IMG/VR virus record: IMGVR_UViG_3300035698_010479
Span: 62,001 to 126,000 of that record
Length of the DNA stretch: 64,000 bases
Direction: 5' to 3' (one strand)
Part shown: piece by piece, positions 1 to 64,000 of the stretch
Position numbering within the stretch: the first letter of the stretch is position 1
How the letters are laid out: the number at the start of each line of letters is the position of its first letter
The notes under the pieces: model-generated
The model's database searches: none
The model's input: only the letters and a program-made list of their open reading frames with translations
What the model was told of the DNA's origin: nothing
Translations under genes and position numbers: made by a program

Positions 1-2
1 AT

Positions 3-158
3 AATAATAATATCAAGTACTGGTCTCTAGAAGTTGTTGAGTTTAAAGTTAAACCACATAATAAAAGACCAAATTCAATATATAAGGACTCTAAAACATC
101 AGGTCATATTACTAAATCAGGTGTTGGTATGGTAGGTAAACTAATTAAAAAAGGCTAA
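3..158 (+). CDS. 3' end of a hypothetical protein (truncated by window start)
   Basis: Open frame from the window edge (NNNIKYWSLEVV...GKLIKKG) to TAA at 156-158, just before the NAD kinase start. Confidence 0.6.
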   Translation, partial: NNNIKYWSLEVVEFKVKPHNKRPNSIYKDSKTSGHITKSGVGMVGKLIKKG

Positions 159-162
159 TATT

Positions 163-912
163 ATGCACTCACCGTTAAAATACTGTACTAAGGGTGTACC
201 ACTACCAAATTATTTAATTGACGGACCAGAGCGTGTTTTAAACGTTTCTGAAGCTAATGTGGAAGTAGTTTACGGAGGTGATGGTTCAGTACTTCGTGGA
301 GTACAAGGTATAGTAAAGAACAATGTACCAGACGTTCTAATACTTGGTATTAATACTGGACACGTTGGCTTCTTATCAAACGATATTAGTAAAGAACAAG
401 CATTAGCTTTCCTTACCAATCCTAATGAGGCCCTTATTGAGAAGCGTAATATGTTACGTATAAGCAATAATGATACTGTATGGTATGCACTTAATGAAAT
501 AGTAATTCAACCACTAAAAAGAGGACCATTATTTGAAACGCTGCTTAAAGTTGACAATGATGATTTAGTATATAAGGGAGATGGCTTGATAATTTCTACT
601 CCTTCTGGTAGTACTGCTTATAATCTATCTGCTGGAGGACCTATTATACATCCAAGTACCAACGTGCTTGGTATTACACCTATATGCCCATTTTCTCTCG
701 CTGCACGGCCTATTGTAGTACCGAATTCTGTAAAACTTCTTGTTAATACTTCTGCCGATGCTGAAATAACTATAGATGGTGTATCAGTGTTCGTTGGAGT
801 ACTAAAGAATATGTCGATAGATCTTGCAGCATTTACTATAAATTTAGTTAAGTTTGACTCGTTTTTTGAGGCAATACATAATAAACTTGGGTGGAACTAC
901 TCTATACGGTGA
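163..912 (+). CDS. nadK: NAD kinase
   Basis: GGDG, GINTGHVGFL, NE and GDGLIISTPSGSTAYNLSAGGP motifs of the NAD kinase family. Confidence 0.93.
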   Translation: MHSPLKYCTKGVPLPNYLIDGPERVLNVSEANVEVVYGGDGSVLRGVQGIVKNNVPDVLILGINTGHVGFLSNDISKEQALAFLTNPNEALIEKRNMLRISNNDTVWYALNEIVIQPLKRGPLFETLLKVDNDDLVYKGDGLIISTPSGSTAYNLSAGGPIIHPSTNVLGITPICPFSLAARPIVVPNSVKLLVNTSADAEITIDGVSVFVGVLKNMSIDLAAFTINLVKFDSFFEAIHNKLGWNYSIR

Positions 913-917
913 CTAGT

Positions 918-1373
918 ATGATACAACTTATAAACGAAGATATTCTTGGTAACTTAGATACAAATAAACAAAAAACAATTATTCTTCATGGGTGTAATTG
1001 TTTCCACACAATGGGTTCTGGTATTGCTAAATACTTAAGAGCCAAATTTCCAAAGGTTTACACAGTAGATATTACTACTACTAAACGTGGTGATAAATCA
1101 AAGCTTGGTACTTTTAGTACAGCAATCATTGAGGATAGATTTGTAATACTTAATTGTTATACACAATTCAGATATGGTAGAGATAACATCCTGTATGCTA
1201 ACTATGCAGCTATAGAAAAATGTTTTAGACAGGTGGCTTTGCAGTATGATAATTCATGGGAAGTACGGCTTCCAAAAATAGGGTGCGGATTGGCAGGTGG
1301 TGATTGGAATATTGTAGGGCCATTGTTGATGATGCATTTAAACAATCATAGTACTAAAGTTTATTATAAGTAA
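918..1373 (+). CDS. Macrodomain (ADP-ribose processing) protein, phage Tk.4-like
   Basis: HGCNCFHTMGSGIAKYL and PKIGCGLAGGDW motifs; likely start ATG 918 rather than 891. Confidence 0.88.
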   Translation: MIQLINEDILGNLDTNKQKTIILHGCNCFHTMGSGIAKYLRAKFPKVYTVDITTTKRGDKSKLGTFSTAIIEDRFVILNCYTQFRYGRDNILYANYAAIEKCFRQVALQYDNSWEVRLPKIGCGLAGGDWNIVGPLLMMHLNNHSTKVYYK

Positions 1374-1384
1374 GAGGTGTATAA

Positions 1385-1783
1385 ATGGGTTTATATTTGG
1401 AGCTTTACCATGGCAGAAAAGTACTTGACGTAGATATGAATGGTTGGGGTTTTCATGGTCCAATTATAGGGCCACTAGAGCATATAAGTATGACTTATAT
1501 GGATATACTACGTGTGTTCTGTACATCCAATGACGTGGCAAAAGAATGCGGATTTGAAGACAAAGAAGATGTGTGGTTGACACATAAAGAAGGCTGTGTT
1601 GAATTTCAAGGTAATTATTACGGTGATTGGTCTTTACAAATAATGACCGATGATAAAGTTAAACTATTAAGAGAAGAAGTAACAAGGGTAAATGCTATAC
1701 CTTATAATGTTGATAGTACTTTCATAGACAAAAATAAGAATCCACCTGAAACAATTAATGTCGCTAATATCAGAAGATTTTAA
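1385..1783 (+). CDS. hypothetical protein
   Basis: 132-aa ORF with GAGG SD, in operon context. Confidence 0.75.
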   Translation: MGLYLELYHGRKVLDVDMNGWGFHGPIIGPLEHISMTYMDILRVFCTSNDVAKECGFEDKEDVWLTHKEGCVEFQGNYYGDWSLQIMTDDKVKLLREEVTRVNAIPYNVDSTFIDKNKNPPETINVANIRRF

Positions 1784-1949
1784 AATTGACAAGCCTTGGG
1801 ACGTATTAAAAGTATACCCAGAAACAGCATGGCAAGTAATCAAAACTTTACATGATGAGAATATATCACTGAAAGAAGAAAAAGCCAAAACAGATAAGAT
1901 TATTCATAATTTAATTGCATCGCTAGAAGCAGAAGTTAAACTTTACTAA
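1758..1949 (+). CDS. hypothetical protein (short coiled coil)
   Basis: 63-aa ORF overlapping the previous gene. Confidence 0.6.
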   Translation: MSLISEDFKIDKPWDVLKVYPETAWQVIKTLHDENISLKEEKAKTDKIIHNLIASLEAEVKLY

Positions 1950-1959
1950 GGTTACTGTA

Positions 1960-2748
1960 ATGCTAAAAGAAATAAAAAAGAAGTCTTTTGCTAATGGTTG
2001 TGTATATTTAATGCACACAAAGGACGGCTACCCTATAGAAGTTACTGATACATTCCTACCTTTTTATACTAAAAATGCTATAGGTGTACATCAAAATTAT
2101 CTAAAAAATGATGATTTAGGAAGTAGAAAAGAGCGTTGGATGGTAGGTGTGTCTACAATGAGTGGTTGTCCAGTCGGTTGTAAGTTCTGTGCCACTGGTA
2201 CTATGAAAAAATGCAGGAACCTTACAGCGGAAGAAATTGTCGAGCAAGTTCAGTTTATTTGGGATAAGAACTTAGGCACATGGGTAGATGGCGCTCAAGA
2301 ATTTAAGATCAATTATACCCGCATGGGTGAACCTTTTTTAAACCTGGTCGAAGTAAAAAAGGCTATCAGTGTACTTTCCGAATACAACCCTAAAATACAT
2401 CATTATGTGTCAACTATTGGTGTTAAAGGGTCAGATTTTTCATGGATTAAGGGCAACATAACACTACAATTTTCTATTCATTCGTTTAAAGAAGAATACA
2501 GAGATTGGCTTATACCTTATAAACATAAAATGTCTTTGGAAGAGATTGGAAAAGTTAGGACTGGTAGTAATCTTAAAACTACACTCAATCTTACTTTGGC
2601 CCGCCCAGAAGATTTCGATATTGGCGTTCTTAAAAAGTATTTTGATCCTGATTATTTTTTTATAAAAATTTCCCCTATTAATACTAATGAAGTATCAGAA
2701 AGTAATGGTATGGGTAGTGGTATTATAAGTCAACATAATTTAATATAA
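1960..2748 (+). CDS. RlmN/Cfr-like radical SAM protein, core part lacking the C-terminal Cys segment
   Basis: STMSGCPVGCKFCAT (CxxxCxxC), RNLTAEEIVEQV, MGEP, STIG, SIH and KISPIN align with the RlmN core; ends before the xACGQL motif. Confidence 0.88.
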   Translation: MLKEIKKKSFANGCVYLMHTKDGYPIEVTDTFLPFYTKNAIGVHQNYLKNDDLGSRKERWMVGVSTMSGCPVGCKFCATGTMKKCRNLTAEEIVEQVQFIWDKNLGTWVDGAQEFKINYTRMGEPFLNLVEVKKAISVLSEYNPKIHHYVSTIGVKGSDFSWIKGNITLQFSIHSFKEEYRDWLIPYKHKMSLEEIGKVRTGSNLKTTLNLTLARPEDFDIGVLKKYFDPDYFFIKISPINTNEVSESNGMGSGIISQHNLI

Positions 2749-2762
2749 TAGGAGTTTACAAT

Positions 2763-3050
2763 ATGGCTATAAATATCGCAGCTGAGGTAGCTTTGCTTAA
2801 GAAGTTAAAACAAAGATTTGTTAATACTGACGCGTATCTAGAGTCAATTCAGGATATGTACGAGGAAGGTCTAATAACAGCTAAAGCATTCAGAGAAATA
2901 ATAAACGAATTAGCTAAACCAAAAATAACAAAGGGTAAATCAAATAGATTGGTACCTCAAAAAGTACTTAAATCTATAATCACAAAACAAACTGGTGTAC
3001 AGGAAATAGATCCATGTTCTCATGGTAACTTCACAAGAACATCATGTTAA
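2763..3050 (+). CDS. small protein ending in a Cx9C tail (possible radical SAM substrate or partner)
   Basis: 95 aa, SD AGGAG, C-terminus DPCSHGNFTRTSC; overlaps the next radical SAM gene. Confidence 0.7.
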   Translation: MAINIAAEVALLKKLKQRFVNTDAYLESIQDMYEEGLITAKAFREIINELAKPKITKGKSNRLVPQKVLKSIITKQTGVQEIDPCSHGNFTRTSC

Positions 3051-3928
3051 ACATTTCATTTATAAATAAACTTAATTTTAGGGAAAACAGCTGTGTTTTA
3101 AACAACACTAATGCTGAAAAAATACCACATAAATATGTGAATATCTATGTAAAAATTACAAGTAAGTGTAATGCTGATTGTAGATTTTGTGTGTATTGTA
3201 CTGACTTTAATAACAAAAAAGAAGTATTCAACTTCGTAAAGTTTGAAAAAATTCTTTTATATCTTGAAGCCAATAATATACACATACATAAGATATCTTT
3301 TACCGGAGGTGAACCATCACTATATTGTAAGAGTATTGAAAAATGTATGGTAAGTGTATTAAAATTGAAATATAAACCATTCATTGTTGTAAATTCTAAC
3401 GGTTTCAAGTTGGGCTTGTTACAAAAAATAAAGGGTATAGACAATATATCTTTATCTAGACACACTATAACAGATGAAGACAACTTCAAGTTATACGACA
3501 CACGCTCAGTTGCTTCATCAAATGACATAAGTAACGCTCAGCCAAATAAAATACACTTGACATGTAACCTTATTAAAGGATTTATAGACTCAGAGGAACG
3601 TATCATTGACTATCTTGAAAAAGCAGCATCTCTAAATGTATATGATGTAGGATTTGTAAGCTTGATGAAGGTAAATACATTCTGTAAAACAAATCATGTG
3701 GATTTTAACGATATAATTTTTAAAAGAAAAGATATAGTGTGTAATAAAGAATGGTCTAATTCCGATGTATGCAGATGTAAAAACTTTCTATACTTACCCA
3801 GTAAGGGTAATAAAGTTGTAAAATTTTATTCACGTTATAGATGTAAGAATGATGTTGACTCTAAAAGTAATTATGTATTTGATGGTAGTCATTTTAGAAG
3901 TAATTTTGGTGGTACAATAATCTATTAG
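3044..3928 (+). CDS. radical SAM protein of unknown function
   Basis: KITSKCNADCRFC (CxxxCxxC), SFTGGEP, VNSNG; extra C-terminal Cys (CRC). Confidence 0.88.
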   Translation: MLNISFINKLNFRENSCVLNNTNAEKIPHKYVNIYVKITSKCNADCRFCVYCTDFNNKKEVFNFVKFEKILLYLEANNIHIHKISFTGGEPSLYCKSIEKCMVSVLKLKYKPFIVVNSNGFKLGLLQKIKGIDNISLSRHTITDEDNFKLYDTRSVASSNDISNAQPNKIHLTCNLIKGFIDSEERIIDYLEKAASLNVYDVGFVSLMKVNTFCKTNHVDFNDIIFKRKDIVCNKEWSNSDVCRCKNFLYLPSKGNKVVKFYSRYRCKNDVDSKSNYVFDGSHFRSNFGGTIIY

Positions 3929-3937
3929 GAGAATATT

Positions 3938-4132
3938 ATGTCAGAAGAAGTTAAAAAACAAACCAGTAATGGTAAATTAGTAACAAAAGAAGAGTATATC
4001 AAGGAAGTAAAAGAAGAACTGATAAAACTTCAACTACAAGAAGCTGGATATGATTATGCTGTAGCTATAGCCACTGATGCTGAGATAAAAGCAGGTGCTG
4101 CTTGTGGTCAATTAGCTATCATAAACGAGTAG
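3938..4132 (+). CDS. stand-alone C-terminal segment of an RlmN-like enzyme (AACGQL peptide)
   Basis: LQEAGYDYAVAIATDAEIKAGAACGQLA matches the RlmN C-terminal helix/strand/Cys loop (E. coli ...[12 protein letters not shown]); has its own SD (AGGAG) and ATG. Confidence 0.8.
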   Translation: MSEEVKKQTSNGKLVTKEEYIKEVKEELIKLQLQEAGYDYAVAIATDAEIKAGAACGQLAIINE

Positions 4133-4136
4133 TAAT

Positions 4137-4460
4137 ATGAAAAAGGTGTATATATCATCAAAATATAGTGAAGGAGATAAAGAGGCAAACGTTCAAGCAC
4201 AGATAGATATAGGTAACATATTAATTGATAATGGTTTCAATCCGTTCGTACCGTTGCTATCACACTATCTGAATGCAGTTAAACCTAGATCTTACAATTA
4301 CTGGCTCGGTGCCCTCATAGAGTGGCTTAAAATATGTGATTGTTTACTACGTCTAGAAGGAAAAAGTCCAGGGGCAGATATGGAGGAGATACTCGCTAAA
4401 CGTCTAGGTATACCAATATTCTATTCAATGGAAGATTTACTTAAATATTATAAAAAATAG
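4137..4460 (+). CDS. DUF1937/DUF4406-like (nucleoside 2-deoxyribosyltransferase-like fold) protein
   Basis: KVYISSKYS, FNPFVP, CDCLLRLEGKSPGADME...GIPIFY pattern. Confidence 0.7.
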   Translation: MKKVYISSKYSEGDKEANVQAQIDIGNILIDNGFNPFVPLLSHYLNAVKPRSYNYWLGALIEWLKICDCLLRLEGKSPGADMEEILAKRLGIPIFYSMEDLLKYYKK

Positions 4461-4480
4461 GTATAAAGCAAGGAGGGACC

Positions 4481-5107
4481 ATGTTTAAATACCCAAAAAC
4501 GTATCACTTGACATGGTCGCCAGGAGTAACACATGACGATAAAATTATAAGTTCCTTAGATAACTTCATAGGTAAGCGTGTAATAGTGACCGAGAAATTA
4601 GATGGTGAATGTACTACTATCACAAAAGGAAATATACATGCCAGATCTATGGATTCAAAAGACCACGTGTCCAGACATTGGGTTAAAAGTCAATACGGAT
4701 ATTTGACTTACGCATTGAGAGAGCCTATTAAAATATGTGGTGAGAACGTGTTTGCTAAACATTCAATTGCATATGATAATCTAATTGGCTTCTTTTACGC
4801 TTTCTCTTTATGGGATGGTACTAAGTGCTTATCGTGGGATGACACGCTTGCAGAACTTGCTTTTCTTAATATACCACATGTACCAGTAATATATGATGGG
4901 CTGTGGGATGAATCGTATATAAGACATATTCCTCTTTTAAATACTGAGAAAGGTATTATGGAAGGGTATGTTGTTAGGTTGGCGGATGAATTTGAACTTA
5001 TTGAATTTAGTAACAGTGTGGCAAAATATGTAAGACCTAACCACGTGCAGACAGACGAACACTGGTTATACCAACCTATTATTAAAAATAAATTAATAGG
5101 AGATTAG
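4481..5107 (+). CDS. RNA ligase family nucleotidyltransferase
   Basis: KYPKTYHLTWSPG, motif I TEKLDGE, ICGEN, EGYVVR, VAKYVR. Confidence 0.85.
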   Translation: MFKYPKTYHLTWSPGVTHDDKIISSLDNFIGKRVIVTEKLDGECTTITKGNIHARSMDSKDHVSRHWVKSQYGYLTYALREPIKICGENVFAKHSIAYDNLIGFFYAFSLWDGTKCLSWDDTLAELAFLNIPHVPVIYDGLWDESYIRHIPLLNTEKGIMEGYVVRLADEFELIEFSNSVAKYVRPNHVQTDEHWLYQPIIKNKLIGD

Positions 5108-5331
5108 TGAAAAATACTGGGTACGTATATGAAGATTTTCATGACGTTGTTATAGAGGTACTTCTTTCTAGAAATACTATAAACAAAGAATATTTAACAG
5201 ACGATTTTGTCAGAGAAGTATATAATAAACTACCAAAAGATATAAAAGCTACTGCTATAACATGGGGTTGTTCTGACACAGTGTTTAGAGATAATGCTTT
5301 CACCTGGTTAAAAGAAAATTGGAGAAATTAA
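5107..5331 (+). CDS. hypothetical protein
   Basis: 74-aa ORF, GTG start coupled to the upstream stop, SD AGGAG. Confidence 0.65.
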   Translation: MKNTGYVYEDFHDVVIEVLLSRNTINKEYLTDDFVREVYNKLPKDIKATAITWGCSDTVFRDNAFTWLKENWRN

Positions 5332-6474
5332 ATGGAAAGACAGTTAGCATCTATACAAAAAATAGTAGATATACAACCAATAGTTGGTGCTGATAAAATT
5401 GAAGTTGTGTTTATTCTAGGCTGGCAGTGTGTTGCAAAGAAGAACGAGTTTAAAATTGGTGATCTCTGTGTATATTTTGAAATAGACTCCCAGTTACCAA
5501 AGCATATTATATTTGATTTTATGGCACATAGAAAATTCAGAGTCAAAACAATCAAGCTTAGAAAACAAATATCACAAGGATTAGCATTACCACTGTCGAT
5601 TCTATCTAATTTTACAAATAAAAATATAAATTCTTTCCGTGAAGGGGATGATGTATCAGAATTAATAGGTGTTACTAAATATGACCCTAGGCCACAGGAT
5701 GCTGACCCAGTTAGTACTAAAAAGCATAATCCTATTGTTAATTATTTAATGGATTACTTCTGGTTTAGGAAAGTATATAACCTTGTTATGCCTAAAAAAA
5801 CTAAAGGCAACTTTCCAGAATTCATTAAAAAAACTGATGAGACTCGTTTACAAAGTTATCCATTAGTGCTCGTAAAAAATATAGGAAGAAAGTTCTATCT
5901 TACCGAGAAATTGGATGGTAGTTCTGCGTCTTATTTTTTTAATAAAGCACTTGTTGGTAAAAGGTTTGGATTGTTTCCTATCGACAAGGGTAATGGCTTT
6001 GGCGTATGTTCTAGAAATATAAGACTTGTCACACAAGATAAAAGATATTGGTGGAAGTACGCTCTAGATAATAATATGGAAGAAAAAACTAGAACCATTT
6101 CTAAATGTTTAGACTGTAGTATCGCTATACAGGGTGAACTCGTTGGTCCTGGTATTCAGAAAAATAAATATTGTTTAACCGAACTGGACTTTTATTGTTT
6201 TAATTTATTCAATATAGACACAAATACATATTTATCTAAAGAGGATAAAGAAATTATCTGTGATCAGTTTAATATAAAACTTGTTCCTTGTGATGATACT
6301 ATCATCGAATTATCTACTGAGCATGATGTTGCATTTTTTGTTAACCTTTCAAAAAGGAAAAGTAAGCTAAATAAAAAGACCACTGCTGAAGGTATAGTAG
6401 CAAGGAGATTAACAGACGAAACGATAAGCTTTAAAGTAATAAATCCAGAATGGTTACTAAAAAATGATGAATAA
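5332..6474 (+). CDS. RNA ligase, DRB0094-like family
   Basis: N-terminal RQLASIQKIVDIQPIVGADKIEV domain, TEKLDGSS, IQGELVGPGIQKN, EGIV, SFKVIN. Confidence 0.9.
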   Translation: MERQLASIQKIVDIQPIVGADKIEVVFILGWQCVAKKNEFKIGDLCVYFEIDSQLPKHIIFDFMAHRKFRVKTIKLRKQISQGLALPLSILSNFTNKNINSFREGDDVSELIGVTKYDPRPQDADPVSTKKHNPIVNYLMDYFWFRKVYNLVMPKKTKGNFPEFIKKTDETRLQSYPLVLVKNIGRKFYLTEKLDGSSASYFFNKALVGKRFGLFPIDKGNGFGVCSRNIRLVTQDKRYWWKYALDNNMEEKTRTISKCLDCSIAIQGELVGPGIQKNKYCLTELDFYCFNLFNIDTNTYLSKEDKEIICDQFNIKLVPCDDTIIELSTEHDVAFFVNLSKRKSKLNKKTTAEGIVARRLTDETISFKVINPEWLLKNDE

Positions 6475-6754
6475 AAAAAGACAACCTATAATAGTTTGTG
6501 CCGCATTAAAAAAAGATGATATTATTATAGTTGGTCCAAGACATTTCGATGCATTTATGCATAAACAGATAATTGCTATAGTTGGTGAGGATAACCGTCG
6601 AAAACTAATTGACGCTGAACAAGGTTTTATAGATCAATACGGTACTTTTTGGAATCGCACAGATGCCATGATACTTGTTAGAGCTTCTGGACAACAATTA
6701 GATATGACTAGAAACGGATCAACCACGAAACTATTTAGTGAGGGTTTATATTAA
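6464..6754 (+). CDS. conserved phage hypothetical protein
   Basis: IVCAA...GPRH...EQGFIDQYG...LFSEGLY pattern common in phage small proteins. Confidence 0.75.
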   Translation: MMNKKRQPIIVCAALKKDDIIIVGPRHFDAFMHKQIIAIVGEDNRRKLIDAEQGFIDQYGTFWNRTDAMILVRASGQQLDMTRNGSTTKLFSEGLY

Positions 6755-7068
6755 TGCATATAAAAGCTAGAGAAATAAAACCTGGAATGGTTGTAAGAAA
6801 ACTGAATGCTACTATAAAAGACGATGTCGCACTTATAACTGCAAAGAAAGGTTTGGTTGAAGTAAAATTAACATACTTTAGTAACTTGGATAGTTACTAT
6901 GGTAGGGTTATTAGTACTGTTAAAGGTACTGAAAAATTTAAAGTAGTAAAAGGTAAGAAACGTAAAAAAATATTAAATAATATTATAGAGAGTAATTTTA
7001 AAAGGCTTCATGATATTAATAATGATATCGAACTTTTGCAACTTATTAAGACTATGTTAAATCCATAG
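6754..7068 (+). CDS. hypothetical protein
   Basis: 104-aa ORF, translationally coupled. Confidence 0.7.
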   Translation: MHIKAREIKPGMVVRKLNATIKDDVALITAKKGLVEVKLTYFSNLDSYYGRVISTVKGTEKFKVVKGKKRKKILNNIIESNFKRLHDINNDIELLQLIKTMLNP

Positions 7069-7087
7069 CCTAGACAAAGGAGACTTT

Positions 7088-7345
7088 ATGTTTACAGCTT
7101 TAATGAAATTAACTAGTTTAAATATGTACTATGCTCAGATGAATTTAGAACCTATAACTAGACCGGTATGGCTTACGCCTAATAAATGTCTTTGGTCGGA
7201 TGGCAAAGTTTTAAAATCAGAAGATGTAATTGTACCTAAATTTACTGCTATAGGTACAAATGACGGTGATGAAGCTACTATTTACTCAGTTGTAAGTTCA
7301 ATAGTGTGTCTAATACTTATAGTTGTATTACTTGTAAATATGTAA
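7088..7345 (+). CDS. hypothetical protein with C-terminal transmembrane helix
   Basis: SD AGGAG; hydrophobic tail SIVCLILIVVLLVNM. Confidence 0.65.
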   Translation: MFTALMKLTSLNMYYAQMNLEPITRPVWLTPNKCLWSDGKVLKSEDVIVPKFTAIGTNDGDEATIYSVVSSIVCLILIVVLLVNM

Positions 7346-7346
7346 T

Positions 7347-7484
7347 ATGAAATATATAAAAGTAGATTATCATCAAACAAAAGATTGTCCTAAGTGTGGA
7401 AAAGACACCTATCTAACTTATTGGGAAAAAGGGAAATGTCCGCATTGTGGTAGTAAAATTGGTGTAGGAAATAAGGGTATATGA
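7347..7484 (+). CDS. small zinc-ribbon protein (45 aa, not in ORF track)
   Basis: MKYIKVDYHQTKDCPKCGKDTYLTYWEKGKCPHCGSKIGVGNKGI; two CxxC pairs. Confidence 0.7.
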   Translation: MKYIKVDYHQTKDCPKCGKDTYLTYWEKGKCPHCGSKIGVGNKGI

Positions 7485-7485
7485 T

Positions 7486-7617
7486 ATGTTTAATAACTTC
7501 CAATCACCTGAAGAGGTAGAGAAAGAAGTAGCTAAAGCAATGCTACCACATATAAAATCATTTTTAATTAAGGTTGGCTTACTGGTAGTAGTAATTATAT
7601 TATTACAAACTCTATAA
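7486..7617 (+). CDS. small membrane protein (43 aa, not in ORF track)
   Basis: MFNNFQSPEEVEKEVAKAMLPHIKSFLIKVGLLVVVIILLQTL. Confidence 0.55.
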   Translation: MFNNFQSPEEVEKEVAKAMLPHIKSFLIKVGLLVVVIILLQTL

Positions 7618-7620
7618 ACA

Positions 7621-7661
7621 TTAAGCACAATAGATATTTAGTAGACGTCTATTGTGCTTAA
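7621..7661. terminator. bidirectional terminator hairpin between convergent gene blocks
   Basis: 14-bp perfect inverted repeat TTAAGCACAATAGA / TCTATTGTGCTTAA at the +/- strand switch. Confidence 0.75.
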
Positions 7662-7667
7662 TGATAA

Positions 7668-7928
7668 TTAATTAGTGGGTGATAGCACAACACATGCAGG
7701 ACTTATCACTTTTTCTATTGTCCACATTTTTTCTTCCATACCGGCTTCATCAGCAGTCCATTGTGTAGACTTAACTTCACCATACCAATCGGTTTCTTTA
7801 ACGTATATAGCATCGGAGTCTACATCGTATAAAGGGCTATACCCATTACCTTCTGAGTCTTTCTGTAATATAACTATAGAATCCTGCGGCATACTTTGTA
7901 ATATCTCTATCAGTTCCTTTACTAGCAT
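7668..7928 (-). CDS. hypothetical protein
   Basis: 86-aa ORF, MLVKELIEILQ...DSEGNGYSP pattern typical of phage small proteins. Confidence 0.75.
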   Translation of the reverse strand: MLVKELIEILQSMPQDSIVILQKDSEGNGYSPLYDVDSDAIYVKETDWYGEVKSTQWTADEAGMEEKMWTIEKVISPACVVLSPTN

Positions 7929-8013
7929 ATATTATACTCCTTTAAAAATAACAACCATGAATTATATATCTGTACTCTATTCTATCTTCATATTTAGCTG
8001 GTTTAGGTCCATA

Positions 8014-8214
8014 CTATCTATATGTATAAGTACGTTCCTCACCACAAATTGGGCAATGTTCTTTTACAGTTTTATACCAATACTTAATTGATTCTGTATT
8101 ATCTCGTATTTTTCCGGTACCATCACAAGTAACACATTCAGTTTTTTTATTATTAACTCCAGTACCTTCGCAATCTATACAATGATATATTGGATTAAAC
8201 ATTAAATCACTCAT
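8014..8214 (-). CDS. DnaJ-type zinc-finger small protein
   Basis: CIDCEGTG, CVTCDGTG, CPICG. Confidence 0.65.
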   Translation of the reverse strand: MSDLMFNPIYHCIDCEGTGVNNKKTECVTCDGTGKIRDNTESIKYWYKTVKEHCPICGEERTYTYR

Positions 8215-8223
8215 TATAAACTC

Positions 8224-8967
8224 CTAAATAGTTATAATCTCTGCGCAATCTTTGTGTATTATTACTTGGTGTTCCACATGACAACTTATTTTACCAGAAT
8301 TTGTTACAACTGTCCAGCCATCATTTAATCTATGATTATCAGAAGGACCGTCTACAAGCATTGGTTCTATACAAATACACATACCTGCTTTTAATTTGAT
8401 ACCTTCTATATCCCTACCAAAGTTAAATATTGGTGGGTCCATATGTAAATCTCTTCCTATACCATGCCCAATGTAGTTTTTAACAACAGAGAAGCCGTAT
8501 TCTAATGCGTAGGCTTCAATTACTCTTCCAATAGTACCTACAGTAACTCCTTCTTTTATTTCCAATATAGCCCCATTTAAAGCCATTCTAGACACATCCA
8601 GTAATTCTTGTTTTTCAACACTAATAGTACCAACACCTGTAGAAAAAGCAGCGTCACCGTAGAAACCATTTTTATAGACACCAACATCAATACTTAGTAA
8701 ATCCCCTTCCACTAGTTCCTTACTTGTTGGGAAACCGTGTACTATGACTTCATTAGTACTGCAACAAGTACAAAAAGGAAAGCCTCTATACCCCTTGAAT
8801 GCGGGTAGTCCTCCTTCAGATAGTATTATTTTTTCAGCTATGCTATCTAATTCTAAAGTAGATATCCCAGGAACTACTAATTCAGCTAGTTCTCTATGGA
8901 CTAAAGCTACTATTCTACCACTTTCTCTCAACTTGTCTAAGTCACTACTAGTATGTGTAACAACCAA
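8224..8967 (-). CDS. map: methionine aminopeptidase type I
   Basis: STNEVIVHGFP, SIDVGVYKNGFYGDAA, GHGIG, IEPM, HVEHQV; likely TTG start at 8967 after AAGGAG (247 aa), not 9105. Confidence 0.95.
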   Translation of the reverse strand: MVVTHTSSDLDKLRESGRIVALVHRELAELVVPGISTLELDSIAEKIILSEGGLPAFKGYRGFPFCTCCSTNEVIVHGFPTSKELVEGDLLSIDVGVYKNGFYGDAAFSTGVGTISVEKQELLDVSRMALNGAILEIKEGVTVGTIGRVIEAYALEYGFSVVKNYIGHGIGRDLHMDPPIFNFGRDIEGIKLKAGMCICIEPMLVDGPSDNHRLNDGWTVVTNSGKISCHVEHQVIIHKDCAEIITI

Positions 8968-9082
8968 AGTACTCTCCTTATGTCTGTGTTTGCGCCCCCA
9001 AGTACTACTCACAATGTAGATAGTACTACTGATAGTGTATGGTTTGTTTGTTGTTTGTTGGGGTTTATCCCATCTATATTTT

Positions 9083-9149
9083 AAAAAATTTTGTGAAGTG
9101 AGCAAGCCCTTGAACCGAAACTTATTTCATACCTACAAGATTTTTACAA
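9083..9149. repeat. degenerate ~67-bp intergenic repeat, copy 1
   Basis: AAAAAATTTTGTGAAGTGAGCAAGCCCTTGAACCG...TTTCATACCTACAAGATTTTTACAA aligns with 9364-9430. Confidence 0.6.
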
Positions 9150-9158
9150 AAAGTATTA

Positions 9159-9356
9159 TTATTTAGTATATCTTATCAACTGATCATGAAACTGCATACT
9201 TTCTGTGGTACCTAAATTTGTTTTTGAGTGTGCTATAATCGCCTTTTTAGCTGATAAGGATTTAATGGTCCCCCTCATCAATCCTCTGTATCTAATTTGC
9301 ATAAATACTACTGAATCACCAATATTTAATTCATTACCTAAAAAATCTTTATACAT
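9159..9356 (-). CDS. hypothetical protein (SH3/KOW-like)
   Basis: MYKDFLGNELNIGDSVVF pattern; SD GGAGG. Confidence 0.7.
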   Translation of the reverse strand: MYKDFLGNELNIGDSVVFMQIRYRGLMRGTIKSLSAKKAIIAHSKTNLGTTESMQFHDQLIRYTK

Positions 9357-9363
9357 AACCCTC

Positions 9364-9430
9364 CAAAAATTTAGCGAAGCGAGCCAGCCTATTGACCGGT
9401 TCTTTGTTTCATATCTGCAAAAATTTACAA
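9364..9430. repeat. degenerate ~67-bp intergenic repeat, copy 2
   Basis: CAAAAATTTAGCGAAGCGAGCCAGCCTATTGACCGG...TTTCATATCTGCAAAAATTTACAA. Confidence 0.6.
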
Positions 9431-9431
9431 G

Positions 9432-9599
9432 TTACACAGAAATTTCTTTCCAGTTGTGTGGTCGTTTATTATTAATGCTACTTAACTTATCACATCTACT
9501 ACATTTATTAATTATAATCAAAGTGTTATTACCAGTCCATATAGGCTCTTGTAAAACATACCCGTGGCCAAACAACCAACAAATTAACTTTCTAATCAT
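9432..9599 (-). CDS. small phage protein, DUF1660-like (55 aa, not in ORF track)
   Basis: MIRKLICWLFGHGY...KCSRCDK; SD GGAG. Confidence 0.65.
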   Translation of the reverse strand: MIRKLICWLFGHGYVLQEPIWTGNNTLIIINKCSRCDKLSSINNKRPHNWKEISV

Positions 9600-9636
9600 A
9601 TGAAAAACTCCTTTAAAGTACTACAGTAACTGTATA

Positions 9637-10578
9637 TTAAGAATCAAATAGGTAACTTAAACTTTGTTCATCATGTATACCTATTATTGCCTCTGCAAAT
9701 AAAGTAGCGGAGGATAATACTTCAATCTTTGTTGATAATTTTATAGATGTATTGTATATAGTATCTGTAACGTACAGTTTATCTATACTTGATCTCTCAA
9801 TATTACTTATAGCCTTGCCACTAAGTACAGGGTGGGTACAGTAACATTCAACAGATGCAGCACCATTATTTAGTAACACATTAGTAGCCTTTACTAATGT
9901 TCCACCAGAATCTACCATATCATCTGCGATTATACAGTGTTTATCTTTAACTTCACCTATCAAAAACATTTCTCCGATTTCAGATGGGCCTGTTCTCTGT
10001 TTGTATATCATTGCTACACTGCATCCTAATTTACCTGCATAACTTTTAGCAACTTTGATAGAACCAGCGTCTGGAGCGACTACGCATATACTATTCCCTG
10101 GATGATTGCTTTTTATATGAGGTACAAACACATTAAACATATGTAGGTTATCTACAGGTATATCAAAGAACCCAGATATTTGTGGACTATGTAATTCAGA
10201 CGTAAGTACTCTATCTGTGCCAGCAGTTTGTATGAGGTTGGCTACCACTTTTGCAGAAATAGGTACACGAGACATTACTTTTCTATCCTGCCTACTATAT
10301 GGATAGCAAGGTAACACTGTGGTAACTCTATAACAACTTGAACGTTTAAGGGCATCTAGTAGTAAAAATAACTCCATTAAATGTGTATCAGTTGTATTGC
10401 TTGCACCTTGAATTACAAACACATCCTTGTTACGTACATTTTCCTTTATTTCTACACGACATTCCCCATTACCGAATGTAGATGTTAACACACCTGTTAA
10501 TGGTACCCCTACTAAATTACTGATACTGTTTGCCAATGCTATATTGGCACTTCCAGAAATAATAGCTAATTCTTTCAT
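9637..10578 (-). CDS. prs: ribose-phosphate pyrophosphokinase
   Basis: FGNGE, YSRQDRK, LHSPQISGFFDIPVD, VAPDAG, DDMVDSGGT, THPVLS. Confidence 0.95.
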   Translation of the reverse strand: MKELAIISGSANIALANSISNLVGVPLTGVLTSTFGNGECRVEIKENVRNKDVFVIQGASNTTDTHLMELFLLLDALKRSSCYRVTTVLPCYPYSRQDRKVMSRVPISAKVVANLIQTAGTDRVLTSELHSPQISGFFDIPVDNLHMFNVFVPHIKSNHPGNSICVVAPDAGSIKVAKSYAGKLGCSVAMIYKQRTGPSEIGEMFLIGEVKDKHCIIADDMVDSGGTLVKATNVLLNNGAASVECYCTHPVLSGKAISNIERSSIDKLYVTDTIYNTSIKLSTKIEVLSSATLFAEAIIGIHDEQSLSYLFDS

Positions 10579-10594
10579 ATTAATTCCTTGATTG

Positions 10595-10864
10595 TTAAGA
10601 TTGGGTACCAGCCATATATTGCTCTAGGTTATGTTTAGCTTCGTCTGCATAATGACTTAGCACAGCATTCTTATTAACCCTTAATGCCTCAAGCTGATGT
10701 GAAGTAAAAACACGCTGAAAGAAAAGGTCTTTCCCAGTATTTTCGTCCATAAGTTTAGTACGTAAAGCAAACCCACCTAATTCAGATATGATGCCTACAA
10801 TACAATCATATCCTATTAGATATTCAACTTTTAAAAGATCTCTTGAAGTTATTAGCATATTCAT
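10595..10864 (-). CDS. hypothetical protein
   Basis: 89-aa ORF with SD GGGGG. Confidence 0.65.
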   Translation of the reverse strand: MNMLITSRDLLKVEYLIGYDCIVGIISELGGFALRTKLMDENTGKDLFFQRVFTSHQLEALRVNKNAVLSHYADEAKHNLEQYMAGTQS

Positions 10865-10896
10865 TCCCCCTTATTAAATTATTTTAAGAATGAGTA

Positions 10897-10925
10897 AGTA
10901 TAACGTACTTTAAAAAATAAAGCAA
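10897..10925 (-). promoter_or_regulatory. sigma70-type promoter
   Basis: TTGCTT-17-TATACT on the - strand upstream of 10864. Confidence 0.55.
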
Positions 10926-10947
10926 TAAGTATTTACGTAAATACTAT

Positions 10948-11520
10948 TTAAGCTATTACATCTACATCAGGCATACTACTTTCCAATTTAAGATGTGAGC
11001 CCGTTTCGTTCACTCTAAAGGTTTCAAACCGTACACTACCACTAGCAACTAAGTCTTTTATATGTTTCTGACTTTTACTTAATTTAGCACCACCTGTTTT
11101 AAATTCTATGAATATTACAGCATCATCCGTTACTTGAATACCGTCTACGGGATTAGCTAAAAATCTAAACTGCTTATGATTGTATGGATAGTCCCTAATA
11201 AATGGCATGAAATTTTCTGCCATTTGGCCTAAACGAACCTCAGAAGATTTTTTCTGAGATTCAATTTTTGTTGTGTTGTCCTGTAACCTGGTGATACCTA
11301 TATTCTGAGTATTGATTTCTGAACGTTGACTTAATATAACATTTTTCTGAACATCAATCAACTCAGTTAGCTCGGTTAATTTAGTATTAGTGTCATTATT
11401 CTTTTTATTAGCCTCCTGTAAATCAAGTTTAATTCTAAAAATAAATTTATTAATACTATAAACAAAAAATAATAACAGAGCACCTAATACCACTACAATA
11501 AATATAATATTTAGATTCAT
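10948..11520 (-). CDS. membrane-anchored Holliday-junction-resolvase-like endonuclease (Endonuc_Holl family)
   Basis: N-terminal TM helix, coiled coil, SSEVRLGQMAENFMPF, FRFLANPVDG, FIEFKTG. Confidence 0.82.
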   Translation of the reverse strand: MNLNIIFIVVVLGALLLFFVYSINKFIFRIKLDLQEANKKNNDTNTKLTELTELIDVQKNVILSQRSEINTQNIGITRLQDNTTKIESQKKSSEVRLGQMAENFMPFIRDYPYNHKQFRFLANPVDGIQVTDDAVIFIEFKTGGAKLSKSQKHIKDLVASGSVRFETFRVNETGSHLKLESSMPDVDVIA

Positions 11521-12113
11521 TACTTCCCGCTAGTTCTTGATGTAGTTACATAAGAAGTCATGGACGCGTAACCTTCTTGTACCCCTTTAACTGTAGCATT
11601 AAAAGAGAAAGTAGCTTCTGGGTTAAAAGAATATGTACGTGCAGTGAGGGCTACATCCTGATTAGCACCAATAAATACAAACTCCCAACCAAATTGTTCT
11701 TTTCGCTGTTCAATTAGAGATTTAACTTGTTCTGCTGTAAATTCTTTAGAAGAGTTCTCTTCCCCATCCGTTATAACGCAAACAATAACTTTGGCTGGTC
11801 TATCCTTAGCTTTCATTGAAACCACTTGCTGCCCTACCTTATTAATAACATTTGCTAAAGTATCATTTAAAGCGGTGGAGCCATTAGGTTTATATGTACA
11901 TGCATCAAGCAGTTTGATATCTTCGATAGGTTGATTATCTGCAATGTATTCAAAAGTATTATCAAACAGACATACGGTAACTAGTGCTTTACCTTTTACT
12001 TCCTTCTGAGCCTTAATAAAGTTATTAAAGCCATCAATAGCCCCCTGTTTAATAGCTGACATTGAACCACTCTTATCTACTACTGTTGCGATAAACGTTA
12101 AATTCTTTTTCAT
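11520..12113 (-). CDS. von Willebrand factor A domain protein
   Basis: MIDAS motif VDKSGSM, GSTALND, ITDGEENSS, FIGANQD. Confidence 0.88.
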   Translation of the reverse strand: MKKNLTFIATVVDKSGSMSAIKQGAIDGFNNFIKAQKEVKGKALVTVCLFDNTFEYIADNQPIEDIKLLDACTYKPNGSTALNDTLANVINKVGQQVVSMKAKDRPAKVIVCVITDGEENSSKEFTAEQVKSLIEQRKEQFGWEFVFIGANQDVALTARTYSFNPEATFSFNATVKGVQEGYASMTSYVTTSRTSGK

Positions 12114-12827
12114 TTAATTCTCCTTAATTTGTTTTTCTTCTTCTTCGTCATAGTCTAAGCGCTTATGATAAATATTTGAAATTTCAGAAGTTAATATTTT
12201 CTTTATTATTCTTAATTGACCTAAAGATAATATATCTAGTTGCTCATCTTCTATTAGACATCCAATAAGTTTGTCAATAGTAACTTTATATTCTTTCAAT
12301 TTACCGTTATTAGCAAGAGCCCTACAAGCACTCTCTACAACATCACAGCACATTAAAACACACGATTCTACAGAAGTGGGTTTAACAGACCTATATTTAT
12401 AATGATCTTCTATGTCTGCACCTTTGTATACCTCCTTGGCCTTTATCCAAATTGATTTAATAGTACTATTACCATGGTGTTCACTTACAATTTTTATTAC
12501 ACTTGGTGCAACATCCAACTGTACTAATTTTAACACACTGTCTGATAAATGTCTAGATATTAATTGAAAAGATACAACTGGATCTAACTTATCGTGTGCA
12601 TTAACACCAGCTATCTGATTTTCTATAAAATTATCTGGACCTATACATTTACCTATATCATGTAGGGTAGCAGCTAAGACAAGATCATCTGATTTCAAGC
12701 CTAATTCTTTTGCTAGTGGATCACAGAGCTGCGCAACATTTTGGCAGTGTCTAAATGTACCTGGTGCTATCTCTTTAAATCTATCTAATACATGTTCATT
12801 AATAGTCAAAAACTCTTTTGTATCCAT
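12114..12827 (-). CDS. stand-alone HD (HDIG) domain, PgpH/7TM-HD type phosphodiesterase-like
   Basis: TFRHCQNVA, LHDIGK, FIENQ, NAHDKL, EHHG, KPTSVES, CDVVESACRAL. Confidence 0.8.
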   Translation of the reverse strand: MDTKEFLTINEHVLDRFKEIAPGTFRHCQNVAQLCDPLAKELGLKSDDLVLAATLHDIGKCIGPDNFIENQIAGVNAHDKLDPVVSFQLISRHLSDSVLKLVQLDVAPSVIKIVSEHHGNSTIKSIWIKAKEVYKGADIEDHYKYRSVKPTSVESCVLMCCDVVESACRALANNGKLKEYKVTIDKLIGCLIEDEQLDILSLGQLRIIKKILTSEISNIYHKRLDYDEEEEKQIKEN

Positions 12828-12895
12828 TTAATTACCTTAGTATAAATTATTTTAGTAAGTACTGACACTACATCGTGTCAGCTACCAGAGGCGTC

Positions 12896-12924
12896 ATTAT
12901 AACAAATATATAATGTAGTGTCAA
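12896..12924 (-). promoter_or_regulatory. perfect-consensus sigma70 promoter
   Basis: TTGACA-17-TATAAT on the - strand upstream of the HD gene. Confidence 0.85.
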
Positions 12925-12986
12925 TACTAAATATACTCAATGTAAGTAAATAGATTATAATACGTATTGTCTATTTTTTAGTATCA

Positions 12987-13484
12987 CTATAAAAGAATTT
13001 CATATTTTTTAATAGGTAATTCGCAAAATACTGATAATTCACAAGCTACCTCGACAGCCTTTTCTACTCCGTGCCCTAAGTATAATGCAGCTAATGCAAA
13101 ATCATCTCCTGCACCTATGGCAGAATGGTCATATATTTCTTGTATGAAAAATCCTTCTGCTTGGAAAACATGGTTGTCTATTATGAAAATATGTGTGTTG
13201 TCTATAGACGATGAATCCGTTTTGGTTTTTTTCCAATCGGAAAATTCAGCTAGGAAATTTATTAGAGATGACTCTGTAGCCCGCTCTGGTCTTCTAGTAG
13301 AGCAAAAAACAAATAGTAGTGCACTTTCTTCGGCAGTACCAGTGCTTCCTATAGTCATACCATTTACTTGTATCAATTTAGAATAACTATTTTTGGATTT
13401 ATTTTGGGTCCATCCACGTACAGTTATGCTATCCGATGCTATGGAAATTTTTTCTTTACAAATATTAACCGCTACTACACTCAT
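12987..13484 (-). CDS. Ntn-hydrolase (HslV/proteasome beta-like) protein
   Basis: N-terminal (M)SVVAV, IASDS, AIGAGDDFALAAL, AVEVACELSVFC. Confidence 0.72.
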   Translation of the reverse strand: MSVVAVNICKEKISIASDSITVRGWTQNKSKNSYSKLIQVNGMTIGSTGTAEESALLFVFCSTRRPERATESSLINFLAEFSDWKKTKTDSSSIDNTHIFIIDNHVFQAEGFFIQEIYDHSAIGAGDDFALAALYLGHGVEKAVEVACELSVFCELPIKKYEILL

Positions 13485-13507
13485 ATAAAACTCCTTTAAA
13501 TCATAGG

Positions 13508-14041
13508 TTACAGGTTAACTAAGTCAGAGTAAATCTCTTCAGAAGATCTTACCAATGTATATGACAATTTATTTTCCTTAAATAAATGAATCATAGTTTC
13601 ATGAACATTGTTCCTAAAAGTCTCATCATTATCTCTAATACCATCAACGACATTCCAATTAAAAAATAAAGGATCTAGTATATAAACTTTCTTATAGTAC
13701 ATTCTAATATGTGCTGCTACGTAATCCATAAGTAGTAGACTAATACTATTAGTGTTACCAAGTACAGTACTATAACATATAGGGTCCATTAAGCTTCTGT
13801 CTACGATTAGATAATCATAGCGATTCATTTTTTCTAGCTCTTTGGTAATTTGTTTAGTGGCTATCCAAGCCTGTGATCTATCATCAGCGTCTTGATTAAT
13901 AGGGAAAGGACATTCTCTAGCAAGTTCATTAATTACAGCTACATTCTTACCTAATTTTTTCAAAAATGAAGCTATACTAAAAGCCAAAGAACTTTTTCCA
14001 GTTCCATGGGTACCACTAACAGCTATAATTTTACTTGTCAT
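13508..14041 (-). CDS. P-loop NTPase, AAA_28/NadR-kinase-like
   Basis: SGTHGTGKS, INELARE, VDRSLMD, DGIRD. Confidence 0.8.
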   Translation of the reverse strand: MTSKIIAVSGTHGTGKSSLAFSIASFLKKLGKNVAVINELARECPFPINQDADDRSQAWIATKQITKELEKMNRYDYLIVDRSLMDPICYSTVLGNTNSISLLLMDYVAAHIRMYYKKVYILDPLFFNWNVVDGIRDNDETFRNNVHETMIHLFKENKLSYTLVRSSEEIYSDLVNL

Positions 14042-14064
14042 TAATCCCTCAACAGTGATAATAT

Positions 14065-14241
14065 TTAAATAAACTTAACATTCTCGGATGCGCATTGTTT
14101 ACAAGTATCTAGCTCACCAAAAACTTTAGATTTGTTTTCCTCTATAAAGCCACATTCCTGACAAATAAGTTTATACGTAGTAGGTTTAACAACATTTGCA
14201 GTTTCTTTCTTTTCGTTTACTCTACCATTTGTACTGTACAT
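14065..14241 (-). CDS. small zinc-ribbon protein (58 aa, not in ORF track)
   Basis: MYSTNGRV...LICQECGF...DTCKQCASENVKFI. Confidence 0.7.
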   Translation of the reverse strand: MYSTNGRVNEKKETANVVKPTTYKLICQECGFIEENKSKVFGELDTCKQCASENVKFI

Positions 14242-14243
14242 AA

Positions 14244-14759
14244 TTAACCCCCATTAGTGAATAATTGTGGATCTTCTGGCATAAAATCAAAAAAAGCTGG
14301 GTCTTGTGCTACCAAATAAGGTGCTGACACAGTCAGGCATCTATGATTCTCGTTAACTAAGTATTTATATTTAGGTTCTTTTCCCCAGATTCTTAATCTC
14401 TCTGTTATTATTTTTCTGCCTAGACCTTGCTGTATCATATTATTGAACTGGCGCTGAAATTTATATCTTATATATCTTATATAACCACTTCGCATGAATT
14501 CCCATATAACCTCATCTTTCTTTTCTATCATGTTGTCTGCAGTTGTAATTACTATGTAGCGATATCCTGTTAACTGTTCATATAATTTCTGCATAGTATA
14601 ACTGTAGTCAAGTGGCTCAATACCTATAATTATTACACCTAATTCAGTAACCTCAAAACAATCCGATAGGTTGGAGCCCAATGGTACCCGTTTATAGGGT
14701 ACCATAAAAGCTGAGAGCATCACAGATATTTCTGTTTGTAACTCCTCTAAACTATACAT
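14244..14759 (-). CDS. hypothetical protein
   Basis: 171-aa ORF coupled to the Clp ATPase gene. Confidence 0.75.
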   Translation of the reverse strand: MYSLEELQTEISVMLSAFMVPYKRVPLGSNLSDCFEVTELGVIIIGIEPLDYSYTMQKLYEQLTGYRYIVITTADNMIEKKDEVIWEFMRSGYIRYIRYKFQRQFNNMIQQGLGRKIITERLRIWGKEPKYKYLVNENHRCLTVSAPYLVAQDPAFFDFMPEDPQLFTNGG

Positions 14760-16695
14760 TAGCTACTTCCTTTAAAGCACCTTTCTGGTCGCTTTCTAGA
14801 TATGTAGGTGCCTTACTTGGTTTTTTGGAGAACTTGAATGTAACACCATTTTTTGCTGTACTTACTGTAACTATGGTATTAATATCTGTAGTACCCTTTA
14901 GTAGTTGTACTGCTAAAGGGGTAGATATATATCGTTCAATAGCTCTCTTTAAAGGTCTAGCACCATACTCTTTAGTAATACCTTTTTCGTATATAAAGTT
15001 ACATACTTTTTTATCAAAAAATATCTCTATATCTTTATATTTAGTTTTATTACTTTGTAAGTTAGTATTTAGTTTAAACAATTCGATATCAATGATTCTG
15101 AAATAGTCTTCTTTTGATAAGTCATTAAAGTAAATTATTTCATCTAATCTATTTAAAAATTCAGGTTTAAATTTCTTTTTTAGTGCTTGTTCCAAAGCTT
15201 GCTCTTTTTTAGCTTCTGTTACTACATTGACATCTCCAAAGCCAATAGTTTTTGATATACTAGCAATATTTTCTACACCTACATTAGATGTCATAATAAT
15301 TACTGTATCCTTAAAAGAAACTTTTGTACCTTTGTTATCTGTTAGTCTACCTTCTTCAAGCACCTGTAAAAGTAGTTGATATATTTTACTTGATGCTTTT
15401 TCTATTTCATCAAAAACTACCACACTAAATGGATTTTCAATTATAGCATTTGTTAAAAGGCCACCATTTTCGTATCCCTGATAACCATTTGGAGATCCTA
15501 TAAGTTTAGAATATTCATGATCTGCTGAATATTCAGAACAATCTATAGTTATCAAGTTATCACGGTCTTTTATCAATTCATTTGCAAGTATTTTTCCTGT
15601 TAAACTCTTCCCACAACCAGTAGATCCGGCAAACAAGAAAGAGCCGATAGGTTTAACTGGATCTTTAAGCCCTACACTAGCACGTTGTATAGCGTCAGTT
15701 AAACTAGCTACAACTTTATCTTGCCCTATAAGGGAGACTTTCATATTTGTAGCTAAATTTAAAAGGTCCTCTTCTGGAACGTCTGCAAAGACTTTCTTTT
15801 TCTTGTCCACTTTATTAGCAAACTGGTCCATAGCAGTAGCACCAGAAGACATAGTTTTCTTACCACTACCGCAATCAGTACAATCAGAAGGTTTTTTATC
15901 TTTGTTAGCTAGCTCCTGAGCATTCTCATAAGTCAGAAAAGGATTACAAGCTTGGCATATATCATATAGTTCTTTCATCAATAGTGGTGGTGATACTCTA
16001 GCTGGTACACCCATATTTTCTAGAACCTGAAACAAAGCTTCAAAGTCTTCGATACATAAAGTAACAACAAAAGTATTAAAGCTAACGCTACTATGAAAAA
16101 ATCTACCATTTATTAATTTACTTAAATCTTGCTCATTAAATACCTTCACAGATACATACCTGCCTATACGTTTCCACCATTTGTCTTTTGTGTTATATAT
16201 AGAATTGGTTGAAGTTTTATCCACAGGATTTCCTTGTTCATCAACAAAGCCATCCGCCAACTCCTTATTATCTGGTATAGTCACATCCGGTATATAGTCC
16301 CAAAGAGGGTTCTCTTCTAACGCTACCACTTCCTCCATATTAGTATCAGTAGTTTTTACTTTCAAAATATGATTTTTATTTATAACAATACTGGAATAAG
16401 CTAAATTTTTATTTTTAGAAAAAATTGCATCCAAGAAATTTGAACGTAATTTAAAAAAATCTAAATTTTTAGATAGTGTTTCGTCGCTTATTTTATGAAG
16501 AATTTGATTAATATTTGCTACACAAGTAGCAATTAAGTAATCATCATATAAGATCTTAGCAACAAGACCATCATCCTTAGCAAAAAAAGTTAGTTTATCT
16601 TCTATATCCTCTGATTTAATTTCTAAAATCAACAGGTTAAAATCTATTAATTCACAATAAACTTCGTGTACTTCGTAGTTAACGTTTTCAGTCAT
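14752..16695 (-). CDS. ClpA/B-type AAA+ ATPase with a single (D2) AAA module and an unfamiliar N-terminal region
   Basis: LIGQD, PIGSFLFAGSTGCGKS, DCSEY, LIGSPNGYQGY, FDEIEK, FKPEFLNRLD, YGARPLKR; no D1 Walker A seen. Confidence 0.88.
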   Translation of the reverse strand: MTENVNYEVHEVYCELIDFNLLILEIKSEDIEDKLTFFAKDDGLVAKILYDDYLIATCVANINQILHKISDETLSKNLDFFKLRSNFLDAIFSKNKNLAYSSIVINKNHILKVKTTDTNMEEVVALEENPLWDYIPDVTIPDNKELADGFVDEQGNPVDKTSTNSIYNTKDKWWKRIGRYVSVKVFNEQDLSKLINGRFFHSSVSFNTFVVTLCIEDFEALFQVLENMGVPARVSPPLLMKELYDICQACNPFLTYENAQELANKDKKPSDCTDCGSGKKTMSSGATAMDQFANKVDKKKKVFADVPEEDLLNLATNMKVSLIGQDKVVASLTDAIQRASVGLKDPVKPIGSFLFAGSTGCGKSLTGKILANELIKDRDNLITIDCSEYSADHEYSKLIGSPNGYQGYENGGLLTNAIIENPFSVVVFDEIEKASSKIYQLLLQVLEEGRLTDNKGTKVSFKDTVIIMTSNVGVENIASISKTIGFGDVNVVTEAKKEQALEQALKKKFKPEFLNRLDEIIYFNDLSKEDYFRIIDIELFKLNTNLQSNKTKYKDIEIFFDKKVCNFIYEKGITKEYGARPLKRAIERYISTPLAVQLLKGTTDINTIVTVSTAKNGVTFKFSKKPSKAPTYLESDQKGALKEVANV

Positions 16696-16709
16696 TAATA
16701 ATTCCTCAT

Positions 16710-17591
16710 TTATTTAGAATTTAAGAATGTTACCATATCAAGCGCATCAGAATACAGCATTGTATCTAAAGATGATGGCACATTACTAGCTCTTGTAGCA
16801 TAGAATTCTTCAGCAACCTCTTCAAAAGTAACGCCTTTGGCAGATAACCTTGTATTAATAGCTACTTTTTGTACCATAGTTAATGCATGTTCTTCACCTT
16901 TTTCTGAGATAGGTGTAGCCATATTAGAAGAAGTAGTTGTACCTGGAATATTACTCATCTTTGGTAAAACACTCGGCCCTTTAGTAGTATTAGTATTACT
17001 CATAGAGGGTAGTGCCTTCGCAACCTCCTCTATAACTTCTTTTGTGGCTGCCGTACTTTGTTTAGGTGGCATTGAAGAAGGTATGGAAGACGGTGGTGCT
17101 GATGAAAAAGTAGGTGGTACATCAGCGGAAGTACTATGTTCTACTGGAAAAGGTGTACCTGTTGTAAAATTAGGTGTGCTAAGTTTAGGCATTGCTGGTG
17201 TGAAAGACTGTCCTGCACTACCTTCAGATTCTTCGTCCTCTTCTTCTAAAAATAAGCCTACACCCCAGTTACGTGCTGCACTCTTAATAGCTCTAGACGT
17301 AGCTGATTTATACACATTCCCTAAATCAACGTTTCTAAATTTTTTAGCTGAGCCAAAACCATCTTGCTTGGCAAGGGTGTTACCCAAGTTATCATAAACT
17401 CTAAGTGAAACAAGTACTAATACCTCTTCATCAATAACTTTATGATCTAGAATTTCTAAACCCCAATTACAATTAAATGCTTTGTTTAATCGGTCAAGCA
17501 CGTATTTAGTCTTAACATATTTAAAGCCTTGTCCTGGTTTTTGGTCAACTTTTAAATCTTCGTATAATTTATCAATAATTTGCTGTTCCAT
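16710..17591 (-). CDS. Rad52/Rad22-like ssDNA annealing protein (Sak-type)
   Basis: FKYVKTKYVLDRLNKAFNCNW, QDGFG, KSATSRAIKSAARNWGVG; Pro/Ser-rich linker. Confidence 0.8.
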   Translation of the reverse strand: MEQQIIDKLYEDLKVDQKPGQGFKYVKTKYVLDRLNKAFNCNWGLEILDHKVIDEEVLVLVSLRVYDNLGNTLAKQDGFGSAKKFRNVDLGNVYKSATSRAIKSAARNWGVGLFLEEEDEESEGSAGQSFTPAMPKLSTPNFTTGTPFPVEHSTSADVPPTFSSAPPSSIPSSMPPKQSTAATKEVIEEVAKALPSMSNTNTTKGPSVLPKMSNIPGTTTSSNMATPISEKGEEHALTMVQKVAINTRLSAKGVTFEEVAEEFYATRASNVPSSLDTMLYSDALDMVTFLNSK

Positions 17592-17626
17592 AATAACTCC
17601 TTTAGTTTAAATTTCAATTATGGTTA

Positions 17627-17655
17627 ATTATAACTCATTGTTCGTGATTTGTCAA
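17627..17655 (-). promoter_or_regulatory. perfect-consensus sigma70 promoter
   Basis: TTGACA-17-TATAAT on the - strand upstream of the Rad52-like gene. Confidence 0.85.
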
Positions 17656-17813
17656 TTATTAACCAAGTCTCTTGGATATTTATCTTTTCTACAATAGATA
17701 GTCTTGTCTTTCACTATCTTTGTTTGTGTATTATAATCTATAAATTGCTCTCTTGCAAGTCTTTTTATTAATTTTTTTCTTCGTCTGTCTCTAGACTTAT
17801 CTGATTCATACAC
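17652..17813 (-). CDS. small basic protein (53 aa, not in ORF track)
   Basis: GTG start after GGAGG; MYESDKSRDRRRKKLIKRLAREQF...KYPRDLVNN. Confidence 0.6.
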   Translation of the reverse strand: MYESDKSRDRRRKKLIKRLAREQFIDYNTQTKIVKDKTIYCRKDKYPRDLVNN

Positions 17814-17854
17814 AACGTGTCCTCCATTATACCATAAATTAAAAAACTATACTA

Positions 17855-18055
17855 CTAAAAACTAGCAGTATAGTTCTCTTCAGAGGAGTGTTGTATAAAA
17901 TCATCCTCGTCAATTAACTTGTAACTCACTACTTTATCACCGTTTTCATCAAAAAAGTCTAAGAATAAGAAAGCGGATTCGAAGGCATCTTCTGCCGAAA
18001 AATATATTGCTTCTGGTGCATCTTCTGACGATGCAACAAAATAAACAGCGTCCAT
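17855..18055 (-). CDS. small acidic hypothetical protein
   Basis: 66 aa, SD AGGAG. Confidence 0.65.
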   Translation of the reverse strand: MDAVYFVASSEDAPEAIYFSAEDAFESAFLFLDFFDENGDKVVSYKLIDEDDFIQHSSEENYTASF

Positions 18056-18128
18056 AATATCTCCTGTATAAGAATGTTTAAACTATACTACTCCATACTT
18101 TATACAAGTAACATAATTACAAAAGATA

Positions 18129-18692
18129 TTATTTATCTTCCCTCAACCAATAAGTCAAACCATTTGCTAAACTAAAAAAATCTGGAAAGAAGTTAACCCC
18201 ATCTACGTGCTCATTATAGTCATATCTTATAGAGAAAACAGTTACTTCTTTCTCCAAGGCCCTTTTCTGACTAGCGGGAGAGTCATCAATAAAAACACTA
18301 GCGTCATCCAATAAAAAATGTTTATCAAATCCTATATATAGATTGTTATAGGGTATATTTCTAATATCTAACCAGCGCTCAGTAGGCCCAAATGTTTCTG
18401 GGTCTCTATGTGAAGCGATAGTGACATGGTAACCACTCCTCATTAATGTCTTAGTCAATGCACCTGCATTTTGAAAACTACTGAATTCATGTTGACGCAT
18501 ATGTACTTCTTTTACAGTAGCTGCCATTTGATCTTCACTCATAAAGCCCTCATAAAAATGCCACTTAGCTTTATACTTATCTGTACTATTCCCAGGTAAT
18601 GGGCAATTAGGGTAATCCCTTTTTATAACTTCGCCCCAAATGTTGGCCATATTCCATAATATACCATCAATATCTACTACTGCTTTTTTCAT
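18129..18692 (-). CDS. 5'(3')-deoxyribonucleotidase-like HAD phosphatase
   Basis: VDIDGIL, IASHR, FIDDSP, YDYNE. Confidence 0.8.
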   Translation of the reverse strand: MKKAVVDIDGILWNMANIWGEVIKRDYPNCPLPGNSTDKYKAKWHFYEGFMSEDQMAATVKEVHMRQHEFSSFQNAGALTKTLMRSGYHVTIASHRDPETFGPTERWLDIRNIPYNNLYIGFDKHFLLDDASVFIDDSPASQKRALEKEVTVFSIRYDYNEHVDGVNFFPDFFSLANGLTYWLREDK

Positions 18693-18711
18693 TTAATTCT
18701 CCTTTATAATG

Positions 18712-18798
18712 CGGATAGGGAGGGATTTGAACCCTCGGTAGCTTTTAAACTACACCTGTTTAGCAGACAAGCACCATAGGCCACTCGGTCACCTATCC
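18712..18798 (-). tRNA. tRNA-Ser(GCT)
   Basis: GGATAGG acceptor, D loop with GG, CT-GCT-AA loop, long variable arm, GGTTCAAATCC; no encoded CCA. Confidence 0.92.
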
Positions 18799-18809
18799 AT
18801 TAACTAAAG

Positions 18810-19100
18810 TTAATATTTAATTTTATGTAATTTTTTATGACAAGCACTACATACAGTGATCAAATTTTTAATAGGCTCGTTCCATGGGTACTTCTTTGTA
18901 TACTTTAAATGGTGGAGATGCAATGTAGTTTCTGTATCACCACATTTCATGCACTTCCAACCGTCTCTTTCAAACATTTTCAAACGCTTCTTTTGCCATT
19001 TTGGATGTTGGAGGGCTGCAGCATACTGCTCTTTTGAAAGCTTTTTATATGGCTTATTTATCTTTTTAGTTATTTTTTTACTAATAATTTTATTCTTCAT
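18810..19100 (-). CDS. HNH endonuclease
   Basis: WQKKRLKMFERDGWKCMKCG, LHLHH, NLITVCSACH. Confidence 0.88.
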   Translation of the reverse strand: MKNKIISKKITKKINKPYKKLSKEQYAAALQHPKWQKKRLKMFERDGWKCMKCGDTETTLHLHHLKYTKKYPWNEPIKNLITVCSACHKKLHKIKY

Positions 19101-19411
19101 ACGACTTCTAGCTCATTAGTATAAATTTCAAAAAAGCATCTATTACTATTAGTCAAATGTAGCATAGTAAAATCTCTACCTTTGAAAATCCAAGGCTCCT
19201 TTAGAGTACTTTGAAAAGCATTAGTCTTATTTGGATATGTATTATTAATAATATCTTCTAAACAAGTAGAAGTGTAAACTGTGGTTCCTTTTATACACCA
19301 AAAATATGTTTCAGCAATATAAATACAACCTACCGTATTAAACATAGTGTCACAGTTGAAATATTTAAATAGTTTATCTCTGGCTCCAATATAATCATCA
19401 AATAGATCCAT
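19097..19411 (-). CDS. hypothetical protein
   Basis: 104-aa ORF. Confidence 0.65.
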   Translation of the reverse strand: MDLFDDYIGARDKLFKYFNCDTMFNTVGCIYIAETYFWCIKGTTVYTSTCLEDIINNTYPNKTNAFQSTLKEPWIFKGRDFTMLHLTNSNRCFFEIYTNELEVV

Positions 19412-19422
19412 AAATTACCTCA

Positions 19423-19812
19423 TTATAATAATTTTAAATGTCCAGTAATGGTGTCTATAACCTCAGATTCTGCTGGACCGATAGCTAAACATGTGCGTGT
19501 AGGAATACCGTTAAACTCTGTTTTTCCAGAGTCTGTTATAAGCGAACAAATAAGATTAGCACTCTTTGCCTTATAATGTATAGTTAATAATTCTTCTTCA
19601 GAGTCCACACTTACACATACCTTAGTAAAGGAATTTTCTAACCAACTCAAGGTTTCGTCAGAAAACCAAGGAGGTACATCAGCTGTAACACATGTGGTAT
19701 AATCTAATTCTTTTAAAATATTAGCTAGGCTGGCATGGCAGCCTTGTGCCACCATTTTTCCTTTACGCATGTTTAAATCTTTACGCATGACTATAACTTG
19801 CTTGGTATTCAT
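19423..19812 (-). CDS. pth2: peptidyl-tRNA hydrolase type 2
   Basis: KQVIVMRKDLNMRKGKMVAQGCHAS, KVCVSV, DSGKTEF, TCLAIGP, ITGHLKLL. Confidence 0.92.
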   Translation of the reverse strand: MNTKQVIVMRKDLNMRKGKMVAQGCHASLANILKELDYTTCVTADVPPWFSDETLSWLENSFTKVCVSVDSEEELLTIHYKAKSANLICSLITDSGKTEFNGIPTRTCLAIGPAESEVIDTITGHLKLL

Positions 19813-20033
19813 TCAAATATCTCCATGGATATACTTACTCCTGAAATAATACTTTCTGCATACCTGTGCCCTAAAGTACCTACAGACTGCATCTCTATGT
19901 TTATACTTTGATCAGCATGGGTAATACCAGTATCTAGCTTAAACTGTTCAAATATATTAGATACTACTATAAGTATATCATGCTCCGCCTGTTTTTTAAG
20001 ATTATTAAGCTGTTTAATATTTAATTCACACAT
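19809..20033 (-). CDS. hypothetical protein
   Basis: 74-aa ORF. Confidence 0.6.
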   Translation of the reverse strand: MCELNIKQLNNLKKQAEHDILIVVSNIFEQFKLDTGITHADQSINIEMQSVGTLGHRYAESIISGVSISMEIFE

Positions 20034-20043
20034 AACATAAACC

Positions 20044-20220
20044 TCATCTATGGTAAGTAACGTCCGTAAGCTTATCTTTTATCTTCTTGATGGTTGCTTT
20101 CTTAATAACAAACCCATGTCCTGAGCACCTATCACAGCTAAAAAGTCTATCATCCATATTGATTTCACCTGTACCGTTACACATATAACATATTGTAAAA
20201 CTTTCTTTTATTTTTAACAT
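20044..20220 (-). CDS. DnaJ-type zinc-finger small protein
   Basis: CYMCNGTG, CDRCSGHG; true start ATG 20220 after AGGAG (the upstream part of the listed ORF is the tRNA). Confidence 0.7.
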   Translation of the reverse strand: MLKIKESFTICYMCNGTGEINMDDRLFSCDRCSGHGFVIKKATIKKIKDKLTDVTYHR

Positions 20221-20246
20221 TATTATACTCCTTATATTAATATGTT

Positions 20247-20321
20247 TGTTCCTAGTGAGAATCGAACTCACAACGAAACGCAGGTTTAGAATCTGCCGCT
20301 CTACCACTGAGCTATAGGAAC
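20247..20321 (-). tRNA. amber suppressor tRNA (anticodon CUA)
   Basis: GTTCCTA-TA-GCTC AGTGGTA GAGC-G-GCAGA TTCTAAA CCTGC-GTTTCGTT-GTGAG TTCGATT CTCAC-TAGGAAC-A. Confidence 0.85.
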
Positions 20322-20323
20322 AT

Positions 20324-20355
20324 ATGAGGCTTATATTGTTAGGTATAAGCCTCAT
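20324..20355 (-). terminator. 12-bp hairpin immediately 5' of the suppressor tRNA
   Basis: ATGAGGCTTATA / TATAAGCCTCAT inverted repeat. Confidence 0.55.
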
Positions 20356-20359
20356 GTTT

Positions 20360-20605
20360 TTAAACCTCCAATTCCTCACCCATAATAAGTGTAACAACAT
20401 AACGCTGTTTCTTCATAAAATCAACATAACTTAGTGCTTCATTTAATAATGTGAACTCCTTAAAATCTTTACCAGAACTATCATTACAGTATGAGTCAAC
20501 GCTATATACATAATAACAATGGTGTACTTCGTCACCCCAGCCCTGAACTATCTTGTTAAGTTCTCTAATCTTATCCTTTTTATTTTCATCCATAATTATA
20601 ATCAA
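20360..20605 (-). CDS. hypothetical protein
   Basis: 81-aa ORF. Confidence 0.6.
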   Translation of the reverse strand: MIIIMDENKKDKIRELNKIVQGWGDEVHHCYYVYSVDSYCNDSSGKDFKEFTLLNEALSYVDFMKKQRYVVTLIMGEELEV

Positions 20606-20607
20606 CC

Positions 20608-20904
20608 TTAAAGTAGACGCATACTCTCGAAGAATTCATTACCACCCAAACTTGCTATAGCAGTAAGTTGATTTCCTATATCAGGTTCTTTAAAACTTAC
20701 ATGTGGTATATTACTCCAGTTTAGATCATTTGTCAAGCGCTTTAATTCACCCTCATTATTTACTTTGAGATAGACCAACGTACCGTTATCCCAGTTTGTA
20801 AGTCTGTTATTTAATAAGTATTCAGCCAAAGCATGACCAGCTTGAACGGCTTGCTGAGACTTAGATAGATCTTTACGTGTTATTACATATAGTTTATGCT
20901 GCAT
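20608..20904 (-). CDS. Pth2-fold phage protein (peptidyl-tRNA hydrolase-like)
   Basis: KLYVITRKDL, QAVQAGHA, FKEPDIGNQLTAIA. Confidence 0.72.
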   Translation of the reverse strand: MQHKLYVITRKDLSKSQQAVQAGHALAEYLLNNRLTNWDNGTLVYLKVNNEGELKRLTNDLNWSNIPHVSFKEPDIGNQLTAIASLGGNEFFESMRLL

Positions 20905-21217
20905 TTGTCACAAGCCCCTTCCCCTTCTTAAGGTTTTCCCAATAACGCTCAATTGGTCTCATTATTGTGTCAACATAATATGAATTAGGTCTATTGTCTA
21001 TAGCGCAGTTCCGTTCTATCTCCTCCATAGACCTGCCACGTATAAGACAGTAAGCTATATGATGATGTCTATATTCATAACGTAAATCATCAAGTCCAGC
21101 GACAACACCGTAAGGAGAGCCCTTACGTTTAGATTTCTTATGTCTAATATCAACTGCTGCTTCTTTTAGTGCTACTTTCAAATCCTTTAAAGTTTCAATC
21201 TTAGTATTTATTTTCAT
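20894..21217 (-). CDS. conserved phage hypothetical protein
   Basis: YRHHHIAYCLIRGR...EEIE pattern. Confidence 0.7.
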   Translation of the reverse strand: MKINTKIETLKDLKVALKEAAVDIRHKKSKRKGSPYGVVAGLDDLRYEYRHHHIAYCLIRGRSMEEIERNCAIDNRPNSYYVDTIMRPIERYWENLKKGKGLVTNAA

Positions 21218-21363
21218 AATCTTAATCTCCGTATTTAATTTATTAGTATAATAATAATAATAATAGTAGTAGTAATTATATAGTACTAATAAATTTACGG
21301 TGACCTTGCTACCTAGACAAATCCTGATTTATACATAGGCTACCCTCCACTAGTTAATTGTTA

Positions 21364-21666
21364 TTACTTATTATGCCACTTATTCCACATAAATAACCAT
21401 TTATCACATTTATTTTGAGCTATGGCTCTTATATCGTCTTCGGTAGCTTCTGGATAATTTACCCTAATCATGTCTAAAGCACAAATTATAACGTCCACAG
21501 CTTCTCCTATAATACCATCCTTTCCTGGTAACTTACCACAATGTCCTGTCTGTATATTTACTTCTTCTGCTAATTCTCCTACCTCTGACATTAATGAAGC
21601 CATTATATTATGTGACGTTCTTCCTGGTGTAACTGTGTCCGAAACTTTAAAAACTGTTTTAAGCAT
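21364..21666 (-). CDS. MazG-like NTP pyrophosphohydrolase
   Basis: LMSEVGELAEE...GEAVDVII ExxE/ExxD pattern. Confidence 0.78.
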   Translation of the reverse strand: MLKTVFKVSDTVTPGRTSHNIMASLMSEVGELAEEVNIQTGHCGKLPGKDGIIGEAVDVIICALDMIRVNYPEATEDDIRAIAQNKCDKWLFMWNKWHNK

Positions 21667-21863
21667 AATCTTCCGCCGTATTTAAAATCATAACTAGTAA
21701 TATCTTCTTCTGTGAGATACCTTTTAATACGTTCCCCACAAACTATACAATGCAAATCAAAACCGGAGGTATCATTTAAAGGTACCTCCCTATATAGCCC
21801 ACCACAATTATTTAGACAAACTGCATCTGTCATATCTTTTATATTATTAAACGGCTTAATCAT
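21603..21863 (-). CDS. hypothetical protein with Cys pairs
   Basis: CLNNCGG...CIVCG. Confidence 0.55.
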   Translation of the reverse strand: MIKPFNNIKDMTDAVCLNNCGGLYREVPLNDTSGFDLHCIVCGERIKRYLTEEDITSYDFKYGGRLCLKQFLKFRTQLHQEERHII

Positions 21864-21923
21864 TTAACACTTTCCCCCGCCTTTTCCTTTACCACCCTTC
21901 TTATCTTTATCTGTTTTAGCCAA
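21864..21923 (-). CDS. 19-aa Lys/Gly-rich micropeptide
   Basis: AAGGAG, 6-nt spacer, TTG; MAKTDKDKKGGKGKGGGKC; stop directly abuts the next ATG. Confidence 0.55.
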   Translation of the reverse strand: MAKTDKDKKGGKGKGGGKC

Positions 21924-21941
21924 AACGTTCTCCTTTAATTA

Positions 21942-22559
21942 TTAATATTTTATAAGTACTACCGCCAGTACACCAGAGGAATCATATATATGATCCTTAT
22001 TTAAAACTGTTTGTAAAGTATAACCATATTTTTCAAATAAGTCAAGCCACCATTGCTTAGAATGTATTTGAATATGTGTTTTATCATTTTTACTTACGTC
22101 CAGTACAAAGTCTTCACCTTCTACGGCTGCTACCGGTATACGTACTATAAGCTGTGTTGCGTTTACTATATCACCAATAATAGTGTGTAGTGAAAAGGTA
22201 GGTATATGTTCGAGTACATCTAAAAATAGTAGTATATCAAATGGCCCAGAAACTAAATCTGGGTTATAATGATGTAATATACCTCCTAGATTATACTGGT
22301 CAATACCAAATTCTACAGCCCAATAACTTATATCAGTACCTTCACATAGTACATTACGGTTATTTAGTTCATATATTAAACCACCTGTAGCTGCCCCATA
22401 GTCCAGTACGCTTTTGTTCTTTAAGTAAGGAAGTAAATCATCTGCCAATCCTGAAAATTTCTTCTCTCTATAATCTTCATAATTACTTATGGTACTTCTC
22501 ACATAATAATTTTTGTCAAATAGCATACTATGACCTTTAAATAAATTTGGAGTGGCCAC
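21942..22559 (-). CDS. class I SAM-dependent methyltransferase
   Basis: VLDYGAATG, GTDIS, DVLEHI. Confidence 0.88.
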   Translation of the reverse strand: MATPNLFKGHSMLFDKNYYVRSTISNYEDYREKKFSGLADDLLPYLKNKSVLDYGAATGGLIYELNNRNVLCEGTDISYWAVEFGIDQYNLGGILHHYNPDLVSGPFDILLFLDVLEHIPTFSLHTIIGDIVNATQLIVRIPVAAVEGEDFVLDVSKNDKTHIQIHSKQWWLDLFEKYGYTLQTVLNKDHIYDSSGVLAVVLIKY

Positions 22560-23475
22560 ATGGCATAATTACTTGCTCAATAAGGTCATTGTGTTCATTG
22601 AAGAAACATTTACCTTCTTTACAGTTACAAGTATCAAAAGCGGTATCTTTTTTATATGTGTTCTCCCAAGTTTTAATTATATCATCAATATGACATAATG
22701 TAAAGTCAGAATTAAATTTTCTGTCAATTAGAGGGTTAGCACTACAATGATAGACATAGCCATCGGCATTAACAAATGGTTTTATTCTGCCCATCCAACA
22801 TTTATTTGGTACTGTATATTTCTTTTGTTGAAAAAAGAATTTTGGGTACTTATCTAAATAAGGTTGGATCATGTCTGTTGATTTATTTATGTCTTCAATA
22901 GATAGGCAATTAGGTACTATACGAACATAAGTAGCTTTATATTTATCTGCATATGCTGAAATTTTATCTAGCTGTTTTTCTGTTGATAAATCAGTAATTA
23001 CGTAAGAAAAACCTAAAACAACATTTGAAGGTATATTAATATCTATATCTTCAACGTAGTCTAAACTATTAAGACTTATTCTTAACCAAGTTAGTCTACT
23101 AAGATTTTTATAACTAACGTTATCTAGTTTTACACCATTAGTAATCATACCGATACCAGAGTAATTATAAGCAGCAAATTCTATAATATCATTAATGTGC
23201 TTATACATTGTTGGATCGCCTCCTCCGGTAAACTCAACAGTCTTTGCACCAAGAGTTTTAAAATCTGTAAGTACCTTGATAGACTGTTCTAAAGAAAGTT
23301 CATCAGCTTTATTTCGATTTGCTACAGAACACATTACGCAATTTAAATTACATTTATTAGTGGGGGCTAATTGAATACTGATAGGTCTAAAATAACCTTG
23401 CTGCATCTCCTTTAATCTATCCAGATTATGAAGTAATTTATTTTGTGTGCTTGTGTACAGCTGTTCTTTATTCAT
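22537..23475 (-). CDS. radical SAM protein with SPASM/twitch-like C-terminus
   Basis: CNLNCVMC, FTGGGDP, ITNG, CW...NADGYVYHC...CNCKEGKC. Confidence 0.9.
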   Translation of the reverse strand: MNKEQLYTSTQNKLLHNLDRLKEMQQGYFRPISIQLAPTNKCNLNCVMCSVANRNKADELSLEQSIKVLTDFKTLGAKTVEFTGGGDPTMYKHINDIIEFAAYNYSGIGMITNGVKLDNVSYKNLSRLTWLRISLNSLDYVEDIDINIPSNVVLGFSYVITDLSTEKQLDKISAYADKYKATYVRIVPNCLSIEDINKSTDMIQPYLDKYPKFFFQQKKYTVPNKCWMGRIKPFVNADGYVYHCSANPLIDRKFNSDFTLCHIDDIIKTWENTYKKDTAFDTCNCKEGKCFFNEHNDLIEQVIMPCGHSKFI

Positions 23476-24190
23476 ATATGTAATCCTCTATTAGTAAGTT
23501 TTTATTCCATTGTAAATTAGCGAAAGCCTTATCATGCCACTCATAACTGCAACAGGTACCCATGTCTCTTCCTCGATGGTTAGTTCTAGATAATGTAGGG
23601 AAAATTTCATAAAGATTTTCTTTCTTGCAATGAGCTGCAACAGCCCAATCCCACCCGTAAGAATTAAAGTACTCCTTAGCCAAATCATCATAGAACCAAT
23701 TAGGCTTAAATACCCTCTCGAAATTTTCACTAAATGTACACCAGCCTAATCCCGTAAAACTACCACATCTGGACACAAGTTTATTAGGTGTTACTAAGGT
23801 ACTATCATAATTAAATAAACCATAGCTATTGAATTTAAGTGGATCATTTTTAAAAGTCTTTCTGTAAAATTCGGCAAGTAATAGTGCATCTGGGCCAACA
23901 TGTAAATCATCATCCATATGACAATTAAAAGTACTACCTGAATTAAAAGCCAGTTCTACCGCTGAAAACTGATTTAATCTATGGTTTTTTCTTGTTTTAT
24001 TTACTTCAACTGTTATAGAAGCAAAACCGTAGTTACTGTTTTTTAAAACATTTTTTATTTCGTTTGTTTTTTCAGAAGGGTCTATACATATAAAAAAATG
24101 CCAATCACTAGTGTCACATTTAGCAATATCAATCAAGGTCTCTTGTAAATAATCTGGTCTGTTATAAGCAGTCATACTTAGTGTTTTCAT
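23468..24190 (-). CDS. GT-A fold glycosyltransferase (family 2-like)
   Basis: TAYNRPDYL, HMDDD (DxD), GLGW, GWDW. Confidence 0.78.
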   Translation of the reverse strand: MKTLSMTAYNRPDYLQETLIDIAKCDTSDWHFFICIDPSEKTNEIKNVLKNSNYGFASITVEVNKTRKNHRLNQFSAVELAFNSGSTFNCHMDDDLHVGPDALLLAEFYRKTFKNDPLKFNSYGLFNYDSTLVTPNKLVSRCGSFTGLGWCTFSENFERVFKPNWFYDDLAKEYFNSYGWDWAVAAHCKKENLYEIFPTLSRTNHRGRDMGTCCSYEWHDKAFANLQWNKNLLIEDYIYE

Positions 24191-24199
24191 ATAAACTCC

Positions 24200-24583
24200 T
24201 TAATATCTAGTGCCATTTAAATCTTTTAATTCAATAGTCATTGTATGAAAAATATATTTAGAAATGTTATGAGACACTTCATCTATTACTATCTTAGCAA
24301 TATCTTCCCTAGAGTTATTATGGTATTCTAATGGTATATCCCCATGTATACATTTATATAAGATGCTCTTACCAATATGAGTTATACTAAAAGATGTAGC
24401 TACAAATATTTCTATAGCTGTACTTTTTATTGTAAAAGCATCAAGTATTGCGTTTTGAGCTTTAGTTAATAACTCACTGTAGATACGTATACTGTCATCT
24501 GTTGGGGCCTTATGTTCATTAATAGTTTTAGCATAAGGTACATGAACTTCACGAGTAGCGCCTAGTTGATAAGTATCAAACAT
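24200..24583 (-). CDS. hypothetical protein
   Basis: Start ATG 24583 after AAGGAG (the listed upstream extension overlaps the tRNA). Confidence 0.65.
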   Translation of the reverse strand: MFDTYQLGATREVHVPYAKTINEHKAPTDDSIRIYSELLTKAQNAILDAFTIKSTAIEIFVATSFSITHIGKSILYKCIHGDIPLEYHNNSREDIAKIVIDEVSHNISKYIFHTMTIELKDLNGTRY

Positions 24584-24607
24584 ATAATTCTCCTTAATTC
24601 TTATGAA

Positions 24608-24693
24608 TGGGTAGTGATGGAATCGAACCATATGCCCTGTGGGAATAGATTTACAGTCTATCGTAGGACCATCCTACCTTATATACACCACCC
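24608..24693 (-). tRNA. tRNA-Tyr(GTA), atypical (extra ~7 nt between acceptor and D stems)
   Basis: GGGTGGT acceptor / ACTACCC, GTAG-GATGGTC-CTAC D arm, ATAGA CTGTAAA TCTAT, variable arm, GGTTCGATTCC. Confidence 0.75.
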
Positions 24694-24698
24694 AGAGT

Positions 24699-25142
24699 TT
24701 ATTCACACCAGTTTTTTTCTTTTGTCCCACCATTATACTTAACGGCTAGGCCTTTGTCAAGTAAAATAGTAGCTAAGTCACCTTCGGCTGTTAAAACTTC
24801 TGCGACAATTCTAAAATATTTTCCTCGTCTAGTATTAAGAAGTGATACCTTGGTATGATCTCGCAGTATAACATATACAGCCTCTTTAGCCGCTAATGCA
24901 AGTTGATGCTCCTTTTCACATTTACTACGCATCTCAGGTGTATCAATACCAAATACACGTACTGATATTTTATAGCCAAATAACTCTGGTATGTCATTTA
25001 TATTTACAGTTAAAGTATCTCCATCATAATTACTAATAACTTCTACATCATAAAAATTTTCATATGTTTTTTCTGACGCATTACTATTATCATAACTACA
25101 AAAAGTACATAACAATAAAAATGATACTAATAGGCTTTTCAT
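24699..25142 (-). CDS. thermonuclease (SNase-like) with signal peptide
   Basis: YDGDT, VRVFGIDTPE, GKYFRIVA, GLAVKYNGG. Confidence 0.88.
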   Translation of the reverse strand: MKSLLVSFLLLCTFCSYDNSNASEKTYENFYDVEVISNYDGDTLTVNINDIPELFGYKISVRVFGIDTPEMRSKCEKEHQLALAAKEAVYVILRDHTKVSLLNTRRGKYFRIVAEVLTAEGDLATILLDKGLAVKYNGGTKEKNWCE

Positions 25143-25194
25143 ATAAACTCCTTACTTATTCTAAAGTCGTTGATTACTACACTGGTAATATATT

Positions 25195-25277
25195 CGGAGA
25201 GCGTAGGATTCGAACCCACGGGGCTTTCACCCTTTAGTTTTCAAGACTAACGTCATAAACCACTCGACCAGCTCTCC
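25195..25277 (-). tRNA. tRNA-Ser(TGA)
   Basis: GGAGAGC acceptor, TTAGT CTTGAAA ACTAA, variable arm, GGTTCGAATCC. Confidence 0.92.
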
Positions 25278-25284
25278 AGTTATT

Positions 25285-25356
25285 CGGTCCTACGGGTAGT
25301 CGAAACCCGATACTGAGCTTGAAAAGCTCATGTCCTAACCATTAGACGATAGGACC
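25285..25356 (-). tRNA. tRNA-Glu(TTC)
   Basis: GGTCCTA acceptor, GTCTAATGGTTAGGAC D arm, TGAGC TTTTCAA GCTCA. Confidence 0.9.
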
Positions 25357-25403
25357 TAGTTAAACTATTATAACATATTTAAAAATAATGTAAACTTAAT
25401 ATT

Positions 25404-25475
25404 TGCATCCAGGAGGAATTGAACCTCCGGCGCGAGACTCTTCAGGACTCCGCTCTACCACTGAGCTACAGATGC
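25404..25475 (-). tRNA. tRNA-Phe(GAA)
   Basis: GCATCTG acceptor, GCTCAGTGGTAGAGC, GAGTC CTGAAGA GTCTC (one T-T mismatch), GGTTCAATTCC. Confidence 0.85.
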
Positions 25476-25482
25476 TTTAGTT

Positions 25483-25555
25483 TGGTCTCAGATGGATTTG
25501 AACCACCGACTTATGAGTTATCAGCTCATTGCTCTACCAACTGAGCTATAAGACC
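25483..25555 (-). tRNA. tRNA-Ile(GAT)
   Basis: GGTCTTA acceptor, GCTCAGTTGGTAGAGC, ATGAG CTGATAA CTCAT, GGTTCAAATCC. Confidence 0.92.
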
Positions 25556-25562
25556 TTTAAAT

Positions 25563-25600
25563 AAAAAAGGCTACTAGGAAATCGTTTCCCTAGCAGCCTT
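25563..25600 (-). terminator. rho-independent terminator
   Basis: GGCTGCTAGG...CCTAGTAGCC stem followed by a T6 run on the - strand. Confidence 0.65.
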
Positions 25601-25793
25601 TAGTAAGTATATATTTACTATAGTTTATCTAGACAAACGAGTCCCTTTGCTTACTCTCAATAGAGTAGCTCTCGTACATTTTAAAACTTTCTGATTTTTC
25701 GTTTGTCATTTTGTTTGTTCCTAATTAAATTTTAAATACAGTATTTATAAACTATGTATAATATCAAAATTAACCCAAGGCCTTTTAGAAGTC

Positions 25794-26090
25794 TTAAACT
25801 ATAACTACTGAAATTGGGCCAGGAGCCGCTGGTGCCAAAAAATCTACTGTTACATCCTCTATGATTGAAGGTTCTGAACGATTCCCAGCGTCATCAATTG
25901 CCACAATATTAAAAGTAAATGTACCATCCAAATCAGGTGCTGCGTCATTTAGAATTATTTCTAGATTACCATCTGCATTTGGTACAATGTCAGCAACAGG
26001 GTATAACTTTGTAGCTAGGCCCCAAGAAAGTTCATAAGACACAACATCAGTAGATGTTGATGGTGCAAAAACTAGTTTAACTATATTCAT
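25794..26090 (-). CDS. fibronectin type III/Ig-like single-domain protein
   Basis: VVSYELSW, FNIVAIDDAGNRSEPS, APAAPG. Confidence 0.62.
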   Translation of the reverse strand: MNIVKLVFAPSTSTDVVSYELSWGLATKLYPVADIVPNADGNLEIILNDAAPDLDGTFTFNIVAIDDAGNRSEPSIIEDVTVDFLAPAAPGPISVVIV

Positions 26091-26130
26091 ATTTCTTCTC
26101 CTTAATGTTTATTATAAGTAGGTTAGTTAA

Positions 26131-26742
26131 TTATCTAATAGGTCTTTTCCTTTTCTTATCACTACTTCCGACCTTAATATGACAATCTAAACAACCCTCG
26201 TGTATCATTTTATCTTCTTTAGCGAACAACACTTGTCCTTTTGAGTGGGGGTAGTGACAGATATTACAAGTTACCTTATCATCTTTATACCATACCAGAA
26301 GATTATTAGAGCCAACCAATAGCTCTTTGGTCATAGGATCTACTGCATTTCCACCAGTTACTGGATCAATTACCTTTCTCCCTATAAACCTACCTGGGGG
26401 GTTGTATTGTGTACAAATAACGTTATCATGTTTAACTATAGCGGTTGTATTAAAAGGGTCATGGCAAGTCATACAAGACGAGTAGCCACTCTTTCTGGCC
26501 CTATCCGGGTGTCCTGCTGCGTGAAGGTTACCTACACCTTGTATATAAGTAACAATAGGCACTACTTCTGGGCAATCTTTACATATAATCGGATCTGGAC
26601 ATACCATTTCAATACACTTACTAGGTTGGGTTAACACTAAAGGCCCACCCTCCTCAGCGCTGAACCACACCTTATCCGCAGCAGCTGCGGCCGTAATGGT
26701 AAAACATAAACACATTATAAGTATTACTAATATCTTCTTCAT
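26131..26742 (-). CDS. secreted three-heme cytochrome c
   Basis: Sec signal peptide (MKKILVILIM...AAAAA); CMTCH, CNICH(YPH), CLDCH heme-binding motifs plus spare His residues. Confidence 0.85.
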   Translation of the reverse strand: MKKILVILIMCLCFTITAAAAADKVWFSAEEGGPLVLTQPSKCIEMVCPDPIICKDCPEVVPIVTYIQGVGNLHAAGHPDRARKSGYSSCMTCHDPFNTTAIVKHDNVICTQYNPPGRFIGRKVIDPVTGGNAVDPMTKELLVGSNNLLVWYKDDKVTCNICHYPHSKGQVLFAKEDKMIHEGCLDCHIKVGSSDKKRKRPIR

Positions 26743-26876
26743 TTAGCCTCCTACAAGTAAAATTAATTATCAAAACCTTTGTTAAACTACTAAATTTTAG
26801 TAAGGTAGCTTTACTAAGTACAAACTAAAATGTTCTAGTGACCATGCTTCTTTACCTAAAATAAAAGATACTGGTA

Positions 26877-27380
26877 TTAAATATCTTTACTTGTAAAATT
26901 AAAGTCTTTATACACATCCGTTGTTTTCTTTCTATAACCTGACCACACTATCCAACCAAATAGACGTAAAATAAACCAAGCAGTGTCGTTAAGAAAGAAC
27001 TTACCATTAACATATGTATTTATAGATCTGATTTGTCTGTCAAAGAAACTTCTTGGTTGTTTATCAAATATTTTTTTATGTTCAACATCTAATAAGTGAC
27101 CATAAATATATCCAAAGTCATGAAAAATACTACCAATAAGTAAAATACCAACAGGGTCTAATATAGGCCAAAAGACTCTTGGTACAGATGCCCCATCAAA
27201 GGTAAACCCTTTTGGTATTAAAATTGTGTTATTAAGCCAGGGTAAATATAACGTATAGTCTTTGTCTATTACCCATATACGTCTACTAAACGCATGTTTT
27301 AATTTCTTAACCCAAGTTAGACCACGTGTAGGTATACGTAGTGGGCTAAATGAAGGCATTTTAATAGTGGTATCTATCAT
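26877..27380 (-). CDS. DUF1353 domain protein
   Basis: IPKGFTFDGASVPR, SIFHDFGY, SFFDR. Confidence 0.82.
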   Translation of the reverse strand: MIDTTIKMPSFSPLRIPTRGLTWVKKLKHAFSRRIWVIDKDYTLYLPWLNNTILIPKGFTFDGASVPRVFWPILDPVGILLIGSIFHDFGYIYGHLLDVEHKKIFDKQPRSFFDRQIRSINTYVNGKFFLNDTAWFILRLFGWIVWSGYRKKTTDVYKDFNFTSKDI

Positions 27381-27564
27381 TTTTTTCCTCCAGCTCGAAT
27401 GTAATATCTGAACTACCCTTTACTACCGTAAACTTTTGGTAGTTGCTCTTTATTACATTTTCAGGTGCACTACCATGAAGTTTGTAAAGAAATAAAAATG
27501 TAATAGAAGATAATGCAAGTACATGCAACCCTTTACATAAAAATACCAAAATATCTGTTTCCAT
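27361..27564 (-). CDS. hypothetical membrane protein
   Basis: 67 aa with hydrophobic N-terminal half. Confidence 0.5.
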   Translation of the reverse strand: METDILVFLCKGLHVLALSSITFLFLYKLHGSAPENVIKSNYQKFTVVKGSSDITFELEEKNDRYHY

Positions 27565-27649
27565 AGTAATTTCCCTGATTGTTTAATATGTAATGATTAG
27601 GGACAAAAACTAGTCCCCTGCCTTATACCGAATAGTACTAGTTAACTAA

Positions 27650-28003
27650 TCAGTCATCTTTTTCAGAAGCTAGCCTCATTGCTTCTTTTTTTAAATCAGT
27701 TCTAGCATCTAAAAATCTTGTGTATAATTTATACATGAAAAATACTATTATGCCAGTTTTACCAGTACTTGTCAAAGCGGCTAAATCTGTTATATTATTT
27801 GTGGAATGTAAAGAAGTTACCACGTCTTGTACAGTGTCTGCATACTTATTTAATGTCTCAGGTGATGGTAGCTTTGAGGAAATATCATTACCTAAGATTT
27901 CCTTAATTAAGTATAAACTGCCAAGTAAAACACCAGCCAGAGACTGCCCTTCCAAAGACTGATATGCAGGTTTTATTTTGTTATCTTTTATTTTAGTAGC
28001 CAT
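27650..28003 (-). CDS. hypothetical membrane protein (holin-like, tentative)
   Basis: Two hydrophobic segments, charged C-terminus. Confidence 0.5.
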   Translation of the reverse strand: MATKIKDNKIKPAYQSLEGQSLAGVLLGSLYLIKEILGNDISSKLPSPETLNKYADTVQDVVTSLHSTNNITDLAALTSTGKTGIIVFFMYKLYTRFLDARTDLKKEAMRLASEKDD

Positions 28004-28018
28004 TTATAAAGACCCCTC

Positions 28019-28579
28019 TTAAATTACAGTTATACTTAAAATTTTTACAGCTAAAGTAAGGACAGTAACTACAAGTGTAGCTACTTGACTCATATTATTA
28101 CTTGTTGGGTTATCAAGTAACTTATCAATTTCTGAATAAGCTAGTATAGCTTGGTCATCAAAACTTTTAAACATGTTTTGGTCTTCGCCGTTAAAAGAAT
28201 CTAAATGTACTATAACAATTTTTCTGGCTTTTGCATAGCTAGTCTTAGTTATATCCCACATAAGACTTATATCGTATGTGTCAAAAGTAACAGTACCCAT
28301 GTTAATAATAGTGTTGTACTTCAATAATAAAAGCTTTATAGCCGCCTCTACTTCTAGTAGATCGTTCCATTCACTAGCTGTAAAAATATTATCTTGCTCT
28401 TGTTTATATGCCAATAAGTATTTAACTTTTGTATATGTAGTATCTAAAGTATTTATATACATAGACAATGTGTTAGTATTCACAACATACTTCTGCGGTT
28501 GAGTAGTAGTACAACCACCCAGCAATAACATAATGGATAACATAAAACCAATAATTATTCTATTTGTATTGTACTGCAT
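28019..28579 (-). CDS. lipoprotein
   Basis: Signal peptide with lipobox LLGG-C; hydrophobic C-terminal helix. Confidence 0.72.
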   Translation of the reverse strand: MQYNTNRIIIGFMLSIMLLLGGCTTTQPQKYVVNTNTLSMYINTLDTTYTKVKYLLAYKQEQDNIFTASEWNDLLEVEAAIKLLLLKYNTIINMGTVTFDTYDISLMWDITKTSYAKARKIVIVHLDSFNGEDQNMFKSFDDQAILAYSEIDKLLDNPTSNNMSQVATLVVTVLTLAVKILSITVI

Positions 28580-29169
28580 TACTCGATTACACCTGGGTCC
28601 GTTGCTGGTATAGTTTCTGTAATACTATTTGTTGTTTGTGAACCATCACCAGAAGTTATATGACTATCAGTGGCAGTGTTATGTGTACCTGCACCGTTAA
28701 TACCTGCTACAGCAATATCTTTGGCGTTATTGGATTGAGTAATTCCTAAAGCTACACCAGCTAAACCAAGTAAAGTTCCTCCCATCTTTTGTACAGATTC
28801 TCCTACAGTCTCAGGCGCTTCGATCTTACCAAGAGTTACTTTAGGTGTGGTAGCATCAGCCAAAGCTCTTGTAGTCAACCACTTGTCTTCCAACACCATA
28901 AGCATAAGCGGTGTAATAACATCATCCGTTTTGTCTGGTGTTGCTGCTACTGCTTGTAGTGCATTACTAGTGAGTAGTAGCATCTTTTCCTCGTGTTTTA
29001 GTTGTGCAGCTTCTCTTTTGGCTGATTCTTTATCGGCCATAAGTTGAAGTGTTACATTTTGTTCTTTTACAGCATTGGCGTAGCTAGTATATTCTTTACC
29101 AGCACAACCAACTAAAGACGTACATAAAGACAGTACGATTAATATTGCAAACACCTTTCTAATTTTCAT
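28579..29169 (-). CDS. lipoprotein
   Basis: Signal peptide with lipobox LVG-C; coiled coil. Confidence 0.72.
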   Translation of the reverse strand: MKIRKVFAILIVLSLCTSLVGCAGKEYTSYANAVKEQNVTLQLMADKESAKREAAQLKHEEKMLLLTSNALQAVAATPDKTDDVITPLMLMVLEDKWLTTRALADATTPKVTLGKIEAPETVGESVQKMGGTLLGLAGVALGITQSNNAKDIAVAGINGAGTHNTATDSHITSGDGSQTTNSITETIPATDPGVIE

Positions 29170-29250
29170 AATTCTCTCCCAAAAATAAAAACATTTATGT
29201 TTAAATTAAGTCCCTAACATATTGTAGTCAGTTTATTAACTATAACGTAC

Positions 29251-29283
29251 AAAACCCCAAACTAATAAATTAGTTGGGGTTTT
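29251..29283. terminator. terminator hairpin
   Basis: AAAACCCCAA...TTGGGGTTTT inverted repeat. Confidence 0.65.
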
Positions 29284-29292
29284 ACAGTAAAA

Positions 29293-29889
29293 CTAGGACT
29301 TAGGTGCAAATAGAGCAATAAATTTATTAAAAAATTCAGTAGGTGTGTGTGGGTCCAACCAACCAGAGATGATTCCTTCCTTGCTTAAACAAACTTTAGC
29401 GGCCATGACCATATCTTCAATTTCTGGAAAAGTATCCTCGTCAATATGTTTATAGAAATCCATAAATATAAAATCATATTTATTCTTTGTACGCACCATA
29501 AATTTTAAACCGTCTTGGTTTAATATAGTATGTCTACTTGCATCATATAAGGACCATTTTTCTAGTTTACCATCTAGCAGTTTAATAGTATCATTGTGTG
29601 AATTTATAACATCTTTACGTAGCTCTACAGTAGTTAAAGACTTTACTTGTGGGTATGTGAGTATACATCTAGAAGCTACACCTAAACCTAAGCCTATCTC
29701 TAAACAATGTCCTTTAGGCTTATCGCCCAACTGCTCCATATATACAGTATACTCACTCTCTAGGGCCCACAGGTTATGCCCAGGACCCACCTCTAGGAAT
29801 AATTCCCCCTGCATCTCATAAACAGTCACATTGCCATGCTTGCTTACGACATTACCATCTTTAAAATAAATACCCGATGCTGTCTGCAT
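29293..29889 (-). CDS. spermidine-synthase-like SAM-dependent methyltransferase
   Basis: CLEIGLGLG, TTVE, DGLKF, YDFIFMD. Confidence 0.75.
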   Translation of the reverse strand: MQTASGIYFKDGNVVSKHGNVTVYEMQGELFLEVGPGHNLWALESEYTVYMEQLGDKPKGHCLEIGLGLGVASRCILTYPQVKSLTTVELRKDVINSHNDTIKLLDGKLEKWSLYDASRHTILNQDGLKFMVRTKNKYDFIFMDFYKHIDEDTFPEIEDMVMAAKVCLSKEGIISGWLDPHTPTEFFNKFIALFAPKS

Positions 29890-29926
29890 TGTGCCCTCCG
29901 ATATGAGTTATATCTTAGTTAAACAA

Positions 29927-30400
29927 TTAAATCACGATGTCACCCTGTTGCTGGTCTTCTTGTTGTTCATATATAGATAAAGCTAGATCGGTTAATTTAG
30001 CAGCCCAATTTGGATCATCTTCATTTTTCTTAAGTTCGGTAGCGAAATCTTCTACGTCGTGCCCTACAATTTTTAACTTACCCTTATCATTAAGTACAAT
30101 ATGATTTAATTCATGAGAAATCATTCTCTTTTTGTCTTGCTCGGATGCATATTGCCATGCAAGTGCGTCAACAATAAATATACAATCGTAACCTTCTGGT
30201 ACACCTTCATCAGTTGTAAGAAATCGTACTTTCTCGTTAGCTAACTCAATAGATGTTAGGGTTATATTTCCCTTGGAAATACGCTTCTTTGTATCAAAAA
30301 GCAATTTAAATGAGATACCTTCCAACCAGTTAAATTCATTTGACAGTGTAACGTTAAAAATTGTTTCTAAAAGATCGTCGGATTCTAGATATCTGTTCAT
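29927..30400 (-). CDS. putative phage metallopeptidase
   Basis: ISHELNH (HExxH) followed by VGHDVEDF. Confidence 0.75.
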   Translation of the reverse strand: MNRYLESDDLLETIFNVTLSNEFNWLEGISFKLLFDTKKRISKGNITLTSIELANEKVRFLTTDEGVPEGYDCIFIVDALAWQYASEQDKKRMISHELNHIVLNDKGKLKIVGHDVEDFATELKKNEDDPNWAAKLTDLALSIYEQQEDQQQGDIVI

Positions 30401-30464
30401 TGTAATTCTCCTTAATGTAAATTAATAATAGCTAGTTATATACTAGCCTTCTTAAACTGCATAC

Positions 30465-30493
30465 ATTATACGCTAGTATAAAAATTAATGCAA
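30465..30493 (-). promoter_or_regulatory. sigma70-type promoter
   Basis: TTGCAT-17-TATAAT on the - strand. Confidence 0.65.
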
Positions 30494-30497
30494 GTGT

Positions 30498-30749
30498 TTA
30501 TATTATCTGTAGAGGTTTAACTGTACCATAAGGTGGTCCATTATCCCAATGATACTCGGTGTCTTCAAAATGCATACCAAACTTACATCTAGTATATTCA
30601 AAAGCCTTACCATTCCATTTACCTAAACTAAAGTTTCTGGCTTTGCATATATAGTATGCCCCTATAACTAATTCATTAACCGGTAGCCACTTATCGAAAG
30701 GTAAATGTCTTAGAAGTAACTCTCTAATTTCCTGTTCTGTAAATTCCAT
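30498..30749 (-). CDS. hypothetical protein
   Basis: 83-aa ORF. Confidence 0.7.
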   Translation of the reverse strand: MEFTEQEIRELLLRHLPFDKWLPVNELVIGAYYICKARNFSLGKWNGKAFEYTRCKFGMHFEDTEYHWDNGPPYGTVKPLQII

Positions 30750-30751
30750 AT

Positions 30752-31048
30752 CTACTCCACAACCATTTTAAAATCCCCAGTATTTTCATCAACGATATAA
30801 AGTACTTTTGTAGCTCCTTCGTAATAACCTATACATCGTTTCTCTATCCTAAAAGATTCCTGACAACCAGGAACTACTGATGCTGTATTCCGTATAAAAT
30901 AGGCTTGTTTACCATTTAAATCCCATCTACGTGTATCAAACAACAAGGATAACTGTCTAATATGTATCTTAGGTACTTCACGCCACTGATGGGTGTCCTC
31001 ATTCATTACCCGCCCATCAAATAATACCACTTCCCAACCCCTATTCAT
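30752..31048 (-). CDS. hypothetical protein
   Basis: 98-aa ORF. Confidence 0.7.
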   Translation of the reverse strand: MNRGWEVVLFDGRVMNEDTHQWREVPKIHIRQLSLLFDTRRWDLNGKQAYFIRNTASVVPGCQESFRIEKRCIGYYEGATKVLYIVDENTGDFKMVVE

Positions 31049-31081
31049 AAGCTAAATCCCCCTTTTATGTTCAATATTATA

Positions 31082-31300
31082 CTAAATATTATCAGAGTTG
31101 TCAAGAAAAATTTCTGGTTCTTTTAAATTTTTCCCGCAAAACGGACAAAATAAAATAGGTATACCATAAGTATGTGTCTTATGGAAGGTACCCTCGTCAG
31201 ATATTTCAATCCAAGCCATTATTGTACCATAGTTAGAATATTTTTGAAACAAAAAAGGATGATCTATTAAAACATTTTTAAAATCTTCGCAACAATCCAT
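31082..31300 (-). CDS. small zinc-binding protein
   Basis: MDCC...FCPFCGKNL. Confidence 0.7.
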   Translation of the reverse strand: MDCCEDFKNVLIDHPFLFQKYSNYGTIMAWIEISDEGTFHKTHTYGIPILFCPFCGKNLKEPEIFLDNSDNI

Positions 31301-31306
31301 AAAATT

Positions 31307-31333
31307 AAGGGCCTACATTTTAAGTAGACCCTT
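31307..31333 (-). terminator. terminator hairpin downstream of dnaK
   Basis: AAGGG-CCTAC...GTAG-A-CCCTT inverted repeat. Confidence 0.5.
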
Positions 31334-31352
31334 CTCCATTATATTATTAAAC

Positions 31353-33209
31353 TCAAACAGAAGCTTGTGACTCTTCAGGGCCTTGTTGTGGTTGTTCGGC
31401 TGGTTGTGCTTGTGCGTATAGTTTTTCTGATATAGGGTGAAATGCTAAGTTAAGTTCCTCAATCTTTTTAGTAAGTTCTTCTACAGAGACATCTTTAGAA
31501 ATAAGTTCACGAATCTCTGATATTTTAATGGCTAGGTCGTCTTTTTCCTCTTCAGAAACCTTATCAGAGTTATCCTTAATAGTTTTCTCCATTTGATAAG
31601 CGGTATTTTCGGCTTGGTTTTTTGCTTCAATTAAACTACGTTTAGCTTTATCGGCCTCTGCATGTTCCTCTGCTTCTGCTACCATACGGGCAATATCATC
31701 TTTAGAAAGCCCTGAAGAAGATTCAATTTTTATTGACTGCTCTTTACCTGTACCTAAATCTTTTGCTGACACGGTTAAAATACCATTAGCGTCAATATTA
31801 AAACTAACTTCAACCTGTGGTACACCTCTTGGCGCTGGTGGGATACCTACCAAATCAAATCTGCCCAATGTTTTATTATCCTGCGCCATTTCACGCTCGC
31901 CCTGAATAACGTGTATGGAGACAGCGTTTTGATTGTCAACAGCTGTGCTAAAAACCTGGGTTCTCAATACAGGTATTGACGTATTTTTATCTATAATTCT
32001 GGTAGCTACACCACCTAGAGTTTCAATGCTAAAAGAAAGCGCCGTAACATCAAGTAGTAATACATCAGTAGTAACGCCTGCAATAATACTTGCCTGAATA
32101 GCAGCACCCTGTGCTACTACTTCATCAGGATTTACTGATTTATTTAACTTTTTATTAAAAAAATCTTCAACCACTTTTTGTACAGCAGGTATACGTGTAG
32201 ATCCACCCACTAAAATAATCTCATCAATACTATCTTTGGTTAGATGAGCATCATTTAACACGGTCTTACAAAGAACTAAGATTTTATCTACTAAATCAGA
32301 TGTCATACTATCAAACCTAGACCTAGTTAACTTAGTATTTAGATGTTTTGGACCAGAAGCATCCGCTGTGATGAATGGTATATTAATAGTTACCTCCATA
32401 GCAGAAGATAGCTCTTTCTTGGCTTTCTCAGCTTCATCTTTCAGGCGCTGAAGGGCCATATTATCATTACGCAGGTTAATACCTTCATTCTTTTTGAAGT
32501 CGTCTACCAACCAATTAACGATAACTTGGTCAAAATCAGTACCTCCAAGATAACTATTGCCGAATGTACCTATAACTTCAACAACATTATCACCTAAATC
32601 TAATATAGATGTATCACTGGTACCTGCACCAATGTCTACGATCATGACCTTTTCTTCTTTATCGCCTTCAAAGCCGTAAGCAAGTGCAGCAGCTGTAGGT
32701 TCATTAATTATACGTTTTATATCTAGCCCAGCTATCTTACCTGCATCTTTTGTAGCCTGTCTTTGGGCATCTGTAAAATACGCAGGTACAGTAACAACTG
32801 CTTCTGTTACTGTTTCACCTAAGTAATCCTCAGCGTATTTCTTCATCTCTGCTAATACAGCTGCAGATATTTCTACAGGTGACATTAATTTACCATCAAT
32901 ATTAATTAATACTTCACCGGAGGGACCCTCACTTAATTTAAAAGGTGCTATCTTTATAAAATCTTGAACTTCCTTATCCTTATATAAGCGGCCTATAAGT
33001 CTTTTTGCTTCATAGACTGTTCTTTCTGAGTTGGTGACAGCCTGTCGTTTAGCTGCACCACCTACTAATTTAGTGTCATTAGTAAATGCAACTACACTTG
33101 GGGTAGTTGAAGTACCATCACTAGAAAAAATAATTTTTGGTGTACCACTTTCCATAACTGAAACACATGAAAAGCCTGTTCCAAGGTCTATTCCAACAAT
33201 CTTTCCCAT
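31353..33209 (-). CDS. dnaK: Hsp70 chaperone DnaK
   Basis: [50 protein letters not shown]. Confidence 0.97.
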
Positions 33210-33238
33210 TTTAAAATCTCCTTAAAAATTTAATTATT

Positions 33239-33805
33239 TTATACTACTTTGTATTTATTCCATATCTCCAAGTCGTAACATGCTGGAGACTTACCTGATT
33301 GCTCTGCTAAATATAATACTTCTTTTTCTAATGTCAAGTATTTTTTACGTGTGGGTGTGCTTTTTGGTACATCATAATCCAGCGATTTCAGATGCTTCAA
33401 CATATGAGTATCCAATGCTGCATATTGCGCATTTGCTCTACTATGTATTAAAAAACATCTTGCTGTTTTCATACCTATACCATATATACTTTCTAGGTCT
33501 TCTGCTGAACAATTACGTAAATCAATTTTAGCATTAGCCAACTGATACAACGTTCGTGCCTTTAAATTATGGCAACCAGTTTTATTAAAGTGTAAAAAAT
33601 CAGCTAGTTGTTTAATATTATAATGCATTATAGCATCAAAGGGTGTTACTTCCATACCAAAATTTTGCCAGAAATTTACCATATTATTGGTAGCTTCTGC
33701 TGCACGTGTACCATTCTTTCCGGCAGCCAACACCCAAAATATCATACGAGCTTCTAGTTCAAAATCAGATAAGTTATAATTAGTTATATTAGCAGCATCA
33801 ATCAT
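33239..33805 (-). CDS. HhH-GPD DNA glycosylase-like protein (Ogg/endonuclease III superfamily)
   Basis: DLESIYGIGMKTARCF HhH motif, ALDTHMLK. Confidence 0.72.
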   Translation of the reverse strand: MIDAANITNYNLSDFELEARMIFWVLAAGKNGTRAAEATNNMVNFWQNFGMEVTPFDAIMHYNIKQLADFLHFNKTGCHNLKARTLYQLANAKIDLRNCSAEDLESIYGIGMKTARCFLIHSRANAQYAALDTHMLKHLKSLDYDVPKSTPTRKKYLTLEKEVLYLAEQSGKSPACYDLEIWNKYKVV

Positions 33806-33848
33806 AAATCCTCCTTGTTTATTTAACCATCATTATTATATGGTAGTA

Positions 33849-33876
33849 AGTATAACATACATCTAAATATAGTCAA
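33849..33876 (-). promoter_or_regulatory. sigma70-type promoter (divergent region)
   Basis: TTGACT-16-TATACT on the - strand. Confidence 0.5.
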
Positions 33877-33902
33877 GATAAAAGTAAAGGAGTATATATA
33901 TT

Positions 33903-36074
33903 ATGGCAGATTTTTACGTAGACTTCAGTAGAGGTACTAATGGTACGGGCACTGCAGCAGCTCCATGGAACGTATTTACCGCAACACAAAATGCTGGTGT
34001 AAGTTCTGGTGATAGTGTATGGTTTAGACGGTACTTAATGACTTATGATACAAAATTAATGACATGGAAGGCTGGCACTGATAATAATAACAGGATAAAT
34101 TATATAGGTTGGCCTAAACCAGGAGACGTTTTTTATGACACACGAGAAGAAACATTAAAAGCAACTTGGGATGCTGACGCAGATAACTATGCTTATCAGA
34201 TAAAACGTGCATACACAGCAAACACACCAACTGCTTTATTACCAAGTAATATAAACGTATATAGATTTTATATATGGGAAGATTACACTGCACAAGCGTA
34301 TATAAGAGCAGCAATAAGTACTAAGAACAGTTCTAATATATTGTTAAGAAATTGTTATGCTTATTGTTCTTTCAGTCCAACTACTACAGTTGCTGATTGG
34401 TGGGGTGGTCCTTTGTATTGTGAAAATTCTGTCAACATAGAAATCATAAATAGCACTATTGATGGTGGGGGAATTGGTGCATACCGTTACCCTACAACGT
34501 TTAATTCTAAAAATACAACCTTAACATTCACTAATAGCAAACTTTATTATGGTTTGCCTTCTGGAGGCACCCCTGTTGTTGGAAATATAAACGATGTATT
34601 ATCATCTTATTGTATGACAAGTACGCTTATATTTAATGACTGTACATTTTATATTAGTTGCACATCCTCTAATGTAGCTTCCAACTATTCGGAAACGATT
34701 TTTTACGCAGAACAACATTTTGTAGACTGCAATACAACTATGTCTGGTTGTAATGTGGTTATAGGAAGTGCCCTCTATACTCCAACACTAGTTAACCTAA
34801 TGCCAGCAAATATGCCTATAGCTCTATTTAGAGTTTCTGGTGGTAGCCTCTCTTTATTAAATTCGGAAGCTACATTATCATTCAGTAAATTTACTTTTTT
34901 AGAACTAATGAGTGGTGTGAATGTAACAATAGACGGTTTTGATTGGGTTATAGATAACAATTCAGTATCAAACATATTCATATTAATACGTAATACTATA
35001 GGTTATTTACATTTAAGTAATATCACTGGAAGTATACCTGCTACAACTATGGGTGATTATTCCACAGATAATTTCTTTGTTGGTTTTATTGGTTGGCAAA
35101 ATGTGTCTGATGAAAAAGATATAACGCTAGATAATGTGGTTGATGGGCTTGGTGGTATATTAGATGTAGTTAGAACATTAGGGTTAGTACGTGAAAAACT
35201 TTACTTGTCTAATAATTCTAACGTTTTATTAAGGTATGGTACAATTTATGAATGTGGTTTAGAGTTATTTGATGCAAGAAACTGTAATACCGGGGGTATT
35301 AATTTCTTACAAGTTCCTTATTTAGCAGGTAACTTCATACAAGGAACTAACCATACAGCTGTTAGTGTCGTGATGAGAAACTGTTCACTTAGTACTACAC
35401 CAATACAGACAACATCTACAAACACACAAGCTATATATGCTAGGATTTATAACTGCACAGGTGCTGGTACCGATATAGTAAATACAAATGGTAATACTTA
35501 TAACTGCTTAGATTTAGTAGCTTCTAGAAATAATGGATTTTCTGGTATCGGTAGCATACAGGATTCTCCATGGTCAAAAGTAAGTGCTATACTTAATGAC
35601 TTTAATAACGGTACCGCCCAGTATATTGGGTATGAAATAACTTATGAAACATCAACAGCAAGCAGAGCAGGTGGTGCTGGATATTCGGTTAAAATAATCA
35701 AAAAAATAGATGATAACTTAGCAGTTATTTATCCAAATATAGGGGAAGATGCTACATGGGTTTATTTCCCAGTTGCCGGGACATATTCTGTGTCTGGTTA
35801 TGTGGCCTATACCGCTTCTAGTGGCGTGCTAACAACAGAGGAAGTAAAATTAGGTATAGATATAATGGGTGCATACTCATATGAAGACTTATCTTCCACT
35901 TTAAGCGTTGATAATAGTGAATGGTCAGGTTTATCTACACATACTAAAATAAAGCTCACTAGTACAATAGTGGTGCCTAAAGAACAATACGCACCTGTTA
36001 AGTTACAACTAAGTAAACGACTTACGGGTCTTATAGTATATTTTGACCCTAAACTAGATGTAGTAGAACAATAA
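33903..36074 (+). CDS. large virion/tail-associated protein (beta-helix-like)
   Basis: FYVD...GTGTAAAPW N-terminus; Asn/Thr/Ser-rich beta-strand pattern; YFDPKL C-terminus. Confidence 0.6.
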   Translation: MADFYVDFSRGTNGTGTAAAPWNVFTATQNAGVSSGDSVWFRRYLMTYDTKLMTWKAGTDNNNRINYIGWPKPGDVFYDTREETLKATWDADADNYAYQIKRAYTANTPTALLPSNINVYRFYIWEDYTAQAYIRAAISTKNSSNILLRNCYAYCSFSPTTTVADWWGGPLYCENSVNIEIINSTIDGGGIGAYRYPTTFNSKNTTLTFTNSKLYYGLPSGGTPVVGNINDVLSSYCMTSTLIFNDCTFYISCTSSNVASNYSETIFYAEQHFVDCNTTMSGCNVVIGSALYTPTLVNLMPANMPIALFRVSGGSLSLLNSEATLSFSKFTFLELMSGVNVTIDGFDWVIDNNSVSNIFILIRNTIGYLHLSNITGSIPATTMGDYSTDNFFVGFIGWQNVSDEKDITLDNVVDGLGGILDVVRTLGLVREKLYLSNNSNVLLRYGTIYECGLELFDARNCNTGGINFLQVPYLAGNFIQGTNHTAVSVVMRNCSLSTTPIQTTSTNTQAIYARIYNCTGAGTDIVNTNGNTYNCLDLVASRNNGFSGIGSIQDSPWSKVSAILNDFNNGTAQYIGYEITYETSTASRAGGAGYSVKIIKKIDDNLAVIYPNIGEDATWVYFPVAGTYSVSGYVAYTASSGVLTTEEVKLGIDIMGAYSYEDLSSTLSVDNSEWSGLSTHTKIKLTSTIVVPKEQYAPVKLQLSKRLTGLIVYFDPKLDVVEQ

Positions 36075-36075
36075 T

Positions 36076-37248
36076 ATGGGGTTGTACGCAGCAATACCAT
36101 TATTTTTTACACCTAATAATACAAATAGTGGTATTGTAAATAAACAAGGATTATTAGTACACGGTAATTCTACTACATCATCTGGAGGTCCAGCTGATGA
36201 GGCTAGGTTATCTCAAATATTTGGGGCGCGCATTGTTAAACAACCTGATATGTATAATGCATATTTAGGCCACGGTACAGGTTCTGATGTTAATACTATA
36301 GTCGCTGTCAACGTTATACCGGCCAAGACTTATCTAAGCTCTAATATTAGTATGTCTTCTATTAACTCTTTACTTAATTTTACTTATGGTAATTTATTAA
36401 GTTTAGACGTAAAATCAGCAATAATAGAGTTGTCAGCTTTTTTAAATGTTATATCTATAGCAGATATTATAGGGTACATTGTACCCACTCAACAAACTTC
36501 TGAAGATTTATGCGCTCTTGTTAGAAGTACCGTACAAAAGAATGAAGTATTAGAAGCTAACTTAGGTGTAGTTGTACCGTACTTGTTATCTCAACTATTT
36601 ACTAAAGGTGACTATGTATATGCAGCTGTACAAAAAGGGATTGAGGTATTTGATATCTATACTGGTAACTCATTATATGTAACAGAGGTACCATACACAA
36701 GAATAAAAACTATTTGGGGAAATGAGGATACTTTATTTTTGGGTGGTATTGGTGGAATATTCTCTATTGCCTATGCAGAACTTCATAGTAGTCGAGAAGA
36801 TGCTGTAGTGACACCTAGCTATACAACACACTCTAATGAAATTACTTATATACATGGTGATGGTGACGCATTACTTGTAGCCACATCCTCAGGTATAGAA
36901 TATTTTAATTGGCGTGGGAATCCTACAATAAAGAGTAAAACATATACAGAAAATGTAAGTAAATGTTTTTTAGTGAATGGTACTGCTTATTATATAACTA
37001 ATACTACCGTATCTGGGCAAGTGGTATCTACACTTAATAGAAAAAATAATTTAATAACTGATTGGTTTTCTCCAGATTTTACCTATGGTAATGGTGATAC
37101 TTTCACGTTAAACACCTCATTAACTGATATATACGTAACTAAACAAACTACAACAAATGGTAATAATACTATATTTTGTGCTACAACTAGTGGTATATAT
37201 GTAATTGATGAAGATTTTAATAAAAAAGCTATATATTATACGAGGTAA
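36076..37248 (+). CDS. putative virion structural protein with beta-propeller-like repeats
   Basis: Repeats such as YAAVQKGIEVFD, LVATSSGIEYF, FCATTSGIYVID. Confidence 0.6.
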   Translation: MGLYAAIPLFFTPNNTNSGIVNKQGLLVHGNSTTSSGGPADEARLSQIFGARIVKQPDMYNAYLGHGTGSDVNTIVAVNVIPAKTYLSSNISMSSINSLLNFTYGNLLSLDVKSAIIELSAFLNVISIADIIGYIVPTQQTSEDLCALVRSTVQKNEVLEANLGVVVPYLLSQLFTKGDYVYAAVQKGIEVFDIYTGNSLYVTEVPYTRIKTIWGNEDTLFLGGIGGIFSIAYAELHSSREDAVVTPSYTTHSNEITYIHGDGDALLVATSSGIEYFNWRGNPTIKSKTYTENVSKCFLVNGTAYYITNTTVSGQVVSTLNRKNNLITDWFSPDFTYGNGDTFTLNTSLTDIYVTKQTTTNGNNTIFCATTSGIYVIDEDFNKKAIYYTR

Positions 37249-37250
37249 AC

Positions 37251-39215
37251 ATGGTAAATTTAGAAAACTGGAATAAAAATAATATAATGAAATTTAGTAT
37301 TAATAACTCACTAATAGACGAAGAGTTACTAGATTTTCCAGTGCTTTTGAACATAAGTCAAGGGTCGGGTACTAATCTATATGACTGTTCTAATATAATG
37401 GATGAACTTTTAACAACTAGTTCTGTCAATAATTTTAATAAATATAGGCTTCTTATAAATTTTGAAGGTGATTTTAAAGATAAATCTTTAGAAGGTATAA
37501 ATGATATTACTTTGATAGGTAATAGTAGTATAAGCTCTACAATAAAAAAATTTGGTAGTTACTCTCTTATGTTTACTAATGGTAGTTATTTACTAATCCC
37601 AGCATCCTCAGTATTTTATTTTGGTACTGGAGATCTCACAGTACATAGTTGGATCTATGCAACAACAACAGGTTCACAGTCTTTCTTCTGTATAGGGTCT
37701 TATATTAATGGAATATTACTTTCGTATTTATCAGGAAAAATAAAGTGTGCAATAAATAATACTATGGCTGTAGATACTTTGTTTGATATGCCACTAAACA
37801 CATGGTTTCACATTGCGATAACTAGAAAAGAAGGTTTAGTACGCCTATATTACAACGGTACACAAATTGGTGAAACTGCAATACACGCACAAAATATAAA
37901 CCCATCAACATATTCTTTTATAGGGCGGGATGAAAACTACTATAATGCTTTTTTTGAAGGTTACATTGATGAATTCACTATAATAAGCGAAGCTTTATGG
38001 TATTCAAATTTTACTGTACCATCTAGTCCTGTAGCACCCAGTATTTTTTATAGTAAAAAAATATCAGTTGTGTATCCAAGTGTACAAGAGCACTGGGTAG
38101 CTGGTGAGTTTGAATCATACGATCACGGAGAAAAAGAACAATTATTTTGTGAGATAGAATCAATCAATCATGTTAATAAGTCCATGCAATTATGGGTAAA
38201 AGTACCTAAAATATTAGGTAACCAACCTACAGATCTATTACTGTATTACGATATAACACAGCCAGATAATAACGAGTATATAGGAACCGCTGGTGAAAAT
38301 TCTGCAAAACAAGTCTGGAGTAATCAATATGTAGCGGTATATAATATGGCTCAAATACCTGTAGTAAATACTATATCTATATTAGATTCAACTAGCTACG
38401 CAAACCACGGTACGCCAGTATCACTCCTTACTTCAGATTTAGTGCATGGTTTAATAGGCAAAGCTATAAATTTCGATGGATCAAATGATTACATAACAGT
38501 ACCTACAAGTAGTAGTATAACAATATCAGGTAGTATAACTTTGGAAGCGTTTGTTAAAAATAATAACCTAGGTGCCATTAAGGGTATATTAGAAAAAGGA
38601 GCTATTAGTACAGTAGGTGATTATGCTTTAGTAAAAGAATCAGATAATATAGTGGCATTTAGGCTTTCAAGTACAACTAATGGTTCTGGTGCTGTTTCTG
38701 GTGCGTATATATCAGTAGATGAATGGGCCTCTATCGCTGCAACTTACAGCATGACACAGCAGAAGATTTTCAAAAATGGTGTTATAGAAGCTACACAAAA
38801 CTACACAGCTCCTATAGCTACTACGACAAATATACTTTATATAGGTAGATATACATCATTTTATTGGAGCGGTCTTATACAAAAAATTGCCATATCTAAC
38901 ACCGCCAGAAGTAGTAGTTGGTTAAAAGCATCTAACCACACTCAAAGAGACACACTAATGTACGTATCAAAAGCTAGGTTATACAAAATATCGGGGTATG
39001 TGGATGCTCTTGGATCGCCTGCGAGTAGGCAGCTATTTTTATATGATAGATCTTCAGGAGCATTGGTTGATAAGATTACTTCTGATGAAACTGGTTATTT
39101 TAGTTTATATATGGAAACAGACAGTAGATATAATATAGTATGCTTAGACGACGATTTAGGGTATGACCTTAGTGATAAAATCATAAGTAAAATAGTACCA
39201 GTGGAGGTTGTTTAA
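37251..39215 (+). CDS. tail-fiber-like protein with LamG/concanavalin and DUF2341-like domains
   Basis: DFPVLLNI, WFHIAITRK...LYYNG, YIDEF, LWVKVP, FDGSNDYI; C-terminal ISGYV...LYDRSSG module. Confidence 0.75.
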   Translation: MVNLENWNKNNIMKFSINNSLIDEELLDFPVLLNISQGSGTNLYDCSNIMDELLTTSSVNNFNKYRLLINFEGDFKDKSLEGINDITLIGNSSISSTIKKFGSYSLMFTNGSYLLIPASSVFYFGTGDLTVHSWIYATTTGSQSFFCIGSYINGILLSYLSGKIKCAINNTMAVDTLFDMPLNTWFHIAITRKEGLVRLYYNGTQIGETAIHAQNINPSTYSFIGRDENYYNAFFEGYIDEFTIISEALWYSNFTVPSSPVAPSIFYSKKISVVYPSVQEHWVAGEFESYDHGEKEQLFCEIESINHVNKSMQLWVKVPKILGNQPTDLLLYYDITQPDNNEYIGTAGENSAKQVWSNQYVAVYNMAQIPVVNTISILDSTSYANHGTPVSLLTSDLVHGLIGKAINFDGSNDYITVPTSSSITISGSITLEAFVKNNNLGAIKGILEKGAISTVGDYALVKESDNIVAFRLSSTTNGSGAVSGAYISVDEWASIAATYSMTQQKIFKNGVIEATQNYTAPIATTTNILYIGRYTSFYWSGLIQKIAISNTARSSSWLKASNHTQRDTLMYVSKARLYKISGYVDALGSPASRQLFLYDRSSGALVDKITSDETGYFSLYMETDSRYNIVCLDDDLGYDLSDKIISKIVPVEVV

Positions 39216-39558
39216 TATGGAATGGCCTCCAGGTACTATAGGTAGTAACCTTGTAATATCATTCTCGGAAGAAGATTTAAGAGATACAAATAAAGAATAT
39301 AGCTTCTATTTTTTGCAGAGCCCTGAAAGTATATATATACTAAATGGCTTTTCTAATGTATTTTCATCTATATATGCAGACCAAGATGCTTCCATTACTA
39401 ACGGTAATTTTTATATAGGTACACCTGGAAGCTTGACCACCATTAAAGTTAACAATGGCCAAGCTTCCGTTAAAGATTACTATACAAAAACAAGAGTAGG
39501 TTCTACAGGTGTTGCGCTAGATGATGAGACATTAGTGGATATTGTAGTTAGTTTTTAA
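39208..39558 (+). CDS. hypothetical protein (structural module)
   Basis: 116 aa, coupled to the upstream tail gene. Confidence 0.6.
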   Translation: MFNMEWPPGTIGSNLVISFSEEDLRDTNKEYSFYFLQSPESIYILNGFSNVFSSIYADQDASITNGNFYIGTPGSLTTIKVNNGQASVKDYYTKTRVGSTGVALDDETLVDIVVSF

Positions 39559-39782
39559 CCAAACAACCAATTAAAAAAATTACCTGACTCTTTTGGCATA
39601 TCCTCTGGATTTCTACTAGCTCTACCCATTGCGTCATTAAGTTGGTCAATTGTAAACAGTGCCGGTACTTCTTTACCATCTACCATAACAACATATGCTG
39701 GGTAGTACGCTAAACAACTACCAAACTTTCTTTCCTTATTATCAAGTTCTTCAACCATTTTAATCTTTGAATCTAATTTCAT
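39555..39782 (-). CDS. hypothetical protein
   Basis: 75-aa ORF with SD GAGG. Confidence 0.65.
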   Translation of the reverse strand: MKLDSKIKMVEELDNKERKFGSCLAYYPAYVVMVDGKEVPALFTIDQLNDAMGRASRNPEDMPKESGNFFNWLFG

Positions 39783-39839
39783 GTCAATTACCTCTCTATC
39801 TAAATATTTTTATTTATTAATAACAATAACACAAACATA

Positions 39840-40439
39840 TTATACTTTTAAAAAATCATTTACCCTAAACTGTTTATCAACTGTTGGTATGCCAATATGA
39901 CTATGCGTATGATGATTATAAGTAGTACCTTCATCATGAATTAAAAAAAGGGACTTACCTATTTTCAAACCAAAAGTTCGTACTGCTTCACCAATTATTC
40001 TATTAACATATATATTAGCAGTTGGGGCTATTTGTTTAGTTCGGTAAAAAAAATAAAAGCATCTTGCAACATCTAATACACCTGTACGTAAAATTAAACC
40101 CTTTTTATCATCAGCCCATATGTCCTGCACGTCAACTTCCTGAGTATATCTTTGTGTAGCATTTGGCCCTCTAAGTAGGTAATAACTTACATCACAACTA
40201 ATCAGCTGATTGTGTGACGATCCTGGGTGACCTGCTGTGGGCATACCAACTACACTTGTACAACCATCGTATACGTGCAATTGTCTATCATAACTATTAG
40301 GAAAATCATGGTATATGGACTGTGCAACTAATCTTAAAGCTTCATGTTGTATAGGATACATATTATTTAGTTTGGGGTTGCCTCTAAAAACATAGTAAGG
40401 ATTGTTTTTAATAATCATGATATTATCTGCATCATCCAA
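39840..40439 (-). CDS. putative LAS/MepA-like zinc peptidase
   Basis: GH..SSHNQLISCD (H-x6-D) and terminal HHTHSH (HxH). Confidence 0.5.
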   Translation of the reverse strand: MDDADNIMIIKNNPYYVFRGNPKLNNMYPIQHEALRLVAQSIYHDFPNSYDRQLHVYDGCTSVVGMPTAGHPGSSHNQLISCDVSYYLLRGPNATQRYTQEVDVQDIWADDKKGLILRTGVLDVARCFYFFYRTKQIAPTANIYVNRIIGEAVRTFGLKIGKSLFLIHDEGTTYNHHTHSHIGIPTVDKQFRVNDFLKV

Positions 40440-40720
40440 GGTGCTTGTTCAATTTTATAAACATTTGTTATTTTAAGATTATCTGGCCCTAAAATCCTGA
40501 CAATATGTCTACCACTAGCCGCTTTAGGGTATAAGTCTGTAGGAAGAATATACGAGGCATATGTACTTATAGATTGTTGAATCTCTTTAGTAAGTTTACC
40601 ATCAGGATGACTATAAAACCTTATAGTTATGATATTATCTGTAGGATTGTCATTATGGAAATCTAAAGATGACCAATACGGAGGTAAACAATATAAGTAT
40701 GGTATTAAATACTCTTTCAT
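40415..40720 (-). CDS. hypothetical protein
   Basis: 101-aa ORF with SD AGGAG. Confidence 0.6.
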   Translation of the reverse strand: MKEYLIPYLYCLPPYWSSLDFHNDNPTDNIITIRFYSHPDGKLTKEIQQSISTYASYILPTDLYPKAASGRHIVRILGPDNLKITNVYKIEQAPWMMQIIS

Positions 40721-40778
40721 TAATAATAACTCCTTTAGTATAGTTTAGTAATAATAAATTTATTTAAAATATTAACAA

Positions 40779-41671
40779 CTAGTTATATTTTGTTAAAATT
40801 TTAGCTATTGCTTTTAAGTCCTTCTCTAAATCCGGTACGATATACACAGCCTTTCCAAGAGAACCATAATGTATTTCTAAACAATTTAGAAGAAGTTGTT
40901 TAATTTTAACCTCATCTGGTTTGGTTTGTAGAGTACTCTTAACATAAAGGTCTTCAAGTTGTTTTTCTTTTCTAAAAAAGAAATCTTCAATTTGGTCCAT
41001 AGTTAAATCGCCAGCCCTAACACTCTTCAACTGTTCTTTATTTTTTGAAGATCTAAATCATGTTCTACCAAGATCTGTTCTGCTTGCAAAATTAGTCTAA
41101 ATAAATGCATTGCGAATTTACTGTCGTAGGATAACTTTACATAAGAAGCGTATCTCTTACTTTCTGGTAGAGGTACCTTTGTACGTAACTTCTTTAACTG
41201 GCTGTACGAGTAAGCTATACATGTTTTATAAGCCTCTTTAGATAAAAATAGTTTACGCTGTTCCCTAATAATATCTGATATAGGTGTAGAATAAACTATA
41301 CACGTATCTGGACAAAAGAGTATGTCTAATAAATTAGGATTATTAGCAAAACATAAACTAAAGAACTTAACTATACCGTATGCAGTTAAGTCATATTCCT
41401 TATGCGAGTCTTTGTCTAAAATATGGTGCCTCTGCCAAGTAGTAAATTGTTTAGTTTGTGTGCCAAAACCCAATATCTCTGTTTTTAGGTGGGGAAATAC
41501 ATCTTCTTTATGGGGTATACAAATTGCTGCAACGTCTATATCAGAAGTACCTTCTTTCGCCACACCGTAACTTTCAGAACCAATAATAACTTCATATACC
41601 AAACCGTAATGTACCTCGCTGGGTAAAACCACTAAATTTTTTTTACTTAACATATTAAATCTGCTGGACAT
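40779..41671 (-). pseudogene. Pol-beta-type nucleotidyltransferase (T4 NrdC.11-like), interrupted by a -1 frameshift
   Basis: GSESYG...SDID, NNPNLLD, YDSKFAMHLFRL in 41027-41671; the continuation KSVRAG...KPDEVKIKQLL lies in another frame (40779-41030); one extra A in the A6 run (41041-41046) restores QKNKEQLKSVR. Confidence 0.75.
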
Positions 41672-41706
41672 AAAAAACCTAGATTAATATAATTAACCTT
41701 ACAAAT

Positions 41707-41744
41707 AAGTAATCCTACTGATAAATTACCATGTAGGATTACTT
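41707..41744. terminator. terminator hairpin
   Basis: 12-bp inverted repeat AAGTAATCCTAC / GTAGGATTACTT. Confidence 0.7.
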
Positions 41745-41765
41745 AAACTTGGGCAAACATAAGTA

Positions 41766-42143
41766 TTATTTTTTGTTCTTACTAAAATTAAAACCAGTTT
41801 TATTTGATTTTACTTCTTTAGTTTCTTTGGTTTCTACTTCATCGACGTTAGGTACTATAGCAACCTTTACTTCATCAACACTAACAATAGCTTCTTCTAC
41901 TTTAGGTACTTCCGCAACTACTACCTGTGCTTCAGCAACTGCAGCTTTTACTACAATAGTTTCAGCTTCCATGATTGTAGTTTCAATAAACGGTTTCATA
42001 GCGGACATTACTCTTTTGCCATAGCTTCTAGCTTTTGCTACAGCTGAGATATCACCATCATCACACCATTTTTGGCCGTATGTTTCAAATTCCTTAACAT
42101 AATCCATAATTTCTTTAAACATCGCTTTAGATACTCTTTCCAT
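41766..42143 (-). CDS. hypothetical protein (Val/Glu/Ala-rich tail)
   Basis: 125-aa ORF with SD AGGAG. Confidence 0.7.
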   Translation of the reverse strand: MERVSKAMFKEIMDYVKEFETYGQKWCDDGDISAVAKARSYGKRVMSAMKPFIETTIMEAETIVVKAAVAEAQVVVAEVPKVEEAIVSVDEVKVAIVPNVDEVETKETKEVKSNKTGFNFSKNKK

Positions 42144-42168
42144 AATAGCTCCTTATATTTTGTTTTAT

Positions 42169-42510
42169 TTAATCTGTAACATTTGCCCTAAAATTAGCCA
42201 AACAGTCTGGTTTAATATTTTGACTAACTGCTTTAACATAATTATTTTTAGCTTCTTCTTTTAAGGTTTTTTTATGTTCTTTTCTTGTCCTTATACTATA
42301 GGGTACATAATTAGCTTCCATTTTAGTAGGTGTTTTAAACTTTTCTGGTGCATATTCAAATTTAGCACATAGCCTAGATTTATTCTGCGATACACCATTA
42401 CCTTTAAGTAAACAAATAACACCGTTAGTATTTTTACAAAGCTTACATCTTACTTTCATTTTAAAATCTCCTTTATTTCCAAGAAATATTAATGCTGCGT
42501 ATTTCCTCAA
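42169..42510 (-). CDS. hypothetical protein
   Basis: ORF; probable start MKVRCKLC after AGGAG. Confidence 0.6.
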   Translation of the reverse strand: MRKYAALIFLGNKGDFKMKVRCKLCKNTNGVICLLKGNGVSQNKSRLCAKFEYAPEKFKTPTKMEANYVPYSIRTRKEHKKTLKEEAKNNYVKAVSQNIKPDCLANFRANVTD

Positions 42511-42859
42511 TACAACCCCAGTAGTCTATATCCTGCTTACCCCTATCAATATTCTTGGATACACATGAAATATTGAATCCCTTTTTACGTAGGGAGTTAA
42601 TAAAAGGGTCAAGTTCACCACTAGAAAATATGTTTTTATTCGCCCATGGGAAATTATATTCGACCTGGTTATGCCCTTTGGAGGCTTCTTTTTTAATATC
42701 TGCACTAATATTTTTATTTATTGTTTTAATTATGCTCTCAGCATCATGCTTTATCATAGTATCTTCTTTATCTTGTCTCTTTTTACGTGCAGCCCATTGT
42801 TTATTTTGTAAAACATTTTCAGCAGCCTTCGTAAGCTTTTTAGCACTACTAGCATCCAT
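42473..42859 (-). CDS. hypothetical protein
   Basis: 128-aa ORF with SD AGGAG. Confidence 0.65.
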   Translation of the reverse strand: MDASSAKKLTKAAENVLQNKQWAARKKRQDKEDTMIKHDAESIIKTINKNISADIKKEASKGHNQVEYNFPWANKNIFSSGELDPFINSLRKKGFNISCVSKNIDRGKQDIDYWGCIEEIRSINISWK

Positions 42860-42862
42860 AAT

Positions 42863-43096
42863 TTAATCTCCTATATAAGAAAATTCACAACAAGGAAATT
42901 TTCTTCCTTGTTCATCTAAAGGTTCTTTCCAATTATCTAAATCTAGATTATCAGGATTACCGTCGGTTGGCTCCATATTACAACTACATCCTCTTGGTAC
43001 ACATATATCGCAATAGAAATCATTTATCTGCTCACCAGAGTAACTTGGTAAATATAACCATACAGCTACTTTACCACAATCACATTTACCTGTCAT
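42863..43096 (-). CDS. Cys-rich small protein
   Basis: CDCG, CDIC, GCSC, PCC. Confidence 0.7.
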   Translation of the reverse strand: MTGKCDCGKVAVWLYLPSYSGEQINDFYCDICVPRGCSCNMEPTDGNPDNLDLDNWKEPLDEQGRKFPCCEFSYIGD

Positions 43097-44046
43097 TATT
43101 TATTTAATACCCTAGATAAAATAAATTGACCACAAGCTGACATAATTTCCTCTCCTGGTGAAAATTGTACTTTTATGTTTTTGTGCTTATCATATAAAAG
43201 TTCCACCAACTTAGCAAAATTCTTAGCTTCTTCAAAACTTGTACCTTCGCATTTATTAAATCTAAGTAAACGTAACTCAATATTATTAAATACTGTTAGT
43301 AAACTTAATAAGTAATTTATATCATTTATGGAGTCGTTAACACCATCAAAAAACATATGATGTAGTATAACATCAATACCATCTTGTTCTAAATACTTAA
43401 GGTAGTCTATGGCAGTAAATGTATCAACAGAACTAGGAATCAATGTGTTCCTTATAGAATCTTCTGCACTGTGCAGGGAGTAAAATACCCTAAATGGTTG
43501 TCTTTTACTCCCCTTTGTATACTTTCTAGCTGGGTTTAAATGTGTTGTCCATACACACTCAGAAAGTAACTTAATATAATCTATATCAGTATTTGGAATT
43601 TTAGGTAATGTCGTAGCAATGTCTACCCCATCTATACCAGCAGACATATCAAAACTCTGTATACACTGTATAATATCTTCCGTAACTTCATACACAAGTT
43701 CAAGGTCTAAAAAGCCATCTCCCATACCCATCCAAGATAATTTAGTGTACATGCTTCGTAATTCAGGCCTAATCTTTAACTCAGCATCAAGTGCATCTAG
43801 CACGTTTCTAGTAATAGCCATAGCAGACAGTTTATGGTAATGGCATTTTTTAACTGTTAGATAACAGAACTTGCAACCTATAGGACAACCTACGGATGTA
43901 CTTATAAAAATATTATATTTATTACCTACACTTCCGTAACCTCCACAGCCAACTTCTCCTGGTGGTATGGTCTTTATAGCCGTTTCAGAACCATCATCGT
44001 GTACATATTTTGATACGTGTCCATTTTTAGCTCTATACACCTCCAT
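43096..44046 (-). CDS. RlmN/Cfr-like radical SAM protein (full length)
   Basis: ISTSVGCPIGCKFC, WMGMGD, YSLHS, GVND, FNK, GEEIMSACGQF. Confidence 0.88.
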   Translation of the reverse strand: MEVYRAKNGHVSKYVHDDGSETAIKTIPPGEVGCGGYGSVGNKYNIFISTSVGCPIGCKFCYLTVKKCHYHKLSAMAITRNVLDALDAELKIRPELRSMYTKLSWMGMGDGFLDLELVYEVTEDIIQCIQSFDMSAGIDGVDIATTLPKIPNTDIDYIKLLSECVWTTHLNPARKYTKGSKRQPFRVFYSLHSAEDSIRNTLIPSSVDTFTAIDYLKYLEQDGIDVILHHMFFDGVNDSINDINYLLSLLTVFNNIELRLLRFNKCEGTSFEEAKNFAKLVELLYDKHKNIKVQFSPGEEIMSACGQFILSRVLNK

Positions 44047-44057
44047 ATTCTGATCTC

Positions 44058-44474
44058 CTATAAATTACTTATAATATCACTAACAACTTTACCATCTACT
44101 TTTGCCCCAAAATGTGTTTTAATAATTTTTACTGCTTGCATCTTATTAGCTAATTTAGAAAAATCTATAGTAGTAATAAAACTTAATAATTCTTCCCTTG
44201 ACACTTGTTTAGGTAAATAAGATATTATAAGAGGTTTTAAGGTACTTGTAGAGGTTGGCACTAACTCTAACAACTTATCCTCACCTGCAATAATCAATTT
44301 TAATACGCGTATAGCTTGGTCATCAGTTAAAATAGTACCAACGTAAAACTTACCATCTTTGGTACCTTTTAATCTAGAAAACTCTCCTAAAATATATTTA
44401 AGATCATTAGTTATATCACTATGTGCTTTCATAGCTAATAATAAATCCCTTTTTAAAATATCATGTAAAAGCAT
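44058..44474 (-). CDS. GatB/YqeY domain protein
   Basis: DLLLAMKA, SYLPKQVS, GAKVDGKVV. Confidence 0.8.
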   Translation of the reverse strand: MLLHDILKRDLLLAMKAHSDITNDLKYILGEFSRLKGTKDGKFYVGTILTDDQAIRVLKLIIAGEDKLLELVPTSTSTLKPLIISYLPKQVSREELLSFITTIDFSKLANKMQAVKIIKTHFGAKVDGKVVSDIISNL

Positions 44475-44496
44475 TTTAATACCCCCTAAGTAAATC

Positions 44497-45246
44497 TTAT
44501 TTTAATATGTACCGCTTACTCTGCTCAATATCAAAGTAGTATCTATTACTGCCTTCTAAAAATTTATAAAAATTAAATATGCCTGAGTTACGGTCATAAA
44601 CCATTAGCCAAGCATAAACTGGCTTATCACCTCTAACAACCTCAGTTATCATTTTTTTAGCGTAAAGTAATTGACGAATAGTTGCATCTTTCTCATCTGA
44701 ACTTTTTGCTTCAACAACATGAATACCTCGTGCACCTTCGTAGCAACCATCTACCTCTATTTGAACTTTATCTACATCAAAGTCAGTTCTGCCTAATTTA
44801 AATTTAAAGGAGGCTCTTCTCTTATTACGTAACGTCAAAGATACCTTTTCACCAAAACAGTCATCTAATATGCTATTATAATGTGCTAAGTCCAAGGCCA
44901 TTGACTCAGTCTTAGATCCTTTAGAAAATCTATCTAATGTAAGTAAGCCCTCCATCTTTTTAATTGGGTACACCCGCATATCTGAAATATCTGGGATGGT
45001 TACAAACGGATTTTCCTTTGTAAATCTATATTTACCATTTTTAATTGCTAATAAAGATATATTACTTTCTCTCATAATTGGAGGTTGTTTTTTTCTGTTG
45101 TCCATTTTAGCAAGTAAACGTGACTCTTCTCCAGTTATAGCTTTTAGTGTATCGGCTGTTACATCCAAATAACCGAAATTATTAACATGATTAACAACAT
45201 CTAATTGTTCAAAAACACCATTCCATGCTTTTCTAAATTTGCTCAT
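44497..45246 (-). CDS. PD-(D/E)xK nuclease, type II restriction-enzyme-like
   Basis: QIEVDGCYEG...VVEAK...IRQLLY; probable start ATG 45246. Confidence 0.68.
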   Translation of the reverse strand: MSKFRKAWNGVFEQLDVVNHVNNFGYLDVTADTLKAITGEESRLLAKMDNRKKQPPIMRESNISLLAIKNGKYRFTKENPFVTIPDISDMRVYPIKKMEGLLTLDRFSKGSKTESMALDLAHYNSILDDCFGEKVSLTLRNKRRASFKFKLGRTDFDVDKVQIEVDGCYEGARGIHVVEAKSSDEKDATIRQLLYAKKMITEVVRGDKPVYAWLMVYDRNSGIFNFYKFLEGSNRYYFDIEQSKRYILK

Positions 45247-45260
45247 TTGTAATTCCCCTT

Positions 45261-46100
45261 TTATAAAAATAAACCTGCACAACTTCCGTAGTAGTTTCTT
45301 ATAAGAACCTCACCTTTATCTTTCCTAGACTTAGCAGATGCACCTACACTGTGATAAACAGATAAAGAATTAATTTCAAAGTCTTTAAATAAGTCTCTCG
45401 TCAATGGAGTGTCAGAATTTGATAATAAAAACTTGCCACCTTTAGCATCTACTAAATTACAGTAATCTACCAAGCGTTCCTGATCCTTCACATCGAAACC
45501 TTTGGATGAATAATTAGTGAAATTAGCTGTATCCGAATAAGGTATATATGGTGGATCTAGATAAACAAAAGTTCTATCGTTAACATAAGTTAAAGTATCG
45601 TAAAAATCATCATTTAATATAGTAATACGTCTTAAAATTTTAGATACATTAAGTAAATGTTCATGAGATGGCCACATAACCTTATCATATTTACCATAAG
45701 GTGTATTCATACTACCTTTAGAATTTACTCGCCAAATACCGTTAAAAGCTGTCTTGTTTAAGAATAAGAATCTAGATGCTCTCTCCAAGCAAGATCTATC
45801 ATCACGCCAGTCTATTTCTCTATCATCGCTTCGTATAAGGTAGTAAGATTCCTCAGTTAACTCTAGTTGACTAGTTAGCTGTAATAACTCTAAAGGATTA
45901 TCCCTCACTTGTTTATAAAAATTAATCAGTTCCCTGTTTGCATCATTTATTATACCGTTTGGCGGGTTTAAATAAAATAACAAAGCCCCGCCACCAATAA
46001 ACGGCTCTATGTATTGCTTGTAGTCTGTTGGGACATATAAAGATAAATTCTTTAATACTTTATGTTTACCTCCAATCCATTTTAACAAAGGCTTTGGCAT
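45261..46100 (-). CDS. dam: Dam-family (D12) DNA adenine methyltransferase
   Basis: LKWIGGK, EPFIGGG, FLNKTAFNG, DPPY, LSNS. Confidence 0.93.
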   Translation of the reverse strand: MPKPLLKWIGGKHKVLKNLSLYVPTDYKQYIEPFIGGGALLFYLNPPNGIINDANRELINFYKQVRDNPLELLQLTSQLELTEESYYLIRSDDREIDWRDDRSCLERASRFLFLNKTAFNGIWRVNSKGSMNTPYGKYDKVMWPSHEHLLNVSKILRRITILNDDFYDTLTYVNDRTFVYLDPPYIPYSDTANFTNYSSKGFDVKDQERLVDYCNLVDAKGGKFLLSNSDTPLTRDLFKDFEINSLSVYHSVGASAKSRKDKGEVLIRNYYGSCAGLFL

Positions 46101-46126
46101 TATAACTCCTAATTATACTAAAGTAG

Positions 46127-46157
46127 CTACCAGTACAGTTTATAGCTGTACTGGTAG
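46127..46157. terminator. terminator hairpin
   Basis: 12-bp inverted repeat CTACCAGTACAG / CTGTACTGGTAG. Confidence 0.7.
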
Positions 46158-46172
46158 TAGTTAATCAAATAA

Positions 46173-46352
46173 TTATTCTTTTACAGAAAGCTTTCTAAAT
46201 TCTTTTCCTAGTCTTTCAAGTGCTAATGTAGACTTCCTAAGTCGGGCAGCTGCGGAACTGTTACCCTTTTCAACCCACTTAATACTGTCATCAGTCATAG
46301 TGTCAATGATTTCTTGCATTTCAGATAATACTGTAATAGATGTTCTTTCCAT
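46173..46352 (-). CDS. histone H1-like Hc1 family protein (59 aa, not in ORF track)
   Basis: EKGNSSAAARLRKSTLALERLGKEFRKLSV; SD GAGG. Confidence 0.72.
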   Translation of the reverse strand: MERTSITVLSEMQEIIDTMTDDSIKWVEKGNSSAAARLRKSTLALERLGKEFRKLSVKE

Positions 46353-46420
46353 TTTTTTACCTCTTAATTTATTGTTTTATTTTTAAAGATTTATAAACTC
46401 TGTCTACTATAAAAAATGCT

Positions 46421-48148
46421 TTAACTACATCTCGAATAGCCACAGCCCTCGTTAACACACTTAATGCACCCCTCGGCATTTACCAGAGAAGGTTCTCCAC
46501 AAGTTGGGCACTTGTTATCATCCCCAACTAAAGCAAAAGCATCTACGTATTTACTTAAAACTCTAGAAATAGCTGTACTAAAATCAGAAATACTGCCATT
46601 TGTTTTTTTAAGTTGCTCTACTATATACTTTGGTAAAGCCCCATGTCTTAAAGCCAAGCTAAGTAATCTAGTCATACCCTTCTGCCCATCAGTCATTAAA
46701 ATAGCAGCAAGGTCTTTGTAAATAACTGGAGACCTTCGTATAACTACATCTAATTCGTATTTACCTTTACCTTGTTTTCTTATTATACCACTATTACAAG
46801 TTTTAGGCAAGTACAAATCTTCAGATGTGCCACAAAAAACCTCATAAGCTTTACCATCAAGTAGCCCAACAAGAACCGTCCACATTTCACCTTTTATAGA
46901 TGTATAAAAAATATCACAAGGTAACTCTTTAGGTCGCTTTGGTGCACAATTTGGAACTATACAAAAAGGTCTTGCCTCATCCTTACAGCCTGTTGCTGAC
47001 TTCTTCTCAAAGTTAGCCTCACTTGTTTTAGGATCTTCGAAAAGTAAAATACCCTCACGCGAACCATCGACATATACAGACACTGCTCTAACCCCGTGAT
47101 TATAAGCCTCCATATAGATAGTTTCTACATCCTTAACCGTAGCTGTAGCAGGCAAATTGTATGTACAACTAATAGCTGCATCTACCCACTTGTATACATT
47201 TCCCATTAATTTAATTTTCTGTAACGGGTCAATGTGATGAGCGGGTTTAAAAAAACCTTTTGGCAAATTTTTATTTATAATAGCTACCAAACCCAAACCT
47301 ATAGTTCCATCCTCATCCAAAACAGACCCAGGAAAAGCATCCAAGATCATATAATCACTACTACTTGGGTCGAGTTTACCAAGAACATATTGTTTTATTT
47401 TATCTGGTATAATAAAATAATGAGTATATTTTCCTTTGTCTATTGCTCTTGTCCTTCTCCAATAATACGGGCCTGGAAAAGGTTCTACACCAGATGAAAA
47501 ACAAGGTGTAGGAAAAGTACTAGACAATGACCCAGTAGGTGCTATAGACATATGGGCCATATTACGCATATGAGTTACTTTAGTATAGTCACCGCCGAAT
47601 AGCTCATCCACCACGTTCTTAAAATACGAAGAACTCATAAGCGCTTTAGGGCTACTTATCATCTCAAATGCTGGTGCATTACCTTTCTCTTTACCTAACT
47701 CTATTGACGCCTTAAATACCTCACATGAGTACCGCTTAAAAAATTCTCCTACATTCTTAATAGCATCATCAGAGTCATAGGGTAGGTCTTGCTTAAGTAA
47801 CCAACCATGTATGTTAGTAATACCAAGCCCCAGTTCTCTGGTCTGTTCCAAGATCCACGCTTGTTCTTTTAAGGGTGATAATTTATGGTATGCTTCATAA
47901 CTAACAACATTGTCCGATAGTCTTACAATATACGGAACAAGGAACGCTAGCTCCTGCGTATACTCTTCTATATCAATTGAAAACATTGCTTGGTTCGGTG
48001 AAAGTAAATTACATACACCATACGGTGGTAAACTTTTTTCCGAATTTTTTACTAACACACCTTCTACATAATAATTATGGTTATCTTGTACCTCAATATT
48101 ATATGTAGGCTTCTTTTCACTATTGTTTACTATACTAATTATTTTCAT
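46421..48148 (-). CDS. nrdJ: class II ribonucleotide reductase, C-terminal half, with N-terminal split-intein IntC
   Basis: IntC ...YNIEVQDNHNYYVEGVLVKN then SEKSLPPYGVCNL, LGITN, SIAPTGSLS, TSCPD-like region and terminal Zn ribbon (CPTCG...GCIKC). Confidence 0.9.
   Translation of the reverse strand: MKIISIVNNSEKKPTYNIEVQDNHNYYVEGVLVKNSEKSLPPYGVCNLLSPNQAMFSIDIEEYTQELAFLVPYIVRLSDNVVSYEAYHKLSPLKEQAWILEQTRELGLGITNIHGWLLKQDLPYDSDDAIKNVGEFFKRYSCEVFKASIELGKEKGNAPAFEMISSPKALMSSSYFKNVVDELFGGDYTKVTHMRNMAHMSIAPTGSLSSTFPTPCFSSGVEPFPGPYYWRRTRAIDKGKYTHYFIIPDKIKQYVLGKLDPSSSDYMILDAFPGSVLDEDGTIGLGLVAIINKNLPKGFFKPAHHIDPLQKIKLMGNVYKWVDAAISCTYNLPATATVKDVETIYMEAYNHGVRAVSVYVDGSREGILLFEDPKTSEANFEKKSATGCKDEARPFCIVPNCAPKRPKELPCDIFYTSIKGEMWTVLVGLLDGKAYEVFCGTSEDLYLPKTCNSGIIRKQGKGKYELDVVIRRSPVIYKDLAAILMTDGQKGMTRLLSLALRHGALPKYIVEQLKKTNGSISDFSTAISRVLSKYVDAFALVGDDNKCPTCGEPSLVNAEGCIKCVNEGCGYSRCS
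48044..48148 (-). mobile_element. split intein C-terminal fragment (35 aa)
   Basis: Intein block F/G ending in Asn, followed by Ser+1. Confidence 0.85.
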
Positions 48149-49163
48149 TATATAATCCTTCTATTTTTTGTATATACAACTCTATACTACCATAATATTT
48201 AATAATTGATTTATAACTAAATCTAGAATTAGGTCTACAATGCATTTCTTTATATAAAATTATAGTAGTCTCATCAAGTTTACCATATAATGCGTAAAGC
48301 TTTAAACCGTGTTTAATAAGTAAACTATACATTATTTTTTTCTTATCTTCTTCAGTATGCAGATGTCCGCTAGTACCATTTAATTTAGCTTTATAGTTAC
48401 ACCACGAACCCTTACAACTTGCTTTTTTGCAGTATTGCTTGTCTAATAAATCATATGTGTCTACAACATCTCCACAAAATATACATATATTTTGTTTCTT
48501 AACACCATATTTTTGTACACGTAAAATTTCCTGGTGTTTAATCTGTGCAGTACTTATACTAATTCTAAGTTCTGGCCTAGTTTTATGTGTAATTTGCATA
48601 GCAATACTACGCTTTTTACGAACCTCTGGTCTGCTTTGACACTCTAACATAAGCTTGGTGTGTGCTTCTAAACGCTCCTCGGAAAATTTAATACCGTATG
48701 ATGGGTTATTACTTCCAGACATATCATATGAATCAGACCGATCTATATACTCCAGCAAACAGCTTTTAAAGTCTTTGTGCTGTTTATAATAAGCTCTATT
48801 GTACGTTAAAGCGTTGTAGTTAATACCTAATTCCAAAAAATATTTTTTATACAGCGATAAATACGTAGTACATTCTTTAATAGAGTCTTTTATTTCAATA
48901 ATACTATTTAATATTGTATAAGTATTATCAATATAAATGAAAAAATCAGGTTTATAGGTACGATTATCAATAACATATACATGTTGTTCCATCAAGTAAT
49001 AAACATGTTGCTTATCTAAAAGTAAGCACTGTATTTTTTCTAACATTGACCTACAAAAAACACGTTTATTATCCCATGTGGTATGGTAACCGCAATAACC
49101 TCTTCCATTTTTAAAAGAACTTTTTTTTTGACTTCCTCCAACCGACATATTTACATCCTCCAT
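48135..49163 (-). CDS. free-standing homing-endonuclease-like protein (PD-(D/E)xK/TnsA-like domain plus NUMOD3-like motif)
   Basis: RSMLEK...YKPDF...IEIK; GSNNPSYGIKFSEE; located between the two nrdJ halves. Confidence 0.7.
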   Translation of the reverse strand: MEDVNMSVGGSQKKSSFKNGRGYCGYHTTWDNKRVFCRSMLEKIQCLLLDKQHVYYLMEQHVYVIDNRTYKPDFFIYIDNTYTILNSIIEIKDSIKECTTYLSLYKKYFLELGINYNALTYNRAYYKQHKDFKSCLLEYIDRSDSYDMSGSNNPSYGIKFSEERLEAHTKLMLECQSRPEVRKKRSIAMQITHKTRPELRISISTAQIKHQEILRVQKYGVKKQNICIFCGDVVDTYDLLDKQYCKKASCKGSWCNYKAKLNGTSGHLHTEEDKKKIMYSLLIKHGLKLYALYGKLDETTIILYKEMHCRPNSRFSYKSIIKYYGSIELYIQKIEGLYNENN

Positions 49164-49225
49164 AATTAATAAGTGTTATAGCATAGTAGAGTTAGTTAAA
49201 TATAGGGATGTAATTAATAGTATTA

Positions 49226-49534
49226 TTAAAGTTCCATCAAGTCATCTTCAAGAGTTAAATCTTTAGCCTGTACAATTCCTCTATTAGATGTGTAAAACTT
49301 ATGATCTGGTGTACATTCTATAGAGAGCCCACTACCTAGGTTTAAGGTTAGTGTTTTTACAGGTATACCCGCTTCACGAGCAAACACATCCACTATTGGC
49401 TTTAATTCATCAAGATTAGTACTTGTATTTCTGGATAAAGCCATGAAATCTTCCCCATCTAAAATGCGCTTTATAATATCCTTAATCAGTATATTGCCTT
49501 TATCTGTAAGTATATGATTTTCATCAGTAAAACA
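49226..49534 (-). mobile_element. split intein N-terminal fragment (102 aa)
   Basis: Block A CFTDENHILT, block B IECTPDHKFYT, ending AKDLTLEDDLMEL-stop. Confidence 0.88.
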
Positions 49535-50482
49535 GCAGGCGTTTGTAGAAATTATTTTAAATCTTGCATCACCAGTATCCAAATATATCTGATGAACCAT
49601 GGAACCTTCCCTTAGAAGGTCTATATATTGTACACCAGGTTCTGCGTGTTTAAACGCTTGTTCCGCTATTAAGTCGAATAACTCCGTAGCTTTTATTGTT
49701 TTAGATATACGCTTATATTTACTTCCTTCCTCAAACTCAAAAAATAATTCCCAACTAGCATCGGCCTTCACAGCTTCGATAAATTTATTAGAAACCTGCA
49801 CAGAAATATTGGCATTTTCCAAAACACCTTTTTCTGCTTTTGCTCGTACAAACTCATATATATCTGGGTGATGATCTTTTAAACTAACCAATATAGCAGG
49901 CTTTCTACCTTTCTGCCCCACCCATTCACCATTATCTACAAGTTTACATATCCATGGTACAGCACCTGTGGATTCTTCTGCAGCATTATTTACTGGAGCA
50001 CCTCTAGGGCGGAGTACTGAAGCATCAAAACCTAAACCCTGTCTAAAAGCTGCACACTTCATTATATCATAGTCACATTTAGAAATACTTTCCAAGCTAT
50101 CACCAGATAGAGGTAATGTGGTACAATTTAATAAGGATTTCAAGCTTGTAGCACCTACACCAGCAAGAACGCTTCCCCCTGGTCTAAACCAACCAAGCCA
50201 CATGAGTGCAAACCACCTATTACTGTATAGATCTTGCAGTTCTTTGGTTTTCTCCATAGTGGCTAACCCTGAAGATACACGCCAAAACACATCAGCAGGA
50301 GTTTCTATTTTGATATAAGGAGTGTCGGTGTCTGTTATTACTTTACCGTATTCATCCCATTTTGTACAATATTTAGTATCAAACATTTTATGAGCGTACT
50401 CATCTTCTGTAAAGTACTCTCTGCTGGAAATGTTCTTTACATTTTCGTACTTAATTAAATCTAACATCTCAATTGATAACAT
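49226..50482 (-). CDS. nrdJ: class II ribonucleotide reductase, N-terminal half, with C-terminal split-intein IntN
   Basis: FRPGGSVL, LLNC, RQGLGFDASVLRP, NANISV, AEPG, TNAC then intein CFT... Confidence 0.9.
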   Translation of the reverse strand: MLSIEMLDLIKYENVKNISSREYFTEDEYAHKMFDTKYCTKWDEYGKVITDTDTPYIKIETPADVFWRVSSGLATMEKTKELQDLYSNRWFALMWLGWFRPGGSVLAGVGATSLKSLLNCTTLPLSGDSLESISKCDYDIMKCAAFRQGLGFDASVLRPRGAPVNNAAEESTGAVPWICKLVDNGEWVGQKGRKPAILVSLKDHHPDIYEFVRAKAEKGVLENANISVQVSNKFIEAVKADASWELFFEFEEGSKYKRISKTIKATELFDLIAEQAFKHAEPGVQYIDLLREGSMVHQIYLDTGDARFKIISTNACCFTDENHILTDKGNILIKDIIKRILDGEDFMALSRNTSTNLDELKPIVDVFAREAGIPVKTLTLNLGSGLSIECTPDHKFYTSNRGIVQAKDLTLEDDLMEL

Positions 50483-50493
50483 AAGCTCCCCTA

Positions 50494-50958
50494 TTAATTT
50501 TTACCAGTAGAGCCAAATCCGCCCCTATTTTGATCACCTAAAGTCTCAACTATATTAAAACGCAGTTCTTTTTGATTAGCTATCAAACGGAATTGACAAA
50601 TTCTATCGTTAATCTCAATGACGGTGTCTCTCAAAGCTAACGCAGGTAGTTTGTAAATATCATCATCACCGCAGTAAGAATTATCTACAACTCCAGGACT
50701 ATTTGTTTGAATAATACCAAACTGTTTAAATGTGCTACCTCTTGGAGCAATTAAGACCTCATATCCTTCTGGTAAACGCATTGAAATACCTAAAGATATA
50801 AATTTAAAATCAAACATCTTCATCTCAACACGCTCGGCTGCTCTAAGGTCTATCCAATCTCCTATAGCAATTTTACCAATTTTATCAATTGACTCACTAT
50901 GGTATTTAATAGCAATGTCCAAACATTCATTACCAACACACCCACATAATTTACTCAT
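50494..50958 (-). CDS. dut: trimeric dUTPase
   Basis: IDLRAA, PRGST, GVVDNSYCG, RICQF, RGGFGSTG. Confidence 0.93.
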   Translation of the reverse strand: MSKLCGCVGNECLDIAIKYHSESIDKIGKIAIGDWIDLRAAERVEMKMFDFKFISLGISMRLPEGYEVLIAPRGSTFKQFGIIQTNSPGVVDNSYCGDDDIYKLPALALRDTVIEINDRICQFRLIANQKELRFNIVETLGDQNRGGFGSTGKN

Positions 50959-51199
50959 TATAATCTCCTTCTATACTTTCCACAAATAAAAGTTTCTCTC
51001 CAGCCTTACAACCAAGAATAACGCAAGCAGATTGATTTTCACTGCCTCTATCAAGATAAAATAAAGCGCACCAATTACCACATAATAAATTTTCGTTATT
51101 ATACGGGCATTTACTATTAAGAAAATAAGTAGCTTTTTTCTCCATAGATGTTAAAGCAGCAAGCTCCGTAGTAAATACTTTCATAAATACCTCCAACAT
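50951..51199 (-). CDS. hypothetical protein
   Basis: CPY...CGNWCALF...C pattern. Confidence 0.65.
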   Translation of the reverse strand: MLEVFMKVFTTELAALTSMEKKATYFLNSKCPYNNENLLCGNWCALFYLDRGSENQSACVILGCKAGEKLLFVESIEGDYNE

Positions 51200-51579
51200 T
51201 AAATTATTTTCTCTATAAAATTAGCATAAAATTGGCCACTTACCAGTTTTGAATTCTTAGGTACAAAACTAATAACACATAAAGGGTCATCTAGGTCTGT
51301 TGTTACAGATCTCTCAACAAATATAAAGCCTAAATGGATAACGAATTCTAAAGGTTCATCATAAAAATTTTTAATACTAATGTCAATGATTCTATCAAGA
51401 TATTCTAAGTGTACCCCGGTAAAAGCATAACCCTTTAATAAATTGATAGTCGTGATATCAGTAAAACCACATAGATGTGATTGATTATATAGTATTAACT
51501 CACCACCAATGTCGTCTATTATAACATCCTCATGATATTTAGTCAACATAATTTTTATATTATTTCCTACAGTAACCAT
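51199..51579 (-). CDS. hypothetical protein
   Basis: 126-aa ORF with SD AGGAG. Confidence 0.65.
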   Translation of the reverse strand: MVTVGNNIKIMLTKYHEDVIIDDIGGELILYNQSHLCGFTDITTINLLKGYAFTGVHLEYLDRIIDISIKNFYDEPLEFVIHLGFIFVERSVTTDLDDPLCVISFVPKNSKLVSGQFYANFIEKII

Positions 51580-51588
51580 ATAAATCTC

Positions 51589-53523
51589 CTAATCTTGTTT
51601 AGCACCACATTTGGCACATACCAATTTAGTACCATAATGTTCATCATGTACAAATTCCATAATATTATGTCCACATTTTTTACCTTCTACCTCTTCATGT
51701 TCGCACTCATGCTTGATCCAACAAGGTCCAATAACTGGCGCTGTGTGCATAGGCATAACTGGAAAATAATGATTAAACGCGTCATCTACAGAGCTTACAA
51801 CAATTTTAGCTACCTCATCAGCGTACTTAATAGGGGCTTCAACTACAATTTCATCGTGTACAGATAGTAGTAATCTTGCACCAACATTAAGTTGCTCTAA
51901 CCTATCCACACATAAAATCATAGCTAATTTTATAGTGTCACTATCAGATCCCTGAATCTTATGATTCTTTGCAGCTCTTTCGACACCACCTACTATCTTC
52001 TTTCTAGCTGGGTCACTCATAGCTGGTATATTATAGAAACGATGCCTACCAGTTACTGTAGTACTACTATGATTACGCACAGCCTCTTTAGCGGCTTTAG
52101 TAAGCCATGTATTTAACACACTATTAATTCTAAAGTAGGCATCAATCAGTGCTTGAGCTTTTCCTTTTTCTATTTTTAACCTTTTACCTAAACCTACTGC
52201 TGATATACCGTAAGCTAATCCAAACGAAATTGCTTTTGATGCTTTTCTCTGGTCTGGTGTGACTTTATCATAAGGTACTTTAAATATACGTGCAGCATTT
52301 ACTGTATGTAGATCCAAACCTTTTTCATAGGTATCTAAGAAGTTAGGCTCCCCTGACATAGCACCCATAATAACTAATTCAGCAGAGTTCTGGTCAACGG
52401 TTATTAAACACATACCTGCGTCTGCTATAAAGCAAGACCTAAACTTCTGCTTACCTGGTATATTTTGTAAATTAGGGTTATTAGAGGATAGTCTACCTGT
52501 AGAAACCATTTGCTTAAATTGGGTATGTAATCTACCAGTTTTTGGATGAATACGGTCTATTAAAGCTTCACCGTAGGTATTTACAAGCTTAGCATTCTTC
52601 CTATAAGCTAACAAATCATCTATAATTGCATTTCCAGAATATCTTTTTAAAGCCTCACTTGCAGTGGACTCTACTTTAATGCCAAGTTTGTTAAGTGCTG
52701 ATTTAAGTTGAGCGGGGCTAGCAATATTGACAGTAGGCACATCAAATAAGGATAACTGGTCTTGTGTAACTTGAAGACTATCTTCAATATTTCGTTTGAA
52801 TCCAGCCAACTCTGTCGCGAATTCATCCATCATAGTACGCCATTTAGTTACATCTAATTTTACACCATTTAATTCCATTTCTACCAGAGGTTTTATAAAA
52901 GCCATCTCAAGCGACAATGCTTCCTGTAAATTATATTTAGTTATTCTAGGTAACTGCATACTTCTTATTATGTCTAAAATACAAACATCTATCGCAGCAT
53001 AGGCTATCTGTTTATCAGTATAATCCTGGTCGTATATTTCAAAAGTACCTCTAGGCTCTTTATTCATCAACATCCCAAGATACTTTTCAACTAATTTAGC
53101 TAAACTAAAACCAGATTCTTGTACACCTAGGTACATGAGGATCTCTGCCAACATGGTATCATACACATTTTCTATATAAAAACCATACTGTACTTTTAGC
53201 ACCTTCATGTCATAATTAGCATTTTGTAGTATCTTAAGATGTCGTTTACTTGTTAAAATATCTTTAAATAAGCTACCATGAATATCTATTCCTGGCAAAT
53301 CACTACGCACATCAAAGACGTATGCCATATTAGGAATACCAATTTGAATAAGTGTAGTTCTACATTTATACGGGTCTAAGCTAGTGCCTTCTGTATCTAC
53401 TTCTAAAACCGGTTGAGTATCTAAAAAAGCAAGTACTTCTTTAGCCCTATCAGCTCTTTTTATATATTCATAATTTGGAACAGGTAACTCAGGTAAGTCT
53501 ACAAATGCTGCTAAATTCGACAT
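51589..53523 (-). CDS. polA: family A DNA polymerase (3'-5' exonuclease plus polymerase; no 5'-3' exonuclease)
   Basis: VDTEG, NANYD, YAAID; TGRLSSNNPNLQNIP, motif A DQNSAEL, motif B RKASKAISFGLAYG, motif C VHDE. Confidence 0.95.
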   Translation of the reverse strand: MSNLAAFVDLPELPVPNYEYIKRADRAKEVLAFLDTQPVLEVDTEGTSLDPYKCRTTLIQIGIPNMAYVFDVRSDLPGIDIHGSLFKDILTSKRHLKILQNANYDMKVLKVQYGFYIENVYDTMLAEILMYLGVQESGFSLAKLVEKYLGMLMNKEPRGTFEIYDQDYTDKQIAYAAIDVCILDIIRSMQLPRITKYNLQEALSLEMAFIKPLVEMELNGVKLDVTKWRTMMDEFATELAGFKRNIEDSLQVTQDQLSLFDVPTVNIASPAQLKSALNKLGIKVESTASEALKRYSGNAIIDDLLAYRKNAKLVNTYGEALIDRIHPKTGRLHTQFKQMVSTGRLSSNNPNLQNIPGKQKFRSCFIADAGMCLITVDQNSAELVIMGAMSGEPNFLDTYEKGLDLHTVNAARIFKVPYDKVTPDQRKASKAISFGLAYGISAVGLGKRLKIEKGKAQALIDAYFRINSVLNTWLTKAAKEAVRNHSSTTVTGRHRFYNIPAMSDPARKKIVGGVERAAKNHKIQGSDSDTIKLAMILCVDRLEQLNVGARLLLSVHDEIVVEAPIKYADEVAKIVVSSVDDAFNHYFPVMPMHTAPVIGPCWIKHECEHEEVEGKKCGHNIMEFVHDEHYGTKLVCAKCGAKQD

Positions 53524-53524
53524 A

Positions 53525-54589
53525 TTAACTCCCTAATAAGGTTACAACTTTAAACATTATATTGTAAAATATATGTTCAGCAGGTTTGCCTGTTAAATAT
53601 ATTGGAGTAGTTAATTGAGTCAAGGCATTTGAAATACCTTTTCCGCTACTAAGAGTACTCCTTTTCAAGCAGCCTACAAAAAACCCACAAACAGCTACCC
53701 TAATACTTTCTACAGGGTACTTCTTAACAAGTTGCGCAAATAATAAACAAGCATTACTAAAATCACGTTTAATAAGTAACTTACTTAGATCCATTACTTC
53801 AGCATCATCCTCATCTAAAATAATACCAGTAAGTAGGCTTTTTATTTTAGATAGCTCCCAAGAGCCTTCTGTTATTACTGAATCTAAACAGTTTAAAGCC
53901 TTTCTAGGTACACCTAGAGATAAATCACAAATGTATTTTAGTATATCAACATTATAAGCAACACCTTCAAACTGAGCAACATTTTCCAACATCGACATAA
54001 TTTCTTCAGGTGATAATGCGGTTAGATTTAGTAATTTACATCTGTCTAGAAATGGGTCGTCATCTGACGATTTACTTGTAAGTTTTTCTGGTTCATTAGT
54101 ACAAAATATTACATAAACATGTGAATAGCAATCTTCCATTCTTTTTAGTAGCAACGCTTGAGCGGCTGGAGATAATCTATGTGCTTCATCAAAAATCAAT
54201 ACCTTATTTTTTGAACTAAATGGGGAGGAGGATAAGTCACTAACTATACCATCTACTGCGTCCTTACCACTACTGCTCCCAACATTTATTTCATGAACAT
54301 CAATACTATTTGAGTTAAGTATGGCAACGCACGAATCACATGTTAAACAAGGAATAGAATCTTTAGAGTGCTCACAATTTAAACTTAGCGCTAAAATTCT
54401 AGCTAAAGTAGTTTTACCTAAACCTGCATTGCCTGTTATTAGTAAAATATGTGGTAATGTACCTTTAGTTAGATAATTACTAATTAATGTTTTGACCGAG
54501 GGGCTGCCCAAAAATTCATCTATAGTACAAGGACGATATACTGTCAAAAAACTATTAGCTCCAGCTCTTGTTTCTCTTCTTATAAGCAT
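53525..54589 (-). CDS. dnaX: DNA polymerase III gamma/tau-like clamp-loader subunit
   Basis: YRP, GNAGLGKTT, CxxC Zn module, FDEAH, FCTNEP, RC, PRKA. Confidence 0.88.
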   Translation of the reverse strand: MLIRRETRAGANSFLTVYRPCTIDEFLGSPSVKTLISNYLTKGTLPHILLITGNAGLGKTTLARILALSLNCEHSKDSIPCLTCDSCVAILNSNSIDVHEINVGSSSGKDAVDGIVSDLSSSPFSSKNKVLIFDEAHRLSPAAQALLLKRMEDCYSHVYVIFCTNEPEKLTSKSSDDDPFLDRCKLLNLTALSPEEIMSMLENVAQFEGVAYNVDILKYICDLSLGVPRKALNCLDSVITEGSWELSKIKSLLTGIILDEDDAEVMDLSKLLIKRDFSNACLLFAQLVKKYPVESIRVAVCGFFVGCLKRSTLSSGKGISNALTQLTTPIYLTGKPAEHIFYNIMFKVVTLLGS

Positions 54590-55023
54590 AAATACTCCTT
54601 CCTATTTAAGTATAATTCAGTCAGTATACCATTTCCAGATGTAGTTTTAAACTTTTTAAATCCTAGATCCTTATTTGTACAAAAAGAGTTAGGTATCATT
54701 TGCATACAAGGGATATCGGAAATGGTGCTACCAATATAAGTAACATCCTCAGCAGTATAATTGTATTTTCGCAAAACGTCAAGCAAAATCTCTCTCTTAT
54801 TTTTTGATGCCCAATAAAAAGGAATACATCTTCTGGCGCATATGTTATAATTAACATTATTATCTGATGATAGAAACACGAAAGTATATTCAGATTTAAG
54901 TTTATTAATTGCTTCAAAATCACCAATATAAAAGTCTTTAAATAATGTTATGCCAATATTATCAATACAGCTTCTTCCAGGTGTTATTACTCCATCTATT
55001 TCTGAAACTATTATTTTAGTCAT
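54580..55023 (-). CDS. KdsC-like HAD phosphatase (first Asp replaced by Glu)
   Basis: IVSEIDGVIT, LSS, YIG...DIPCM. Confidence 0.72.
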   Translation of the reverse strand: MTKIIVSEIDGVITPGRSCIDNIGITLFKDFYIGDFEAINKLKSEYTFVFLSSDNNVNYNICARRCIPFYWASKNKREILLDVLRKYNYTAEDVTYIGSTISDIPCMQMIPNSFCTNKDLGFKKFKTTSGNGILTELYLNRKEYLCL

Positions 55024-55580
55024 TTTTTACCTACTATTAGTATATCGTGTGGGGTATTCATAAAACAACCTACAGGTGTTTTAATAAAATGTTTCACACT
55101 ACAATTTGAATTATTTATTATTGCTCGCCATAAACCTTCTGATCTATTTCTGGAATTATTATCAGTATAAGATGTATGAAGGTCACCAGAGATGATCATA
55201 AAGCCACCAGATTTAAGGTAAAGACATAAGTTCTCCAAAGATTTTTGCCATACATAATCATCAAGCTCGTAAGATAAACTATCTAATACATGTACTACAT
55301 CATATTGATTTATAAAAACTCCCATAGTGTCCTTTAAACTATTTTGTATGAGATCATAATTCATAGTACTAGTGAATTTACTATGCTGGTCACAAGTACT
55401 ATTTATACTAGTTACAAGAGGTGCTTGAATTATATCTAAGTAAAAATCTAACCAATGTGTATATGCAGTAGTGTCCAATACACATAAATCCTCTAAACTT
55501 GCATTGCAGTACTTATGTATCATTTTAAATATACAATTTTCTATAGTATTATTATGATAAGTATTAAACCATTTATTCAT
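55020..55580 (-). CDS. SAM-dependent methyltransferase-like protein
   Basis: YDVVHVLDSL, LKSGGFMIISG. Confidence 0.6.
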   Translation of the reverse strand: MNKWFNTYHNNTIENCIFKMIHKYCNASLEDLCVLDTTAYTHWLDFYLDIIQAPLVTSINSTCDQHSKFTSTMNYDLIQNSLKDTMGVFINQYDVVHVLDSLSYELDDYVWQKSLENLCLYLKSGGFMIISGDLHTSYTDNNSRNRSEGLWRAIINNSNCSVKHFIKTPVGCFMNTPHDILIVGKK

Positions 55581-55593
55581 TTAGACTCCGTGT

Positions 55594-55622
55594 ATAGTAA
55601 CATATAATTTTTTATAAAGCAA
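55594..55622 (-). promoter_or_regulatory. sigma70-type promoter
   Basis: TTGCTT-17-TACTAT on the - strand. Confidence 0.55.
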
Positions 55623-55746
55623 ATAAATAATTACTATATACTATATTTAATGTAGTATTAATAAGCTGTACAAGCGGCATAGTAGTAAATTAATTTAATA
55701 TATAGTAGTATGTATGTAGTGGTATAAAAATGCAGTACAGCTCAAT

Positions 55747-56247
55747 TTAAGATGTTTTAGAACCTAGTTGCTTAACTACCTTTAATACAAAATTTGAATG
55801 TACACTTTCAGTAGTAACTAAACTTAAGCCAACGTCCCCACATAGTATCTGTAACCAGGCAGTGTCAAACATTACATAATGGAAGTTTCCTGGGTAGTCC
55901 TGACCACCAAACATATGATAAGAAACAAACTTAGCATCTTTATTATCTTTGTAATGTGTAAGAGCCCAATGCATATCTGGTGTACGTATCTCCAAAATAC
56001 CATCAACTTTAAGCACCCTACACCATTCTTTAAGTATACCTATGGTTTTTGATATAGGAAAGTGTTCAATAATATCACTAGCTAGTATATAATCAAAATG
56101 ATTATCTTCAAATGGTATTTTTTCAGCAGGGCCAACTAAATCAACTATGGTTAAATCAGCCCTCTCATCATAATTTATACATTCATACCCTTTTGGATAC
56201 TCAAGGTACGTTCTATCACCACAACCAATATTCAATGTTAATTTCAA
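55747..56247 (-). CDS. class I methyltransferase (type 11)
   Basis: LNIGCG, IPFEDNHFD, DIIEHF, RVLKVDG, TPD. Confidence 0.85.
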   Translation of the reverse strand: MKLTLNIGCGDRTYLEYPKGYECINYDERADLTIVDLVGPAEKIPFEDNHFDYILASDIIEHFPISKTIGILKEWCRVLKVDGILEIRTPDMHWALTHYKDNKDAKFVSYHMFGGQDYPGNFHYVMFDTAWLQILCGDVGLSLVTTESVHSNFVLKVVKQLGSKTS

Positions 56248-56269
56248 TGTTTCCCCTTAATTAATTATT

Positions 56270-57385
56270 TTAAAGTAACTCTAAAAATAACTTACCAATA
56301 ACTTCCGATGAAAAATTATCCATCAGATTACTACGTAGTAAATCTCCTCTTGACTGGGCATCTTCGTAATTATTATACACATACCTAGCTAATAGCGCAC
56401 CGTGCGTAGGAGAAGCTTCAGCCCAATTCATGCTACCAAGATACCAAGGCGAGAAAGGCATACCAGACACAGGTGTCTCTACATAATCAACAAGGTAGCT
56501 ATTATCCTCTGTCAAATATTGACTAACACCTCCAAAACCAGTAGCTATTACAGGATTACCAGAGGCGCCAGCATTAGCTGTACTCATGCCCCAACCCTCT
56601 CCTCTGTCCAGGGTAATATAACAGTCGCACCTTTTATGTAATGCTGTAATTTCTTCCTCGCTTAACATGTCCAATATCAAGTAAATTGGGGGGTACTTTG
56701 GTAAAACAATCATCTGTTTTAGTCTTTTTATTGTCGATCTAATAGCATCCCTTTCAGGGTTACTGTAGTTACTACCGTATGTTTTTAAAACTAAGGCTAC
56801 ATTTTCGTCCTCTTGAAAAGCTGTCCAGAAAGCTTTTATAGTGGACAATGGGTTTTTTCGTTCTGTCCATTGATTTATATTATAAAATAAAAACTTATTA
56901 GGGTCTTCGATACTTAATACTGTACTACAATCTTCATTTTTATCAGGATTGAATAAATCAACTACGTGTGGCACAACATAAATAGGTATAGTAACACCAC
57001 TAGACTCAAATACATCTTTATTCCATTTACATGGTACAAATACTTTGTCTACTGTTGTATTTATGTACTCTGGCCAAGATGGGTGTAAACTATCAGTCTC
57101 CCAAACTGTGTAACCAACGTTAAACTTACTCTCCTCACGATAAGACTTCCAGAATTCAGGTGTGGTATGTATAACAACCGTATTATATTGAATATCTTTA
57201 TTAATTAGTGATAATATAATTTCAGAATCTTCACCTAAATCAGGCTTAGCTTCTTCAAATGATATAGGGCTTACTGTGAGTGGTATACCTTGTTTATGTA
57301 ATGCTATTATATAACCACGTGCAGCTTTTGCATACCCAGAATTATCCAAGCATGGTGCTATATATTTAATACCTGTGATTTTCAT
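56270..57385 (-). CDS. GT-B glycosyltransferase (family 4-like)
   Basis: SGYAKAA, YTVWET, ERKN, EGWGMSTANAGASG, ATGFGG. Confidence 0.88.
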   Translation of the reverse strand: MKITGIKYIAPCLDNSGYAKAARGYIIALHKQGIPLTVSPISFEEAKPDLGEDSEIILSLINKDIQYNTVVIHTTPEFWKSYREESKFNVGYTVWETDSLHPSWPEYINTTVDKVFVPCKWNKDVFESSGVTIPIYVVPHVVDLFNPDKNEDCSTVLSIEDPNKFLFYNINQWTERKNPLSTIKAFWTAFQEDENVALVLKTYGSNYSNPERDAIRSTIKRLKQMIVLPKYPPIYLILDMLSEEEITALHKRCDCYITLDRGEGWGMSTANAGASGNPVIATGFGGVSQYLTEDNSYLVDYVETPVSGMPFSPWYLGSMNWAEASPTHGALLARYVYNNYEDAQSRGDLLRSNLMDNFSSEVIGKLFLELL

Positions 57386-57390
57386 AATAA

Positions 57391-57777
57391 TTAAATCCCC
57401 CTCTTATAAAATTTACGTAATACGTAATCTGTAGGTGACACAACACAGCTATAATTAAGTGTATTGATATTAAAAACCCCAACCTGTTCATCTGTTCTAG
57501 ATACTGCTCTATGAATACCGCTTGTTTTTATAGTAAAAAAATCTACACTAAAGTGGTTATTATCAGAGTAGTTGTCAAACAGTTGCCAATTATACAGTAC
57601 TAAACCACACTCCTCTTCACATTCGCGTACCATAGCCTCATAAGAAGTTTCATTTTCTTCTATTTTTCCACCCACACCGTTAAGCTTACCTAACTGCCAA
57701 ATAGGTCTCTGTTTCCTAATAAGTAATGTGTTTTCATGAGTGTCATCAAAAATAATACCTACTACATATTTAATCAT
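57391..57777 (-). CDS. NUDIX hydrolase
   Basis: GGKIEENETSYEAMVRECEEECG Nudix box. Confidence 0.92.
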   Translation of the reverse strand: MIKYVVGIIFDDTHENTLLIRKQRPIWQLGKLNGVGGKIEENETSYEAMVRECEEECGLVLYNWQLFDNYSDNNHFSVDFFTIKTSGIHRAVSRTDEQVGVFNINTLNYSCVVSPTDYVLRKFYKRGI

Positions 57778-57780
57778 GCG

Positions 57781-58257
57781 CTACCCCTTCCTATGATAAA
57801 TTCTAAAGTCTAATACCCCACTAACAGTGCTACTATTTAATTCCCATATATTCGCATCTACCCCGTGCCAGTATATGTCACCGGTATATTCAGCGTCAAT
57901 TCTAGTAATATCTAAAATATTAGCATAGTCTATATAGGCATTAAATATCTCAGCACCACCTATAACATATATATTAGTATAGTCTTTGAATTTTGTCAAC
58001 ACATATTTTAGATGATCAAATACAAAGGCCTTACCTTCTGTGTAAAAAGTTAGGTCGCGTGTAAGAACCACATTAGGTCTATTAGGTAAAGGTTTTATAG
58101 ATATGGACTCCCAGGTTCTTCTGCCCATTACTACGGGATATCCAGTAGTAATTTTTTTAAATCTTTTAACATCCTCTGGGTGGTGCCACGGTATAGCGTT
58201 TGCACAACCCATTAAATTATTTTTATCTAGTGCTACTAAAAATATAACTTTTGGCAT
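57781..58257 (-). CDS. folA: dihydrofolate reductase
   Basis: IPWH, VMGRRTWESI, LPNRPNVVLT, IGGAEI. Confidence 0.95.
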   Translation of the reverse strand: MPKVIFLVALDKNNLMGCANAIPWHHPEDVKRFKKITTGYPVVMGRRTWESISIKPLPNRPNVVLTRDLTFYTEGKAFVFDHLKYVLTKFKDYTNIYVIGGAEIFNAYIDYANILDITRIDAEYTGDIYWHGVDANIWELNSSTVSGVLDFRIYHRKG

Positions 58258-58265
58258 AAATTACC

Positions 58266-59132
58266 TTAAACAGCTATGGGCGCTTTAATACCTGGGTGGT
58301 ATTTATAACCCTGTAGAGAAGAGTCTGTGTAAACCCAGTCAAAAATAGACGTAAAATTATTAGTAGTTATATCAGGTAGAGGGTATGGTTCCCTAGTTAA
58401 CTGGGTAGCTACTTGAGATAAATGTGTTGTATATAAATGTACATCTCCTAAAAAACCGCATAAATAACCTTCAGCTAATTTACATTCTTTTGCCAATAGG
58501 TGCAGTAATAATGCATAACTAGTGATATTAAATGGTAGACCAAGGAAAGAATCTACACTTCGTTGATTCCACATTAAGTTTAATTTACCATCTATAACAG
58601 TGCATTGAAAAGACCAATGACATGGTGGTAAAGCCATACGGTAATTATCTATTGGGTTCCATGCTACAACCAACATCCTTCTACTATCTGGGTCAGACTT
58701 CAATGTATCTACTAAATTTTTAAACTGATCGATACCGACGTTAGTGTAGTCTGAATACTCATTAGTATATGCCCCGCCAAAATGCCTCCACTGCCAGCCA
58801 TATAATGGTCCTAAACAGTTTTCATCACGCATCTTTTGTTGTTCAGTGATGTCATGACTATAAGGAATTTTATCTGAAGAGCACCACTCATCCCAAATAT
58901 GATTATTACGTTCATGAAGCCAGTGCTTATCTGTAATACCTTTTATAAAAAATTCTAATTCGGAGGCTACTAAGTTGAAAGGTACTCTTTTAGTAGTTAC
59001 AACTGGAAATCCTTCAGACATATTGTGCTTAAAAAGAACACCAGAGGTTGCCAAGGTACCAGTGCCTGTTCTATCTTGTTTATTAAAACCATTATCTAAT
59101 ATATCTTGTAGTATATTTAAATATTTATACAT
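58266..59132 (-). CDS. thyA: thymidylate synthase
   Basis: DRTGTG, GPLYGWQWR, ALPPCH, QRSVDSFLGLPFN, DVHLY. Confidence 0.96.
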   Translation of the reverse strand: MYKYLNILQDILDNGFNKQDRTGTGTLATSGVLFKHNMSEGFPVVTTKRVPFNLVASELEFFIKGITDKHWLHERNNHIWDEWCSSDKIPYSHDITEQQKMRDENCLGPLYGWQWRHFGGAYTNEYSDYTNVGIDQFKNLVDTLKSDPDSRRMLVVAWNPIDNYRMALPPCHWSFQCTVIDGKLNLMWNQRSVDSFLGLPFNITSYALLLHLLAKECKLAEGYLCGFLGDVHLYTTHLSQVATQLTREPYPLPDITTNNFTSIFDWVYTDSSLQGYKYHPGIKAPIAV

Positions 59133-59153
59133 AAGTACCCCTTAATATGGTTA

Positions 59154-59193
59154 GGCTACTTAGGCTATTGTAAATATAATTGCCTAAGTAGCC
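59154..59193. terminator. terminator hairpin
   Basis: 12-bp inverted repeat GGCTACTTAGGC / GCCTAAGTAGCC. Confidence 0.7.
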
Positions 59194-59203
59194 AGTAATA
59201 AAT

Positions 59204-60472
59204 TTATAGTTGTTCTACTTTAATAGAATTAGCTTTCTGTTTGTACACACTAGATGCACTTAATTTTTCAACTTCCTTGTCAAACACTGCTAACCATTGA
59301 TTAGCAATCTTTCCAGACCACTGCATATCAGATTTAACCCAGTTATATGCATTATCGGCTTTAACTTTTGCCTCTTGATAGTTGTCATAAACATAACACA
59401 TCTTACTAACAAGATCGTCAACATCTACCAATGGTCTAGGTATATCATTATCATTTGGTAGAGCAGTCCATAAACTAGAGTTGTTACCACTTTCTGCAAG
59501 AAAGCCGCAATCTTTAGATATAAGTTCAGCCATTGCGGTATTGTTTGGCATTATTGTAGGTGTTTTACAAGCCATAGCTTCCAACCAACTTATACCAAAG
59601 CCCTCACCTAAAGTAGTACTAATAACACAATCACAACTATTGTACAGGTAATTGATTACATCTAGTGGAAACCCTTGGTTAGGTTCCATCTTATCGGGCA
59701 GAACAACATCTCTACCTAATTGAACACCCATCTCAGTCAAAAGCTTTGGTATATTCCACCCTTGGTCTATCGCGCACATATGTAGATATAGCATTGATTC
59801 TGGAACCATCTTTTTAAATTCCTTGAAAGCCTGAATAGTCCTTGGTATGTCTTTTCTTTGTTGATTCCTATTAATATTCATAAAAATAAATCTATCCTTA
59901 CCAATAGAAAAATAAGATTCTCTAAATTTTTTAATTTCCATAGCGTCCAATGGTTTAAACAATGACATATCAACACCATGATGTATAACAGCTACATCAG
60001 ATTTCAAATCTTTAGTGTATTTAAGTAGCGCGGTTTTCCCGAATTCAGTATAGGCAACTAATTTATCTACCTGGGCTATGTTAGCACACCACTCTTCACG
60101 CAATATACTATCTACTGGAAAGTACATTACTGTTCTAAAAGATTTAACTCTATTATTTTTTAGATGTTTAATTAGTTCAGGTACAAAATCTACTATAAAA
60201 GTATCTTGTAATATCCATAATATATCAAAGTCATGTTCAAGTGCAAAGTAACAGAATTTTCTTCGACCATAGGGATCTCCAGTTTGGTGGTCTGCGGCTG
60301 GCCAAATCCTATAAGGTAGTGTATGGGGCTCTCCATGATAGTTTATACCAAAGATATCTACTTCATACTTACCACTTGCATGAAGTTGTGCCAATACATT
60401 TCTTGACACAGTGCCAAAACCTGTAGCTACTGTTGGACTATCACAGTAAGCCAAAATCTTTATTTTTTTCAT
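59204..60472 (-). CDS. GT-B glycosyltransferase (family 4-like)
   Basis: TGFGTVS, HGVD, NRNQQRK, GEGFGISWLEAMAC. Confidence 0.9.
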   Translation of the reverse strand: MKKIKILAYCDSPTVATGFGTVSRNVLAQLHASGKYEVDIFGINYHGEPHTLPYRIWPAADHQTGDPYGRRKFCYFALEHDFDILWILQDTFIVDFVPELIKHLKNNRVKSFRTVMYFPVDSILREEWCANIAQVDKLVAYTEFGKTALLKYTKDLKSDVAVIHHGVDMSLFKPLDAMEIKKFRESYFSIGKDRFIFMNINRNQQRKDIPRTIQAFKEFKKMVPESMLYLHMCAIDQGWNIPKLLTEMGVQLGRDVVLPDKMEPNQGFPLDVINYLYNSCDCVISTTLGEGFGISWLEAMACKTPTIMPNNTAMAELISKDCGFLAESGNNSSLWTALPNDNDIPRPLVDVDDLVSKMCYVYDNYQEAKVKADNAYNWVKSDMQWSGKIANQWLAVFDKEVEKLSASSVYKQKANSIKVEQL

Positions 60473-60477
60473 AAATC

Positions 60478-61662
60478 TTATTCCTCTTTAGTTTTTGTTT
60501 TAGCAACCTTAAGCTTACGTGTAGCTAAAAATGCGCTATTGAAATTTGTCTCACTTATATCATCCATTATAGGTAATATACTTGGGTTCTTATCTAAATA
60601 TTTTTTTAGCTTTGTAGGTGAAACCGTGACTAAAGTAGCAAAATCTTCCTTTGTTATAAAAGTACTTAACTTCTCAGCATTATAAGAAGTCCTAGAATTC
60701 TGCCTTAACACCATCTCTTGTTCACCAGATATCACAGATTTCTCCTGTATTTTTATTTTTTCAATAAGTACAGTAGCTATCTCACGTTCTCTCATATCTA
60801 ATATCTTCTGACTTGTTCTCACCATATCCCATTCATTTATTAAAGCTTCATCTGATAATGTTTGTACGTTTAAAAAAGCAAATTCTTTTTTTACACATAA
60901 TTCCTGATACTTTTCGCATACATTTGTATAGTCACACCAAGCGCAAAGAAAATTTATAGAGGGTTTTGCAGCCTCTTTTGTCAAAGCCGATATTTCCTTA
61001 TGTATAGCTGCTAGATAATCTTCAAACTCGTCCAGTTCTTCATCTGTCCTATATGTGTATACAAGGTCCCCAGATCGTAACATATCTAAACATAATATTA
61101 CTCTACTGTATTGAGGGTATAATTTTCTGGCAACTAAGTTATACATAGATAACTGTATATCAGAACTTAATTTATTAGCATCAGGGACTGTTTTAGACGT
61201 TTTATAGTCTACAATTAATAACGTGTCTGGATTTACCTCAACGGATTTATCTATGGCACCTATTAGTTCTATACCATCCTTGGTTGTTATTGTTTGTGTA
61301 CCTTCAAAACCAAATCTGTCCTCTATACCAATGATTGACTCTCCAATCTTGAAACGTTTCAGTCTAGCCTTAACAATATCTTTACCTACTAAATGTTCTG
61401 AGTAGTCCTCTATACCGTGCTTTACTGAAGCTTCATCATAATAAGATAATAAATCTTTGATTTGTTGATTACTAAATTTTAATAAAGCCTGCTCTTTCCA
61501 TAATCTTCCTGCCTTTTCCAAAGTGTCATGACAAGCTAAACCTAGTTTAAACACTGGATTAGCTAGTTTTTCAAGATGCTCTTCGTAAGAAAACCAGTAC
61601 CTAAGTTTACATTGCAAAAATGTGTTTATTCTAGTAGCACTTAATTTAATCGTTTTTTTCAC
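60478..61662 (-). CDS. Cas4/RecB-like PD-(D/E)xK exonuclease
   Basis: LSATRINTFLQC, GAID, VDYKT, QLSMY, CAWCDYTNVC (four-Cys Fe-S pattern); probable GTG start 61662. Confidence 0.88.
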   Translation of the reverse strand: MKKTIKLSATRINTFLQCKLRYWFSYEEHLEKLANPVFKLGLACHDTLEKAGRLWKEQALLKFSNQQIKDLLSYYDEASVKHGIEDYSEHLVGKDIVKARLKRFKIGESIIGIEDRFGFEGTQTITTKDGIELIGAIDKSVEVNPDTLLIVDYKTSKTVPDANKLSSDIQLSMYNLVARKLYPQYSRVILCLDMLRSGDLVYTYRTDEELDEFEDYLAAIHKEISALTKEAAKPSINFLCAWCDYTNVCEKYQELCVKKEFAFLNVQTLSDEALINEWDMVRTSQKILDMREREIATVLIEKIKIQEKSVISGEQEMVLRQNSRTSYNAEKLSTFITKEDFATLVTVSPTKLKKYLDKNPSILPIMDDISETNFNSAFLATRKLKVAKTKTKEE

Positions 61663-62179
61663 TTGTTTCTCCCATATAAAGATAGCCATAATCCTTAGGA
61701 TATCTATATTTATATTTTTCCAACACCTCATCCGCGTAATATAATAACTGTGACTGTGCATCTATTATATCATTATCCTTTTTAAATGTCAAGTTATCTA
61801 TATCTAATAAATAACATACAAAATAAAAAAGATCCTCTTTTGTACGGGCAGCGAAATATGATTTAACTTTAGTGTTAGTGACTATAAATGGATCTATTTC
61901 TAAAATTTTCATACAGGTATACTTTGCTACACCTGCAAATTCACTTAATATTTTTAATGTACTAATATTAGCTCCTGAAAAAGTATCTTCTTGAACAATA
62001 AATTCTGGTTTGAATTTAAGTAGTACTATCTCTAAATCTCTACTAAATAACAGTAGTCTAGCGGATCTTTGTAGTTTAGGACTTGTAACAATAACCCCCT
62101 TAATAAAAGTTTTGCCATCACTTGTAAAACACCAACCAGTACAAGACGCTGACACGTCTAGACTTAATATGCTACACAT
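61646..62179 (-). CDS. ruvC: RuvC-like Holliday junction resolvase
   Basis: LSLDVS..TGW, VQED, DIIDA. Confidence 0.75.
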
Positions 62180-62936
62180 TACACACGTCTTTAATCACGT
62201 TAAGCTGCTCAGGTGTTATCTTACTTGCTGTAGGCATTACTAAATTAAGCTGTATAAACACATTACCGTTAGGTCCACCGTTTCTACCTTTACCACCTTT
62301 ACCTATAAACCTTAGTACAGTACCGTGGGTGGCTCCATCGGGTATGGCTATATCAATTTCCTTTTCCACAACTATATGGCCAGAATCACAGGCGGAACAC
62401 TTTGTTTTAATCAAAAAACCTCTACCAGAACATGCTGTGCATGGTACTTGTGACATCATTCTAACGTTAAATTGACTAATAACTTGATCCTTACTACCTC
62501 TTCCTTGACATTCCGAGCATGTAGTTCTGTCAGATGCACCAGTTCCTTCACAAATATCACAAGGTTCTACGATATTAAATTTAATATTTTTAGTTACACT
62601 TGTTAATATGTCGTACAAATTAACTGCAAATTGTATGTTGACATCCTGCCCAGGCATAGCAAATGGTTGTCTATTGTTTCCACCACCCATACCAAAATGG
62701 TTTTTAAAGAAATCATGTATATCAAAATTGTTGAAGCCAGACCTAGGGTGGTCATGTTGTTGTCTCTTGCCTGGATCTGATAGTATCTGGTAGGCATCGT
62801 TTATTTCTTTAAACTTGGTGTCATCACCGTTATTTTTATCAGGGTGATACTGCAGTGCTAACTTTCTAAACGCTTTTTTAATGTCATCGTCGGAAGCACT
62901 AGTAGGTACACCTAATATCTTATAATAATCTTTCAT
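62172..62936 (-). CDS. dnaJ: DnaJ co-chaperone (J domain, Zn finger, shortened C-terminus)
   Basis: [11 protein letters not shown], four CxxCxGxG-type repeats. Confidence 0.93.
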
Positions 62937-62938
62937 AA

Positions 62939-63289
62939 TTAATCCTCTAACATTGTCACAACTTTACCGTCTATTACTACATTATCGCCCTTTATCGAAA
63001 AGCTCACAGGACAAAATAGCTGATTATCAGTTAGTTGTGGGTACTGCTTCATGCCAAAAAGAACTTTAGTAATTGTAGAAACATGAAAAACGTTATTATC
63101 AAAAATTGTAAAATCACCATCCTCTGCTGAAAAGAAGTCTGGGTCCAAGTTTAGATAAGTGCCTTTACGTGGTAAGGTAAACGAATACATATTTTCACTA
63201 ATACTTATTTTAAAATTATTAGCAGGTAGCATTGCCAGTGTAGGCATTGCGAACATAACTTCACCTTCCTTAAATTCAGTATCATTCAT
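62939..63289 (-). CDS. hypothetical protein
   Basis: 116-aa ORF. Confidence 0.7.
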
Positions 63290-63312
63290 AAAATCTCTCC
63301 TTTAATTAATAA

Positions 63313-63621
63313 TTATAGTACAATAAACGTATCAACCATCACATTTGTCCAATACACTTTAGATGGTCCTTGACAATACTTACATTTAGCGTCATAAGAG
63401 GTTTCCTCTATATGACCGAATAGTTTTATATAGGTGCCATTAGGCAGTTCTGCTAAGTCGTCAGCAATCTTACCCCAAGCGCCTATCTTTATATATTGGA
63501 ATTTCTCATCTACAGGCACGGCTAACTTACATTTAAAATTGGTAACATTACTGTAAGTATTTGTCTCTTTGTAAGATATTTTTCCAACCAGTTTAACAAT
63601 ATTTTCACCTGATATATTCAT
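63313..63621 (-). CDS. ssb: single-stranded DNA-binding protein (OB-fold)
   Basis: NIVKLVG, AWGKIAD, GHIEE. Confidence 0.7.
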   Translation of the reverse strand: MNISGENIVKLVGKISYKETNTYSNVTNFKCKLAVPVDEKFQYIKIGAWGKIADDLAELPNGTYIKLFGHIEETSYDAKCKYCQGPSKVYWTNVMVDTFIVL

Positions 63622-64000
63622 TTAGGTACCCATATATTACTTCCATAGTTAACTCAGCAGGGCTATCTGTTTCGCGTTTAACAGACGGGGTTATATCAAT
63701 ATCTACAACAGGAATTCCTTCCTTAGTTAGAGATTTCACACCCATAGTTGCCGCCGCCCTCCCAGATTTATCTGCGTCATACATCATTATTACACCATTT
63801 AAGGCATATATCTTTAGTAGTTGTACTTGCCCAGGACTTAGAAAAGATCCCATTGTACAAACTACATTATATATCCCGTAATCATATAAGCGCCATACTG
63901 ATTTAAAACCCTCTACTACAACTATTGGTGCTATATTACCATATACTTTAGCATTATGCAAGTTATAAAGCACTGAATCTTTTATAAAGCCTGTAGTAAT
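63605..64000 (-). CDS. DNA primase TOPRIM C-terminal part (truncated by window end)
   Basis: VVVEGFKS, VCTMG, YDADKSG, DSPAE; frame is open to the window edge. Confidence 0.82.
   Translation of the reverse strand: MTTGFIKDSVLYNLHNAKVYGNIAPIVVVEGFKSVWRLYDYGIYNVVCTMGSFLSPGQVQLLKIYALNGVIMMYDADKSGRAAATMGVKSLTKEGIPVVDIDITPSVKRETDSPAELTMEVIYGYLNEYIR

Follow-up and report, generated by a model that had tools for sequence, protein, structure and literature searches.

Class A radical SAM methylases, namely RlmN and the antibiotic-resistance enzyme Cfr, are single-chain enzymes defined by two cysteines, and the methyl-carrying cysteine lies in the AACGQL loop (C355 in RlmN and C338 in Cfr). To our knowledge, an RlmN/Cfr-type enzyme is otherwise known only as a single chain, and we found no description in the literature of a split or a phage RlmN-like system. 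In the 64,000-nucleotide stretch of viral DNA analysed here (the window), an RlmN-like gene stops before the segment with this cysteine, and a small gene further downstream encodes that segment. The question is whether this is a broken gene or an enzyme in two parts. The features that bear on it are:

1960-2748, plus strand: ORF1, RlmN/Cfr-like radical SAM core of 262 aa with an ATG start, putative large subunit
2750-2754, plus strand: AGGAG, read in the sequence as the ribosome-binding site of ORF2, directly behind the TAA TAG of the core gene
2763-3050, plus strand: ORF2, small protein of 95 aa with its ATG at 2763, partner of ORF3 and optional part of the locus
3044-3928, plus strand: ORF3, MoaA-like radical SAM enzyme of 294 aa with CX3CX2C at residues 42-49, optional accessory
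3927-3931, plus strand: AGGAG, read in the sequence as the ribosome-binding site of ORF4, 6 nt before the ATG at 3938
3938-4132, plus strand: ORF4, protein of 64 aa with an ATG start and its own Shine-Dalgarno sequence, putative small subunit
43096-44046, same window: fused RlmN-like paralogue without C118

The first-pass annotation had placed ORF1 and ORF4 (with its own SD and ATG) at these coordinates, which we found to be correct, and had claimed the RlmN/Cfr core motifs CxxxCxxC, MGEP, SIH and KISPIN for ORF1. All of them were read in the sequence, as CPVGCKFC (CX3CX2C, residues 70-77), TRMGEP, FSIHS and KISPIN. The clean TAA that had been described before the C-terminal segment was confirmed at 2746-2748 and is directly followed by an in-frame TAG (2749-2751), making a double stop; ORF1 ends before the C-terminal Cys loop and contains no such loop. 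The Pfam search matched ORF1 to Radical_SAM (PF04055) at 7e-11 and found no domain in residues 1-64. All top NCBIfam matches were RlmN or Cfr models: TIGR00048 (RlmN) matched at 4.8e-20 over model positions 101-244 only (of 355), with 71.8 bits against an equivalog cut-off of 290, and the Cfr models gave 52-57 bits against cut-offs of 468-550, which were not reached. Sequence matches in the PDB were all to Cfr (9p0p) or RlmN (4pl1, 5hr6 and 3rf9). The AF2 model of ORF1 (pLDDT 76) has six barrel strands, from residues 59-64 to residues 233-238, which is the full barrel-strand set, while its tail (residues 239-262) is disordered at the very point where the fused relatives run on. The best four Foldseek matches were 6fz6, two chains of RlmN 3rf9 and Cfr 9p0p (E 1e-10 to 3e-7), and the fifth, at 7e-3, ranked more than four orders of magnitude behind them. 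By sequence and fold, the nearest relatives of ORF1 are RlmN and Cfr.

Where RlmN has C118, seven residues ahead of the first cysteine of the cluster, ORF1 has Gly63, which aligns with the C118A substitution of 4pl1. This glycine is invariant in alignments A1 and A3, and nearly every representative of the split clade has it. The N-terminal helical RNA-binding domain is also missing, the hhalign alignment beginning at RlmN residue 112. In RlmN, C118 is needed to resolve the protein-RNA crosslink, which C118 mutants trap, and without C118 the known RlmN-like cycle cannot close (PMC9692996). Because C118 is Gly, the RNA-binding domain is absent and the equivalog cut-offs are missed, the class A mechanism is not simply transferable to ORF1; with the first two changes, canonical RlmN chemistry would not be possible. 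Of the two-component class A system that had been proposed from the sequence, the conserved separate gene for the Cys loop stands.

The segment missing from ORF1 was indeed found in ORF4, as the first-pass annotation had it, and the E. coli RlmN segment given there as its match is genuine. The last ~37 residues of ORF4, which ends in ...AGYDYAVAIATDAEIKAGAACGQLAIINE, match the C-terminal helix, strand and Cys loop of RlmN, and within the loop AACGQLA Cys56 is the equivalent of RlmN C355. A profile of 24 diverse peptides aligned in hhalign with E. coli RlmN residues 329-360 (AACGQLA with C355) at P 6.4e-4 and a probability of only 28%, and the peptide profile aligned with residues 294-321 of the fused relative P0283 at E 2.4e-5; MAFFT placed the peptides on the tail of a second fused relative, P0282. 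Against the PDB, phmmer with ORF4 and HMMER hmmsearch with the 24-peptide profile returned chance matches only and no RlmN or Cfr. Since such peptide-only searches miss RlmN, the homology of ORF4 to the RlmN tail rests on the motif, the collinearity and the fused intermediates. Ten columns are invariant among the 24 peptides, including A55-C56-G57-Q58; beyond the motif the sequence varies and is mostly acidic. Among 74 distinct versions of the peptide gene, the identities at the three codon positions were 0.78/0.88/0.39 and dN/dS was ~0.1, which indicates purifying selection.

A search with the single sequence of the locus returned the window's own contig only, and megablast of positions 1500-6500 against 50,697 phage records found no near-identical DNA; the relatives were found with an alignment query. 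In 122 of the 126 related phage and MAG loci, the core is followed on the same strand by a gene of 38-98 aa with the same motif, a recurrence far beyond chance. The search of other genomes that the first-pass annotation had called for thus returned the same split, which is not unique to this assembly, though fused relatives exist. The peptide gene directly adjoins the core in 48 loci, and in 73 the two are set apart by further genes or by a short stretch of spacer (37-59 nt in three of them); the adjacent-type peptides have only 39 aa and are RlmN-tail sequence throughout. Because all three stop codons end the core gene (TGA in 59 loci, TAA in 56 and TAG in 11) and each peptide gene has its own start codon, stop-codon reassignment was rejected. 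The best 120 of 2512 core homologues all have 259-287 aa, i.e. are tail-less. The pair is present in cultured phages of Bacteroides, Moorella, Yersinia, Pectobacterium and Vibrio, and the split arrangement occurs in thousands of metagenomic proteins and on 253 IMG/VR contigs, including those of abundant human-gut phages. The split is old, and it spans phages whose hosts come from several bacterial phyla. By the comparative data it is a conserved and selected two-gene arrangement and no artefact, and the minimal system consists of core and peptide.

An intron in the gap was considered and rejected, as the Rfam gathering search of the whole window yielded six tRNAs only, and so was a split intein, as Pfam gave no Hint or Intein_splicing match in ORF1, ORF2, ORF3 or ORF4; both results agree with the first-pass annotation. 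Elsewhere, one homologue (P0235) has its cluster motif interrupted by an intein, and another gene of the window, that of ribonucleotide reductase (nrdA), is likewise in two parts and carries intein halves. The promoter and terminator scan gave no more than the shuffled expectation. Gene neighbourhoods are inconsistent among the loci, apart from a loose association with NAD-salvage genes.

The peptide module has also been found in other positions. In P0253 it lies N-terminal to the core, together with a second radical SAM domain, in one chain; in one locus (L006) it is fused in frame behind an ORF3-like enzyme; and Vibrio phage D479 has two tandem peptide modules in one ORF, the sole such case in more than 170 loci scanned. 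From these varied positions, the peptide would be a self-contained docking unit. For the exchangeable peptide suggested in the first-pass annotation, the tandem modules of D479 would be the one hint.

Among the fused relatives, P0282 follows the standard code and is the clean example, and P0283, in which TGA is read as Trp, has no standard-code translation. The break maps exactly between the end of the core and the start of the peptide. Both proteins share a C118-less clade with the split forms and are among their closest fused relatives. In the tree, the tail-less forms make one clade (SH-like support 90) within the C118-less clade (99). Since the split forms are a single clade nested among fused forms, the split appears to be a derived fission, and since the fused sister enzymes lack C118 too, C118 would have been lost before the split. 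The same window encodes the fused paralogue at 43096-44046, and the split is therefore no gene-calling or assembly effect. A second tail-less clade (RKIGVSL..GC.YC) was tried as a further split form and rejected: helix and strand are kept, the proteins end before the Cys loop and no peptide gene lies near. Its flanks were readable in one locus (L181), where the neighbours are cellular genes.

In the window, ORF2 and ORF3 lie between core and peptide, and the AGGAG of ORF4 overlaps the TAG stop of ORF3. ORF2 has a helical N-terminal part, ends in ...DPCSHGNFTRTSC (Cys, nine residues, terminal Cys; C-x9-C) and gave no Pfam, PHROG or NCBIfam family match. In other phages, the counterparts encoded directly ahead of ORF3-like genes have nothing but the C-terminal [DG][PS]C-x(6-12)-C end in common; a small protein ending in C-x(5-14)-C stands immediately upstream of the ORF3-like enzyme in 25 of 39 loci. 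ORF3 matched Pfam Radical_SAM (3.9e-9) and Fer4_12, and in NCBIfam it matched MoaA (1.5e-11) and viperin (8.5e-11), both far under the cut-off (43.8 bits against 284 for MoaA). Its AF2 model (pLDDT 91.8) was closest in Foldseek to MoaA (2fb2/1tv7; E 1e-10, 293 columns, TM 0.63), followed by viperin-like proteins, SuiB and BlsE. Four further cysteines that are invariant in the family (C17, C174, C243 and C245) suggest a putative auxiliary cluster, with a C243-x-C245 spacing that presumably differs from that in MoaA. Looked at as a possible RiPP precursor with its radical SAM maturase, ORF2 and ORF3 showed no SPASM or peptide-recognition (RRE) domain in the Pfam search. The ORF3 family is small, only 113 proteins in 5.8 billion, and these are largely on contigs that carry the core family.

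The first-pass annotation had taken the four genes as one operon. These four are not what is conserved: the conserved unit is two genes, ORF2 and ORF3 are optional, and pairs of their type also occur where the 6 kb to the left and right contain no core. The two genes appear to form an accessory module that is optional and nested inside the pair of subunit genes. The gap holds at least four types of content, namely the ORF2+ORF3 type, a radical SAM and methyltransferase pair, a GIY-YIG/NUMOD1 endonuclease, and small ORFs. The homing endonuclease fills the gap in one lineage (L007), and most lineages keep no mobile element.

We propose that ORF1 and ORF4 are probably two subunits of one radical SAM enzyme, born by fission of an RlmN/Cfr-type gene; the physical complex, the S-methylation, the radical chemistry and the target are what we infer. 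The 262-aa core would provide the [4Fe-4S]/SAM barrel. The small protein would dock via its helix and beta-strand, supplying the missing last barrel element, and would set the invariant cysteine of its AACGQL loop above the bound SAM. In analogy to C355 of RlmN, the peptide cysteine would receive a methyl group from a first SAM. A second SAM would yield a 5'-deoxyadenosyl radical that abstracts hydrogen from the Cys-bound methyl, and the S-CH2 radical would then add to an sp2 carbon of the target. Because the resolving C118 is Gly here, release of the adduct must differ from that in RlmN and Cfr, and because there is no RNA-binding N-terminal domain, the target may lie outside rRNA and tRNA. 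The most economical guess would be an adenine-type base, whether in a nucleic acid or in a nucleotide.

The split could also be neutral: a mobile element made one cut, the pieces assemble into the equivalent of the fused enzyme, and the inserts are unrelated cargo that gathers at a recombination or homing hot spot with conserved flanks. We regard this as possible but rather doubtful. The four or more kinds of content at one site fit such a history, as do the coreless ORF2+ORF3-type pairs, the P0235 intein, the split nrdA of the window and L005, the window's nearest relative (76% identity), whose gap holds only a 68-aa ORF. It agrees less well with P0253, where peptide module, core and second radical SAM domain are joined in one chain, or with the in-frame fusion of an ORF3-like enzyme and the peptide in L006. 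Moreover, the closer relatives of ORF3 (at least 34% identity) are nearly always beside a core, and radical SAM cargo is far commoner in the gap than would be expected of phage genes drawn at random (16, 16 and 16 of 63 lineages).

A second alternative, which we consider unlikely, takes the peptide as a consumable carrier: the adduct stays unbroken, the small protein remains methylene-bridged to its target, and the core is reused with a fresh peptide. Each event would then tie a 4-7 kDa peptide to an adenine-type target, either an adenine nucleotide or a nucleic acid of host or phage, and we rate this version of the reading as equally unlikely. In its favour are the invariant Gly at the C118 position and the crosslink trapped by RlmN C118 mutants (PMC9692996), as well as the peptide gene, which closes the unit and is preceded by a strong AGGAG. 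The tandem modules of D479 also fit, given that one core can take only a single tail at a time, although this is one case among more than 170 loci. Against it, the C118-less fused sisters (P0282, the SNCGQ clade and the window's paralogue) would have to be single-use whole enzymes, and the existence of these sisters argues for an alternative resolving route.

Slightly less probable still is the reading in which the small protein is the substrate, so that the core, evolved from the self-methylating RlmN tail, modifies a peptide and the variable nested genes tailor it to a RiPP-like product. The layout of a short peptide gene with radical SAM genes and a methyltransferase resembles a RiPP cluster, the core has neither nucleic-acid-binding additions nor a resolving cysteine, and the variable, mostly acidic residues after the motif are compatible with this. 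However, what is conserved in the peptide are structural elements of the enzyme (helix, strand and loop) rather than a leader with a variable core, fused forms with the same tail exist, and no protease or export gene recurs near the loci. The peptide is also more conserved than the enzyme (64% against 43% for the Moorella phage). Finally, the reading as an RlmN pseudogene or artefact that happens to have an ORF behind it, for which a bare stop codon before the tail is all that speaks, is refuted by the arrangement kept in 122 of 126 loci, the use of all three stop codons at the end of the core, and the own start codons and purifying selection of the peptide genes.

Nature has here shifted the equivalent of the methyl-carrier cysteine to a small protein of its own and done away with the resolving one. 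If ORF1 and ORF4 are two subunits as proposed, this two-part system would open the carrier step to study with a synthetic peptide. It would point to a non-textbook way of closing, or deliberately leaving open, the catalytic cycle, and may flag a modification made by many phages during infection. Should the carrier be consumed after all, phages would have radical-SAM-driven peptide tagging, and the nested radical SAM and methyltransferase modules may process the adduct further.

RlmN (23S rRNA m2A2503 and tRNA m2A37) and Cfr (m8A2503) are the best match of the core and have in common with it the CX3CX2C, GEP and S-x-H motifs, and with the split system as a whole the C-terminal helix-strand-loop with the AACGQL cysteine. 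The split system differs in that a protein of its own carries the Cys loop, Gly takes the place of the resolving cysteine (RlmN C118, Cfr C105), no N-terminal helical RNA-binding domain is present, the scores fall far short of the cut-offs and the genes are phage-borne. The fused C118-less proteins (P0282, P0283, that of Bacteroides phage Versailles, the paralogue at 43096-44046 and the bacterial SNCGQ clade) share with it the lack of the N-terminal domain and of C118, and the same Cys loop; unlike it they are single polypeptides, and none is characterised. The operon of the SNCGQ clade further encodes an isochorismatase-family protein and a pyridine-nucleotide disulfide oxidoreductase.

Radical SAM enzymes are paired with small proteins in RiPP maturases and in MftC with MftA, and the Ada/Ogt alkyltransferases and yeast THI4 are single-use Cys donors. 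The likeness to all of these is a short Cys polypeptide beside a radical SAM enzyme, in which the cysteine may be stoichiometric. In the split system, the small protein shares its ancestry with a structural element of the enzyme, and neither a leader/core organisation nor a peptide-recognition or SPASM domain was found. Phage genes cut by mobile elements are known from the T4 topoisomerase genes 39/60 and from nrdA of Aeromonas phage Aeh1, split by mobE. There, as with core and peptide, an enzyme gene is in two separately translated pieces that need reassembly; here, mostly no mobile element is left, and the small piece of 39-68 aa is the catalytic loop itself.

The window is a portion of a 228-kb IMG/VR phage contig; it is AT-rich and encodes a DNA polymerase, a ribonucleotide reductase, a clamp loader and baseplate genes, together with six tRNAs. 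All genes from 163 to about 7600 are tightly packed on the + strand, and the core gene ORF1 (1960-2748, +, 262 aa) and the small-protein gene ORF4 (3938-4132, +, 64 aa) match exactly the description in the first-pass annotation. ORF1 has the motifs CX3CX2C, TRMGEP, FSIHS and KISPIN and stops at a TAA whose next in-frame codon is TAG; ORF4 has AGGAG 6 nt 5' of its ATG, and its C-terminus reads ...AGAACGQLAIINE.

18712-25555, - strand: six tRNA genes, four of them clustered at 25195-25555

By sequence and fold, ORF1 is RlmN/Cfr-like, yet no RlmN. Its top NCBIfam matches were all RlmN or Cfr models, the best being TIGR00048 (4.8e-20; 71.8 bits where the cut-off is 290, limited to model positions 101-244), and its PDB sequence matches were Cfr or RlmN in all cases. 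The AF2 model (pLDDT 76, pTM 0.79) shows the strands of the barrel followed by a disordered end from residue 239 on. In Foldseek its four best matches, at E values between 1e-10 and 3e-7, were 6fz6, Cfr 9p0p and two chains of RlmN 3rf9, and the next match had an E of 7e-3. The RlmN/Cfr kinship proposed in the first-pass annotation therefore stands, and two absences that it had not remarked must be added. Because ORF1 begins at about RlmN residue 112, the N-terminal RNA-binding domain is absent. Where RlmN has C118, seven residues ahead of the cluster's first Cys, ORF1 has Gly63, aligned with the C118A substitution of PDB 4pl1, and Gly is invariant here over the core family alignments. Class A enzymes rely on two conserved cysteines; C118 (Cfr C105) is indispensable to resolve the enzyme-RNA crosslink and is probably the base triggering fragmentation (PMC9692996).

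The small protein corresponds to the missing RlmN-type tail. In a profile built from 24 diverse peptides, ten columns are invariant, A-C-G-Q among them; by hhalign this profile matched residues 329-360 of E. coli RlmN (P 6.4e-4, probability 28%), the helix, strand and loop holding the methyl-carrier C355. On the fused protein P0283 (L085:201-1214), the peptide profile matched residues 294-321 (E 2.4e-5, probability 75%) and the core profile residues 19-268 (E 2e-28). Read in frame, P0283 contains over ten TGA codons and makes sense only with TGA as Trp, so its source organism or phage uses a recoded genetic code. A second fused protein, P0282, uses the standard code and has Thr at the C118 position and the tail ...AACGQALE; the conserved peptide parts land on this tail in a joint alignment, and the core ends match P0282 ...GLLRETDVL just upstream of it by eye, MAFFT having misplaced them. 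HMMER alone found no peptide-RlmN link, so the evidence for homology is the motif, the collinearity and the existence of fused intermediates.

The split is a conserved arrangement under selection. In 122 of 126 loci, a motif-bearing peptide gene is found on the core's strand downstream of it: adjacent in 48, separated by other genes or a short spacer in 73 (spacer 37-59 nt in three), and overlapping the core end by 17 nt in one. Core stop codons over these loci are TGA (59), TAA (56) and TAG (11). Comparison of 74 distinct peptide-gene versions gives a nucleotide identity of 0.78/0.88/0.39 at codon positions 1/2/3 and a median dN/dS of about 0.1. The best 120 of 2512 database homologues are all 259-287 aa. 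IMG/VR holds 253 relatives; only 43 of 185,579 species genomes have one, mostly on MAG contigs. The three best cultured-phage matches all show the arrangement, with a 43-aa peptide gene 2 nt after the core in Kehishuvirus 'tikkala' (Bacteroides), a 40-aa one 15 nt after it in Moorella phage MTATph1, and one intervening gene in Yersinia phage P778. The pair is also present in Pectobacterium phage Arno18 and in Vibrio phage D479, whose small gene (L138:3303-3584, 93-aa ORF) has two tandem helix-strand-Cys-loop modules, an arrangement that no other scanned locus shows.

Scanned in full with HMMER, 1.84 billion representatives yielded 7443 relatives, and a tree of 100 of them was rooted on E. coli RlmN. 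Proteins without C118 form a clade of 58 (support 99), inside which the tail-less proteins are one clade of 33 (support 90) whose fused relatives include P0282, a bacterial 'SNCGQ' clade and a protein of Bacteroides phage Versailles. Since the tail-less clade nests in the C118-less clade with fused relatives, C118 was lost first and fission came later. In bacterial metagenome contigs (L134, L135, L136) the fused 'SNCGQ' gene ends a conserved three-gene array, preceded by genes for an isochorismatase-family protein and a pyridine-nucleotide disulfide oxidoreductase. The window itself has a fused C118-less paralogue, which matches TIGR00048 at 4.3e-20, under the cut-off. Fused two-Cys mini-RlmN proteins occur in Salmonella phage Arash, Vibrio 166E36-1 and Stenotrophomonas BUCTxx99. 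A group of 14 within the tail-less clade is a separate case from the split pair: helix and strand are kept, and no Cys loop was found on the same chain or on a neighboring peptide gene. Its only flank-readable member (L181) lies beside cellular genes, pyruvate kinase and GreA.

43096-44046, - strand: fused C118-less RlmN/Cfr-like paralogue, 316 aa, C-terminal ...SACGQF loop, Phe at the C118 position
L181:2132-2971 and L090:798-1619: loop-less RlmN-like clade members, Gly at the C118 position

A permuted three-part fusion was also observed: P0253 (L086:67-2154, 695 aa) joins an N-terminal peptide-like module (...GAACGNLA...) to an RlmN-like core, whose C118 position is Asp, and to a second radical SAM domain. 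In the 601-aa metagenomic split-clade core P0235, the third Cys of CX3CX2C is the exact insertion point of an intein containing a LAGLIDADG endonuclease. In the window, the ribonucleotide reductase large subunit lies in two ORFs (46421-50482, -), a candidate split or disrupted intein. A fourth radical SAM gene lies within 21942-24190 (-).

49226-50482, - strand: ribonucleotide reductase N-terminal piece, ending in an intein N-terminal splicing half
48135-49163, - strand: 342-aa ORF between the two pieces, no family
46421-48148, - strand: ribonucleotide reductase C-terminal piece
22537-23475, - strand: fourth radical SAM gene, MoaA-like, 312 aa
21942-22559, - strand: flanking class I methyltransferase-like gene
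23468-24190, - strand: flanking 240-aa ORF, no family match

Of the two genes between core and peptide, ORF3 (294 aa) is predicted to be a MoaA-like radical SAM enzyme: its AF2 model (pLDDT 91.8) matched MoaA best in Foldseek (E 1e-10), with viperin-like enzymes, SuiB and BlsE next, and it has four additional invariant Cys. No family could be assigned to ORF2 (95 aa), and the one feature common to its counterparts is a [DG][PS]C-x(6-12)-C motif at the C-terminus. These genes may be accessory steps of one pathway with the core, or cargo at a hot spot. The former reading is favored by the enrichment of radical SAM enzymes at the site and by fusions. About a dozen loci have an ORF2+ORF3-type pair flanked by core and peptide, and one (L076) has it after the peptide; at L006:6127-7119 an ORF3-like enzyme has lost its stop and reads through in frame to give a 330-aa fusion with the peptide, whose own start Met is kept. 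In many other lineages, the abundant gut one included, the site holds a different MoaA/viperin-like radical SAM enzyme and a small class I methyltransferase. The cargo reading is favored by the independent occurrence of the ORF2+ORF3 module: in the ORF3-seeded scan, a small C-terminal-Cys protein lies directly upstream in 25 of 39 loci and a core within 6 kb in only 21. One lineage has a GIY-YIG/NUMOD1 endonuclease at the site, and the window's closest relative only a 68-aa ORF.

Core neighborhoods vary among lineages, the sole recurring theme being NAD-salvage genes: a Nudix protein (best match, the ADPR-responsive repressor NtrR), nicotinate/nicotinamide phosphoribosyltransferase (NAPRT/NAMPT), NadE, NAD kinase and a macro domain. 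The neighbors fit an early 'host takeover' island and pick out no substrate.

163-1373, + strand: NAD kinase and macro-domain protein genes, upstream of the split enzyme
4137-6474, + strand: DUF7768/deoxyribosyltransferase-like protein and two RNA ligases, downstream of it

The reading we rate highest is that core and small protein probably form a two-subunit enzyme, in which the small protein would dock as the last barrel element and present the methyl-carrier Cys. The existence of fused relatives lacking C118 speaks for some route of adduct resolution that dispenses with this Cys, and the pyridine-nucleotide disulfide oxidoreductase adjoining the bacterial ones may be a hint to it. Neutral fission with unrelated cargo, which overlaps the two-subunit reading, is a tentative alternative. 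It is unlikely that the peptide is consumed and stays attached to the target, and a RiPP-like system with the peptide as product is less probable again. An artefact is excluded.

We found no description of a split or phage-borne RlmN-like system in the literature. On our analysis, the system is filed as a putative new variant: class A-like chemistry with a cysteine supplied in trans and no resolving cysteine.

Follow-up and report, generated by a model that had tools for sequence, protein, structure and literature searches.

A two-piece RlmN-like radical SAM enzyme of phages, predicted from a body that lacks the second catalytic cysteine and a separate peptide that carries the methyl-carrier cysteine

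The 64,000-nucleotide stretch of DNA analysed here (the window; IMGVR_UViG_3300035698_010479:62001-126000) lies in a 228-kb jumbo phage record that is 86% complete by CheckV's estimate and comes from salt-lake metagenomes; the locus was found only in salt-lake DNA runs, and no RNA run holds it. Near its start the window encodes a radical SAM protein related to RlmN and Cfr together with a separate small peptide, and the features that concern us are as follows.

1960..2748 (+), body of the RlmN/Cfr-like radical SAM enzyme, 262 aa, without the RlmN N-terminal domain and the C-terminal Cys loop
2146..2148 (+), codon of Gly63, at the position of RlmN C118 / Cfr C105
2167..2190 (+), CX3CX2C radical SAM cluster motif (C70, C74, C77)
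2763..3050 (+), accessory 95-aa protein ending DPCSHGNFTRTSC, with no family hit in any library searched
3044..3928 (+), accessory MoaA-like radical SAM enzyme (rsam2), 294 aa, between the body and peptide genes
3938..4132 (+), 64-aa Cys-loop peptide, the detached C-terminal module of the RlmN fold (helix, GYDYAVAIAT strand, GAAC56GQL loop), with the Cys56 codon at 4103-4105
43096..44046 (-), second RlmN-like paralogue of the same phage, 316 aa, with Phe at the C118 position and the tail cysteine in cis (SACGQF)

The nearest relatives of the body by sequence and by fold are RlmN and Cfr. Pfam detects only Radical_SAM, so that RlmN_N, the N-terminal helical domain used for RNA recognition, is absent, and the body starts at about RlmN residue 90. 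The best NCBIfam model is RlmN (TIGR00048, E 4.8e-20), but the match covers only profile positions 101-244 of 355 and scores 71.8 bits against a cut-off of 290, while the Cfr models (TIGR04432 among the class A families) give 52-56 bits against cut-offs of 468-550. The best sequence hits among solved structures are Cfr (9p0p, E 5e-10) and RlmN (4pl1, 5hr6, 3rf9). An AlphaFold2 model of the body (pLDDT 91.8) finds RlmN or Cfr as its top 11 Foldseek matches in the PDB (E 1.8e-12 to 1.3e-7), with the next fold, TYW1, at 7e-5. The SAM motifs TRMGEP, STIG, SIHS and SPIN are kept.

A sequence-only reading of the body had observed that the residue equivalent to the resolving cysteine of RlmN is missing, and this observation is correct. 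The ORF reads ...ERWMVGVSTMSGC70PVGC74KFC77ATG, and HMMER alignments to E. coli RlmN (4pl1, the C118A variant) and to Cfr (9p0p) place Gly63 (MVG63VSTMSGC70) on RlmN C118 / Cfr C105, and hhalign against a full-length Klebsiella RlmN gives the same register. The glycine is a family trait rather than chance or a sequencing error: it is present in all 120 closest database homologues, in all 16 split-type rows of a cross-clade alignment that include the cluster representatives and four phage cores, and in 44 of 47 cores detected among 49 genome loci, the other three being unsplit relatives with Thr. A check named beforehand was whether another cysteine takes over the resolving role, and at the family level none does. 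Across diverse cores, including those of Bacteroides, Moorella, Yersinia and Vibrio phages, the only invariant cysteines are C70, C74 and C77; C14 and C85 of the window protein are not conserved, and the peptide has no further conserved cysteine. Glu27 was considered as a clade-specific replacement base and rejected, because classical RlmN has a Glu in the same hairpin and the apparent difference is probably an alignment shift.

The methyl-carrier cysteine of RlmN (C355; C338 in Cfr) is likewise absent from the body, which stops just after the SPIN strand that corresponds to NLIPFNP of RlmN, and the C355-type loop is carried by the separate 64-aa gene product, which ends ...LQEAGYDYAVAIATDAEIKAGAAC56GQLAIINE. 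A profile of such peptides was too short to retrieve RlmN from PDB sequences, but pairwise hhalign aligns it with RlmN residues 333-364, including AACGQLA. In P0193, an unsplit 347-aa relative inside the same clade (here P numbers denote proteins and L numbers loci), residues 5-273 match the body (E 1e-32) and residues 287-316 match the peptide (probability 92.6%, E 4.7e-7); the peptide is therefore the detached C-terminus. JGI's pipeline independently names several such peptides RlmN. A complex model of body, 4Fe-4S, SAM and peptide scores ipSAE 0.87, 0.88 and 0.87, against 0.00 for three controls, a mark reached in the method's calibration by 58 of 80 solved complexes and 2 of 110 mismatched pairs, although such a pass may partly reflect memory of the RlmN fold by the model. 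The predicted interface includes body residues 76-82 and 120, next to the cluster and SAM motifs, and peptide residues 36-63.

The two genes co-occur almost without exception. A scan of IMG/VR with the single protein found nothing, but an alignment query retrieved 84 viral loci, and in 83 of these the peptide gene lies downstream of the body. We define the two-gene system as a body with Gly at the C118 position followed on the same strand by a 39-68 aa gene carrying G[YF]D[YF]A.A.AT..E...GAACGQ, an arrangement present in the window, in 42 of 44 Gly-type loci of species-representative genomes, and in eight isolated phages of five host genera. Both families are large and similar in size, with 2512 bodies (at least 2500 non-redundant) and at least 2816 peptides. 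In the best 120 peptides the median length is 42 aa, 114 have a single cysteine, and about 30 residues are almost invariant. The group is mostly from phages and spans crAss-like gut phages, jumbo phages, and phages of Moorella, Yersinia, Vibrio and Pectobacterium; cultivable carriers include Kehishuvirus 'tikkala' on Bacteroides cellulosilyticus, Yersinia phage P778 and Pectobacterium phage Arno18.

The junction between the two genes is variable. In many loci they are adjacent, whereas a MoaA-like radical SAM gene lies between them in about a third to 40% of loci (10 of 27 dereplicated viral loci and 18 of 44 genome loci). One type of cassette, which we call A and which includes the window, has a small protein plus rsam2 and occurs in 10 of 27 dereplicated viral loci; the other, B, has a 243-255 aa MoaA-like radical SAM plus a 148-aa class I methyltransferase and occurs in 17 of 44 genome loci. 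The rsam2 protein has four further invariant cysteines (C17, C174, C243, C245) and NCBIfam hits to MoaA and viperin, and its AlphaFold2 model (pLDDT 85.6) matches MoaA over the full length at E 1.5e-10, against 7e-7 for the next fold. The small proteins that accompany it have no family hit, usually end DPC-x(8-13)-C (window 2763-3050 (+); L006 6800-7105; L011 7019-7291; L078 6796-7128; L076 8335-8709), show two or three such Cys pairs in L041, and could be a peptide substrate or a carrier. PADLOC gave no defence-family hit for the body, the peptide or the paralogue, and only a weak viperin-like hit for rsam2. Another radical SAM plus methyltransferase pair of the window, in which a fourth radical SAM gene (312 aa, 22537-23475) overlaps the start of a Methyltransf_23 gene (21942-22559) on the minus strand close to the tRNA cluster, is not homologous to the B-type pair.

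The cysteine module is also found fused to large enzymes of 330-695 aa, in at least three separate arrangements. It is joined to the body (P0193, P0252, L147-149), to the C-terminus of the MoaA-like enzyme in L006, where rsam2 and the peptide form one ORF, and to the N-terminus of a body-plus-second-radical-SAM protein. The last of these, P0134 (695 aa; locus L100 67-2154), is a circularly permuted triple fusion with the Cys module (LGYEFYISTISANEKHVGAACGNLA) at its N-terminus, then the RlmN-like body with Asp at the C118 position, then another radical SAM domain. In the window the TAG stop of rsam2 (3926-3928) is in frame with the peptide nine bases downstream (3938), and the phage encodes a tRNA with a CTA anticodon at 20246-20322 (-), an amber suppressor that ARAGORN labels Pyl, so that read-through would reproduce the natural fusion of L006. 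TAG ends 14 of 76 long frames in the window. Only the window has the in-frame TAG, however, and other loci use TAA or are out of frame; read-through was therefore dropped as a general feature.

Mobile elements target the system: a Hint/LAGLIDADG intein sits right after the CX3CX2C motif of one body (P0122), a GIY-YIG endonuclease gene lies between the body and peptide genes in L007 (6792-7607), and GIY-YIG genes also lie just upstream of the body in L057 and L061 and further upstream in L078. This insertion hot spot, with variable cargo elsewhere, would suit an ordinary m2A or m8A RNA methyltransferase that was cut by mobile-element insertion, still methylates host or phage tRNA or rRNA, and relies on a host thiol (thioredoxin or a low-molecular-weight thiol) to do the job of C118 in trans. 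The phage carries seven tRNA genes, and classical phage mini-RlmNs of 310-320 aa (L086 2393-3352; L087 2390-3319; L088 2399-3325) keep both cysteines but lack the N-terminal domain; in Stenotrophomonas phage ANB28 the gene lies among tRNA genes, and in Vibrio phage 496E54-1 it lies beside nicotinate phosphoribosyltransferase-family and PRPP synthetase genes. We consider this explanation unlikely, because the RNA-binding N-terminal domain is absent, no thioredoxin or glutaredoxin was found in the 86%-complete phage record, Gly63 is invariant rather than drifting, and the split is ancient and stable across phages of Bacteroidota, Firmicutes, Proteobacteria and others.

To place the missing cysteine in context, we classified 88 full-length cluster representatives and reference sequences and built a tree. 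A branch with 98/90 support separates every C118-bearing sequence, comprising true RlmN and the phage mini-RlmNs with both cysteines, from 61 sequences without C118. The C118-less side has three parts: a clade of single-chain enzymes with the CGQ tail in cis, a clade with neither cysteine, and the split clade, which contains two unsplit members. The paralogue at 43096-44046 (-), which was found by TIGR00048 matches and whose NCBIfam match covers profile positions 219-343, sits on a very long branch, and its placement is unsure. In the cis-tail group the only invariant cysteines are the cluster trio and the tail cysteine. Three members that were looked up, all of bacterial type, sit with an isochorismatase and/or a TrxR-like flavoprotein, two in a three-gene operon and one as a direct flavoprotein fusion. 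This bacterial unit (L097 149-2603; L098 3510-5936; P0236, P0179, P0231, P0248), with fusions in both directions, looks like an uncharacterised pathway. The flavoprotein lacks a redox-active CxxC, and there is no support for a thiol that resolves the adduct. R121, K206 and K236 are specific to the C118-less groups that keep the tail, which hints at an anionic substrate. Loss of C118 is therefore old and is not tied to the split.

The same tree bears on a reading in which the loop cysteine is not a methyl carrier in the C118-less superclade, but a hydrogen-atom donor or thiyl relay, as in radical SAM epimerases or spore photoproduct lyase, in non-methylating chemistry on a small molecule. The clade with neither cysteine (KIGVS...GC; P0172, P0180, P0267 and others; L092 2132-2971) ends right after the GF.YA strand yet keeps the radical SAM core, and is presumably a non-methylating offshoot of the fold, so the scaffold has left RlmN chemistry at least once; P0180 lies between pyruvate kinase and greA on a short contig. 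Also in its favour are the isochorismatase and flavoprotein neighbours of bacterial cis-tail members, and the clade-specific basic residues, which suggest a different, anionic substrate. In contrast, the CGQ loop, which is conserved in classical, cis-tail and split groups alike, and the Glu of the N-terminal hairpin are conserved exactly where the tail cysteine is kept, as in true methylases, and RlmN and Cfr remain the nearest relatives by three or more orders of magnitude in Foldseek E-value. We regard this reading as unlikely.

The sequence-only reading went on to infer that, with C355 on a small disposable peptide and no C118, the product could be a stable peptide-CH2-nucleic acid or peptide-protein conjugate rather than a methyl group, a new type of modification. 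In such a model each peptide would be used once and would stay linked through a methylene bridge to a base in RNA or DNA, to a nucleotide, or to a protein. This interpretation is only partly supported. The resolving position is indeed empty, the carrier cysteine is indeed on a separate small gene product, and the premise that C118 mutants stay cross-linked through C355 is accurate: C355 carries the methyl group, C118A traps the protein-RNA adduct, and in Cfr loss of C105 likewise gives a stable cross-link (PMC9692996). A separately translated small gene fits a consumable, and two rare peptides carry a tandem duplication of the Cys loop within one small ORF, with two full units in Vibrio phage D479 (L004 5737-6084) and two loops in P0272, which would be pointless for a structural subunit; P0271 duplicates the preceding strand segment rather than the Cys loop. 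These duplications also resemble multi-core RiPP precursors, whereas the peptide is almost invariant and homologous to an enzyme segment, which argues against a variable core peptide matured by a radical SAM enzyme. Nothing yet shows that stable cross-links are made. The loss of C118 is shared with single-chain enzymes, some in bacterial operons, that keep the tail cysteine in cis and that a stable cross-link would make suicidal; the fusions of the module, the mirroring of the RlmN structural motif in the conservation of the peptide and the large predicted interface fit a subunit or swinging arm better than a disposable peptide. Newer mechanistic work also sees C118 as a general base whose deprotonation of C2 or C8 triggers radical C-S fragmentation (PMC9692996), a role that another group could fill. 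The cross-link is therefore possible but not favoured. In its boldest form, which we likewise think improbable, the 40-64 aa peptide would be a covalent carrier or tag joined through an S-CH2 bridge to a purine carbon of a nucleotide or nucleic acid, the conjugate being either the end product, which would be a new peptide-nucleic acid modification, or a tethered intermediate on which, in the larger cassettes, the MoaA-like enzyme and the methyltransferase would work.

Our preferred reading, held with moderate confidence only, is that 1960-2748 and 3938-4132 together encode a two-piece, class-A-like methyl(ene) transferase. In this view the body holds the [4Fe-4S]/SAM site, and the peptide docks by strand complementation and puts C56 into the active site. 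One SAM would methylate C56, a second would be cleaved to the 5'-deoxyadenosyl radical that takes a hydrogen from the S-methyl group, and the resulting S-CH2 radical would add to an sp2 carbon of the substrate. Because loss of C118 predates the split and is shared with single-chain relatives, the adduct would then be released without a second cysteine, most likely by a non-cysteine base, for which no residue has been identified, or in the larger cassettes by the MoaA-like partner, freeing the peptide as a subunit or swinging arm. The substrate is probably not rRNA A2503 or tRNA A37 recognised as RlmN does, because the N-terminal domain is missing. A purine nucleotide, base or nucleic acid is our guess, based on the missing domain, the MoaA-like partners, the NUDIX, isochorismatase and PNP/QueT fusions of relatives, and the neighbouring NAD kinase, macro domain and PRPP synthetase genes. 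The latter belong to a set of nucleotide, NAD and RNA-repair genes typical of phage counter-defence regions (window 163-1373, 4481-6474, 9637-10578 (-), 41027-41671 (-)), which also includes two RNA ligases and an RlaP-type RNA-repair nucleotidyltransferase. Our analysis establishes the split architecture, the homology, the conservation, the co-occurrence and the fact that docking is predicted, whereas every chemical step, the catalytic activity itself and the substrate are inferred from sequence and models.

PHROGs lists the family of the body as unknown function, phage records mostly call it hypothetical, and the arrangement is apparently undescribed, since full-text literature searches found no account of it, although most subscription journals lay outside their reach and this is not proof of absence. 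RlmN and Cfr are the textbook case of radical methylation through a protein-bound methylene, and both need two cysteines; here a large group of proteins keeps the carrier cysteine, moves it onto its own 40-residue gene product and has discarded the second. How the adduct is resolved, or whether it is kept, bears on how essential C118 really is, could reveal a new substrate class for class-A-type chemistry, and would assign a function to a common phage gene pair now annotated as hypothetical, or wrongly as RlmN.

The closest known system is RlmN of E. coli (PDB 3RFA, 5HR7), the dual-specificity 23S rRNA A2503 / tRNA A37 C2-methyltransferase, which shares the radical SAM core with CX3CX2C, the SAM-binding motifs, the fold (Foldseek E about 1e-10) and the C-terminal helix-strand-AACGQL loop. 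The phage system is RlmN-like but fails four defining features of the RlmN/Cfr family, as the Cys loop is a separate gene product, C118 is replaced by an invariant Gly, the N-terminal helical domain is missing, and the score is 72 bits against 290. Cfr (PDB 9P0P), the 23S rRNA A2503 C8-methyltransferase, is the best PDB sequence hit and is presumed to share the core and the two-SAM ping-pong logic, but has both C105 and C338 in one chain where the body has neither, and we found no link to antibiotic resistance. The uncharacterised single-chain C118-less RlmN-like proteins (for example window 43096-44046, P0186, P0225) also lack C118 and the N-terminal domain, keep the CGQ tail cysteine and share R121, K206 and K236, but have the tail in cis, and many are bacterial and lie in an isochorismatase / flavoprotein operon. 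MoaA (GTP 3',8-cyclase) is the closest fold to rsam2, whose extra conserved cysteines would suit an auxiliary cluster; however, its sequence scores lie far below the MoaA cut-offs, no MoaC or other Moco-pathway gene was seen in the annotated neighbourhood, and it is paired with a small protein that ends in Cys. Phage genes in pieces created by homing-endonuclease insertion, such as the split NrdA of phage Aeh1, similarly encode one enzyme as two adjacent genes with mobile or foreign genes at the junction and pieces that are expected to reassemble, whereas here the split is ancient and nearly universal in the clade, and the small piece is only about 40 aa and carries the key catalytic residue.

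Follow-up and report, generated by a model that had tools for sequence, protein, structure and literature searches.

A 228-kb salt-lake phage encodes a small protein ending in cysteine next to an uncharacterised radical SAM enzyme, and this pair recurs in many large phages and in Bacteroidales mobile elements. These data suggest that the two genes are probably a new protein-modifying system, in which the small protein would be the cognate substrate of the enzyme. We found no description of this family in the literature.

Results

We examined a 64,000-nucleotide window (positions 62,001 to 126,000 of IMG/VR record IMGVR_UViG_3300035698_010479; all features described here are on the + strand). 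A sequence-only reading had pointed to a 95-amino acid ORF with a C-terminal Cx9C that overlaps the start of a 294-amino acid radical SAM gene with extra C-terminal cysteines, both nested inside a split gene. This observation is confirmed. The ORF at 2763-3050 encodes 95 amino acids ending DPCSHGNFTRTSC (residues 83-95; 3009-3047), that is C85-x9-C95 followed by the stop, and is preceded by a Shine-Dalgarno-like AGGAG at 2750-2754, 8 nt upstream of its ATG. Its TGT-TAA end overlaps the ATG of the 294-amino acid ORF at 3044-3928 by 7 nt (ATGTTAA), which suggests translational coupling.

To determine whether the cysteine ending could arise by chance, we counted such endings across ORFs. Only 1 of 178 window ORFs of 50 amino acids or more ends in Cys. 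About 3.5% of ORFs of 40 amino acids or more in the related loci do so, yet the partner next to the enzyme ends in Cys in most viral loci. Even a crude count of the longest upstream ORF gives 26 of 78 (binomial P about 1e-18).

We next searched for relatives of the pair. A single-protein scan of viral contigs found no close relative, and only an alignment-based scan succeeded. In 23 of 29 distinct related viral loci (loci carry L numbers below), a small ORF ending in Cys lies beside the homologous enzyme, usually immediately upstream with an overlap or a gap of at most 18 nt; the pair also occurs in Firmicutes-type MAG contigs. The remaining six viral loci show no Cys-ended partner within the flank. 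In L014 the partner has the leader-like domain and a DGCSH motif but no terminal Cys, and a search for a frameshift hiding one found none. L013 has two tandem copies of the small gene.

The small protein has an N-terminal helical leader-like domain (about residues 1-50), a variable linker and a C-terminal tail. In a 19-row family alignment only Met1 and the terminal Cys (C95) are invariant; the terminal Cys is also invariant in 8 further database members. The tail is the most conserved segment of the protein, and the N-terminal hydrophobic pattern is conserved as well. The tails of the 23 viral loci and of P0119-P0127 define the motif D-x-C-[GS]-x(2-5)-[YF]-x(2-5)-C-stop, which the window tail fits. 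However, the first Cys of the tail is missing in L013, L015, L019 and L026, and the aromatic residue is missing in the L009/L010 subgroup, so no single crosslink pair is universal. Searches of NCBIfam, PHROGs and PADLOC, including the Nif11/NHLP leader models, returned no hit for the small protein, and Atlas look-alikes scored 0.75, which is noise level. The tails contain no anSME (CxPxR) or PQQ-like motif; the glycyl radical motif RVxG[FWY] is likewise absent, and the Gly before the aromatic residue is not conserved.

The 294-amino acid protein, here called rSAM-B, belongs to the radical SAM superfamily: its CNADCRFC motif (C42/C46/C49; nt 3167-3190) and GGE motif (residues 88-90) are invariant across 22 sequences, and PF04055 is recorded on its homologues. 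Among its further cysteines only C17, C174 and the C243-x-C245 pair (nt 3770-3778) are invariant across the 22 homologues. An AF2 model (pLDDT 88.7) matched radical SAM structures, with MoaA the best full-length match (Foldseek TM 0.65; VIA Z 18.7 over 259 residues; 17-18% identity), followed by the Twitch/SPASM peptide maturases SuiB, ChlB, SkfB, CteB and anSME (Z 15-16). The homologues fall into 113 database clusters of about 290 amino acids, none of them named.

All curated families score far below their cut-offs. The best profile matches are MoaA (TIGR02666; E 1.5e-11, 43.8 bits against a cut-off of 284) and prokaryotic viperin (NF038283; E 8.5e-11, 41.5 bits against 180, covering residues 37-150 only); PADLOC pVip gives a partial match (E 1.4e-10, 39 bits), and across these searches the viperin match is confined to residues 34-150. 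Weak partial pVip hits were the only indication of defence-system membership. The maturase models, including CcpM, PqqE, ScmE/F, YhhB and HxsC, score 18-31 bits against cut-offs of 268-500. The enzyme lacks a SPASM motif (CX9-15GX4C...CX2CX5CX3C), although a single non-canonical auxiliary site remains possible. It also lacks an RRE: only about 30 residues precede the core, and no PqqD/RRE hit was obtained. The protein ends in IIY and has neither the MoaA auxiliary motif CX2CX13C nor the C-terminal GG, and no Moco genes are nearby.

To test whether the two proteins might bind, we predicted their complex alongside controls. The pair scored 0.71 (runs 0.65, 0.75 and 0.71), while the controls scored 0.00-0.02; this mark was reached by 58 of 80 solved complexes and by 2 of 110 mismatched pairs, although our prediction used our own alignments and riding ligands and so differs from the calibration. 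The runs share at least 61% of their contacts, and the partner pLDDT is at least 68. In the predicted complex, partner residues 1-42 dock on enzyme residues 226-260 in the C-terminal sheet, while partner residues 81-86 contact enzyme residues 13, 16-17, 19-20, 33, 82-83 and 113, placing the tail at the barrel mouth. These predictions support binding.

The flanking split gene is also real. The ORF at 1960-2748 encodes the N-terminal piece (262 amino acids) of an RlmN/Cfr-like class A radical SAM methylase, with the motif CPVGCKFC. It scores 71.8 bits against TIGR00048 (cut-off 290) over profile positions 101-244, and its PDB matches are Cfr and RlmN. The N-terminal RNA-binding extension is absent, and a Gly occupies the place of the resolving Cys (RlmN C118, Cfr C105). 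The ORF at 3938-4132 encodes the C-terminal piece (64 amino acids) with the AACGQ loop, invariant in 8 peptides and equivalent to the loop with the methyl-carrying Cys355 of RlmN. A phmmer search of this 64-amino acid ORF against the PDB did not retrieve RlmN, and hhalign placed it on the C-terminus of the window's own 316-amino acid RlmN-like protein only weakly (E 0.018, probability 2.6%); the homology rests on the motif, on a MAFFT alignment of the concatenated pieces with Bacteroides RlmN, and on gene order. A core piece of 260-281 amino acids occurs in L004, L005, L007, L009, L010, L029, L084, L085 and Kehishuvirus, and the four-gene order recurs in relatives. In Kehishuvirus the C-terminal piece lies directly after the core ORF.

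RlmN-like pieces lie within the fetched flanks in 13 of 29 viral loci, spread over the basal branches of the phage clade. By contrast, bacterial relatives carry a HemN-like radical SAM gene, adjacent to the rSAM-B homologue in nearly all 67 bacterial loci (Bacteroidales and Firmicutes) and lying between the tail gene and the enzyme in L098, L101, L106 and L109. These HemN-like proteins are nearest the STM4012 family but score 135-172 bits, under its cut-off of 380, and no such gene is present in the window. A search for rSAM-B as the STM4011-type partner of these proteins gave no hit. The megaphage subclade has the pair without any second radical SAM gene nearby, and Kehishuvirus has the split RlmN-like pair alone; the two modules can therefore work apart.

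In Bacteroidales the partner is a large multidomain protein of 350-770 amino acids with varied N-terminal domains. Comparing its C-terminal domain with the small tail family by hhalign gave a probability of 0.4%, so the two are not shown to be related, and only 12 of 28 of these large proteins end in Cys. No protease or exporter is conserved beside the pair in the viral loci, and the cassette and its relatives sit among NAD-salvage and RNA-repair genes typical of host-takeover regions. No RNA run contained the region, and four salt-lake DNA runs yielded only short identical contigs at depth 2-4, with no variants or joints.

Discussion

The sequence-only reading proposed a leader-plus-core precursor next to its maturase, with thioether or cyclisation chemistry, or alternatively a second Cys-carrier peptide. 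Our analysis supports this interpretation in part. Tail conservation and synteny, both set beforehand as conditions that could refute the idea, were examined, and the idea survived, and the controlled complex prediction supports binding; a cognate precursor with a radical SAM maturase therefore stands. The specific chemistry is not supported by any test here, and the absence of a SPASM motif, an RRE and a conserved protease or exporter, together with the large Bacteroidales partners, fits protein modification, or a partner subunit, better than a classical secreted RiPP. That reading also missed that the split RlmN-like gene is a conserved companion rather than an accidental host.

We favor, with moderate confidence, a model in which the 95-amino acid protein is the cognate, precursor-like substrate of rSAM-B. 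In this view, its N-terminal helical domain would act like a leader, docking on the C-terminal beta-sheet domain of the enzyme and feeding the flexible Gly/Ser-rich tail into the mouth of the SAM barrel, where 5'-deoxyadenosyl-radical chemistry would modify it. The enzyme probably uses an auxiliary Fe-S cluster held by some of C17, C174, C243 and C245, and the terminal Cys is probably the reacting group or a cluster-anchoring ligand. The most likely chemistry would be a Cys-based crosslink (an S-C thioether to the conserved aromatic residue, the Asp or the terminal residue) or an oxidative reaction that needs the free C-terminal carboxylate. A second radical SAM enzyme would belong to the same pathway: the split RlmN/Cfr-like methylase that brackets the pair in this phage clade, and a HemN-like enzyme in bacterial relatives. 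Class A and class C methylases both add a methylene radical to sp2 carbons (PMC12871812), although methylase activity of the HemN-like proteins is not shown, and a methylation or methylene-transfer step on the tail is inferred. Our data establish the gene structure, the family-wide synteny, the conservation of the tail, the fold (from the AF2 model) and in silico support for binding; that the small protein is a substrate and is modified, that an auxiliary cluster exists, where and how the chemistry takes place, and what the second enzyme does are inferences made without biochemical or expression evidence.

Among alternatives, it is possible, though less likely, that the small protein is a detachable catalytic or co-substrate subunit, a Cys-carrier. 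Its terminal Cys would ligate the open site of an auxiliary cluster, or carry a methyl, sulfur or radical equivalent into the active site, as the flexible mCys355 loop does in RlmN and the C-terminal tail does in MoaA, and the true substrate would be a nucleotide, an RNA, a host protein or the like. The RlmN-like enzyme of this cassette has its Cys loop on a separate ORF, so trans-acting Cys tails are used here. The fold of rSAM-B is nearest MoaA, a nucleotide enzyme with a functional C-terminal tail; the only invariant feature of the partner besides Met1 is one Cys at the very end; and the Bacteroidales partners are large proteins. Against this view, an N-terminal domain followed by a long variable linker and a short conserved tail is the anatomy of a precursor, a stoichiometric subunit would not need a low-complexity linker of 20-80 variable residues, and tandem copies such as those in L013 are typical of precursors. 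A more doubtful possibility is that the small protein is a pearlin-like scaffold, as in 3-thiaglutamate biosynthesis on TglA-Cys, whose C-terminal Cys, with or without neighbouring residues, would be transformed by the two radical SAM enzymes and released as a small molecule or cofactor acting on host metabolism or defence. A reacting residue that must be the last one is characteristic of scaffold-borne C-terminal chemistry (MftA, TglA-Cys), and the host-takeover setting would suit such a product, but no peptidase or amide-bond-cleaving enzyme is conserved next to the pair, and no PEARL-like ligase is present, since the Cys is genetically encoded.

It is unlikely that rSAM-B is a viperin- or MoaA-like nucleotide-modifying enzyme with a functionally unrelated, or only regulatory, small neighbour: although MoaA and viperin give the best profile matches and MoaA the best structural match, the scores are far below the cut-offs, the viperin match is partial, the MoaA C-terminal motifs are absent, and the conserved, translationally coupled partner and the predicted complex would be left unexplained. 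Chance adjacency of a spurious or unrelated ORF has nothing in its favour beyond the general frequency of small ORFs in AT-rich phage DNA. It is effectively refuted by the family-wide conservation, a homologous ORF family being kept across proteins of 15-58% identity in dozens of loci; the ribosome-binding site, the start-stop overlap, the highly significant enrichment of Cys endings and the near-zero control scores also speak against it.

The closest systems are the Twitch/SPASM peptide and protein maturases with adjacent substrates (SkfB, CteB, PapB, SuiB, ChlB, QhpD/QhpC, anSME). As in these, a radical SAM core carries a C-terminal beta-rich extension and extra conserved Cys, the substrate gene (here putative) is adjacent and co-oriented, and a leader-like part is predicted to bind the enzyme while a C-terminal Cys-containing segment reaches the active site; QhpD and anSME show that whole proteins, not only short peptides, can be substrates. 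However, rSAM-B is about 100-150 amino acids shorter, its leader-like partner domain is predicted to dock on the C-terminal sheet rather than on an RRE, and the key residue of its putative substrate is the very last one. MoaA (GTP 3',8-cyclase) is of similar size with one auxiliary-cluster-type C-terminal domain, but for rSAM-B a protein partner is conserved instead. By analogy, in the mycofactocin pair MftC/MftA and in LanD-type enzymes the modified residue must be the last one of a small precursor encoded next to the enzyme. MftC is an RRE-SPASM enzyme acting on a C-terminal Val-Tyr, LanD enzymes are flavoproteins, and no sequence relationship to either was found here.

A more speculative and rather unlikely reading is that the four genes at 1960-4132 form one pathway for a new kind of phage protein modification. 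rSAM-B would first transform the Cys/aromatic tail, after which the split RlmN-like enzyme, lacking the resolving cysteine and carrying its methyl-bearing Cys on a free 64-amino acid peptide, would either C-methylate an sp2 carbon in the tail or leave the peptide covalently joined through a methylene bridge to the tail protein, or to a host RNA or protein: a deliberately unresolved RlmN intermediate used as a crosslinking device. The Bacteroidales mobile-element cassettes (large CGEGKGP protein, rSAM-B and HemN-like gene) would be the cellular counterpart, possibly a conflict system.

Radical SAM maturases acting on ribosomal peptides or proteins are known, but this family has no curated model, no name and no solved relative closer than MoaA, and its substrate signature, a Cys that must be the last residue behind a leader-like domain, is unusual. 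Its distribution covers jumbo and megaphages of salt lakes and guts, and integrative elements of Bacteroides and Prevotella. Its regular coupling to a second radical SAM enzyme, of class A type (split RlmN-like) or HemN type (the family of class C methylases), points to a two-step radical pathway that has been exchanged between phages and cells. If confirmed, the pair, whose minimal two-gene form is directly testable in E. coli, would add an RRE-independent, SPASM-less maturase type, and would be a clear case of phages encoding their own radical protein-modification system.

A small Cys-ended protein is encoded upstream of an uncharacterized radical SAM enzyme

The 228-kb virus record that includes the window is 86% complete by CheckV, and its DNA occurs in salt-lake metagenomes. 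ORF 2763-3050 (+) encodes 95 amino acids ending DPCSHGNFTRTSC, such that Cys85 and Cys95 are separated by nine residues and Cys95 is the last residue of the protein. An AGGAG lies 8 nt before its ATG, and its last codons overlap the start of ORF 3044-3928 in the sequence ATGTTAA. ORF 3044-3928 encodes a 294-aa protein with the radical SAM motif CNADCRFC and further cysteines (referred to here as rSAM-B). Only one of 178 ORFs of 50 aa or more in the whole window ends in Cys. The observation of the sequence-only reading, that a Cys-tailed small protein and a second radical SAM enzyme are nested inside a split gene, is confirmed as written.

To place the enzyme among known families, we compared it with curated profiles and found that none scores above its cut-off: the best hits are MoaA (43.8 bits, cut-off 284), prokaryotic viperin (41.5, cut-off 180) and HxsC (28.7, cut-off 268), followed by a list of peptide maturases at 18-26 bits. 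PHROGs returned only generic radical SAM families, and PADLOC a weak partial pVip match. A word-based search found 113 clusters of about 290 aa, all of them metagenomic and none carrying a specific name. A tblastn search revealed full-length relatives at 30-33% identity in uncultured phage genomes of 635-735 kb, and an alignment-based scan revealed 26 full-length relatives in IMG/VR contigs of 9-483 kb. In a 22-sequence alignment, the following positions are invariant: C42, C46 and C49; G88, G89 and E90; N117, S138, H140, G203, N211 and Y262; and four further cysteines, C17, C174, C243 and C245.

The AF2 model of the enzyme is confident (pLDDT 88.7, pTM 0.87). Its best full-length structural match is MoaA (Foldseek TM 0.65; VIA Z 18.7 over 259 residues, rmsd 3.7), followed by GDGT-MAS, BlsE, SuiB, viperin, ChlB, SkfB, CteB and anSME. 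The enzyme therefore belongs to the broad MoaA/Twitch/SPASM neighbourhood of radical SAM enzymes, although it has no SPASM motif and no RRE domain. In the ESM Atlas its own cluster is 93% viral.

The small proteins form a family with a conserved Cys end

We next examined the genes beside every homologous enzyme in the viral loci (related loci are designated L followed by a number). In 23 of 29 distinct loci, a small ORF of 81-181 aa ending in Cys lies beside the enzyme. It is usually immediately upstream, with an overlap or a gap of at most 18 nt; in L017 it is downstream on the other strand, in L023 it is separated from the enzyme by an inserted ORF of 233 aa (2244-2945), and in L013 it is present as two tandem, diverged copies (2371-2616 and 2588-2836, ending NGRC and STTC) upstream of a single rSAM-B gene. 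In a 19-row alignment, the only invariant columns are Met1 and the terminal Cys, and eight further database members also end in Cys.

The tail consensus is D-x-C-G-x-G-G-Y-S-R-S-S-C, with the aromatic residue 3-8 residues before the end; the first Cys is absent in L013, L015, L019 and L026, and the aromatic residue is absent in the L009/L010 group. The N-terminal 50 residues show a conserved helical hydrophobic pattern, whereas the linker is low-complexity and variable. Whether the tail is more conserved than the rest of the protein had been proposed beforehand as a check, and the outcome is favourable: it is. There are, however, exceptions. L001/L012, L025, L028 and L029 show no such ORF within the fetched flank, and in L014 the partner is a 353-aa protein that contains the leader-like domain and ends in a DGCSH...Y tail without a terminal Cys; no frameshift explains this. 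No known family matched the small protein in the searches made.

The small protein is predicted to bind the enzyme

To determine whether the two proteins might interact, we folded the enzyme and the 95-aa protein together in the presence of two 4Fe-4S clusters and SAM. The complex scored 0.71 (runs of 0.65, 0.75 and 0.71), as compared to 0.02 for the best of three controls. In the calibration of the method, this mark was reached by 58 of 80 solved complexes and by 2 of 110 mismatched pairs, although our use of our own alignments and of accompanying ligands differs from that calibration. The runs share at least 61% of their contacts, and the partner pLDDT is at least 68.

Two contact regions are predicted: partner residues 1-42 lie on enzyme residues 226-260, the C-terminal sheet that holds C243 and C245, and partner residues 81-86 (EIDPCS) touch enzyme residues 13, 16-17, 19-20, 33, 82-83 and 113, which are the invariant C17 region and the strand ends at the barrel mouth. 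The last nine residues are not placed with confidence. This is the geometry expected for a leader-guided substrate; it supports binding but does not prove it.

The pair lies between the two pieces of a split RlmN/Cfr-like gene

ORF 1960-2748 (262 aa) matches RlmN/Cfr only over the core (TIGR00048 positions 101-244; Cfr and RlmN structures), and ORF 3938-4132 (64 aa) belongs to a peptide family with invariant AACGQ. The C-terminus of E. coli RlmN and the window's own unsplit RlmN-like protein (43096-44046, minus strand) both end with the same ACGQ loop, which contains the methyl-carrying Cys355. When we joined the two window pieces and aligned them with Bacteroides RlmN, the 64-aa piece aligned on the RlmN C-terminus; direct phmmer and hhalign support is weak because the piece is short. 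In the cultured crAss-like phage Kehishuvirus tikkala (OQ198717; locus L086), a phage of Bacteroides cellulosilyticus, the two pieces are adjacent separate ORFs (2928-3716 and 3719-3850), both annotated as hypothetical proteins, and the Cys-tail/rSAM-B pair is absent. The gene is therefore naturally in two pieces, and in the window the Cys-tail/rSAM-B pair sits between them.

At the position where RlmN C118 or Cfr C105 resolves the Cys-CH2-substrate adduct, the split window protein has Gly, and its methyl-carrying Cys, as assigned by this alignment, is on a free 64-aa peptide. The unsplit protein (316 aa; TIGR00048 72 bits against a cut-off of 290), which ends in an SACGQF loop, also lacks the resolving Cys: a Phe sits at the RlmN C118 position.

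A second radical SAM gene recurs beside rSAM-B in phages and bacteria

The nesting is conserved and not accidental. The AACGQ peptide lies downstream of rSAM-B in the window and in L004, L005, L007, L009, L010, L013, L026, L028, L029, L084 and L085, and upstream of it in L014; the RlmN-like core lies upstream in most of these loci. In L085, a 223-aa Cys/His-rich ORF (3031-3702) that, judged by eye alone, looks like an HNH homing endonuclease lies between the RlmN-like core and the tail gene. On a maximum-likelihood tree of 77 rSAM-B proteins (FastTree, midpoint-rooted, branch supports not inspected), the loci with the AACGQ peptide occupy the basal branches of the phage clade, while the megaphage subclade (L001-L003, L006, L008, L011, L015-L024 and L027) has the pair alone.

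A scan of 185,579 species genomes revealed 67 loci at 28-37% identity with the same invariant Cys, most of them in Bacteroidales and some in Firmicutes MAG contigs. In these genomes, rSAM-B is almost always adjacent to a HemN-like radical SAM protein of 416-461 aa, for which the nearest family is STM4012, at 135-172 bits against a cut-off of 380. In Firmicutes-type contigs, a small Cys-ended tail protein, the HemN-like gene and rSAM-B form one tightly packed same-strand gene cluster with overlapping coding regions. In Bacteroidales, by contrast, the upstream partner is a 350-770 aa protein with a phage non-structural (A1S_2505/phrog_2072) or tubulin-like N-terminus and a conserved C-terminal domain with HPEV, PVY and SCGEGKGP motifs; 12 of 28 of these end in Cys, and no similarity to the small family is detectable. 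One of the loci is a Bacteroides chromosome, where the cassette lies by PcfJ, PcfK and Toprim genes of a conjugative element. In L100 (2166-6156) and L161 (6208-10171) (Bacteroides chromosome / conjugative element), the cassette comprises three genes, encoding a tubulin-like protein with an HPEV...SCGEGKGP C-terminal domain, an rSAM-B homolog and a HemN-like radical SAM protein; it lies next to PcfJ, PcfK and Toprim genes, and the rSAM-B protein is listed in 1222 index blocks of gut metagenomes. This may be a conflict system of mobile elements.

Class C (HemN-family) and class A (RlmN) methylases both add a methylene radical to sp2 carbons (PMC12871812). Because a second radical SAM enzyme of one or the other family recurs beside rSAM-B, we infer that a methyl or methylene transfer step belongs to the pathway, although this is inference only.

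The genes around the cassette suggest a host-takeover region but say nothing direct about function. In the window (163-1373 and 4137-6474) and in relatives (L084, L085, L002 and L003), the cassette lies among NAD-metabolism genes (NAD kinase, a macro/DarG-like domain, NAMPT, NUDIX, NadR and PnuC) and RNA-repair genes (a DRB0094-type RNA ligase, RtcB and a CCA-adding enzyme), and a nucleoside 2-deoxyribosyltransferase-like gene is also present. The neighbours in the window are NAD kinase, a macro domain, the deoxyribosyltransferase-like protein and RNA ligases, and those in relatives are NAMPT, NUDIX, NadR, PnuC, RtcB and a CCA-adding enzyme. Further along, the window encodes a type I methionyl aminopeptidase (8224-9105, minus strand; TIGR00500, 266 bits, above its cut-off of 171).

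A putative substrate-maturase pair

The best-supported reading, which we hold with moderate confidence, is a cognate substrate-maturase pair: the leader-like domain would dock on the C-terminal domain of the enzyme, the tail would enter the active site, and the enzyme would then perform radical chemistry that involves the terminal Cys. The gene arrangement, the conserved Cys end and the recurrent second radical SAM gene are established by the sequence comparisons, whereas binding is supported only in silico, and the role of the small protein as a substrate, the modification itself and the contribution of the second enzyme are inferred in the absence of RNA or biochemical data. PapB shows that radical SAM thioether ligases can use a C-terminal carboxylate-bearing residue as the acceptor (PMC12373016), which makes a C-terminal macrocycle plausible but does not show it. 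The interpretation put forward in the sequence-only reading, of a leader-plus-core precursor beside a maturase with thioether or cyclization chemistry, is supported in part, as a pair but not in its specific chemistry.

Other explanations carry less weight. The small protein could instead be a trans-acting Cys-carrier or cluster-ligand subunit, which remains possible though unlikely, while a role as a scaffold for small-molecule synthesis is more doubtful. It is less likely still that the enzyme acts on nucleotides and has an unrelated neighbor, and chance adjacency is very improbable.

A radical SAM maturase with an adjacent precursor is already a known arrangement; the family described here is uncharacterized. 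It lacks the defining SPASM and RRE features of the known maturases and, in this view, requires a terminal Cys. It spans phages and Bacteroidales mobile elements, and it comes with a second radical SAM enzyme that, in this phage, is itself encoded by a split gene lacking its resolving Cys.

What the first reader, a model, noticed from the sequence alone, without database searches (positions are those of the whole stretch)
12114..12924. Stand-alone PgpH-like HD domain under a perfect sigma70 promoter: candidate anti-signalling enzyme
Seen: only the cytoplasmic HD domain of the 7TM-HD family (H...HDIGK...FIENQ...HD...HHG...D), with no membrane region, directly behind TTGACA-17-TATAAT. Known: PgpH HD domains hydrolyse c-di-AMP. 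Inference: an early phage enzyme degrading cyclic dinucleotide or immune second messengers (c-di-AMP homeostasis, CBASS-type signals).
Basis: partly seen in the sequence, partly recalled or inferred. Interest (0 to 1): 0.62.

Follow-up and report, generated by a model that had tools for sequence, protein, structure and literature searches.

The report
Phage stand-alone PgpH-type HD phosphodiesterase

Summary
Window 12114..12827 (-) encodes a 237-aa soluble protein that matches the whole crystallised HD domain of Listeria PgpH (E 8.7e-30). Its predicted fold matches PDB 4S1B/4S1C (TM 0.80-0.91). It keeps all seven metal ligands and the catalytic lysine, and it has no membrane segment. A perfect TTGACA-17-TATAAT promoter with an extended TG lies 68 nt upstream and is conserved in relatives.

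The window comes from a 228-kb IMG/VR phage record found in salt-lake metagenomes. The protein belongs to a clade of more than 100 stand-alone homologues. Every context I inspected was a large or T4-like phage contig. The clade separates from bacterial full-length PgpH with 99% branch support and has no counterpart among deposited phage genomes or viral structure models.

The same genome holds a 33-36% identical paralogue. It sits between a RelA/SpoT-type (p)ppGpp hydrolase and an NMNAT-Nudix/Nampt NAD+ salvage pair.

My best reading (0.55) is an early-expressed, unregulated c-di-AMP phosphodiesterase that collapses host c-di-AMP signalling. The main rival (0.25) is the same chemistry aimed at immune cyclic oligonucleotides. 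Substrate, timing and host are inferred, not shown. I rate it a new variant of a known kind.

The parts
12919..12924 (-). -35 hexamer TTGACA
   Evidence: conserved in L003/L006
12896..12904 (-). extended -10 (TGT-TATAAT), 17-nt spacer to the -35
   Evidence: conserved as TGG-TATAAT in L003
12853..12887 (-). stem-loop at the 5' end of the predicted leader (core CUGACAC/GUGUCAG). Its 3' arm is also one arm of a 21-nt inverted repeat whose other arm (12913-12933) covers the -35
   Evidence: MFE -16.3 kcal/mol, z -3.1. A 5'-proximal hairpin also forms in L003 (weak, z -0.4) and L007 (z -3.7) with different sequences. Inverted repeat:
12834..12839 (-). Shine-Dalgarno-like UAAGGU, 7 nt before the ATG
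   Evidence: read from the sequence
12114..12827 (-). CDS, 237 aa: stand-alone PgpH-type HD phosphodiesterase. Metal ligands H27, H56, D57, H93, H117, H118, D162; catalytic K60
11520..12113 (-). vWA-domain protein. Its ATG directly follows the HD stop codon (probably co-transcribed). The linkage is conserved in close relatives only
10948..11520 (-). Endonuc_Holl (PF10107)-like protein; its start overlaps the vWA stop. Third gene of the apparent operon
12987..13484 (-). upstream neighbour, an HslV-like peptidase with no TM region. This shows the HD gene is not the 3' half of a split 7TM-HD gene
13508..14041 (-). AAA_28 P-loop kinase (the Pfam family I recall as including the NadR ribosylnicotinamide-kinase domain); context only
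9637..10578 (-). ribose-phosphate pyrophosphokinase (Prs). It supplies PRPP for the phage Nampt encoded beside the paralogue; context only

Best explanation
The gene encodes a soluble, two-metal HD phosphodiesterase derived from the cytoplasmic catalytic domain of the bacterial membrane enzyme PgpH. It has lost the 7TM sensor module. Host sigma70 RNA polymerase most likely transcribes it from its own consensus promoter soon after infection. The enzyme then most likely hydrolyses the host's 3',3'-c-di-AMP to linear 5'-pApA without regulation. This would collapse c-di-AMP signalling, which controls potassium and osmolyte uptake, cell-wall homeostasis and related functions. That could be especially relevant in a salt-lake host. 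The same genome holds a paralogue next to a small RelA/SpoT-type (p)ppGpp hydrolase. As I recall from the original PgpH study, which I could not read here, ppGpp inhibits PgpH. Removing ppGpp would then keep the phosphodiesterase active, so the phage would erase two host alarm or homeostasis messengers together. Shown here: domain identity, fold, an intact catalytic set, phage-specific family, promoter and its conservation, and gene neighbourhoods. Inferred: substrate, product, timing, physiological consequence, and synergy with the alarmone hydrolase.
For: The sequence matches the PgpH HD domain over its full length, E 8.7e-30, while HD-GYP and YqeK score E of 0.14 or worse. The AlphaFold model has pLDDT 95. 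Foldseek's top four PDB hits are all 4S1B/4S1C, TM 0.80-0.91 and rmsd 1.8-2.6; the next fold, HD-GYP, has TM below 0.5. The PgpH metal ligands H514, H543, D544, H580, H604, H605 and D648 (PMC8177086) and catalytic K547 (PMC12072042) align to H27, H56, D57, H93, H117, H118, D162 and K60. Each is at least 98% conserved in 123 stand-alone homologues, including the paralogue. Every residue at least 97% invariant in 89 bacterial PgpH HD domains is kept in the phage family except G97 to S and F126 to I. PgpH is reported to be specific for c-di-AMP and not to cleave c-di-GMP (PMC8177086). The stand-alone proteins form one side of a branch with 99% SH-aLRT support. All inspected contexts are phage-like. 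The promoter is 12/12 and conserved. [quoted passage not shown]
Against: No enzymology was done. Two positions nearly invariant in bacteria differ in the phage family, and there is a 3-residue insertion at 175-177; either could shift specificity. The host is unknown, so I could not check whether it makes c-di-AMP. The nearest named DnaK and Prs homologues hint only weakly at Desulfobacterota, at 60% and 50% identity. Neighbours such as a SAM lyase, gp30.3 and NAD+ salvage genes fit an anti-defence role as well as a homeostasis role. The paralogue is missing beside the alarmone hydrolase in the nearest relative G001, so the pairing is not obligatory. No RNA data were found.
Confidence: 0.55

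Rival explanations
1. Same fold and chemistry, but the selected target is an immune second messenger: CBASS cyclic di- or trinucleotides, type III CRISPR cyclic oligoadenylates, or 2',3'-c-di-AMP. On this reading the protein is a counter-defence nuclease analogous to Acb1, Apyc1 or AcrIII-1.
For: The family is confined to phages and spread patchily across unrelated large-phage backbones, as accessory or anti-defence genes usually are. Its neighbours include a SAM lyase, T4 gp30.3-like genes, an alarmone hydrolase and the NMNAT-Nudix + Nampt NAD+ reconstitution pair. Two divergent paralogues in one genome suggest diversified substrates. Iyer et al. predicted that HD-superfamily phosphodiesterases of jumbo phages counter nucleotide-based immunity (PMC7824862). 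Family-specific substitutions and a small insertion exist.
Against: The residues conserved in c-di-AMP-specific bacterial PgpH are almost all retained, and PgpH is reported not to cleave c-di-GMP. No known anti-CBASS or ring-nuclease fold is matched. Degrading c-di-AMP-like molecules would trigger Panoptes-type guards.
Confidence: 0.25
2. A housekeeping nucleotide or RNA-end phosphohydrolase for phage nucleic-acid metabolism, not a signalling enzyme. Possible substrates are pApA or nanoRNA, 2',3'-cyclic phosphate ends, or (d)NTPs.
For: The HD superfamily is chemically diverse (PMC8177086). The genome is rich in nucleotide and RNA-repair genes: RNA ligase, Ro60/TROVE, RNR, Prs and a tRNA cluster.
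Against: The specific full-length match in sequence and fold is to PgpH, not to dNTPase, YqeK, RNase Y or 2',3'-cNPase-type HD proteins, which score E of 0.1 or worse or TM below 0.5. PgpH-specific motifs outside the metal site (FxENQ, NxHD, Y145, R223, Y226) are conserved.
Confidence: 0.12
3. A catalytically dead binder (a sponge for a nucleotide), or a non-functional remnant of a captured host gene. On this reading the promoter match is incidental.
For: Phage sponges for cyclic nucleotides exist.
Against: All eight catalytic residues are at least 98% conserved across more than 120 homologues down to 33% identity. The promoter is conserved in relatives and enriched about 30-fold over shuffles. 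The open frame is intact, and contig fragments from four salt-lake metagenome runs covering parts of the region are identical.
Confidence: 0.03

Closest known systems
Listeria monocytogenes PgpH (Lmo1466) HD domain, PDB 4S1B/4S1C; bacterial 7TMR-HD c-di-AMP phosphodiesterases
   Same: Full-length HD-domain homology at 31-38% identity, the same fold (TM up to 0.91), all seven metal ligands, the catalytic lysine, and nearly all family-invariant residues.
   Different: No extracellular domain and no 7TM module. Not in a phoH-pgpH-ybeY operon (compare). Encoded by phages. Forms its own clade. Has G97S and F126I substitutions and a 3-residue insertion.
HD-GYP and HD-alarmone phosphodiesterases predicted in jumbo phages (Iyer et al. 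2021, PMC7824862)
   Same: HD-superfamily enzymes in jumbo phages, proposed to destroy nucleotide messengers. An alarmone-type HD hydrolase is indeed encoded beside the paralogue.
   Different: This protein is PgpH-type, not HD-GYP: it has no GYP motif, HD-GYP structures score E 0.14 or TM below 0.5, and it gives no HD_4 match. A PgpH-type domain does not appear in the passages of that paper that I retrieved.
Phage anti-signalling nucleases Acb1 (2H phosphoesterase), Apyc1 (metallo-beta-lactamase fold) and AcrIII-1 ring nuclease
   Same: The proposed logic is the same: a small soluble phage enzyme that degrades a cyclic nucleotide messenger.
   Different: The fold and catalytic mechanism are unrelated, and no similarity appears in the PDB or BFVD searches. 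The expected substrate is a housekeeping messenger rather than an infection-induced one.
Soluble stand-alone bacterial c-di-AMP phosphodiesterases (DhhP/Pde2-type DHH-DHHA1; AtaC)
   Same: Soluble single-domain architecture proposed to act on c-di-AMP.
   Different: Different superfamilies (DHH and AtaC-type rather than HD), and cellular rather than viral.

Membership tests
HD metal-dependent phosphohydrolase superfamily (PF01966 / TIGR00277 HDIG) | H...HD...D metal-binding motif and a profile match above the curated cut-off | tested here: met
   Pfam HD 55.7 bits (cut-off 22). HDIG 51.7 bits (cut-off 27.6).
PgpH-type c-di-AMP phosphodiesterase (7TMR-HD family) | Homology to the PgpH HD domain over its whole length, and the same fold | tested here: met
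   E 8.7e-30 over residues 7-221 of 222 of 4S1B. Foldseek TM 0.80-0.91, rmsd 1.8 A.
PgpH-type c-di-AMP phosphodiesterase (7TMR-HD family) | Binuclear-metal ligands H514, H543, D544, H580, H604, H605, D648 and catalytic K547 | tested here: met
   They align to H27, H56, D57, H93, H117, H118, D162 and K60. Each is at least 98% conserved in the phage family.
PgpH-type c-di-AMP phosphodiesterase (7TMR-HD family) | N-terminal extracellular domain plus a seven-transmembrane receptor module (PF07698) | tested here: not met
   The 237-aa protein has only an HD match and no hydrophobic segment. The upstream ORF is an HslV-like peptidase.
PgpH-type c-di-AMP phosphodiesterase (7TMR-HD family) | Typical bacterial phoH-pgpH-ybeY operon context | tested here: not met
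   The neighbours are HslV-like, vWA and Endonuc_Holl genes. The bacterial arrangement is seen in contaminant record L102.
PgpH-type c-di-AMP phosphodiesterase (7TMR-HD family) | Hydrolysis of c-di-AMP to 5'-pApA; inhibition by ppGpp | not testable with these tools
   Needs enzymology.
HD-GYP c-di-GMP/cGAMP phosphodiesterases | Extended HD-GYP signature (HHExxDGxGYP) and the HD-GYP fold | tested here: not met
   No GYP or HH..DG motif. 4MCW scores E 0.14. HD-GYP structures have TM below 0.5.
RelA/SpoT-type (p)ppGpp hydrolase (HD_4) | Match to HD_4 / spoT_relA profiles | tested here: not met
   No HD_4 hit for this protein. The neighbour of the paralogue does match: HD_4 2.3e-11 and spoT_relA 2.9e-14.
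Known phage anti-CBASS/anti-Pycsar/ring nucleases (Acb1, Apyc1, AcrIII-1) | 2H, metallo-beta-lactamase or DUF1874 fold | tested here: not met
   Every significant structural match is an HD-domain protein. BFVD gives nothing at E <= 0.001, and the weak top rows are HD-type hydrolases. There is no PHROG match.
Bacterial sigma70-type promoter | TTGACA and TATAAT hexamers, 17-nt spacer, extended TG, position upstream of a gene, conservation | tested here: met
   12/12 with TG. Enrichment of 5 observed against 0.17 expected. Conserved in L003/L006 and near-consensus in L007, L011, L012 and L015. The transcription start and timing were not measured.

The most novel reading that the evidence does not exclude
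Large phages carry a dedicated two-enzyme module: a soluble PgpH-derived c-di-AMP phosphodiesterase plus a small alarmone hydrolase. It erases the host's c-di-AMP and (p)ppGpp pools at the onset of infection. The purpose would be to take over osmotic, potassium and stringent-response physiology rather than to evade immunity. This would be the first virus-encoded c-di-AMP-specific phosphodiesterase. It would also be a natural trigger or selective force for guard systems such as Panoptes that monitor cyclic-nucleotide depletion.
Probability: 0.4. Interest if true: 0.75.

Novelty: new variant of a known kind. Interest (0 to 1): 0.63.

Why it matters
c-di-AMP is an essential and toxic-in-excess messenger that controls potassium and osmolyte uptake and cell-wall homeostasis in many bacterial phyla. 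No viral enzyme dedicated to it has been characterised in the literature I could search. A phage-only clade of unregulated PgpH catalytic domains would show that phages manipulate this housekeeping messenger. The clade has over 100 clusters at 90% identity and sits in jumbo and T4-like phages, sometimes beside an alarmone hydrolase. It would extend the catalogue of counter-nucleotide enzymes beyond the 2H, MBL and ring-nuclease folds. It would also supply soluble, easily expressed tools for depleting c-di-AMP in cells, and it would bear on how depletion-sensing defences such as Panoptes are triggered.

Tried and rejected
- **DNA search of deposited phages:** blastn of the locus found no match.
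- **tblastn of deposited phages:** eight hits at about 30% identity. The two I inspected (H2, H8) are bacterial DNA in UNVERIFIED records, with ORFs of 732 and 490 aa followed by a roughly 158-aa ORF that I read by size and position as ybeY. They are not phage homologues.
- **PHROGs:** no family for the HD protein.
- **BFVD viral structure library:** no PgpH-like model.
- **Original PgpH paper:** not held, so base-contact residues could not be compared.
- **The search for related loci with the wide alignment:** failed. With the narrower alignment, the genome-contig scan returned mostly Treponema full-length PgpH. That result is an artefact of the search patterns, so I did not use it for host inference.
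- **The listing of cluster members:** gave no taxonomy.
- **The genome search 'relatives':** not available for virus records.
- **Host inference from DnaK and Prs:** only a weak lean to Desulfobacterota at 50-60% identity. I treat it as a hint, not a result.
- **Rfam:** no c-di-AMP or other riboswitch in the window or the paralogue region.
- **Phage-encoded diadenylate cyclase or sigma-70 region 2 factor:** none found.
- **RNA runs:** none hold the locus, so expression is untested. Laid contigs were short, identical fragments with no variants to analyse.
- **TAG recoding, suggested by a CTA-anticodon tRNA:** not supported.
- **Moraphage lineage paper:** checked. Its DnaK genes are Flavobacteriaceae-like, so I saw no evidence that it is the same lineage.

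Full report
**1. Observation**

The minus strand of window 12114..12827 carries a 237-aa ORF. Pfam gives only the HD domain (E 7.4e-15) and NCBIfam gives HDIG.

By sequence against all PDB chains, the only strong match is the crystallised HD domain of Listeria monocytogenes PgpH (Lmo1466, 4S1B/4S1C). It scores E 8.7e-30 and aligns to residues 7-221 of 222. The next hits, HD-GYP and YqeK, score E 0.14 or worse.

The protein has no hydrophobic segment. Its maximum Kyte-Doolittle 19-mer mean is 1.28, whereas full-length PgpH-like hits show 6-8 segments above 1.6. The gene upstream is an HslV-like peptidase. This is therefore not the tail of a split 7TM gene.

The promoter is real as a sequence feature. 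TTGACA-17-TATAAT lies at 12924..12896 (-) with TG before the -10, scoring 12/12. The window contains five such perfect sites against 0.17 expected, and 0 of 100 shuffles reach five. The whole genome contains six, all on the minus strand.

**2. What the sequence belongs to**

The window is bases 62001-126000 of a 228,458-bp IMG/VR virus record with an estimated completeness of 86%. G+C is about 33%. The window carries tRNAs, a family A DNA polymerase, ribonucleotide reductase, DnaK, a ClpB-like ATPase and Prs.

Near-identical DNA occurs only in salt-lake metagenome runs. No deposited phage genome resembles the locus. The DNA polymerase has no close cultured relative.

**3. The protein family**

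A word-indexed search found more than 100 clusters of stand-alone proteins of 227-276 aa, at 33-81% identity. Many lie on contigs of 50-264 kb.

An exhaustive HMMER search of 1.84 billion representatives listed 21 stand-alone representatives first. After these came full-length PgpH proteins of about 700 aa at 32-38% identity, always matching through their C-terminal HD domain.

In a maximum-likelihood tree of 123 stand-alone sequences and 89 HD domains cut from full-length proteins, the stand-alone set is one side of a branch with 99% SH-aLRT support.

Every context I inspected is phage-like:
- Close relatives L003, L006 and L007 share the syntenic block ClpB-like, AAA_28, HslV-like, HD, vWA, Endonuc_Holl, Prs, MetAP.
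- Distant members sit in otherwise unrelated backbones. These include T4-like regions with gp30.3, HD and NAD-dependent ligase (L011, L012, L016), a region with gp32 (L099), one with NrdD/NrdG and endonuclease V (L100), and one next to a SAM lyase (L010).

The only hits in 50,697 deposited phage records were about 30% identical. The two I inspected are bacterial DNA in unverified records, where the ORF is 732 or 490 aa and is followed by a ybeY-sized ORF. The viral structure library BFVD holds no similar model, and PHROGs has no family for the protein.

**4. Is it an enzyme?**

The reported PgpH metal ligands are H514, H543, D544, H580, H604, H605 and D648 (PMC8177086). K547 is reported to stabilise and protonate the leaving group (PMC12072042). 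Using the alignment, these map to H27, H56, D57, H93, H117, H118, D162 and K60. Each is at least 98% conserved in 123 stand-alone homologues.

I then compared 89 bacterial HD domains with the phage family. Every column at least 97% invariant in bacteria is retained in the phage family. These columns are G23, H27, H56, D57, G59, K60, E69, N70, N76, H78, S86, H93, H117, H118, G119, Y145, P150, D162, E165, R223 and Y226.

There are two exceptions: bacterial Gly becomes Ser at position 97, and bacterial Phe becomes Ile at position 126. The phage family also has a 3-residue insertion at 175-177.

AlphaFold2 with an 88-sequence alignment gives pLDDT 95 and pTM 0.90. Foldseek puts 4S1C/4S1B first (TM 0.80-0.91, rmsd 1.8-2.6 A) and HD-GYP proteins far behind (TM below 0.5). 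There is no GYP motif.

I conclude that the protein is an active two-metal phosphodiesterase of the PgpH type. Because PgpH is reported to be specific for c-di-AMP and the conserved pocket is retained, 3',3'-c-di-AMP is the most likely substrate. This is an inference. I could not obtain the original paper or the coordinates to compare the base-contact residues.

**5. Expression signals**

The -35, the 17-nt spacing, the TG extension and the -10 are identical in L003 and L006. Near-consensus promoters (10-11/12) lie 50-68 nt upstream of the start codon in L007, L011, L012 and L015.

The genome shows no sigma-70 region 2 protein. This is consistent with reliance on host sigma70 for such promoters. 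'Early' is an inference from the promoter type and was not measured.

The predicted leader begins with a stable hairpin at 12853-12887 (-16.3 kcal/mol, z -3.1). L003 and L007 also form 5'-proximal hairpins, with different sequences (z -0.4 and -3.7). The 3' arm of the window hairpin is part of a 21-nt inverted repeat whose other arm covers the -35. The significance of that repeat is unknown.

The stop codon of the HD gene abuts the ATG of a vWA protein. The stop of the vWA gene in turn overlaps the start of an Endonuc_Holl-like gene. This suggests one transcript, though only close relatives keep the linkage.

**6. Paralogue and neighbourhood**

About 16 kb upstream in the genome lies a 239-aa paralogue (G000 57741-58460, which is L018:13741-14460). 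It is 33-36% identical and has all catalytic residues. It falls in a different subclade of the stand-alone family, together with P0140.

The paralogue sits between two kinds of gene:
- Upstream is a 176-aa RelA/SpoT-type hydrolase (HD_4 2.3e-11, spoT_relA 2.9e-14).
- Downstream are a bifunctional NMNAT-Nudix and a Nampt. This is the gene pair of the phage NAD+ reconstitution route via NMN.
- A Ro60/TROVE gene lies nearby.

An HD_4-type hydrolase also lies within about 1 kb of the HD gene in L016 and L010. Their HD proteins are 76% identical to each other, so I count this as two independent lineages showing the pairing.

The pairing is not obligatory. The nearest relative G001 has the alarmone hydrolase followed by a 74-aa ORF and a 308-aa ORF, which by its size I take to be the NMNAT-Nudix, with no HD paralogue between them. 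The 98%-complete G002 has one HD gene and no such hydrolase.

**7. Mechanism and rivals**

*Best explanation (0.55).* The protein is an unregulated soluble c-di-AMP phosphodiesterase, made from a strong host-type promoter, that collapses host c-di-AMP signalling.
- The 7TM sensor that gates the bacterial enzyme is gone.
- From my own recollection of the original PgpH study, which I could not read here, ppGpp inhibits PgpH. A co-encoded alarmone hydrolase would then keep the enzyme active.
- In a salt lake, c-di-AMP control of potassium and osmolyte transport is likely to matter. That last point rests on established knowledge of c-di-AMP physiology and is not tested here.

*Rival 1 (0.25).* The real target is an immune messenger from CBASS or type III CRISPR, or 2',3'-c-di-AMP. 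The phage-only distribution, the accessory-gene behaviour, the anti-defence neighbours and the two paralogues favour this reading. The near-complete retention of PgpH-invariant residues counts against it.

*Rival 2 (0.12).* The protein is a housekeeping nucleotide or RNA-end hydrolase.

*Rival 3 (0.03).* The protein is an inactive binder or remnant. This is contradicted by the conservation of catalytic residues.

**8. Host**

The host remains unknown. The consensus -35/-10 promoters and strong Shine-Dalgarno sequences argue against a Bacteroidota host; that rests on established knowledge of promoter types. Two phage PEP-CTERM proteins suggest an exosortase-bearing Gram-negative host.

The nearest named DnaK homologues are mostly Desulfobacterota, at about 60% identity. 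The Prs homologues are mixed, at about 50% identity. I treat this as a weak hint only.

**9. Comparison with what is known, and novelty**

The closest known protein is the PgpH HD domain. This protein works like it by every sequence and fold criterion. It fails the family's architectural criteria: it has no 7TM module and no phoH-ybeY operon context.

The idea that jumbo phages carry HD-superfamily phosphodiesterases against nucleotide messengers was put forward for HD-GYP and HD-alarmone enzymes (PMC7824862). Characterised phage anti-signalling nucleases use other folds. In the held literature I found no report of a phage-encoded PgpH-type enzyme.

I therefore class it as a new variant of a known kind. 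It is of moderate to high interest, pending enzymology.
Noticed in passing
L018:12905-17409 (G000 56905-61409, just upstream of the window): A cluster of RelA/SpoT-type small alarmone hydrolase, second PgpH-type HD paralogue, NMNAT-Nudix and Nampt (the NAD+ reconstitution pair). Together with Prs and an AAA_28 kinase near the window copy, both HD genes sit among nucleotide and NAD+ salvage genes.
   Followed up: partly
L018:9562-9708 and L018:13448-13576; Ro60/TROVE gene at L018:10316-11761: Two over-long tRNA-model hits (147 and 129 nt). One lies just upstream of a phage Ro60/TROVE homologue and could be a YrlA-like Y RNA with a tRNA-like module. The other lies between the alarmone hydrolase and the HD paralogue.
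   Followed up: no
L018:6469-6707: A group I intron (Rfam RF00028, 65.6 bits) in the tRNA-rich region upstream of the window.
   Followed up: no
L018:3688-4350 and L018:5358-6014: Two phage-encoded proteins ending in a PEP-CTERM sorting motif. This hints at an exosortase-bearing Gram-negative host.
   Followed up: no
window 20246-20322 (-): A tRNA with anticodon CTA (amber-suppressor type; ARAGORN calls it Pyl). A genome-wide test showed that reading through TAG gains no more ORF length than reading through TGA, so stop-codon recoding is not indicated.
   Followed up: partly
window 46421-50482 (-): The ribonucleotide reductase large subunit is split into two ORFs (418 and 575 aa). An intein-splicing match lies at the end of the first, and a 342-aa ORF sits between them. 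This is probably an intein or homing-endonuclease insertion.
   Followed up: no
window 12896-12924, 17627-17655, 24732-24760, 31076-31104, 61764-61792 (all -); also G000 131940-131968 (-): Six perfect TTGACA-N17-TATAAT promoters in 228 kb, all on one strand. They precede varied targets, including a tRNA cluster, a PD-(D/E)XK nuclease gene and the HD gene. They probably form the strongest host-RNAP promoter set of this phage.
   Followed up: partly
window 12853-12873 and 12913-12933: A 21-nt inverted repeat (86% complementary, 39 nt apart) brackets the core promoter of the HD gene. One arm covers the -35 and the other lies in the leader hairpin. It could be an operator pair. It is only weakly conserved in L003.
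   Followed up: partly
G000:C1:171769-194235 (-), outside the window: A single open frame of 7,488 codons (about 22 kb), far larger than any other ORF in the genome.
   Followed up: no
window 12987-13484, 14752-16695, 31353-33209 (all -): The phage encodes its own proteostasis set: an HslV-like peptidase, a ClpB-like AAA+ ATPase with a long novel N-terminal region, and a full-length DnaK. The nearest named bacterial DnaK homologues are Desulfobacterota, at about 60% identity.
   Followed up: partly
L102 (OR846595.1 50432-57091) and L103 (MT835511.1 2454-9122): Two 'phage' database records hold what look like bacterial chromosomal segments: a PgpH-matching ORF of 732 or 490 aa followed by a roughly 158-aa ORF, consistent with pgpH-ybeY. 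This indicates contamination of these UNVERIFIED records.
   Followed up: yes
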